NCBI GenBank assembly: GCA_977016875.1
Contig: CDRNST010000056.1
Span: 2,728,001 to 2,792,000, forward strand
Length of the DNA: 64,000 bases
Source of the DNA: Pavona decussata
Lineage: Eukaryota
Reading direction: 5' to 3'
The translations under genes and the position numbers were made by a program. Each line of letters begins with the position of its first letter. Position 1 is the stretch's first letter. Positions 1 to 64,000 of this stretch are shown piece after piece. Under the pieces are notes generated by a model that saw only the letters and a list, made by a program, of their open reading frames with translations, ran no database searches and had not been told where the DNA came from.

Positions 1-2755
1 AACGGAAGGTAAAGGAACATATTGCCAGTGGATAAGAAACTAGAAGAGACTGGGGAGAGGGAGTGGGCGACAGGGTAGCGTAATAAATTCTTCAGCCCAG
101 TTGACCCACAGAGTCATAAATCGAGACTGATTCGATATGCTCACTTTATTATTAAATAATTCGTTGCAGCGGATAAACCCAAAATCGAAAACAGCAAATT
201 GGATGGCGAAGATGGTGATATAGTTTCGAGGTGTTGTGGCTATGATTGAGTTGCCCGAACTAGAAAATTAACGAACAGAAAACTACCTTAATTAACACTC
301 TAAAAATGTGAGATGTGAAACTAATTACGCGATGAGCAAACTAAAGCAATGGGCGAAGCTAAGGTACGAAACTTAACCATAAACACAGAGATATTAATAT
401 TATGCTACTAGATATGAAAACTAAAAACTTACTTTAGTCTCCGAGTTGTGAAAGATTTCTTAAGTATTTCAGTCTTGATTGAGTTCGTAAAAGCTGAACC
501 CTAGCTAACTACGTGGAAAAAGGAGGGTTTCGTGATCGGTGCACGAGTTCTTAAACCTTAAGGCACGTGGCTTTATAATTGACATGATTAATTACCCTAA
601 CAAGGGTTTATTTGTTTTAGACCGCACGTGGAGAAAGGAAACATAAGAAACTATGAAATTGGCGAACTGCCACGAACACAACTGATTATTGGGCGTGCAA
701 AACTAACAGAGGGGGCGAAACAACCTCACCTTCTCTCTCCAGTCTCCTCGCCTTTCTTGTCGCTCGGATCGCATAAATTTGTTATGATGATGGTATAGTT
801 CATACAGAAATATAACTTTTTTCCAACTTAGTTTTTCTAATTTGTTGTCTTAATATATAATTTGAACACAATGAACATACTCGGATTTACTTTCATTCTC
901 GAGGTCTTCTCTGTAGGACAAATACTCTCTTTGAATTCTATTCCAGAGAAAATCAAGCTTTTCTTCGTCCTTGTCAACATTTAAAAACAAGCTCAAGACT
1001 TACTCCATGTGGACTACAATCTCTGAATTTGTATCTGTTTGACTCTCGTGAACATTATTCGGGACCCTTTGAAACGAGGTGCCTTTAAGCTACGACAAAG
1101 AAAAGTGAGGGTATTCAAAAGTTGTCCAAAGGATGATGTTTGTGGGGTTTAAAGGGGCAATACAACGGGGATTTTGCTCTGTTGTGATGAAAAATGTACC
1201 ATATATTTAAACAAGTTACTTTTGCTCAAACATGAAATTGATTCTAGCAGTAACTAAGGGCTTGGGGTTGGGGATGCGGGGAAGTTGGTCACTGTTACAC
1301 CACTTGCAAAGTAATGCTGTAGTTTACCATGCGATATGAAAACAGGGAAGTCATTTGTTTTGTGCGAAGTCCAAGCTGATTTGACATATCCAATTTAACA
1401 GTCATCAAGCCTGATTACTGCTTGTGGACGGAATACCTTGTGTGTGAATGAATGTAAACTGAATGAAAATAAATCGAATTCAGTTGAATTTCAAAACAAA
1501 ATCAAAACTGTACCAACACGACCGCAACTGGAACCCAACAAAACGGAAGTTCAGAGCTCATGTTCGCCGTCATTAGTTAATGTTTTAATGTCTAGTTCAC
1601 AGCAGAGAAGCTTGCCGTAATTATAAAATGACGGTTTAATTTCTAGTTTACTGAGTGGTGTGGCCTTCTGCTTCTGCTGGAGGGGGGCTTATATCCGGAT
1701 GGGCTTATAATCGGACGTATTTTTTTGTTTGCATGTAGGTGGGCCTATAACCGAGGGGGCTTAGAAGCGGATGGTTTATAAGCGGCAGTGTACGGTATCT
1801 TATAAGCACGTTTAAACGCTGTGTCATATACATTAGTTAACTATTAACCACTTATGTTTTCAAATTTAAATTTTAGAGCCCTTAATTTCTCTCATTAAAA
1901 CTGTGACCCTGAAGAAGACTAGTAGTACTAGTTGAAATATTGCCCCAATAATATTACTCTTTGTCGTATAGTGTCAGCCATGCAATAAGTTTGGTTTATT
2001 TACAAGCAAATTAACATCTATCACGTGCATCTCCACTACAAAGGATCCGGCATGCACCCAAAATTATTCAAAACAGTTTATTTGGGCGTCTTGTGGTCCC
2101 CTTCATTCAAAAGCCAGGCAGAGAGCTTTGTTGTTACTTTGAATTCGTAGGGTGTGAGAGGCAAGCGGAATTTAGAATTTAAAAACAGGCTATCCAAAAT
2201 CTTAGAAAGCAAAAACTGCACGGAAATTCCTGTACAACGCAAAAATTACGCTTGCCGCAAAGGAAAGGAGATGAAGACGTTCCTTCCAGTATTATTAATA
2301 ATTATTAATTATTAAAGCGAACGCGCGCGCACCCTAAAAAATTCTAAAGCTAAGTCATCTGAAATGCCTAGAAATACATCTAAAATTGTAAATTAAATTA
2401 AGTTTTCATTGTATCAACTTAAAAATGTTTTCTTTTCTTTTGAAATACTGGAGCCAATTTCAGGCTTCAAAGAAAACCTTCAAAAACTAAGTTGCATCAA
2501 AACGAGCAGAGCAAAAGAATGCAACAAGGAAAAATATAATAATCATCAACCCAACTCGATCACAGACATTTTTAAAACTGTTAATAACGACAAGTCCGGT
2601 TACATGTGTATTACTGAACAGTTTTCCTGGTAACATTACCTTTAGCATTGATCACTTTTCACAGATTTTCTAAGCACTCAGCGAAAAACAAATTTCTGGG
2701 CTATTCAAGCGGCCCTTAAACATACAATTTATTGAATCTCATTTTATTTATTGTA

Positions 2756-3213
2756 CACTGTTTTTTTTGTTATAAGAACCTATTTTATAAGAAATTCGAG
2801 GCTGAGATTAACCAATATTTTAAGAACGTATTTTAAAAGAACATTCCTCAGGCTGGGAGTCGATTAAGAACGTTTTTATTTTGCTAATCTGTATATAAAA
2901 TCAAGGTAACAAATGTAAATTAAACAAAATACTTAGGGGCATGTTTTGTATAACATTAACAATCATGGTGACACACATCTCGGTTTGTCATAATCAGCAG
3001 TTCTTGATACCATATCTCAGCAGGCAATGCACTTTGGAAGGTTTCCTAGTCACTTCCGCATTGATTTACTGAAATACATGTAGTGTATACTATGCAATTT
3101 AAAAACATCTTAAGAACGTTTTCAGCCTTAAATCGCAGAAAAATATAAGAACATTCAGCCTCAGCTACAAAATTAGAGGCGTTCTTATAAAAAAAAAAAA
3201 AAAAAACAGAGTG
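2756..3213. mobile_element. Non-autonomous DNA transposon (MITE) with TA target duplication, Tc1/mariner-like
   Basis: Ends are TA|CACTGTTTTTTT...AAAAAACAGAGTG|TA with inverted subterminal TTATAAGAAC / GAGGCTGA motifs. A second copy is at 59320-59750. Confidence 0.8.
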
Positions 3214-4713
3214 TACCTCATTTCTCATGTCTGACGTTGAATGTAACTCACGCGTTACAGATGAAAATTGAATGTACACTTCGTTCAGCATTTTAGGCCA
3301 TGCACCTCCAAAGTACATATACAACCGTGCAGCTGCGTCTGCTGCCGGTGACACCGCTCTTGGCAGCTACACTTGGTCAGTTAATCGAACATAACCCATT
3401 TTGGAGGTTCAGCTGTAGCGTTGTTTCAATCACAACCCCAACAGCTAAAAAACAAATGCCTATCTAGATTGGGGGGGAATTCTGCACCCTCTATAAATTC
3501 GGAGGTATAAAACTAATGAAGATGACACTTAGAGTGATAGATAGTTCGTCAAAATATGTTTCCCTTTAATTTAGGTCTGTAACGGAAAGTAATGATGTCA
3601 TGACGCGAAAATGAATGGCGGCCATTTTGGATTGATTGCATGCACTTTGGGAGAGAAAAGATATTCATCGGAGTTAGATTTGTCACAAGACAACTTCTTA
3701 AGGGGCGAAACATGAAGGACAAACGACGGATTCGGGAGAGGAGGGATGAAGTCTGGATTTATTAAAAAACAGACTTAAGAAAGTCTATGTCAGAGTCACT
3801 CCTTATTTTTGGGTATTACAAGGAGGTAAGGTAACGTCTAGTAGAAATTGAACTGAAAACTTCTATAGGGCCCAAAAATTGGACTTTTGTGACAACAACA
3901 AGTTTTGGTACAAGCGCTATACTCAGTTGTGAGTTTTGAGTGGATGAACAAAAGCATGATGCTTGACTTGTTGTGCATGAGCTCCTAGGGTAATAAGTAG
4001 TTTAGTATGCACCGCTTGGTCCTGTCTTCTGCGGAGGAACCTCATTAATTTGCAGGAGAATAAATTAACGTCTATGACGTTATGTGGCGGAGGTTACATT
4101 ATTGGAAAAGATGACATCATAATCTAAAAATAGAATAACTGCATCATCGGGGTGGAAGGGGGTCATGTGATTTATCATTGTAAAAGAGGGTAGAATGTTT
4201 AGGGTATAACTGGTTTGACAGGGTTTTGAAGGAGATGTCGACGGAATCGCTTAGAAAATAGAAAACTTTTTTTGGTTCATTGATTACTTGCCGCTAAATT
4301 GTTCATGTTAATAATGGCGCCCACAAACTAAACACACACAGAGGTTTCACAATATGTATATCACAATAAAGCTTATTATATCTTTGATGTTGATGACTGT
4401 CCACCTTCACTCACGTTATCAGGGGTCAACGCGCTTTGGGCTATCAGATCGGAGACTAAAACGGTGTCAAACGGTGCATACTATAATACTGCAATACGAC
4501 TCGGAAACCCGAGACAACTGTATCTCGGTTACCAAAGAAACACTAGCACCAGGGATACCCTACCTCCTTTAAAGTATGCAGGCCCTTAAATGGAGATTGG
4601 AACTAAACCATTTCGTCTCGAGTTCTTTCTCTCTTGGGGTTGTTCTTGTTCCCTCCGTTTTGTAGTCAGCCAGCGTTTGTTCCTCTTGAGCTGAATCCTC
4701 TGCCTTCCCGGAG

Positions 4714-5745
4714 TCAGTTGTTTCCAACACGTTGATTTTTTTCTTTCGGATATAGACGCTTTCCGTCTTGGAAATCATTTTCGGTTCCACTTTTGTTGGA
4801 AACCTTTTCAAATTCATCTTCCGTTTCAGCGTTTGTTTCCTTGCATGGCTTGTCATCCTGCATTACCATCGTCTTCTTCTTTAAGCAATCCGGGTGCGTC
4901 TCTGCTGGTTCTGTTTCCGATTCACTTTTACTGCACATCTCTCCTTTTTCGACAGTTTGGAGCCGAATTTTTTCCATGTTGGTAATTAGACGATGGACGA
5001 CATTCCCTCTGAAGGTGAAATGCGCTTCTCCTTCGGAAACGCTGCCCAATCCTTTTTTGCTGGACTCTTCTTCCACACCGAACTCTGTCGCCATTCCAGT
5101 TCCTGCACTTGGCATCCCCTTTTCCACCATCGTCTTCTTTTCGTTTATCCCCCAAGCTCCTCTACGCTCAATCACCGGAAAAAATGAGCTTGCAATGAGT
5201 GCACCAGAGAGAGCGCCTGATGTCGAAAAACAGATATCTCCTTTTTGCAGTTTTTCTCCACCATCAAGTCTACTCTCTTTGGCTTCAGGCACGCGAAGAT
5301 GAGCTGGCAGAGCCTCGGAGGGCATTACCTTATTACCACCAAAAAACGTGATTCCATTTGCTTTAATGCCACCATTCTTCTTAGCAGCAGCCTGTTCAGG
5401 GTTTCGTTTCCCTATTTCTTTACCCGGTCCAGTTGGCCTCTCTTTAAAATCACTTGATCCAAAGGGATCTTTCAGGAATTGCTTAAAGGCGGAGCGAAGT
5501 CTTCTGAACCGAAGGTAGTAGATGATCGGGTTCACTACGCTTGAAAAGAAAGTAGCGTTCCACGCGACAAAGCCGAACCAAGAGTCGACCTGGCTCATTT
5601 CCCTTTGACCCACCACTGCATACACGATTGCAGGAACATATGACATGAAATAAGCAGCTACTGTCATGGCGATGGTCTTGGTCGCTTTGATGTATGTTTG
5701 CAGTCGGGCTTGTTCTTGAAGTGCGCGTGAATTCATCTGCGCTTT
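4714..5745 (-). CDS. GPCR exon 2 (TM6, TM7 and a long low-complexity C-terminal tail)
   Basis: A polypyrimidine tract and CAG acceptor at 5748-5746 join exon 1 in phase 0. It encodes KATKTIAMTVAAYFMSYVP (TM6), FFSSVVNPIIYYLR (NPxxY, TM7) and helix 8 (RLRSAFKQFL). Confidence 0.85.
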   Translation of the reverse strand, partial: KAQMNSRALQEQARLQTYIKATKTIAMTVAAYFMSYVPAIVYAVVGQREMSQVDSWFGFVAWNATFFSSVVNPIIYYLRFRRLRSAFKQFLKDPFGSSDFKERPTGPGKEIGKRNPEQAAAKKNGGIKANGITFFGGNKVMPSEALPAHLRVPEAKESRLDGGEKLQKGDICFSTSGALSGALIASSFFPVIERRGAWGINEKKTMVEKGMPSAGTGMATEFGVEEESSKKGLGSVSEGEAHFTFRGNVVHRLITNMEKIRLQTVEKGEMCSKSESETEPAETHPDCLKKKTMVMQDDKPCKETNAETEDEFEKVSNKSGTENDFQDGKRLYPKEKNQRVGNN

Positions 5746-7537
5746 CTGTAAAGAGAACACAAAAAAGGATTCCTCAAGCAACTAAAAGACAATCGGCGTG
5801 GGTAAATGGCTGTATTAATACTACACGTATGTGGCAGACACCTGCGTGACCACAGTAACATAACTACACATGCATCTATCAATCTCGTCCTCAGAGTCAC
5901 GATCCTTTTGGTCAGTGCCACGATCAAGGGCACCGGTGATTTAAGGTAGCGCTGGCCTAAAGGATCGCAGTCATGGGAGGAGAACGTTCACCCAAGTACC
6001 CAGGCATTACTACGCGCTTGCGGTGGTGGATGTATAGTTTACATAACTGTATGTATATTTTGTATCCGACTTAAGCGAATGTATTATATATGCAGTAGGA
6101 CAACATGCTGGCCAATTTGGATGAGAAAAAATTCCTAGCTTTGCCAAAATTGGACGAAACCACAGGCGTCAACAGGTCATGTCCAGTTTGGCTTTCAGAT
6201 GACATTTTAGAATCCATTTCTTTCCAAAATTGAAAAAGCAAGCAGTGCTGTTACTTGCGAATTACATTGTACGGTGTTAGGTAATAATACACACTACGCA
6301 TGAGAATTTTGAAACTAATCCACTAATAATACGAGTTAACACCTCAGCGACATGATAGAGTGACTACGTGCACTAACAGTAGCCAACTGACTTCGAGTTG
6401 GTATAATATTCTATTAAAAGTTATTTACAAACTGAAATCTTATATTTCACTGCCCGCAAGTTTGACGCAGGAGAATGTAAGCCTTAGATGAGAAATCAAG
6501 CTTTTTCTTCGTCAGCTGGCTATGTCTCTGTAATGGAGCGACAGATTAGCTCTCCTGAAGATTTTTGTAGAAGCACTCTCGGAAATGGAATCATTGTTAA
6601 CTGGTTTTTATAAAGCCGGTTGGCTTCAATGTCCTATGAGAGGCTCGTAGCTACTCTACTAAGCTTGCTTTGGGTAACAACAAGTTTAAGGTAAAAGTAT
6701 AGTAGCATCGAGATAATTTCTTGGAGATTCTATGCTCCCTATTTTTTAATTAATGGAAGTCTTATCAATCCGCAGCCTGGTTGACAACCTTCTAGCCTTT
6801 GATGAAGAGTAGCCATGCTGTCACGATGAAGCAGAGAAAACACGAATTGAGATCGAGCAATGATTGTACACGCACAGTGGCAAAACTTTTCCTCTTTAAT
6901 AGAACTTAAGTTCAAAGAGTTCATTTTATCATGATTTCGGTTATGTTCGTTTTGCGTTTCAACACAAGCAGGATTGGTCACGATCAATCAATGTATGTTG
7001 TTGTCCGCGCATTTAAAAAGTCAACGCGCTTACAATTATAGGAAAGTTGTAAAGATACGTTAGAAACGTTGTTCTCAGATACAAATGCTTTTAAAGGTAG
7101 TTTTGAAAGATTGCAGCGACGAAGCATTTTGATAGTGATTTTTAGTTCACTTTAGTTCTATAAAGTCGATGAAGAATAAGAAAATTGCGTTGGCGGGTAT
7201 ATCACTGTCACAACTGGAGTGAGTGAGAAGAGAGTTAGAGGAAGAGCGAAGATTACGTGAAAAGCGCGATATTCCTGTAGAACGATGGATACATAGGCCG
7301 GGAACAGACCAATGTTATGACATGAAGAATCTTGTAAGTGATGGGAACAACTTTAAAAATATTACACGTGATTCTTTGGGTATCCATTGCAGATCTCAGA
7401 AGACAGGTGGCTCTGTGGCTCCGTGATGAAACGTACCTGCAGCAGTTTTCTGGACTCGCTGAATGTTTGTTTATATAATTCTTGCCTGGGCAGACCATGG
7501 AGAATGTTGTTTCAGCAGTATAATCCAAGCGTTATAA

Positions 7538-7818
7538 GTAATATAGCAAACACAAGAAAGAGTGTTTCATTCGATTTCCATTCACCCTGAAGTGGGTTAA
7601 AAAAACAACTGAAGGCGCAGTTAACTTTTTTTTTAACCGACTTCGAGGCGTTTGGAAATCACATGAAACACTCTGTCCAGTATTTGACGAAGCTTCTCTA
7701 CCGAAATAATACTTTTTGGAGAAATTCAACGAAAACGTTCACCAAATTTTGTGATAATTAAGATCACGTTTTCAAATCTTCTTCATGGTAGTGATTTCCT
7801 ATGTTTTCTCTTCGTGAA
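7538..7818. repeat. Interspersed repeat (about 280 bp, partly palindromic); second copy at about 57190-57480
   Basis: The two loci are clearly similar. The 57 kb copy is absent from the paralogous upstream region at about 27590. Confidence 0.6.
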
Positions 7819-8338
7819 AAATCACATTTTTGTCGTATTATCCTGAAGTGGTCTGTCAAAAAAGTTTAATACATTTTTATGCTTGAATTAAAACACAAAT
7901 ACATATATGCTGAAATCTGAGATGTAACATTTAATTCGATTGTATAATCAAATTAGATCGCGTCATTCCAAATACTTTATACGGCTTTGTATTCGGACTT
8001 CCTCAACATTTTGGAAAAATATTCTTGCGAAAGAATCAAATAAGAAACCATTTTCGAAAGGTCTTGTCCTAAAAAATGCGTTAAAATATTTTGAAAGAAG
8101 TATATATGAAGTTGAGTGAAGTGGTGGCACCCGAAAACAAGCCAGGCCGAGTGGAGAGTACAATAATCCCTCCTTTTGTAAATTTTGTTCAACCTCGTTT
8201 TGTCATATATATGCCTAAAACGAAAAATTCTTTCTGTCTATTTTGTTTCTGTTCGACAGTGCCGCAATCTTTAATTTCTGATAGTTTTTAAACTCACGAC
8301 CTTTACCTAAACTGACTGAGAAAGACGTATTGACATAC

Positions 8339-8955
8339 CTTCTTTTTCTGCTTCTTGATCGAGTGAATCGTCAGAAAACCAACCAGTCCACCGCAAATGA
8401 TGAACAATGCCATAAACCCCGCCACAAAATATTTTCCCTGTTTGTAAATCTCAGCTCTGTATTCAATACCATGAGCGTCGCCGAGATCGATGCTGAACAG
8501 TGGAATTGAGCATAATACCACCATCAAGGTACAGGTTAACCAGATGAGGCAAGAACTAACTACAGCTTTCCTTTTAGTCTTCCAGGCCAAGTATCTCATG
8601 TCGAAAGCAATGGCAAAGTACATGCTTGCCATCAAAGCTAGCATCGACGCAAGATTGAGAACAATGAAGAGGCGATTGAAAAAGCTGGCCACGATGGCCA
8701 GCGTCTTTCCTCTGAACCAAGTCGTCTCCCATACCGTGGAGATCAAGTAAACAGGCATGTTGATGACTGCGTTGAGTATGTCAACGGCAGAAAGATTGGC
8801 GATGAGGACGTTCGGAAGTCACCATGTGTTCGTAGAGATTTAAATCGGGCGATGACGGCCAGAACCGAACCATTACCAAACACTGCACAAAGGCCTTGAA
8901 CAACGGCTAGCACACTCATGACGAGTTTGCTGGAAAATGGCTTCGATGGATACAT
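8339..8955 (-). pseudogene. Rhodopsin-family (class A) GPCR, exon 1 (TM1-TM5), frameshifted near 8825
   Basis: The ORF from 8955 gives TM1 (AVFGNGSVLAVIARFKSLRT). After an apparent 8-bp insertion another frame continues LPNVLIANLSAVDILNAVINMP (TM2) into ORF 8303..8758 (TM3-TM5). The GT donor is at 8338-8337 after KKQKKK, phase 0. Confidence 0.8.
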
Positions 8956-9282
8956 TTTGAAAGTGTTTCTTTTCCCCTAGAGAGCAGGCGTCTCAAGTGT
9001 TGTGCTAGTTTAGACTGTGTAAGAAATTTGTTCTCCTATTCAAATTTAAATTCTGTAATTTCCTGTGCATTGATAAAGAAGCAAGAGACACTTCGGTTTG
9101 CAGGTGATTTGTTGTGAAAAATAAAAAATTAGATAACAGTAGATTCTCTAGCAACCTTTGTGGCATTGTGGGTGTTGAGTTATGGGATCACCTGGTTAAA
9201 GGGTTCTCAATCACCACTGAAATCAGTGGGTATAATATAGCGAAATTGTGTATGTAGGAGGAAGGTTGTAAGTTGGGAAAAA

Positions 9283-9735
9283 AATTAAAAATACTCATAT
9301 TGAGGGAGCAAAAGACTGCAGGGCAGCCACCTCGACTACGACAGAGCAAAAACAAAAACAAACAAAAAATTAAAAATACTTATATTGCCGGAGGGAACAA
9401 AAGACTGCACTGCAACCACCTCGACCGCAACAGAGCAAAAACAAAAACAACAAAAGATAAAAAAAATACTCATATTGAGGGAGGAAAAGACTGCAGGGCA
9501 GCCACCTCGACCACAGCAGAGCAAAAAAGAAAACAACAAAAATTTAAAAATACTTATATTGAGGGAGCAAAAGACTGCAGTGCAACCACCTCGACAAAAA
9601 CAGAGCAAAAACAAAAACAACGAAAGATAAAAAAATACTCATATTGAGGGAGCAAAAGACTGCAGGGCAGCCACCTCGACCACAATAGAGTAAAAGCAAC
9701 AACAAAAAGAAATTAAAAATATTTATATTAAAGGA
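9283..9735. repeat. Minisatellite, unit about 85-90 bp, about 5.5 copies, alternating A/B variants
   Basis: AAAATACT(C/T)ATATTGAGGGAGCAAAAGACTGCA...CCACCTCGAC recurs at about 9288, 9373, 9463, 9547, 9632 and 9716 (partial). Confidence 0.9.
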
Positions 9736-10003
9736 GCAACAGTAGATAATCCAAAAAAGGTTAATTAGATTATAAGACGTTAGAAACATAAAAATGAAAA
9801 GAGGAGAATACAGGAAACTAAAAACATCGAGTTTTGGTAATATAATGTAAATAAAATCAGTTAAAAGGAAATAGTGGTTAAATGGAGTTTTGAGATAAAA
9901 AAATATCTCGTTCTCAAAATCGTATGCAGTAGTGGATGGAAATTGTTGTTTCCACATTTGACATGAGCACTGAGTATCATCTCTTGTTGTGTGATGTAAC
10001 TTA

Positions 10004-10429
10004 CTAAGAATAGGTATTTTTTATGTCCTCATTAAGGTGGAGCCATTCATTGTGGTGTATATCGAAATAAAACCATTGGCTGGATTTGGTGGAGAGGTGG
10101 CCTCTGAAGAAATCAAGTTGTCGTAACCGTTTGTCTCCTTTGGAGAAGTCGTTCCAGAGTTGTGAGGTGGGAATCCATTCTGTAATTAACTGTGGGGAGC
10201 AGCCATTTCCGACGAAAAATAAAAAAAGTTTGAAGGTTTCCACATACCCAATGGGTTTCTTCCAGAATAATAATTGATACTGGTTGGGCAAGCTTGAGAT
10301 AGGGTAAAAAGCATCTCTATTTAAAACTTGGAAGAGTTCTTGCCTCATTGTAATGATAGATTGTTTGGAGAGGTGTTGGATTCTTGATCGGAATAACGTC
10401 AGTGCAGAAAAAGTAGGTTCTTGTTCCAT
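10004..10429 (-). CDS. Uncharacterised 141-aa ORF, probably carried by a mobile or viral element
   Basis: ATG-initiated and uninterrupted, with globular-protein-like composition (FYPISSLP, LFWKKP, FKLFLFFVGNGCSPQLITEWI, WFYFD). No family recognised. Confidence 0.4.
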   Translation of the reverse strand: MEQEPTFSALTLFRSRIQHLSKQSIITMRQELFQVLNRDAFYPISSLPNQYQLLFWKKPIGYVETFKLFLFFVGNGCSPQLITEWIPTSQLWNDFSKGDKRLRQLDFFRGHLSTKSSQWFYFDIHHNEWLHLNEDIKNTYS

Positions 10430-12733
10430 TGGGGGTCTGTTATAACAATTCGGTGAATCTGTCTACTGCTTATGCTTATCCTAAATTCCGAATTAATCTA
10501 AAAGGGCGAATACTATATAACAACCTTTGTTAATAATTTCTTTAACGGCAAATTTTTTTTCTTTGCATGAGAATATTCGAATAGGCAATCACTGGGGTCA
10601 TCAGACTCTGCGTATTTACACAACGGGACCACTCTGCCATCCTAAAGGATCTATGCATGAAATGGTTTCTGTAATAGAAAGGAGAAATACTTCATTCGCT
10701 CATGTCCCAGATTGTTTGTAACCGTCGATTTAAACTCAAATTTAAAACGTGAAGGAGGAAAAAAACCTTGTAAAACTTTGACTGTTTGAGCTTTCCTGAT
10801 ACACGCAGTGAAAACCGTGGGAAATATTCATTGCAAATCTAGCGGAACCCTATTCAACAAGCCATTGACGACATTAAATAAACTGCCTCCCAAGGATTTC
10901 GCGGCTCAGCTTGGCGACTCTTTGCGCGTTCCCATTATCGAGCGAACGATGCTAATTGATGCCTATTTTGGCAACTGACCACCGCCGCACGCTGGAAACA
11001 CGAAGCGACGACCACACTAGAGGAAACAAAATTGCTGCGAAAAAATGGGGCTGGCTATTATCAGTCTTAAAAGTATAAGATTTTATTTAGTTTCGACTTC
11101 GCATTACAGTCAACCCAGGTCACGCGTGAACGATTTTTTTGAAATTTGAACGGAGTTTTGAAATTTACATGTCAGTTTTGAAAATCGCCAACGAGATTTC
11201 AGAGTTCCCGTATAAATTTCCCTGCCTTATTGACGGTATAAAGCTATGAATTTTTCTTTACATTGCAAAATTGAATATTTCAAGAATAACAATTGTTTCC
11301 CAAGTATTTTGAATCGTTTTTTCAGCTAATGCGTCTTTTTCGGAACGATTTCCAGAGAAATGTCCAACATTCCATTCGGTGAGGGTAAAAAGGCGGAATG
11401 ATTTTGCGGAATGGTATGTGGAATGGCGTGCGGAATGGCATAATTATGCGAAATACGATTTACGTGGGAAATAAATTAACTGAAGAGCGCGTCATGTTTT
11501 CGCGCCAATTTTATAAGAGCAGCAGCTTTTTTGATGCTGCGGACTCTTGCTAAATATTAACAACAATTCGAGGATTTGATCGTCTGATTGTTGATTTGGA
11601 AGAAGTGAGGGTAAAGAAAGCGATGAAAACTGTTTATAGTTTTCGCATTCAAGGAACTATGAGTAAATCCGTAGTAAATTAAATTTCATGTTCACTTTAG
11701 GCTCCATGCGACTTCGGTTGACAAAAATAACGTGGCAGCGTGAAGTCTTCTCAGGACAAAGATTGATCCTTTACCGAGGGCAAATGATAAACATTTTTTT
11801 CTTTTTTTTTTAACCCTCGGTAAAAGATCAATTCTCATACCCTGTATGCTCGATGATTCATTTATCATGAGCGGGAAAATGAACAACAATTTCACCAAAA
11901 TGCATCTGTGATAAGAATAGTTTCACAACCTTTCACACAACCAGTGTCGATAATTAGACACCATACTTGTCATCTGCTTTTTTGCTCTAGGGCTTTTCGC
12001 TTTTAAATCTCATTTTAGGTTGGGACGTCTGGCACTGAAAGACTTTAATTAAAGACGGATATGTTTAGTTCGATAACGCGTAACTGAACTATAGTGTGTG
12101 TGCGGACACGTGACCCTTGATTTACCGTCCGTCATGTTGGAGGACCACTTTGATGGGTTTTCCCTGTGTTTACCATTCAGAGTGCGGGCATCGCAAGTGC
12201 TTTCAAGATATACCTCGCATTTTCCTTTCCTTCCTTGTGAATTAAAATCGGAAAGGTAGCTAATTTACAGTGCCCTTTTGTCATTTAAGGTATATTTCAA
12301 CCACAAAGCCCCTTTATATCGATTTTTTGAGCCCTATTTTTTTCAATTTCTAAAACCGATTATTCCGCTCACTTTGTTTTGTCGGCTCGATTACTTTTAA
12401 ATTTGAAAACATGATCCCGGTGTTGAAAATCGGTGAAACTAATAAAAATTGGTTTTAGTGCAACAGTTTCTTATAAATTGGGATCATTTTCATTTTCGAC
12501 ATGACTACGAGTGAAGAAATCATGACAAAAAATTGTAAAATCTACCAGTCTCACGGCGTATCTCTGCGCGATTTGTCTCGGTTCATTGATTGCACGCTAC
12601 AATTTGTCTGCCTGAATTTTTTTATTCGAATTTAAATGGTTTCTATGAGAAAAATTGCCTTGATCCACGCGCGTTTCAGTGCAAGCAGCCTTCGAACGAT
12701 CAAACTAGAGTGTGAATTGGTCTTGTTGATATA

Positions 12734-14155
12734 ATGCCGTCGTTTTGTTTAATTGTTGGTTGTGGGAACAAAAGCGACAAGTGTCCGAATGTAGCGTTTT
12801 GCCGTGTTCCGAAAGTTTTAACAAACCAAGGAGAACAAACGGAAAGATTGTCATCAGAAAGACGTACTCTTTGGTTAGCGGCAATCAGCAGAGATGACTT
12901 GACAGAAAAGATTTTAGAAAACGACAGAGTTTGTGGGAAACATGTTATCAGTGGCAGACCAGCCCAACTTTGGGATAGATTCAATCCCGATTGGATCCCA
13001 ACTGTGCACCTTGGTCACGAGAAAAAATCAATCGACGAAACAGCAAAATCACAAGCTAATCTGGAGCGTAGTGCCAGAATCAAGGAGCGCAGAAAACGTA
13101 AAGCCGAAAGAGAAGAAAAGGAAAAAGTGAAAGTTGTGAAACTGGAGGAGGCTAGCGAGCCAGTTGAAGCGTTAATTGATGACATCGAAGATGTTACAGC
13201 TGATATGAGAGAGTTAAAATTAAAACACGTTGCCACAAATACAGACGAATCTGCCTGTCTAGCTGGTCGGCAGGGGGCGCCAGGACAAGTTTATGATGAA
13301 GAGTATTTTTGTAATGATGATGACAAGGTCAAATTTTACACTGGATTGCCTTCATACGAGATTTTGATAAAAACATTTTCCTTTATGGCTCCTCACGCAA
13401 CTAGGCAATTCTCCCGTGCTCGCTTAAGCAAGTTTCAAGAATTTATTATGGTCCTTATGAAATTACGGCTAAACGTACCTCACCAGGATCTCGCCTATCG
13501 GTTTGGTGTATCTCGATTTGTTGTTTCAAGAGTCTTCAATTCATGGATCGAGGTAATGGATATTCGCTTGTCTCCTTTGATAGTGTGGCCTGAGCGCAAA
13601 GACCTTCAGAAAACCATGCCGAAATGTTTCATAGATGCATTTGGTCTAAAAACAACTGTGATTATCGACTGTTTTGAGATTTTCATTGACAGGCCTACCA
13701 ATTTGCTGGCAAGGGCACAAACATTTTCTAATTATAAGCACCACAACACCGTTAAGGCGCTCATTGGCATTACCCCCCAAGGATCAATTTCATTTGTCAG
13801 TAAAGCATGGGGTGGTAGGGCATCAGATAAGTTTGTAACTGAAAACTCTGGTTTCCTTACAAACTTGTTGCCTGGAGACCAGGCAAGCTTAAATATCCCT
13901 GCTTTTACCAAAGGGAAAAGTCAGTTAGATCCAATCGATGTGGAGAAGACAAGAAAAATTGCAAACGTACGAATACACGTGGAAAGGGTGATTGGAGTTT
14001 TGAGACAAAAATACACTATTTTGCAAAGTACATTACCTACAGATTACCTCACATGCAGGAAAAAAGAAGAGAAGGAAACCCCTTTGATTGATAGAATCAT
14101 CAGGGTATGTTCTGCATTAGTGAATCTGTGCCCTCCAATCATACCATTTGACTAA
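12734..14155 (+). CDS. THAP-HTH-DDE_Tnp_4 transposase with an in-frame deletion of the ADRGF catalytic segment
   Basis: Motifs present: THAP (C..VGCGN...W...RVCGKHV..G...PDWIPT), KFYTGLP, HTH (LMKLRLNVPHQDLAYRFGVS), IIDCFEIFIDRP, FSNYKHHNTVK, WGGRASDK and RIHVERVIG. Confidence 0.92.
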   Translation: MPSFCLIVGCGNKSDKCPNVAFCRVPKVLTNQGEQTERLSSERRTLWLAAISRDDLTEKILENDRVCGKHVISGRPAQLWDRFNPDWIPTVHLGHEKKSIDETAKSQANLERSARIKERRKRKAEREEKEKVKVVKLEEASEPVEALIDDIEDVTADMRELKLKHVATNTDESACLAGRQGAPGQVYDEEYFCNDDDKVKFYTGLPSYEILIKTFSFMAPHATRQFSRARLSKFQEFIMVLMKLRLNVPHQDLAYRFGVSRFVVSRVFNSWIEVMDIRLSPLIVWPERKDLQKTMPKCFIDAFGLKTTVIIDCFEIFIDRPTNLLARAQTFSNYKHHNTVKALIGITPQGSISFVSKAWGGRASDKFVTENSGFLTNLLPGDQASLNIPAFTKGKSQLDPIDVEKTRKIANVRIHVERVIGVLRQKYTILQSTLPTDYLTCRKKEEKETPLIDRIIRVCSALVNLCPPIIPFD

Positions 14156-14333
14156 AACTCACTCTTTGTAAGTGAACTAAACATGGCTTTGCATTTCAAT
14201 TTGGTACACTTATTGAAAAAATAATTGATAATGCTCATAATTCTAGGGTCATAACATTAATGCAATGCTATAATGTCCTGATTGACATTGTCCCTTATTT
14301 TATCAGATATCAGAAATATTGCTGTAAGGTATT

Positions 14334-15795
14334 TTAAACATCTTCTAATTTCAACAAACTTAGATTCATGTTGAAAATTTTAAAACTCTCAAGATCACTG
14401 TAAACATTGCCACGTTTGACATAAGAGTCAAACTCTTTCGCATCAATGCAGTAGGGACACTTAACCTCACCCAACCCAAGGCCACAACAGTCATAGGAAC
14501 AAATGAAATCGGGAGTGGCATGCAAAAATGGGTAATCTTTGTTTATGAATGTACCACACTTGACTGCTTTAAAGTTGTTATGTTTTGCCTTCATCTGCTT
14601 TTCATATTCAGCGATTGCCACTGTTGCCAACTCTTCATGTTTGCAGCCATGCCTTGTAGCTGCAGAAGGGAAGTTAAACACGTCGGGATAACAAATTGTT
14701 TTGATAAGAGATTGTGATGGCTGTGCAGGATCAGTGTGACATGCTGCATGCCATTGAGATGCACCAATTCGTCCAGCCCTGTGATGATAGAAAGCACTGC
14801 TTTTTGCTTGGTTTATGGTTTCTTTCTCAATCATTTCTATTCGCTCATTTGTGAGGCTTATTTCAACTTTGTAGCACTGTTCTAGTAGCTCAGTATAATT
14901 AAGGTTTATGTATTTCTCATCAAATAAATCTCGGATAGATGGTATCCCTCTCGTTTTGAAATAAATTCATCTGCATATGTTTCTACTAAACTTAGACAAA
15001 CAGGTTTGACTTTGCATTCATTGAGAGAACTGTACAACTGTTCAAGTTCATCCTTAGTTGGTTGCTGCACTGACCCCTGTACTGTAGGTGATTCTTTTAT
15101 CCCTGTAGAGGATTGATCACTGTTATCATTCTTGCCGCACAAACTAAGATCGTTTAAAGACTTCTCCAGGCTGCCTTCAGTTTTCTTGCTGAGGAAAAGT
15201 TGATGTCATTAACTCTGGCGTAATCAGCCTTTTCAACATAACTTGGCAAAATCCAGCCACACTTAACCTGCGTACACGCTAACCTTCCGTTTTGTCTGGT
15301 GACAACTTCAAGATAGAATAGTACACTTGCTATATGTGAGCAACACTCACCCAGGCCAGCCATACACCCTGCACAATGTGCTGACATCACAGTACCTTAT
15401 TCGTTTGTTATAATCCACAATTGCACTAGTGGTTCATTCAGTCTCTGCGAATGTCTTACTTTGGCCAACACCACAAACCTCTTGTTAATCATACATCCAA
15501 GGACACTGGAAATGAAGCCACTAACCATCTGGTTGTAAGCTTGAAGGCTTCTGTAAGCTTTAAATTGTGCGTTGGAATAAATCTAGTATCGAGCACAAGA
15601 TACGAAAGTAAGTTTTAAATCCATGGATTCAACTGGTGGAAGGCATTTCTCGCTCAACGTTTTAGCTGGGATGAGAAGCGGATCTATACCAATCTCAGAA
15701 ATTTTAACGAGATACCTATATTTTACCTTGCCTTCAAGATTTTCGCTATAATTTGAGAGCATCAGAGGCTCAACCCCTGTTGTTTCAGTCGCCAT
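14334..15795 (-). pseudogene. SWIM zinc finger + YqaJ-like (lambda-exonuclease family) accessory gene of ISL2EU, fragmented
   Basis: Fragments lie in several frames: SAHCAGCMAGLGECCSHIASVLF (SWIM), R.GRIGAS, HGCKHE, FLHATPD...GEVKCPY (YqaJ). There are multiple frameshifts and the C-terminus is truncated. Confidence 0.85.
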
Positions 15796-16320
15796 TTTGA
15801 TTACGTAAGTCCTCCAACATGGCCGCCAGTAATTTTGTGACGTCATCCGCACACACACTATAGCTATCTGAATCGCCGTATTAAATAGCTAGGTAGCTAG
15901 CTCAGCAGCTCAACAGTGACTTGCGTATTCGTCGCTCGACGAAAATGTAAGGTAAGAAAAAGTAGAACATATTTTTCCCATGAGTTGTACAAATTATAAC
16001 CGTCAAAGAGTCTGATAAAATGACCGAGTTTAAATTTAAAATTTCTCACATAATAGTTTTGGCCTTGGACTGATGTCATTTCTCCAGTCTGGTGTTGCTT
16101 TTTGTCTAGGCTACTCGCTGCCACGTTCTTTTTGTCAACTAGAAATTTAATTTATTCTTAGTTCCTTGAATGCGAAACTTCATCGATTTCTTCACTCTCA
16201 CTTTCTAACGAGCGATCAGACATGTTCTATCCCAGGCGTATATTTTCTAATCCTCGATCTGTTGTTTGGTTGTTTAATAGTCCGCAACATCGAAAAAACT
16301 GCTGCTCTTATAAAATTGGC

Positions 16321-16787
16321 AACGATGTGGCAGATTTGAATCGGTCATGGTACCGGGCACTTGGCAATACTATGGGAACAAAGACCGTATTGACATCACT
16401 GTGAACAAAGATTTAATTTTACAGGGACTTTGTTTATGTGGGAGTGAGAACAATGACTACAGTGTTACTTTGGAGATAAAGAATGACAGTAATAATCTGT
16501 GTCTTGCGTCAAATTCAGGAACATTTTCTTCAAAGTTACTGCAATGCAAAAGTAAAAAATATCATGGATTTGAGGTTTTGTTTGATTCTCCAGTTAACTT
16601 GAAAAAGAACGTCAAGTACCAGATAGAAGCGTTAATATCTGGTCCAACATCCGGAAACGGAGAAAGGGGCTCTAACACTGTTCAGTGCGATGGTGTGACA
16701 TTTACATTTTCATCCAGCGCTTTAGGGTCTACGAACGGAACGTCTTCTACGTTAGGCCAATTTCCTGAATTTATTTTCTCGGTGTAG
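16321..16787 (+). pseudogene. BTB-PHR family 5'-truncated fragment (PHR domain only, subtype B)
   Basis: Reads RCGRFESVMVPGTWQYYGNKD...GQFPEFIFSV*. The 3' flank matches that of the copy at 57611. No BTB/BACK sequence lies upstream. Confidence 0.85.
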
Positions 16788-19216
16788 GTCTTAACTTTGC
16801 CATGTCAGCGGACATGATCACAGAATGAAAGATAGAAATACAATACAGGCAATCCAGAAGACCAGAGGCCTCTAAGACATTTTGGGCTCCTGGATTTTGA
16901 TAATACCACAGTTAGCCCAGGCTCTACGATGGCCGGGTGTTGACCTTTGTAAGATAACTCTGCCATCAGCGTCACGTCATTTAAGCATCAAGATAACCAT
17001 GCATTGAGTAGCGGAATCATTAGTGTTTGTATGGGGAAAAGTATCGCATTTGAAGGCAAAATTAGATACTAGTTTTCAATAAAAAGGTTGCACCTGAACT
17101 CCTTTGTAGTTCCTTTTGTGTCTTGCGTGGTTTCTGAATCAGAGCAGCCCTTGGAATTGAACCTCCAAGAAATCGCTTCAAATCGACCCAAAACCGCTAA
17201 GGATATATAATCAGAGAAGTAAGGAAAGAAATACTACACAGGCAATACACAATAGCAGAAGTCTGTTAGGGATTTTGATAGTACAGCACTAATTTATATG
17301 TATATTAAATTCAGAAAAAATGATATATTTTTTCACTTAATAATCGAGAAAGCTTGTATTTTCAGCAGTATCGAAACTGTTACTCTGCCCAGTTAGTTGG
17401 CTGGTACATGTACTTCACAAAGCATAATGAACAGGAACAATAATAATACAGATAAATGGCACAGATAAATTACTAATTAGTCGCAGTAATGAGAATACAT
17501 TGTAAATAAAATTCTTGCAATTCTGTTATGGTGAATTTATGTGCTTTTCCTCTAATCAAAAGCGGAACGAATTTCTCAGTTCACTTCTCGATACACCATG
17601 TAGTTCAGCCACAAGTGTCTTCTCGTCTTTTTCTTATTCTTGACAACAAGAAACTACGAAGGTTCTCGGATCTTATTGTTACTAAATTTTGATAACTTTA
17701 TCGATGAATTCATGAATCATCGTTCGTTCTTACACTAGTGAGATATCCTGATAGTTCACGGTCACTTCCCCCCCCCCCCCCCCCCACCCTCATCCTCTCA
17801 GTGGCGAGGCGGAGGAAAAACGAACCGATTCCGTTCAAACGGTCGCTCCTCAGTATGATCTGACCACTTACTTCTCTTGCTATCTTGGAGTTCTTCTCTT
17901 TCCAAGAACACATCGAGTTTCCGATCTATCAACCTGGTCCAGGGGTTCAGTGAGTTAGGAGTGAGCGGCGAGAACAAAATTGCACTGTGTGTGAAAAATA
18001 AAGGCGACGGAAAATATTAGGAGTGGTTAAGAAACGGGAAGAGACTGGGGAGAGGTGCGACAGATCCAACGGGCAACCAGGCCTCCTCTCGCCTTCTCTC
18101 TCGAGTCTCACGGCTCGTCTTTATCATTCGCTGGCCTCGCAATTTTCTTCGCTCGCCTCCCTAATATCTGAACGCCTGTCAGGATAGGCTACTGCCGATA
18201 ATCAAGGACTGTCAAGTTCGGTTAATTGCCGAGTACGGAGAACTTGATTTAAATATGTCTCTCTCATTGTAAAGAGCTCTATTGGCTTCCTGTCGATCAG
18301 TTTATTGTTAGGGAAGATCCTGCCGCGCGTTTCTTTTAAGCAGTTATTGGGCTTTCACCAAAATACTAAAAGGATATCTTAAAGGGGAGTATACCTACGA
18401 TCCAGTTCTAAACATCTGCTAGCGGTTTCTTCAACTCATGTTAAAACTTACGGCGTTTGCTTATGAGGTATTCTCTGTGGAACAAATACTTGCTTTTGAA
18501 TTCTCTTGCAGAGAAATTCAAGCTCTCTCCCTCATTGTCAACATTTAAAGACCATTAAAACTAAGCTCAAGAGTTACTCCATGTAGACTTTAATCTCCGA
18601 AATTTGTAATTTGTTTCCCGTGCACTCTATACTTCATTCGAGGCCTTTTGAAACGCAGCGTCTTTTGCCACAGCAAAAAAATGCCCCAGATTATTTAGGT
18701 GTCCACGCAACTTGTCAAAGCTTCGCCTCTTGCCAGGAACTCCGAGCGACGGGCAGTGTAGGATATGAAATACTGTAGGACACAGAAGTCGGTCAGTGCT
18801 ACAAAATTGGTACAAAATTGGTAAAGTATTGCTGTACTTCCTTTTTGTTTCTTTATTTGTTCCATTCTTTACCTCTTTACATGCTTATTTCTTTATTTAC
18901 TTCTTTCTTTCTTTCTTTTTACTTTTTTTCTATACTTTTAGCGCCTGCTTCTAAGCTCTTTCGTGGATAAGCAAATTACATTGACATTTTATTTTGTACA
19001 TGGTCTGTAATGGGACAACCAAAATACACCGTCAAATTCGGTGTTCCGGGGTGTTCCGGTGTTCCTGGTTTTAGTACATGCCGTTCCGGTCTGGTGGAAG
19101 CAAAAATATTTGACATTTCTGTTACGCAAATTTAGCCCTTGACGGTAGCTAAGTGTATGCATAATTAGAAGGCTCTGTTCCACACTGCTTGACTGATCAA
19201 CAACTGACTGTTTCAT

Positions 19217-19384
19217 TAGCCTGCGTAGCAAGCGTTCCCGTATGAACGAATTTTTCCGTATTCTGGCCGCACGAAAATTGGGGCGAGACATCCCCGTCCG
19301 CCGATTTTTTGCTCTCGCCCCAATTTTTGCCCAGCCAGAATGCGGGAAAATTCGTTCGTACGGGAACGCTTGCTACGCAAGCTA
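19217..19384. mobile_element. Palindromic MITE, TAG...CTA ends, 9-bp TSD (AcademH-like)
   Basis: TSD CTGTTTCAT at 19208-19216 and 19385-19393; TIR TAGCCTGCGTAGCAAGCGTTCCCGTA. Confidence 0.85.
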
Positions 19385-19471
19385 CTGTTTCATAGGACTG
19401 CCTACAGCTTAAGCCTATAGCAGGCAAGGAGAAAAATATCGTGAATTTTAGAATGAGTTACAATAAGCAAG

Positions 19472-20774
19472 ATGTCTGTACAAGAAAACTGCCAAACAAA
19501 GAGACCCACCATCAGAGAAAGAACCGGGTTTATGCTCAACAACGATCTCTTCAGCGATCGTAAAGTTTGTGGTTTGTAAGATCAAAAAAAAGCGATGATG
19601 AAAGTGAAAGTAAACAAGCGATTCCAGCTCACAAGTTTGTGCTGTCGATTGGCAGTCCTGCATGTTCGAAGCCATGTTTCACGGTGAAGTAGCGGAGACT
19701 AGAGACTCTATTGAACTGCCTGACTGTGAGTACGAGAGTCTGTTAGAATTATTTCGTTTCATATACAGCGATGAAGTGAACTTGAGCGGAAGTAATGTGA
19801 TGGGAGTGTTATACTTGGCTAAGAAGTACATGATGCCTTCACTCGCTGATAAATGCACGGAATATTTGCAAAACAATTTAGATCCGTCAAATGTTTTCAG
19901 CATTCTATCAACGGCTGAATAGTTTGAGGAGAAAGAACTGGTAGATCGATGCTGGGAGGTTGTTGACAGAGAGACAAAAGCAGCAGTGAAATCGGATGGA
20001 TTTGCGACAATTGAGAGATCCTTACTTGAAGCAGTAGTCTCAAGAGATACTCTGACCATTGAAGAGATCGATTTGTTTAAAGCTGTTGATCAGTGGGCAA
20101 CAAAGGAGTGCGAAAAACAAGGTTTAGCAGTAAGCGGTGAACTGAAAAGAAGGATTCTTGGAGAAACGATTATTAAAGCGATCTGTTTTCCACTGATGAA
20201 AGCCAACAAAGAATTTGAAACTGTCGTCCTTGATGCAAGAATTCTTTCTCTACATGAAATAGCCCTGTTTCCAAGTTTTTCAATTCGGTATTGGCTGCTC
20301 CAGTGGGATTCCCAAAGATCAGACGGTTTGCATTGCCTGCTACCGATGTGGTAGATTTGAATCGGTAAATGAGAAGGATTGGTGCTACAGTGAGCGAAAA
20401 GACTTCCTTAATTTTTCGGGTTGACAAAGACCGGCATGTTACATGGACTGTGTTTTTTTTGGCAGTGAGAACAATGACTATGAGGTGATGTTAGAAATAA
20501 AGTATTCCTGTGATAATTCAACTGTGGTGTCCGAGGAAGCAACATTTTATTCAAAGCTGATGCTATATAAAGGCAGTTCTTACTATGGATTTGAAATTCT
20601 CTTTGACTTTGCAGTTTACTTAAAGAAAACCACTGAATACCGAATTGAAGCTTCTGGTCCAAACTCTTGGTTTGGAAATGGTGGCCTTTGTGTGGTTCAG
20701 ATATCTGGTGTGACATTTACTACGGAACCAATTATTCAAATGGTCAGTTTCCTAAATTTCTGTTTTCAGTGTAA
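19472..20774 (+). pseudogene. BTB-BACK-PHR (BTBD3/6-like) pseudogene, PHR subtype A
   Basis: ATG at 19472 is homologous to the other copies. There are several frameshifts and a premature TAG at 19920-19922. It ends at the homologous TAA. Confidence 0.9.
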
Positions 20775-22363
20775 CTTTCTATGTGGACGATTTATTAATG
20801 AAAGCTGTAGGAAAGAAAAAAAAATACTGAAACTGTTGTTATCTGAAGCCGAGAAGAGCACTTAGAACAATCCAGATGGCCTGCTTATATGAAGTCTTTG
20901 TTTAAGCTAAGAGATAACGTAAAAAATCTCAGAGGAGTAAATAAATTAGTTTTGCCTAAGGTTAAAACCACATGACATGGATTGAAATCCGGCCAAAGTA
21001 AGGGTATACTGCTTCCATAGCTAGACAAGCTTACTGTCTATGACTAATATCAAATTATTTAGAAAAGAAGTGCAGAAAATTTTATCTTTCGGATAACTCT
21101 TTCACTTAATTACATATGTACATATTATTTGTTTATTTTCGGCACATTAGCATGTAGTTTGCTTGAGGCCTAAACAGCCTCAATCAAATTCGAGGGTAAA
21201 GTTTCATTTATTCATTCATTCATTGGTTATTTACTTTAATAACTAGGCTCCAGTGTTTTCTGTAGGGAAGCACATCAGTTTTAGGTAACGTTGTAAAAAA
21301 TAAATTAAGTAAAAAAATTGTCTTCTTACAACCTTTACATGTAATATTTTGTATGAACACAGAGAATAAAATATGCCACCAAATTCTGTGAATCTGTTTA
21401 CTGCTTATACTTTTTCCTAAATTCCTAATTAATCTAAAAGGGCGAATACCATATAACAAGGTTTCTTAATAATATCTTTAACGGCCTATATGTTAGTTTT
21501 TTGTTTGCATGAGAATATTCGAATTTTTCAAGAACTGAATAGGCCATCCCTGAGGTCATGAGACTCTGAGTGAGCAACGTGACCTGCACTCTGTCATCAT
21601 AAAGGATCTATGCAAGAAATTGTTTCTGTATTAGAAAAGAGAAAGCTGAACTCATTCGCTCATGTTCCAGATTATCAGTGTAAGCGTCGATTTAAACTCA
21701 AATCTAAAACGTGAACGGGAAAAACCCTCGCAAAACTTTGAGCTTTCCTGATACACTCAGTGAAAACCGTGGGAAATATTCGTTGTAAATCTAGCGGAAC
21801 CCTACTCAACCATGAATCCATTGAGGACACTAAATAACTGACTTCCAAGGATATCGCGGCTCAGCTTGGCCGACTCTCTGCGCGTTCCGAATTCCGAGCG
21901 AATGATCCTAATTTATGCCTATTTATGGCTCTAGTTTCGTTTCCCTCGGAAATTGACCACCGCCGCGCGCGGGAAACACGAACCGACGACCACACGAGAG
22001 GTAACAACACAGTAACAGTCTTAAAAATATTCGGTTTTATTAATTCCATCTTCGCATTCACCATTCGCATTCCGGTTGTGTCCATAACTAGCACAGCTAA
22101 AGGTATAATAAATTTTCCGGGTTTAAAGGTGGCAATAGCTTTGGTAAAAACTGTACAACATATTTGATCAAGTACTTTGGCACGAACATAAAATTGATTT
22201 TAGCAGCGAAACTGACGAGGGTGAGGGGGGTTGTGGGTCACGGCTACAGTCATTTGTTCGCTGCGTAGCGGAGCGAAAGATACCAGGCTGATTTGGCAGT
22301 ATCACATTTAAAAAGTCAGCAAGCAATTACTGCTTGTGTGCATGCGTCCTCCCGCTGCGCTAT

Positions 22364-22578
22364 TTCTCAGAAAACCACGCAATAGAATCCGTTCCGGTCT
22401 GGTGAAACTCAAAGCATTTGATATTTACGTCACGCAAGCTGAGCATGATGAAGTGAGTGTGCGTAAACGGGTGCTGTTCCATACTGCTTGACTGCCAATC
22501 AACAACTATTTGATTGTAGGGCCTACAGCGACCAAGGAGAAGAGATTTCGAAATTTTGGACGCCTTCCAATAGCCAAC
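22364..22578 (+). promoter_or_regulatory. Conserved upstream block of the BTB-PHR genes (GAS-like TTCTCAGAA, CRE-like TTACGTCA; IRF-like GAAAGTGAAA in some copies)
   Basis: The block recurs about 150-220 bp upstream of the ATG in nearly every copy. Motif function is inferred from consensus matches only. Confidence 0.5.
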
Positions 22579-23919
22579 ATGTCTTTTCAAGAAAACTGGC
22601 AAACAAAGAGACCCACCATCAGAGAAAGAACCAAATTTATGATCAACAACGCTCTCTTCAGCGATGTGAAGTTTGTGGTTCGTAAGAAAGATGGTGAAAG
22701 TGAAAGGAAGCAAGTGATTCCCGCTCACAAGTTTGTGCTGTCGATTGGCAGTCCTGTGTTTGAAGCCATGTTTTACGGTGAGCTAGCGGAGACTAGAGAC
22801 TCTATTGAACTTCCTGACTGTGAGTACGAGAGTCTGTTGGAGTTGTTTCGTTACATGTACAGCGATGAAGTTAATTTGAGCGGAAGTAATGTGATGGCGG
22901 TGTTATACTTGGCTAAGAAGTACATGGTCCCCTCACTCGCTGATAAATGCACGGAATATTTGCAAAAAGAATTAGATCCGTCAAATGTTTTCAACATTCT
23001 GCCAACGGCTGAAAAGTATGAGGAGAAAGAGCTGGTGGATCGATGCTGGGAGGTTGTTGACAAAGAAACAAAAGCGGCAGTGAAATCGGATGGATTTGCG
23101 ACAATTGAGAGATCCTTACTCGAAGCAGTAGTCCCAAGAGATACTCTGACCATTGAAGAGATCGATTTGTTTGAAGCTGTTGATCAGTGGGCAGCAAAGC
23201 AGTGCGAAAAACAAGGTTTAGCAGAAAATGGTGAACAGAAAAGAAGGATTCTTGGCGAAAAGATTATCAAAGCTATTCGCTTTCCATTGATGAAACAGGA
23301 CGAATTTGCCTCCGCTGTCCTTGATGCAAGCATTCTTACTCCAAATGAAGTGGTGACCTTTTTTAAATTCTTCAGTTCACCATTAACTTCTCCAGTGGGA
23401 TTTCCAGATACCAGGCGTTCAGGAACAAGAGCCAAGACTACAGTCCTTTACCGATGTGGCAGATTTAAATCGAAGTCATGCCTTGTCTGGGATTATACTC
23501 GTGGGTATAAGGACTTCCTTGGTGTTACTGTGAACAAAGATATAACGTTGCATGGACTTTGTTTATTTGGCAGCAAGAATAATAGCTACACTGCTTCTTT
23601 AGAGATAAAAGATGCCAGAAACAATTCTTGCCTTGTCTCAAAGTCAGGAACATTTTCTTCAAACCTTCTGCAATTTAAACTTTCTAACAATCATGGATTT
23701 GAGGTTTTGTTTGATTCTCCACTTAACTTGAAAAAGAACATAAAGTACCAGATAGAAGCGTTAATATCTGGTCCGTCATCTGAGATAGGAGAAAATGGCT
23801 CCAATACTGTTCAGTGCGGTGGTGTGACATTTACATTTTCAGTCTGCACTCTAGGAAGGATTACTAACGGAACATCTCCCACAGGAGGACAATTTCCTGA
23901 ATTTCTGTTCTCGGTGTAG
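22579..23919 (+). CDS. BTB-BACK-PHR domain protein (BTBD1/2/3/6-like), 446 aa, intact, intronless
   Basis: Motifs: FSDVKFVV, IPAHKFVLSIGSPVFEAMFYG, ELFRYMYSDEV, VLYLAKKYMVPSL (BTB); RDTLTIEEIDLF..W, IRFPLM (BACK); RCGRF..W.Y..D...NGT...GQFPEFLF (PHR). The true ATG is inferred from paralogs. Confidence 0.95.
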   Translation: MSFQENWQTKRPTIRERTKFMINNALFSDVKFVVRKKDGESERKQVIPAHKFVLSIGSPVFEAMFYGELAETRDSIELPDCEYESLLELFRYMYSDEVNLSGSNVMAVLYLAKKYMVPSLADKCTEYLQKELDPSNVFNILPTAEKYEEKELVDRCWEVVDKETKAAVKSDGFATIERSLLEAVVPRDTLTIEEIDLFEAVDQWAAKQCEKQGLAENGEQKRRILGEKIIKAIRFPLMKQDEFASAVLDASILTPNEVVTFFKFFSSPLTSPVGFPDTRRSGTRAKTTVLYRCGRFKSKSCLVWDYTRGYKDFLGVTVNKDITLHGLCLFGSKNNSYTASLEIKDARNNSCLVSKSGTFSSNLLQFKLSNNHGFEVLFDSPLNLKKNIKYQIEALISGPSSEIGENGSNTVQCGGVTFTFSVCTLGRITNGTSPTGGQFPEFLFSV

Positions 23920-37233: not shown

Positions 37234-38578
37234 ATGTCTGTCCAAGAAAACTGGCAAACAAGGAGAAACACCATCAGAGAAAGAACCAAGTTTATGCTCA
37301 ACAATCATCTATTCAGCGATGTAAAGTTTGTGGTTCGTAAGAGCGATGGCGAAAGTGAAAGTAAGAAAGTGATTCCAGCTCACAAGTTTGTACTGTCGAT
37401 TGGAAGTCCTGTATTTGAAGCCATGTTTTACGGTGAGCTAGCGGAGACTAGAGACTCCATTGAACTGCCTGACTGTGAGTACGAGAGTCTGTTGGAATTG
37501 TTTCGTTACATGTACAGCGATGAAGTGAATTTGCGCGGAAGTAATGTGATGCGAGTGTTTATATACTTGCATGGCGAAGAAATATATCGTGCCTTCACTC
37601 GCTGAGAAATGCAGCGAATATTTGCAAAATAATTTAGATCCTTCAAATGTTTTCAGCATTCTACCAACGGCTAAAAAGTTTGAGGAGAAAGAACTGGCGG
37701 ATCGATGCTGGAATGTTGTTGACAAGGAGACAGAAGCGGCAGTGAAATCGGATGGATTTGCGATAATTGACAGATCCTTACTTGAAGCAGTAGTCTCAAG
37801 AGATACTCTGACAATTGAAGAGATCGATTTGTTTAAAGGTGTTGAGTAGTGGGCAACAAAACAATGTCAAAAGCAAGGCTTATCAGCAGATGGTGGATCG
37901 AAAAGAAAGATTTTGGGTGAGCGGATTATTAAATCAATACGCTTTCCAGTAATGAAACAAGAAGAATTCGCAGCTGTTGTCATTGACTCCAAAATTCTGA
38001 CCCCAGATGAAATATCCACCTTTTTCAAGTTTTTCAGTTCGGCTTTAACTTCTCCAGTGGGATTTCCAGAAACCAGGCGTTCAGGAACAAGAGCCAAGAC
38101 TGCATGTGGCAGATTTAAATCGGTGTCAGTCGGCGATTCCTGGGGCTATGATAGTGGGCGTAAGGACTTTCTTGGTGTTACTGTGGACAGAGAGATAACG
38201 TTGCATGGACTTTGTTTTTGTGGCAGCGAGAATAAAAGCTACACTGTTTCTTTAGAGATAAAAGATGCCAGAAACAGTTCCTGCCTTGTCTCAAAGTCAG
38301 GAACATTTTCTTCAAACCTTCTGCAATATGAACTTACTAATTATCATGGATTTGAGGTTTTGTTTGACCGTCCCGTTATTTTGAAAAAGAACACTAAGTA
38401 CCAGATAGAAGCGTTAATATCTGGTCCTGCATCTTGGAGGGGTACAGGTGGCTTTAGTACCGTGCGATGTACTGGTGTGACATTTACATTTTCAACCAGT
38501 GATTCAAGGCCTTCTAACGGAACAAGTTGTACAATGGGACAATTTCCAGATTTTCTTTTTTCCCTTAAGTTAAGTTAG
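37234..38578 (+). pseudogene. BTB-BACK-PHR pseudogene, PHR subtype C
   Basis: Frameshift at about 37560-37572 and a TAG at 37847-37849; otherwise full length. Confidence 0.9.
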
Positions 38579-39120
38579 GTTTTGTCATTACATCGAATGC
38601 CAAAAATGCGTTACCATAAATATCAAGATACAAACATATTACTAAATACCAGAAACCTGCAAAAGGTGATAGATAATCAGCTTGTCAGTAAAGAAAAGTA
38701 ACAGTTGAAAAACGGTAAAATTAAGGCTATTATTTCAAGTATGAAATTGGAGGTTTATGAACAATCTAGAAGGTCTGTTGGATATAGGTGCTCTGATTAG
38801 TAATTAAGACAAATGCTGTTTAGTTGTTTTGTTATTTTCCAAACGAATAAACGGGAATGAATAATTAATGATAATATAAGGTCACGATTGGTGAATTAAA
38901 GTGGATATGCTTTAAAGATTGACCGTCGTCCACTTCAACAGCATCATGATTCCCCTGGGACTGATTGGGGAGTTGGCTGTAAAATATAACTTAAAATAAA
39001 AATTGAATCTACACAATAGTTTTACACGTCATTTCTGAAAAACAGAGAATTCTTTTTTTTACCATTTCAATTTGTATAGGTACTTCTTTTGCGTCTTAAT
39101 GCCTTTCAATTTAATATCTA

Positions 39121-39428
39121 GGGTGCTTAACATTTAGACAAAAAATCCGGAAATTTGGGTTTGAAGTCATGCCGGTAAGGTAAAATGGAAATTGTGGAGT
39201 ACCTTCAGAGGTATTCCTCTTTTTCCATTCGGAAGGAACAGCGGAAAATTCCTTATCATTTGAATGAATCCTCCATTTCCAGGCCTTTTCCAGCTAGAGT
39301 GGGACAAAACACCTGATTGATAAATCAAGCGCAATCTCACCCGGTTTGTCGGACGAATTCGGAAAATCCCTTACCATTCTCCAACGGTTTATACACTAAC
39401 CGAATTTTCCTACAAATGGTAAGCACCC
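39121..39428. mobile_element. Harbinger-like MITE, 3-bp TSD CTA; paralogous copies at 52791-53097 and about 63858-64000 (partial)
   Basis: Ends are CTA|GGGTGCTTAACATTT...AAATGGTAAGCACCC|CTA. It occupies the same position in all three subtype C 3' flanks. Confidence 0.7.
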
Positions 39429-39968
39429 CTACAAGAGTAGATTTATGTTTTGTTTCCTGAGTGAAGATACTGTGTATAAATGAAGTTACTCAGTAAGGTT
39501 ATCTCATCTTATCAAGTCAGTGGACATTGAGTTTTGTAAATTATAAGCCATGACATCGCTATACAGCCGAACCTCTTGTTGCGACAATTCCCCTCTTTTC
39601 CAAAGTGACCTCTTTTCCAAAGATACCAACATTTTCCCAGTCAATTGACGCTATAGTAGCGACAGTTATGACCTCTTCCCATTTCACTTCGGGGGATGGG
39701 TACGGCTACACGTAGGCTACAGTGTTGTATCTGCTGCATGTGTCTCGAAAGTTTCTATTATATTTTGTTAACTTCCCGCTTCAACTTATTTGCATGAGTA
39801 ATGCATTAATATAATGCACTTGTACACGTAAACCTCAACCTTGAGGGTAAAATACAAACTGCAGACCGAGGATAAAATGGAGACGTTGGCGAACAAAGGA
39901 TCGGGGCAAGCAGTGAGGGCTTGAACCGAGACACCGATGTGACATGATAGCGTGCTCGAGTACCGGTA

Positions 39969-41470
39969 CAGGCCCGCAAATGATCCCCGGACCGGAAATG
40001 ATCCCCAAATTGAGCCGAAAATGATCCCCGGACTAAAAATGATCCCCAGATTGAACCGCAAATGATCCCCGATAGCCTCACCATATATATAGAATGGAAT
40101 GGACTCAAATTTGAACAGTGGATTTCAACTTGATACACTTCATTCTTTTTCTTAATAACACCAGTCGTTATATTAAAGTACCTGCATGCAATTTCACAAC
40201 TTTAAAAATTATAATGTAGCAGGTCAGTGCAACAGAACAATTTACTTATAAAGTGGAACATACATGCCTGTGTACATAATTTACTTATACCATTATAACG
40301 CCTAAAATGTGCACGAATTGTACGAAATTCGTCATTTTTCAAATAGGGCAAACAATACGAAACAAATTTTGACAGTGCAACTCAAAAATACGTAACTGGA
40401 ACAGACCAACTTACTCGAATGGGAAAGTCTCCTCAGAGAGTATCACAACATCGCACTGATATAGTGAGCTTCCCCGAAGTAACCCAGCCACTTCCATCCC
40501 GAACGCATTCACTTTAGAGAATTCGTGAATCGTAGTGGGTGGGAGACGTACCTTCGACGGATGTCCATTACCCCTGAGTGAGGTGATGTTGCCTTATTAG
40601 GTCTATTAGGTCTGGTGAACATTCTCGATATTCCGGTTGCTGCGGCGCAGTCTAGCTTAGGAGAAGGTTTATCTATAATCTACCCAAGTAACCATAGTCA
40701 AGAAGAAGCTGATTTCGACAGCATTGCTTTGGTGGGCCATGAAGCCCAACAAAGCAACTTCCATAGCCTTCAGCAAATGGACGCAAATACAACAGATGAA
40801 CTCGAAGAATTAAAATTGAAGTATGGAGAAGGGCGAATTACTGAAGATCAAATTTGCCTAAAATGCGGGAAAAATTGACAGCTATTCCCAAGGCGTCTAT
40901 GAGGGGACCGTTGTCTTCTGCAGGTCTATGCCGTCCAATCAGCGACAAAACGAAAACGAAAGACAAAATCAACATATTACACGATAACGTATTGGACGAC
41001 CGAGGATAAAACGTTATGCTTAAGACTAAGATCCGATTAAGAACAAAGGCGACGAAAGTTGGCGAGATTTGACCGCCATCTGAAGTGCATTGACCGATTC
41101 TCCTTCCTTTTACAAAAAAAAAAAAAATCTTGCGAACGTCTTAGCTTACCCGGTCTTTAAGAGTTTCGTACAATTCATGCACATTTTAGGCATTGTAATG
41201 GTATAAGTAAATCATATACATGCATGTTACAGTTTATAGATAAACTGTTCTCAGGTTCTGCTATTATACAATTTTTTAAGTTGTCAAATTTGCATGCAGA
41301 TAGTTTAAATATAACGACATGGTGTTATAAACAAAAATGAAGTGTATAAAGTTGAAATCCACTGTCCAAATTTGTGTCCATTCCATTCTATATTTATGTT
41401 GAGGTGATCAGGGATCATTTGCGGTTCAATTTGGGGATCATTGCAGGTCCTGGGATCATTTACGGGCCTT
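39969..41470. mobile_element. Foldback-type non-autonomous DNA transposon with about 300-360-bp inverted arms, TA flanks
   Basis: Left end TA|CAGGCCCGCAAATGATCCCC with repeated AAATGATCCCC units, mirrored at 41411-41470. The arms extend inward to about 40330 and 41161. Confidence 0.75.
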
Positions 41471-41684
41471 TAAAGCACCAATGTCATACTGCTTGACTGA
41501 TCTGACAGCTGATTACTAGGAGTGCCCTCACTGGCAACTTCATAAATTTTTAGAAGATTTTAAAGACTGGTTCAACTTGTCGAAGTATTGCATTGAATCT
41601 GTCCTGTCATGTCCTGTCTTGTCCTGTACTGTATTAAACTCAACTCAACTCAGGCAACTCATACAATTCAATTGCATACAGGCA

Positions 41685-42007
41685 TAGACTGTTCACAGCC
41701 CCCCTATTTTTCCGTGGGATCCTCGAGACCGGTAGGCTTCGATGGAACCGCCGCCATCTTTGTTTATATAAGCGAACGCGATCTGGGGAGAGTGTCTAAA
41801 CTACCGAGGGGAGCGGGAGTGGGTGTTATTATAGTGGGAGAGATCGCGCTCGCTTATACCGAAGCGTACCGGTCTGGAGAATCCCACGGAAAAATAGGGG
41901 GGCTGTGAACAGTAGTTTAGACACTCTCCCCGGATCGCGCTCGCTTATACCGAAGCGTACCGGTCTCGAGAATCCCACGGAAAAATAGGGGGGCTGTGAA
42001 CAGTCTA
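41685..42007. mobile_element. MITE with TAG...CTA ends and 9-bp TSD (AcademH-like), with an internal duplication of the right arm
   Basis: TSD ATACAGGCA at 41676-41684 and 42008-42016; TIR TAGACTGTTCACAGCCCCCCTATTTTTCCGTGGGAT; empty site in the paralog at about 27800. Confidence 0.85.
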
Positions 42008-42649
42008 ATACAGGCACCAAGACAAGCACTTATATTGTAGTTGATAGTACATCGAGTGCGTGGCACAAATCGTCAAAATGGCGTTTAAACCAACCAGGAC
42101 ACACCAAGGGACAATGAAGTAAAAAAGTAAGAAGGCTTTATTTCGTATTATTTTCAGTGTCTTTCCGGCGACTCAATCCAGCGAGAGTCTCAATAATATG
42201 GCTTATGCGAACTTCTGCAATTTCAATCAGTTAATTATCAGTGCACATTTCACGTATAAACGGCTCCGAAATCTGGCTCTTAAACACGCAAGAAAACTGA
42301 GGAAACCACAAAGTAATACAATAAGTACATTGTATTTTTTCAATTACTCTAGACTTACCACTTCCATTTACAACTTCAAATCAGCTGTAAATAACCTTGT
42401 TTCACACTACGATTGGGCAACCTGTCGTGTGACCACTTGAATGTAAAATATACTTTAGTTTAGCGCTATTATCCTGCAGCGCTATTTCTCAGAAAACCAC
42501 GTAATAAAATCCGTTCTGATCTGGTGAAAGTGAAAACATTTGATATTTACGTCACGTAAACTGAGCATATGAGTATGCGCAAACGGGCGCTGTTCCATAC
42601 TGCTTGATCAACAACTGTTTGATAGGAGTGCCTACAGCGACCAACGAAC

Positions 42650-43597
42650 ATGTCTGTAAAAGAAAACTGGCAAACAAAGAGACCCACCATCAGAGAAAGA
42701 ACCAAGTTTATGCTCAACAACCATCTCTTCAGCGATGTGAAGTTTGTGGTTCGTAAGAACGATGGTGAAAGCGAAAGTATGCAAGTGATTCCAGCTCACA
42801 AGTTTGTGTTGTCGATTGGCAGTCCTGTGTTTGAAGCCATGTTTTACGGTGAGCTAGCGGAGACTAGAGACTCTATTGAACTGCCTGACTGTAAGTCCGA
42901 GAATCTGTTGGAGTTGTTTCGTTACATGTACAGTGATGAAGCGAATTTGAGCGGAAGTAATGTGTTGGGAGTGTTATACTTGGCTAAGTAGTACATGGTG
43001 CCGTCACTCGCTGATAAATGCACGGAATATTTGCAAAAACATTTAGATCCGTCGAATGTTTTCAGCATTCTGCCACCGGCTGAAAAGTATGAGGAGAAAG
43101 AGCTGGTGGGTCGATGCTGTGAAATTGGATGGATATGCGACAATTGAGAGATCCTTACTTGAAGCAGTAGTCTCAAGAGATACTCTGACCATCCAAGAGA
43201 TCGATTTGTTTAAAGCTGTTAATCAGTGGGCAACAAAGGAATACGAAAAGCAAGGTTTAGCAGCAAATGGTGAACTGAAAAGAAGGATTCTTGGCGAAGA
43301 GATTATTAAGGCGATCCGCTTTCCATTGATGAAACTGGACGAATTTGCCTCCGCTGTCCTTGATGCAAGTATTCTTACTCCAAATGAAGTGGTGACCTTT
43401 TTTAAATTCTTTAGTTCATCATTGACTTCTCCAGTGGGATTTCCAGATACCAGACGGTCAGGAACAAGAGCCAAGACTGCAGTCCTTTACCGATGTGGCA
43501 GATTTGTATCGAAGTCAGGCGATCCTTGGAACTATATTAGTGGGAATAAGGACTTTCTTGGTGTTACTGTGGACAGAGATATAACGTTGCATGGACT
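42650..43597 (+). pseudogene. BTB-BACK-PHR pseudogene, 3'-truncated
   Basis: TAG at 42989-42991 and a deletion near 43118. Homology stops at ITLHGL, where Penelope-associated sequence begins. Confidence 0.9.
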
Positions 43598-45325
43598 CAG
43601 TCTCACACGCTTTTCTGTCACTTTATCTTACTCGGCCCAATGATGTGCGAGCAGTACTGACCCATTTAGCAGTTAACGTCGGTTCACAGCCGTTGCTGAG
43701 GAAGAACAGCACAGACAGCACCAACTTGAAAGTGTCCGTGTCTCCCATCGGTTTTTTCCAGGACTAGACAGTGGGAGTGCCGATGGGGAGCAAACTTTGG
43801 ACCCAATTATTTATTTTGTGTCATTGGCCACATTGAGAATTAAATCTTTAATCAGTATGAAGGAAGCGTACTGGAGTTAGTAAACGCTTCATCGGCGACA
43901 TCGTGAGAGCCACCTGCAGTACCATGGAAGAGATCGAAGACTCTGCTAATTTTGTCAATGGTTTTGGTCCCAGTCTTGAATTCACTTGGGCATATCTGAT
44001 GTACAACAATCTTTTTTTAATCTTTACATGAAACCATCTTCTGATCGCCTCTTCACCTGCATCCACTATAAAGAAATTGACACACATACGTAGCTAAATA
44101 ATTCATCCTCTCACCCTGTGAAGACTGTGAAGTGTAAGAACTCTATTTCTTATAAACAGTTTCTCTGTTTGAGACGCAACTGCAGTGACGAGTAAGACGG
44201 CTTAAAAAAAAAACAAAACAAAAATAAAAACGAGGAGGCGTCTACTTTTGTATTTCTCAGGATCCGTGGCTACCTGGCAACACAAGTAATAAAATTGAAC
44301 ACGCCCGGAACAAGGTACTGATGTTAAGTATCAGCTACCCCTCGTGAAATCATCTTTTAGAAAGTACGATCAAAACTGAAAACCAACCAGCAATCCCTTG
44401 GTGCTGACATACCATACTTCCAACATATACTTGTTAAGCCATCACGACCAATAACTTCCATCTGACACGGCAGCTATTTTCTAACCTGACGTATTTTATG
44501 CGCATATCGTCGCGATGGAAACCAACGTGACTCTCTGGTCAGGCGCAATATCAACACCACAGCTGCGCCTGTCGGATGATGATCGCGGTACGTTCCCATG
44601 TGGCTATTCACGGTGCAATACTTGCGTTTACACCAACGCATTGCCCACTATTAATGAGTTGCATGTGACGTCAAGGCGGCCAAGTTGGTGGACAGGAACA
44701 ATGAGATTTTTCGCCTCTGGGAGTTACCTTTCATTTTTATGCAAACTTTGTGAAAAAATTTTCTTTTGTTTTGTCCACCAACATGGCAGTGTTGTAAACC
44801 ACCTATAGACACTCCCGGCGGACGCGCCCATTTTCATCCATTCTAGATATACCTGTACCAGCAACAACGCACTGTACCTTATTAAGGGATACGCTTATAT
44901 TAAACGCTGATACTATTGTTTACATTGGAGAGACGGGAAGACGCCTTGAGGACAGATTCAGAGAGCATCTACACTCTACAAGACCGTCCTAACACAGAAC
45001 TGCCTGTGAGCCGATTCTTTACATCACCCGGTCACAGAATTGACGAAATGCTGTGTCCGTTGTCTGTTCCGGTTTTTGAAATAAAACTAGACCTATGCCG
45101 TTTCGAAGCTTTCCTGATACTCCGACATCAGATCCTCCAGCCAGGAGGGCTCAATGCTTACTCTGGAGCACAGTGAGCGCCGCGCGTTGATATAACGTAT
45201 GTTTTGAAACGTTTTCACTCATTTTATTCAAAATCTCTCACGCGCGCGCTTTTAATTTTCACCAGTTGCATTTTTTCACCACTGAAGACTCGAAGCAGTA
45301 GCGGGGATCAGAAACGTTTAGTAAA
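43598..45325 (+). mobile_element. Degenerate Penelope-like retroelement (RT C-terminus + GIY-YIG remnants); more deleted paralog at about 53718-54830
   Basis: Cross-frame remnants include NFVNGFGPSLEFTW, CKNSISYKQFLCLRRNCSD, IPLVLTYH, GTFPCGYSRCNTC, YTCTSNN.LYLI, GETGRRLEDRFREHL and PVSRFFTSPGH. Confidence 0.75.
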
Positions 45326-46290
45326 TATCTTTTTCAGCGCAGGTATCTACAGTCAAAACAATTTTAACATATTCAACCCGCCTTTTTCTCGAACAATTGC
45401 GCTACACAGTACAATTGTAATCTACTTTTAGGCTTCCCAATTTGCTTACATGCATTTCAGTTATTTTTTTAACGCTCATTCATATAAACTGAGTATCAGG
45501 TTTTCTGCGGTTCCTTCTCTTTTCAATAGATCAGGACACTTCACAAGAGACATAAACCCATACTTCTGTAATTATGGCCCACTAAAAACACCTTGCGTCG
45601 GAAAAGCATGCCGGACTAGTCGAAGTGCTGCATTAAACCTGTCCTGCCGGCTATATATACCTTGTTTTCCCCGTGGTCCCCTGCATTCAAAATAAGGCGG
45701 TGCATCTTGTACAATTTAATTGCATACAACACCAAAAGTTCTTATTTCATAGTCGATATTTCCTCGGATGGACCCAAATCTACAAAATGACGTTTAAAAC
45801 GACCAGGACACACGAAGGGACAATAAATTAAAAGTAACAAGGCCTTATTTCGTATTATTTTCAGTTTTACTTTTGGGATACTGATATGGCTTATGACTGA
45901 GCCTCTATTAATTCCACACAATTTTCTGCACATGAAGATAAGTACGTTTTTTGTCAGTTACTCTAGATATATACCACTACGATCTACAGCTTCAAACCAG
46001 CTGTAAACTGATTAGCTTGTTTCACGTTCTACGATTGGGCCGCGGCCTATGGTGTCCTGCCGCTGCGCTATTTCTCAGAACCACGCAATAAAATCCGTTC
46101 CGGTCTGGTGAAAGTGAAAGAATTTGATATTTCTGTCACGCAAGCTGAGCATGGTGATGTGAGTATGCGTAAACGGGCGCTATTCATGTTCGATACTGCT
46201 TGACTGCCGATCAACAACTGTTTGATAGGAGTGCCTACCGAGACCAACGAGAAGAGATTTCGAAATTTTGGACGCCTTCCAATAGCCAAC

Positions 46291-47605
46291 ATGTCTGTCC
46301 AAGAAAACTGGCAAACAAAGAGGCCCACCATCAGAGAAAGAACCAAGTTTATGGTCAACAACCATCTATTCAGCGATGTGAAGTCAGAGCGATGGTGAAA
46401 GTGAAAGTAAGCAAGAGATTCCCGCTCACAAGTTTGTGTTGTCGATTGGCAGTCCTGTGTTTGAAGCCATGTTTTACGGTGAGCTAGCAGAGACTAGAGA
46501 CTCTATTGAACTGCCTGACTGTGAGTACGAGAATCTGTTGGAATTGTTCCGTTACATGTACAGCGATGAACTGAATTTGAGCGGAAGCAATGTGCTGGGA
46601 GTGTTATACTTAGCGAAGAAATACATGGTGCCTTCACTCGCTGATAAATGCACGGAATACTTGCAAAATAATTTAGATCCGTCAAATGTTTTCAGCATTC
46701 TACTAACGGCTGAAAAGATTGAGGAGAAAGAACTGGCGGATCGATGCTGGAAGGTTGTTGACAAGGAGACAAAAGCGGCAGTGAAGTCGGATGGATTTGC
46801 GACAATTGAGAGATCCTTACTCCAAGCAGTAGTCTCAAGAGATACACTGACCATCGAAGAGATCGATTTGTTTAAAGCTGTTGATCAGTGGGCAACAAAG
46901 GAGTGCGAAAAACAAGGTTTAGCAGTAAATGGTGAACAGAAAAGAACGATTCTTGGAGAAGAGATTATTAAAGCGATCCGTTTTCCAAGGATGAAAGAAA
47001 AAGAATTTGCCGCTGACGTCCTTGACACAAAAATTCTTACTCCAGATGAAATAATCGCCTTCGTTAAATTTTATAATTCAACGTTAACCTTTCCAGTGGG
47101 ATTTTCAGAGTCCAGGCGTTCTGGTCCCCTTGATTATCGTTACCGATGTGGTAGGTTCGAGTCTGCAGGTGCGAATCGTTGGGGGTACGGTGGTAAAAAA
47201 GACTTTCTAAACTTTTCTGTGGACAAAGGCATCATGTTACACGGACTGTGTTTGTTTGGCAGCGAGAACAATGACTACAAGGTGATATTAGAAATAAAGG
47301 ATTGCAGTAATAATTCTACTGTAGTTTCCAAAGTAGGAACGTTTTCTTCAAAACGTATGCAATATAAGCACAGTCATTATTTCGGATTTGAAATTCTGTT
47401 TGACTCTGCCATTGATTTAAAGAAAACCACTGACTATCAAATCGAATCCTTAATATCCGGTCCAAGCTCTTGGGGAGGGAGTGATGGCCTATGTGCGGTC
47501 CAGATCTCTGGTGTGACGTTTAGTTTTTCTACCAGTGTAGGGAAACGAGGTAACGGAACAAATTATTCAAATGGTCAGTTTCCTGAATTTCTGTTTTCAG
47601 TGTAA
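46291..47605 (+). pseudogene. BTB-BACK-PHR gene with a single early frameshifting deletion (about 46385), PHR subtype A
   Basis: AAGTCAGAGCGAT replaces AAGTTTGTGGTTCGTAAGAGCGAT. The remaining 389-codon frame is intact. Confidence 0.85.
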
Positions 47606-49463
47606 GTTTCTATTACGGCGGACGATTAATTAAAGAAAGCCGCAGGAAAGAGAAAAATACTGAAACCGTTTTCGTTTCCTTCCCTTCTTGAATAACGAAG
47701 GACGAAGCACACTTAGAACGATCCAGAATATTTACTTTGGTAACTAGGCTCCACTGTTTTTTATAAGTAAACACATTTTAGGTTAGGTTACTCTGTAAAA
47801 AGGACGAGTTCTTTTTTGAATATACAGCAAAATAATGTCTGCCATTTAAGATGTAAGAATCATCGCCTGGAACTTCAGTTTTGTTGAAGATCAAGAGAAT
47901 TTTTCATTGAAATTTGACTGGGGTTTTGCCATGCTGAATTAATGATTTAATATTCTTGCTTATACTAAAAATATCTTAAAAACTTTATGACGGAAAAAAA
48001 GCGTTCTCAAAAAAGAGCAAATCGTAGTTACTAGTTTCCGAGGTAGTATAAACCACTGTTATCACTGTTTTATTATAGCTATATTTAAAAAAAAATAGTT
48101 GTATAAAAAGTGTGAAGAGATTTTGATAATAAAATATAACTATTGTCTAATTGCACCTTTACATGTACTGAATGAAAACAAAGAAGAAAATATACACCCA
48201 AATTCAATGAATCTGTCTTCTGCTCATCTCGCCTAAAGTCCTAACTAATCTGAAAGGACGGACTGCCTTTGTTAATCATTTCTTTAACGGCCTATTTGTT
48301 TTTTCTTTACATGAGAATATTCGAGTATTCAAGAACCGACGCCATCACTAGGGGCATCAGTGACTCTGAGTATTTATGCAACGTAACCATTCTGCCATCT
48401 GAAGGATACAACTGCAAGAGAGGATGAACTAGCTCATCCTCTCTTAATGAAATACGCAATTCAATTTCAATTTCTTTCTCCTTGAGAAAAACTTTATTCG
48501 CTCATGTGTGTATAGGCATCGATTTAGACTCAAATTTAAAACGTGAAGGGGAATAAATATTCGTTGTAAATTTAGCAAAACCCTGTTCAACGAACCATGG
48601 GAGGACACTAAACAAACTGACTCCCAAGGATATTGCTCAGCTTGGCCGACTCTTTGCACGTTCCGATTTCCAAGCGAATGATCCTAATTATAATTGATGC
48701 CTTTTTCAAGACGGTAGTTTTAATCCCGGCAGTGTTGTTATGTTATGACAGAGCTGAGATATTTCTCTTCGTGTCCATTGGTAACTGACCACTGCCGCAC
48801 GCGGGATCGGAAACGCGTAACGACGAACACGCCATAACAAATAGGAGTGGTGCAAAAAAATTGGGGCTGATAGCGGGTTAGTAAGAGTCTTGAAAAATAA
48901 TTATTTGGTTTTATTTAGTTTCGACTTCGCATTAATACTTCCAGTTGTGTCTACTCAATAACTAGTATAGCTAAAGGTATATTAAATTTTCCGGGTTTAA
49001 AGGGGGCAATAACTGTGGTGAAAACTGTACTTTTGCTTAAACAGAAAATTGATTTTAGTAGCGAAACTGACGAGGGTGGGGAGGGAAGGGAGATGGGTCA
49101 CAGCTTCACTACTTGCAACATTTTGCTGTAGTTACAGTCGATACAAAAACAAGGAAGTCATTTGTTCGCTGTGTAGCGGAGGGAACGATACCAGGCTGAT
49201 TTGGTAGTATCACTGCTTGTGTGCGTGCGTTCTCCCGCTGCGCTATTTCTCAGAAAACCACGCAATAAAATTCGTTCCGGTCTGGTGAGAGTAAAAACAT
49301 TTGATATCTCAGTCACGCAAACTGAGCATGGTGATGTGAGTATGCGTAAACGGGCGCTGTTCCATACTGCTTGACTGCCGATCAACAACTGTTTGTTAGG
49401 AGTGCCTACAGCAACCAAGAAGAAGAGATATCGTGAACTTTTGGACGCCTTCCTACGACCAAC

Positions 49464-50786
49464 ATGTCTGTACAAGAAAACTGGCAAACAAAGAGGCCCA
49501 CCATCAGAGAAAGAACCAAGTTTATGCTCAACAATCATCTATTCAGCGATGTGAAGTTTGTGGTTCGTAAGAGCGATGATGAAAGTGAAAGTAAGCAAGT
49601 GATTCCAGCTCACAAGTTTGTGCTGTCGATTGGCAGTCCTGTGTTTGAAGCCATGTTTTACGGTGAGCTAGCGGAGACTAGAGACTCTATTGAACTGCCT
49701 GACTGTGAGTACGAGAGTCTGTTGGAGTTTTTTCGTTACATGTACAGCGATGAAGCGAGTTTGAGCGGAAGTAATGTGATGGGAGTGTTGTATTTGGCGA
49801 AGAAATACATGGTGCCTTCACTCGCTGATAAATGCACGGAATATTTGCAAAGTAATCTTGCTCCGTCAAATGTTTTCAGCATTCTACCAACGGCTGAAAA
49901 GTATGAGGAGAAAGAGCTGGTGGATCGATGCTGGAAGGTTGTTGACAAGGAGACAAAAGCGGCAGTGAAATCGGATGGATTTGCGACAATTGAGAGATCC
50001 TTACTTGAAGCAGTAGTCTCGAGAGATACTCTGACCATTGAAGAGATCGACTTGTTTAAAGCTGTTGATCAGTGGGCAACAAAGGAGTGCGAAAAACAAG
50101 GTTTAGCAGAAAATGGTGAACAGAAAAGAAAGATTCTTGGAGAAGAGATAATAAAAGCGATCCGTTTTCCAGTGATGAAAGAAAACGAATTTTCAGCTGT
50201 TGTCCTTGATGCAAAAATGCTTTCTCCGGAAGAAGTGATCATCTTTTTTAAGTTTTTCAATTCAACATTGGCTACTCCAGTGGGATTTCCAGATACCAGG
50301 CGGTCAGGAACAGTCCTTTACCGATGTGGCAGATTTGAATCGATGTCAGTCGATCTCTGGCGCTATAATAGTGAGTACAAGGACATTCTTGATTTTACTG
50401 TAGACAAAGATATAACGTTCCATGGTGTTTGTTTGTGTGGCAGCGAGAGTAATAGCTATTCTGTTTCTTTAGAGACAAAAGATGCCAGTAACAATTCCTG
50501 CCTTGTCTCAAAGTCAGGAACATTTTCTTCAAAACTTCTACAATATAAACTTACTAACTATTATGGGTTTGAGGTTTTGTTTAACCGTCCCGTTCACTTG
50601 AAAAAGAACACTAAGTACCAGATAGAAGCTTTAATATCTGGTCCATCATCTGGGAGGGGTACAGGTGGCTTAAGTACCGTGCTATGTACTGGTGTGACAT
50701 TTACATTTTCAACCAGTGATTCAAGTCCTCTTCACGGAACAAGTTGTGCGAGAGGACAATTTCCAGAGTTTCTTTTTTCCCTTTAA
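49464..50786 (+). CDS. BTB-BACK-PHR domain protein, 440 aa, intact, intronless
   Basis: Complete ORF with all motifs. Confidence 0.95.
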   Translation: MSVQENWQTKRPTIRERTKFMLNNHLFSDVKFVVRKSDDESESKQVIPAHKFVLSIGSPVFEAMFYGELAETRDSIELPDCEYESLLEFFRYMYSDEASLSGSNVMGVLYLAKKYMVPSLADKCTEYLQSNLAPSNVFSILPTAEKYEEKELVDRCWKVVDKETKAAVKSDGFATIERSLLEAVVSRDTLTIEEIDLFKAVDQWATKECEKQGLAENGEQKRKILGEEIIKAIRFPVMKENEFSAVVLDAKMLSPEEVIIFFKFFNSTLATPVGFPDTRRSGTVLYRCGRFESMSVDLWRYNSEYKDILDFTVDKDITFHGVCLCGSESNSYSVSLETKDASNNSCLVSKSGTFSSKLLQYKLTNYYGFEVLFNRPVHLKKNTKYQIEALISGPSSGRGTGGLSTVLCTGVTFTFSTSDSSPLHGTSCARGQFPEFLFSL

Positions 50787-62008: not shown

Positions 62009-63346
62009 ATGTCTGTACAAGAAAACTGGCAAACAAAGAAACCCACCATCAGGGAAAGAACCACGTTTATGCTCAACAATCATCTATTCAGCGATGTGAG
62101 GTTTGTGGTTCGCAAGAGCGATAGTGAAAGCGAAAGTAAGAAAGTGATTCCAGCTCACAAGTTTGTGCTGTCGATTGGCAGTCCTGTGTTTGAAGCCATG
62201 TTTTACGGTGAGCTAGCGGAGACTAGAGACTCTATTGAACTGCCTGACTGTGAGTACGAGAGTCTGTTGGAGTTGTTTCGTTACTTGTACAGCGATGAAA
62301 TTAATTTGAGCGGAAGTAATGTGATGGCGGTGTTATACTTGGCTAAGAAGTACATGGTGCCCTCACTCGCTGATAAATGCACAGAATATTTGCAAGAAAA
62401 ATTAGATCCGTCAAATGTTTTCAACATTCTGCCAACGGCTGAAAAGTATGAGGAGAAAGAGCTAGTGGATCGATGCTGGGAGGTTGTTGACAAAGAAACA
62501 AAAGCGGCAGTGAAATCGGATGGATTTGCGACAATTGAGAGATCGTTACTTGAAGCAGTAGTTTCAAGAGATAGTCTGACCATTGAAGAGATCGATTTGT
62601 TTAAAGCTGTTGATCAGTGGGCAACAAAGGAGTGCGAAAAACAAGGTTTGGCAGTAAATGGTGAACAGAAAAGAAGGATTCTTGGAGAAAAGATAATAAA
62701 AGCGATCCGCTTTCCAGTGTTGAAACAGGAAGAGTTTGCCTTTGCTGTCCTTGATACAAGCATTCTTACTCTAAATGAAGTGGTGACCTTTTTTAAATTC
62801 TTTAGTTCATCATTGACTTCTCCAGTGGGATTTTCAGATACGAAGCGGTCAGGAGCAAGAGCCAAGACTGTGGTCATTTCCCGATGTGGCAGATTTGAAT
62901 CGATGTCAGTCGATAGCTGGGGCTATAGTAGTGGGTATAAAGACATTCTTGATCTTACTGTGGACAAAGATATAACGTTGCATGGTCTTTGTTTATGTGG
63001 CAGCGAGAATAATAGCTACACTGTTTCTTTAAAGATAAAAGATGCCAGTAACAATTCTTGCCTTGATTCAAAGTCAGGAACATTTTCTTCAAACGTTCTG
63101 CAATATAAACTTGCTAACTATCAGGGATTTGAGGTTTTGTTTGATCGTCCCGTTAAATTGAAAAGGAACACTAAGTACCAGATAGAAGCGTTAATATCTG
63201 GTCCATTATCTGGAAGGGGTGCAGGTGGCTTTAGTACCGTGCTATGTACTGGTGTGACATTTAGATTTTCAACCAGTTATTCAAGTCCTGATTACGGAAC
63301 AAGTTGTACGATGGGACAATTTCCAGAGTTTCTTTTTTCCCTTTAA
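62009..63346 (+). CDS. BTB-BACK-PHR domain protein, 445 aa, intact, intronless, PHR subtype C
   Basis: Complete ORF with all motifs. Confidence 0.95.
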   Translation: MSVQENWQTKKPTIRERTTFMLNNHLFSDVRFVVRKSDSESESKKVIPAHKFVLSIGSPVFEAMFYGELAETRDSIELPDCEYESLLELFRYLYSDEINLSGSNVMAVLYLAKKYMVPSLADKCTEYLQEKLDPSNVFNILPTAEKYEEKELVDRCWEVVDKETKAAVKSDGFATIERSLLEAVVSRDSLTIEEIDLFKAVDQWATKECEKQGLAVNGEQKRRILGEKIIKAIRFPVLKQEEFAFAVLDTSILTLNEVVTFFKFFSSSLTSPVGFSDTKRSGARAKTVVISRCGRFESMSVDSWGYSSGYKDILDLTVDKDITLHGLCLCGSENNSYTVSLKIKDASNNSCLDSKSGTFSSNVLQYKLANYQGFEVLFDRPVKLKRNTKYQIEALISGPLSGRGAGGFSTVLCTGVTFRFSTSYSSPDYGTSCTMGQFPEFLFSL

Positions 63347-64000
63347 TTCTTTAGTCAATTTAGATTTGTCCGGCTGCATCGAATGTCAAACTGGCGGCCG
63401 TTACCAAAAATATCAAGATACAAACATATTACTTAATACCAGAAGCCTGTAAAGGGAGATAGAGAATCAGTTTGTCAGTAAAGAAAAGTAAAAGTTGAAA
63501 AATGTAAAATCAGTACTATTATTTCATGTATGAAATTGTAGGTTTATAAACAATCTAGAAGGTCTGTTAGATATAGGTGGTCTGATTTGTTATACAAATG
63601 CTGTTTAGTTGTCTTGTGATTCCCAAACAAATATTAAACAGGACTGAATAATTAATGATTGACAGTCCACTTCAACAGCATCATGATTCCCCTAGGACTG
63701 ATTGGGGAGTTGGCTGTAAAATGTAACTATGAAATATAAATTGAATCTACACATTAGTTTCGCACGACATTTCTGAAAAGCAGAGGTTTTTGTTTTAACC
63801 ATTTCAGTCTGTGTAACTGCTTCTATTGTGTTGTAATGCCTTTCAATTTAATATCTAGGGCTTAACATTTGGCCAAAAAATCCGGAAATTTTGGTTTGAA
63901 GTCGACCTTCAGTCAGGTATTCCTCTTTTTCCATTCGGAAGGAACGGCGAAAAATTCCTTACCATTTGAATGAATCCTCCGTTTCCAAGCCTTTTCCGGC

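Follow-up and report, generated by a model that had tools for sequence, protein, structure and literature searches.

The stretch of DNA that we analysed, a window of 64,000 nucleotides from the stony coral Pavona decussata, carries 11 intronless copies of a BTB-BACK-PHR (BTBD6-like) gene, all on one strand. Only three of the 11 are intact, and the other eight are broken or partial (Table 1). The window forms the middle part of a head-to-tail array that spans about 250 kb of the contig. The copies were located by tblastn, and the intact genes were defined by their open reading frames and Pfam matches. The coral copies that we examined each consist of a single uninterrupted coding exon within a tandem array whose members share a strand, and a good number of them are broken.

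The three intact copies encode an N-terminal BTB domain (PF00651, E = 1e-26 to 6e-26), a central BACK domain at residues 138-246 (PF07707, E = 2e-11 to 3e-10) and a C-terminal PHR domain that covers the full profile (PF08005, E = 1e-27 to 1e-29). The nearest sequence match of the BTB domain in the PDB is that of human BTBD6 (2VKP, E = 5e-29), and the PHR domain matches those of MYCBP2 and BTBD2. A structure model was of good quality over the PHR domain (pLDDT 84-95 over residues 290-445) and of low confidence over the BTB and BACK part. Foldseek placed the all-beta PHR model closest to the PHR domains of BTBD2 (3NO8, TM 0.83) and MYCBP2 (3GBW and 3HWJ). By domain content, domain order and PHR fold, the array genes encode BTB-BACK-PHR proteins. 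Vertebrate BTBD1, BTBD2, BTBD3 and BTBD6 (the BBP family) have the same three domains in the same order, and PHR is the expected substrate-recognition module of the Cul3 ligase in that family (PMC1257465). By analogy, the coral proteins are presumably Cullin-3 adaptors that would dock Cul3 through BTB and a substrate through PHR, with the PHR loops as the probable sites of target binding.

Table 1. Gene copies, exchange tracts and joints in the window.
Positions	Strand	Feature	Basis
16323..16787	+	Copy 16321, PHR-only fragment (residues 292-445); both PHR halves and 3' flank of type B	tblastn, trees; flank 93% identical to that of 57611
19472..20774	+	Type A along its whole length; broken, with several frame changes
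22579..23919	+	Intact, 446 aa; BACK end and PHR-N of C type, PHR-C and 3' flank of B type	ORF, Pfam, trees, AU
23685..23716	+	C-to-B joint of 22579, inside the conserved core strand encoding GFEVLFD (strand E369-384 of the model)	Triplet tests, sequence, model
28500..29840	+	Broken copy, type A throughout; nearest relative within the window of the A patch of 49464
31072..31242	+	Fragment, C-terminal end of PHR only; type A	tblastn, trees
31572..32044	.	Assembly gap, intergenic, in the 3' flank of fragment 31072 and outside all gene copies
37234..38578	+	Broken copy, frame change near 37570; BACK-end patch of B type, remainder of C type including 3' flank
37849..38083	+	B-type tract of 37234; 5' edge 37849-37861, 3' edge 38051-38083; same edges in L006, L007 and L010
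42650..43607	+	C-type copy that breaks off after about residue 330; identity to L009 is 96-99% across most of the coding sequence they share
46291..47605	+	Copy with frame change near 46384; type A throughout	tblastn, trees
49464..50786	+	Intact, 440 aa; C-type gene with BACK-end patch of A type	ORF, Pfam, trees, AU, triplet tests
50153..50300	+	A-type tract of 49464; 5' edge 50153-50175 (weakly resolved estimate), 3' edge 50274-50300
57611..59119	+	Type B copy, disrupted by an insertion of about 174 bases (58793-58966) and by a stop codon
62009..63346	+	Intact, 445 aa; C type in all three 3' modules	ORF, Pfam, trees

The single assembly gap in Table 1 lies outside the genes, and the sequences to its left and right align collinearly with those of a paralogous spacer (20948-21200 and 21252-22353). 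Hence, the reading frame is not in question there.

An initial annotation, made from the letters alone, had sorted the copies by PHR domain and 3' flank into subtypes A (19472, 28500, 31072 and 46291), B (16321 and 57611) and C (37234, 49464 and 62009). Our tblastn positions and type assignments match it. We then aligned the coding sequence of the 11 window copies with that of 16 further copies (L-numbered loci) from an array of about 40, and used this coding-only alignment. The scheme of three subtypes suits the window but is too simple for the array: with the 16 extra copies there are at least eight combinations of BACK-end, PHR-N and PHR-C type. The non-coding 3' flank sorts with the PHR-C type. 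For instance, the 3' flank of 22579 is 83% identical over 1178 bases to that of L012, an all-B copy, and the C-type flank of 49464 resumes at 52241 after an insertion of 1.45 kb. The 5' flanks fall into three classes that are independent of the 3' types. In an identity profile, 62009 and L013, whose PHR domain is of A type, are 96-99% identical over bases 1-450 and 57-68% identical after base 720.

The main claim of the initial annotation was that individual genes are recombinant mosaics of diverged subtypes, joined within conserved blocks. Both segment trees and synonymous sites bear this out. Trees built separately for the segments are strongly incongruent, and it is on this ground that the mosaic reading survives a comparison in which congruent trees would have counted against it. 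In the BACK-end tree, 37234 belongs to the B clade (support 100), and 49464 sits inside the A clade (support 87-88). In the PHR-N tree, the C clade takes in 49464, 37234 and 22579 (support 99). In the PHR-C tree, the C clade has support of 97 and the B clade, now including 22579, has support of 86. Approximately unbiased (AU) tests rejected a congruent placement of 49464 (p = 0.006 and 7e-13), of 37234 (p = 1.5e-5 and 6e-7) and of 22579 (p = 0.024 and 0.031). Support for the event in 22579 is weaker than for the other two (AU p = 0.02-0.03, bootstrap 86). The segment trees are without a reliable root, and they leave parental and derived combinations unordered.

Where are the joints? Switches had been predicted at about 50280 in 49464 (A to C), at 38040-38070 in 37234 (B to C) and at 23695-23714 in 22579 (C to B). 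Triplet informative sites placed them at 50274-50300 and 38051-38077 (permutation p = 5e-5 for both) and at 23685-23716 (triplet test p = 5e-5), and the motif named for the last switch occupies exactly 23695-23714. All three agree with the measured joints to within about 20 bases. Because the sequence further upstream is similar in every type, the 5' edge of the 49464 patch could be placed only roughly. A greedy, GARD-like scan that was blind to these coordinates put breaks at coding bases 841, 601, 151, 1123 and 721, with AICc gains of 867 at base 841 and 112 at base 1123. Maximum chi-square tests for the joints gave p = 2e-4. The PHI statistic was significant overall (z = -18, p <= 5e-4) and not significant inside PHR-N (p = 0.08) or inside PHR-C (p = 0.6), so each half behaves as a unit. 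A GENECONV-like permutation of longest runs was uninformative: the pair L003/L005, at 98% identity, dominated its global p, and conservation that varies by region confounded its values for single pairs. Mean identity is higher at the joints than in the background (0.80 versus 0.73, p = 0.009), in a test that is partly circular because joints can be placed only where informative sites are lacking.

Could a single tree, with rate differences or convergent selection along the gene, mimic a mosaic in which no exchange had occurred? Constraint is certainly uneven, as mean pairwise identity is 0.9 in BTB and 0.55-0.8 in PHR, where the loops evolve fast, and the AICc gain of the breakpoint scan owes something to branch lengths rather than topology. 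However, when branch lengths were re-optimised for each fixed topology, every pair of partitions still rejected each other's topologies (AU p < 2e-4), and the grouping of non-coding 3' flanks by PHR-C type also speaks against a single tree. Across the joints dS jumps 5-10 fold, and it does so in opposite directions for different partners of one gene: between 49464 and L015 it is 0.18 for the BACK end and 1.1-1.7 for PHR, and with L006 as the partner these two segments give 0.92 and 0.06-0.19, respectively. A synonymous jump of this size means that the pattern is not explained by selection or rate differences, and we regard the single-tree account as extremely improbable.

The same measure revealed a second feature of the array. 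Median dS across all copies is 0.20 in BTB and the N-terminal part of BACK and 0.50-0.55 further 3'. The BTB/BACK front is thus homogenised among copies, at a dS of about 0.2.

Joints in conserved blocks are also what an assembler would produce if it had joined reads of different paralogues there, since assemblers and de Bruijn graphs branch in such blocks. Short Logan contigs from four public runs stop in the conserved block at 50288-50312, and none shown bridges 50274-50300. The assembly itself hints at uncollapsed duplicates, with identical scores for the C35 and C110 matches. However, a chimera should be nearly identical to its sources, and a genome-wide check found no second copy above 95% identity to the BACK-end piece of 49464 or above 91% to its PHR piece; the best other genomic matches stand at just these values. 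Moreover, the joints recur in diverged paralogues: the layout and joints of 37234 are also those of L006, L007 and L010, which differ from 37234 by 5-10%, and the joint of 22579 is present in L011 and L008. The lack of a near-identical source for the halves of 49464, taken with joints common to diverged paralogues, argues for old germline exchange rather than an assembly chimera. An exact-protein look-up also retrieved 49464 on an 848 kb ENA contig, in an assembly record of 63x coverage that is 100% identical over the 4323 bases (4.3 kb) around it; identity of that extent means that the second assembly probably derives from the same data and is probably not independent. The look-up returned no record for copy 22579. 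Sequence comparisons such as these would exclude misassembly only indirectly, and we consider it very unlikely. With nearest-donor dS of 0.06-0.2, the exchanges are old and inherited. Donors closer than those sampled may exist, as about 20 array copies lay outside the analysis.

What kind of exchange made the mosaics? The events in 49464 and 37234 are patches of about 120-230 bases at the BACK end and linker, flanked on both sides by C-type sequence. Only the 22579-type event, among the three, recombined the halves of the PHR domain. The expectation that exchange creates new combinations of binding loops consequently stands for the 22579 type and fails for 49464 and 37234, which received a BACK-end patch only. 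Mainly reciprocal unequal crossover, creating and deleting copies, is possible though less than evenly probable, and we count it as a variant of real germline exchange. It suits tandem copies in one orientation, a 3' flank that goes with PHR-C and 5'-flank classes that are independent. It also suits block duplication, in which 37234, 42650, 46291 and 49464 parallel L007, L009, L017 and a copy at C56:2831103. But the A patch of 49464 and the B patch of 37234, L006, L007 and L010 have C-like sequence on either side, and this requires either a double crossover or conversion. One mode does not exclude the other. What the data show directly is the mosaic structure, the position of the joints, the age of the events and the uneven synonymous divergence; the choice between conversion and crossover as the molecular mechanism is one that we infer.

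The best explanation, to which we assign a probability of about 0.85, is germline homologous recombination between misaligned paralogues of the intronless BTB-BACK-PHR array, which reassorted its 3' modules. On this reading, misaligned copies in the array exchange sequence in two ways: by short non-reciprocal gene-conversion patches, and by longer exchanges (unequal crossover or long conversion) that carry the 3' flank along. Such exchange keeps BTB and the front of BACK similar in all copies. It also deals out three old, deeply diverged 3' modules in varied combinations: the BACK end with the linker, PHR-N, and PHR-C together with the 3' flank. Tandem and block duplication then multiply the mosaic copies. 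Gene conversion and unequal crossover among tandem copies are textbook processes; what is new is the family in which they are found, and the pattern here is very clean.

The PHR loops appear to be the fastest-evolving part of the proteins. With loops delimited from the structure model and not from variability, nonsynonymous and synonymous differences numbered 116:26 in loops and 125:78 in strands (p = 7e-5). Most C and C/B pairs had a loop dN/dS of 1.1-3.9 (a single value of 14 reflects a very small dS), and A-type pairs had 0.6-0.8. It is conceivable, if doubtful, that the array is a germline combinatorial system, in which selection would keep three swappable 3' modules that meet at fixed conserved blocks, broken copies would persist as donors, and new Cullin-3 target specificities would keep arising against viruses, microbes or symbionts. 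GAS-like (STAT) sites were not enriched in the window (24 found versus 31 expected). Programmed or somatic diversification, with broken copies and PHR-only fragments as donor cassettes for the intact genes, is the least probable reading of all. The points in its favour are circumstantial: the eight broken or partial copies of the window retain PHR modules, and the closest relatives of the 49464 patch include one broken copy, 28500. Against it, all detected events are old by the donor divergence given above and fixed in the germline assembly, and no variant joints were seen in contigs of the four runs at a 10% threshold.

The size of the coral family sets it apart. The genome holds 476 first-look candidates (97 matches from the 95 scored), against four to seven BBP genes per genome in model metazoans (PMC1257465); this is a lineage-specific expansion. 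Among other invertebrates, BTBD6-like genes have also multiplied in tandem in the lineage of deep-sea vent snails, to 56 and 35 copies, of which 17 share a chromosome (PMC7736800). The snail study is confined to the number of copies and their tandem arrangement and assigns the genes to the nervous system; it does not describe mosaics, exchange among copies or the evolution of PHR loops (PMC7736800). Literature searches for such an expansion of BTBD6/PHR genes in corals or other cnidarians yielded nothing specific and no coral counterpart. MATH-BTB adaptors of Cul3, expanded in C. elegans and grasses (PMC1257465, PMC4091423), are a similar case: they too form a large family specific to certain lineages, in which a constant BTB docks Cul3 and a second, fast-evolving domain binds the substrate, the roles presumed for BTB and PHR in the coral. 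They differ in using MATH, not PHR, for recognition and in having the domains in the opposite order; hence, we claim no membership, only a likeness in how the family works.

In plant NLR clusters, KIR and MHC, unequal crossover and gene conversion among tandem paralogues produce chimeric genes. The coral array resembles these in having conserved scaffolds and shuffled variable parts that are presumed to serve recognition. The proteins are unrelated, however: those systems encode receptors, whereas the coral genes encode putative ligase adaptors.

These findings have a practical consequence for genome work: any single tree, orthology call or test of selection that treats these genes as whole units will mislead unless they are first split at coding bases of about 600, 840 and 1120. 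BTB-BACK-PHR is a little-studied family, and the coral array displays exchange among its members very cleanly. To our knowledge, corals have no adaptive immune system, and little is understood of the way in which they recognise viruses, microbes and symbionts. Hundreds of genes with a constant end that presumably docks the ligase, fast-evolving PHR loops and exchange of modules bear what may be the evolutionary signature of a recognition repertoire, and the natural chimeras of the array offer a concrete means to test which module sets the target.

The window (G000:C56:2728001-2792000 of a 602-Mb assembly) carries 11 copies of one gene, all on the same strand, and is the middle portion of a tandem array that begins near C56:2.63 Mb and ends near 2.88 Mb. 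The coding sequence is a single uninterrupted exon, and the intact products have the domain order BTB, BACK, PHR. The BTB domain is nearest to human BTBD6 (2VKP, E = 5e-29); the PHR domain is nearest to those of MYCBP2 and BTBD2, and its AlphaFold model (pLDDT 84-95) superposes on the BTBD2 PHR with a TM of 0.83. Genome-wide, a first look gave 476 candidates, and the 95 that were scored yielded 97 matches; matches on contigs C35 and C110 with identical scores look like duplicate haplotigs. Model metazoan genomes have four to seven such genes (Stogios et al., PMC1257465). Tandem expansion of BTBD6 is known in vent snails, without analysis of exchange (PMC7736800), and for a BTB-BACK-PHR expansion in corals our literature search turned up no paper.

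Features of the array and its surroundings (window coordinates; copies are named by their start)
Feature	Position	Size or number	Remark
Intact copies	22579-23919, 49464-50786, 62009-63346	3/11	
Broken, truncated or fragmentary copies	16323, 19472, 28500, 31072, 37234, 42650, 46291, 57611	8/11	
A-type patch in 49464	50153/50175 to 50274/50300	~120-150 bases	C-like sequence on both sides
B-type piece in 37234	37849/37861 to 38051/38083	~220 bases	
Insert after 49464	50787-52240	~1.45 kb	Directly follows the stop codon; C-type 3' flank resumes at 52241-52966
Extra bases in 57611	58793-58966	~174 bases	Interrupt the PHR between reference residues ~400 and ~396-445
Assembly gap (N run)	31572-32044		In 3' flank of short fragment 31072-31242; outside every gene
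Flank-like sequence	32909-33221		Resembles distal 5' flank of 22579 and 62009; no gene follows
Microsatellite	33915-34265		Codes serine/asparagine/lysine
GAS-like palindrome TTCTCAGAA	22364, 28283, 46072, 49247	4 copies	~215-219 bases upstream of ATG
Same palindrome	42486, 57104	2 copies	At -164 and -507
ORF (+), intact	12734-14155	473 aa	THAP, HTH_Tnp_4, DDE_Tnp_4; Harbinger-type transposase
ORF (-)	14334-14834		YqaJ-like recombinase domain; adjoins the transposase ORF
ORFs (-)	4714-5781, 8303-8758		Weak, below-threshold matches to different parts of 7tm_1 (rhodopsin-type receptors)

The initial annotation had described the copies as mosaics of three PHR/3'-flank subtypes (A, B and C), with switches after the BACK end in 49464 and 37234 and inside the PHR in 22579. 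In a sliding-window nearest-neighbour scan, the closest partner of a copy shifts along the gene just as described. We aligned the 11 window copies with 16 from outside it (15 from the C56 array and the closely related L014 on contig C401; about 20 other array copies are not in the set), took the outgroup from a second array, on C84, and built maximum-likelihood trees for segments cut at the proposed joints. The trees conflict. For the BACK end (bases 641-810), copy 37234 joins L006, L007, L010, 57611, L012 and L018 in a B clade (support 100), and 49464 lies within the A clade (support 87-88). For the first PHR half (811-1120), 49464, 37234 and 22579 all fall in one 11-copy C clade (support 99) that leaves out 57611, L012 and L018. 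For the second half (1121-1335), 22579 is out of the C clade (support 97) and in the B clade (support 86). No single tree can accommodate all of these splits. AU tests rejected congruent placement of all three copies: 49464 (p = 0.006 for the BACK end and 7e-13 for the PHR), 37234 (p = 1.5e-5 and 6e-7) and 22579 (p = 0.024 and 0.031).

Tests of breakpoints gave the same picture. The order of informative sites in triplet tests (permutation p = 5e-5) placed joints at 50274-50300 in 49464, 38051-38077 in 37234 and 23685-23716 in 22579, each about 20 bases or less from the switch point first proposed. A greedy GARD-like scan, blind to those coordinates, found breaks at coding bases 841, 601, 151, 1123 and 721 (AICc gains of 867, 324, 130, 112 and 62, respectively), and each partition rejects the trees of all others (AU p < 2e-4, branch lengths re-optimised on each fixed topology). 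PHI was strongly significant over the whole gene (z = -18) and significant within bases 1-600, within 601-840 and across 841-1122 and 1123-1338 combined. Within single PHR halves it was not (p = 0.08 for 841-1122; p = 0.6 for 1123-1338); hence, the halves behave as units that are exchanged whole.

Might selection or uneven rates mimic a mosaic? They do not account for it, since synonymous divergence has the same mosaic. At the BACK end, copy 49464 is close to L015 (dS 0.18) and far from L006 (0.92), but in the PHR it is far from L015 (1.1-1.7) and close to L006 (0.06-0.19); between 22579 and 62009, dS rises from 0.12 in the first half of the PHR to 0.66 in its second half. The array-wide median is 0.20 for the BTB with the front of the BACK and 0.50-0.55 further 3', with values up to 2.3 between subtypes; homogenisation of the front half is therefore much more recent than the subtype split. 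This is plainest for 62009 and L013, with 96-99% identity over bases 1-450 and 57-68% past base 720. The non-coding flanks agree with the mosaic: the 3' flank tracks the type of the second PHR half (22579 and the all-B copy L012 share 83% identity across 1178 bases of it), and three classes of 5' flank are distributed independently of 3' type.

Assembly error is the other explanation to be weighed. Among the pieces shown of short contigs from public runs, none bridges 50288-50312; the contigs stop there, as expected where paralogues share words. An 848-kb ENA contig carries 49464 with 100% identity over 4323 bases and therefore probably derives from the same data. Had two assembled copies been spliced, the product would match its sources almost perfectly, yet the best other genome-wide matches to 49464 reach only 95% for the BACK-end piece (L015) and 91% for the PHR piece (L006), which argues against a chimera. 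Layouts and edges of the mosaics also recur in diverged copies. This evidence, though indirect, argues strongly that the mosaics are not assembly errors. All claimed mosaics are clear of the assembly gap, which involves no reading frame; sequence before it (31323-31570) aligns to 20948-21200 and sequence after it (32045-33221) to 21252-22353, in the order and orientation of the spacer after copy 19472. Separately, L003 (C56:2725819) and L005 (C56:2879217), 153 kb apart, share 98-99% identity across 4.3 kb that take in the gene and its two flanks; either a very recent segmental duplication or an uncollapsed haplotype could explain this.

Gene conversion and unequal crossover are textbook processes in tandem arrays. 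Patches bounded on both sides point to gene conversion; linkage of the second PHR half to the 3' flank, with an apparent block duplication, points to unequal crossover too. Both edges of the 37234 piece recur in L006, L007 and L010, and it has the look of a single old event passed down to four paralogues, now 5-10% apart. Copy 22579 goes from C to B at coding bases 1110-1116; L011 shares this joint, and so does L008 when set against one of the two reference copies tried. Other switches lie at about 1032-1053 (L010) and 972-978 (L003 and L005), so joints within the PHR vary in position. The annotation had placed breakpoints in conserved blocks, and the A patch of 49464 and the B patch of the 37234 group, two independent BACK-end events, do end about 25 bases or less apart in the conserved block encoding the linker PVGF...RRSG. 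At least eight combinations are seen of the three 3' modules, namely the BACK end with its linker, the first PHR half and the second PHR half.

The genes at 37234, 42650, 46291 and 49464 parallel L007, L009, L017 and C56:2831103 in order (B/C/C, C/C/C, A and a copy with a C-type PHR), which suggests a four-gene block duplication (37234-50786 against C56:2814664-2831960, about 50 kb downstream). With its counterpart there, 49464 shares only 77% identity at the BACK end; the A patch may therefore be younger than the duplication. Between 57611 (56811-57344) and L018, identity is 98% across 534 bases of 5' flank against 69-92% in the coding sequence; this may reflect recent exchange or a shared young insertion.

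At the array edge is a transposon-rich spacer with transposase and recombinase ORFs, and the two 7tm_1-like ORFs upstream of the array may belong together as parts of a single gene or of a broken one. Sequence at 32909-33221 looks like a repeat unit that has lost its gene. The palindrome belongs to the repeat unit and is conserved with it; the window as a whole shows no enrichment of GAS-type sites (24 observed, 31 expected).

In two runs guessed to be RNA, contigs cover 46291 and 49464 but not the spacer at 48161-49145, for which a DNA run does have coverage; this is a hint that the two copies are transcribed. For the frameshifted 46291, one contig of 1242 bases (46920-48150) from a guessed-RNA run takes in the 3' half of the copy and some 550 bases of its 3' flank, and the spacer after it is uncovered in the same run. 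This broken copy may be transcribed.

PHR loops, set from the structural model and not from variability, vary more than strands (p = 0.007), and their non-synonymous to synonymous differences number 116:26 against 125:78 in strands (p = 7e-5). In most C and C/B pairs, loop dN/dS is 1.1-3.9 (one pair, with a very small dS, gives 14), and in A-type pairs it is 0.6-0.8; strands have values of 0.3-0.6, and BTB-BACK mostly 0.2-0.3. This pattern fits diversifying selection, as judged from dN/dS counts rather than a formal site test. The shuffling had been proposed to generate new combinations of binding loops; only the 22579-type exchange recombines PHR loops, and the other two swap the BACK end and linker. 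In how they work, the closest analogue is the expanded MATH-BTB adaptors (PMC1257465, PMC4091423). Membership of the BTB-BACK-PHR family predicts that the coral proteins act as substrate adaptors for Cul3, in which the PHR would be the recognition module (PMC1257465).
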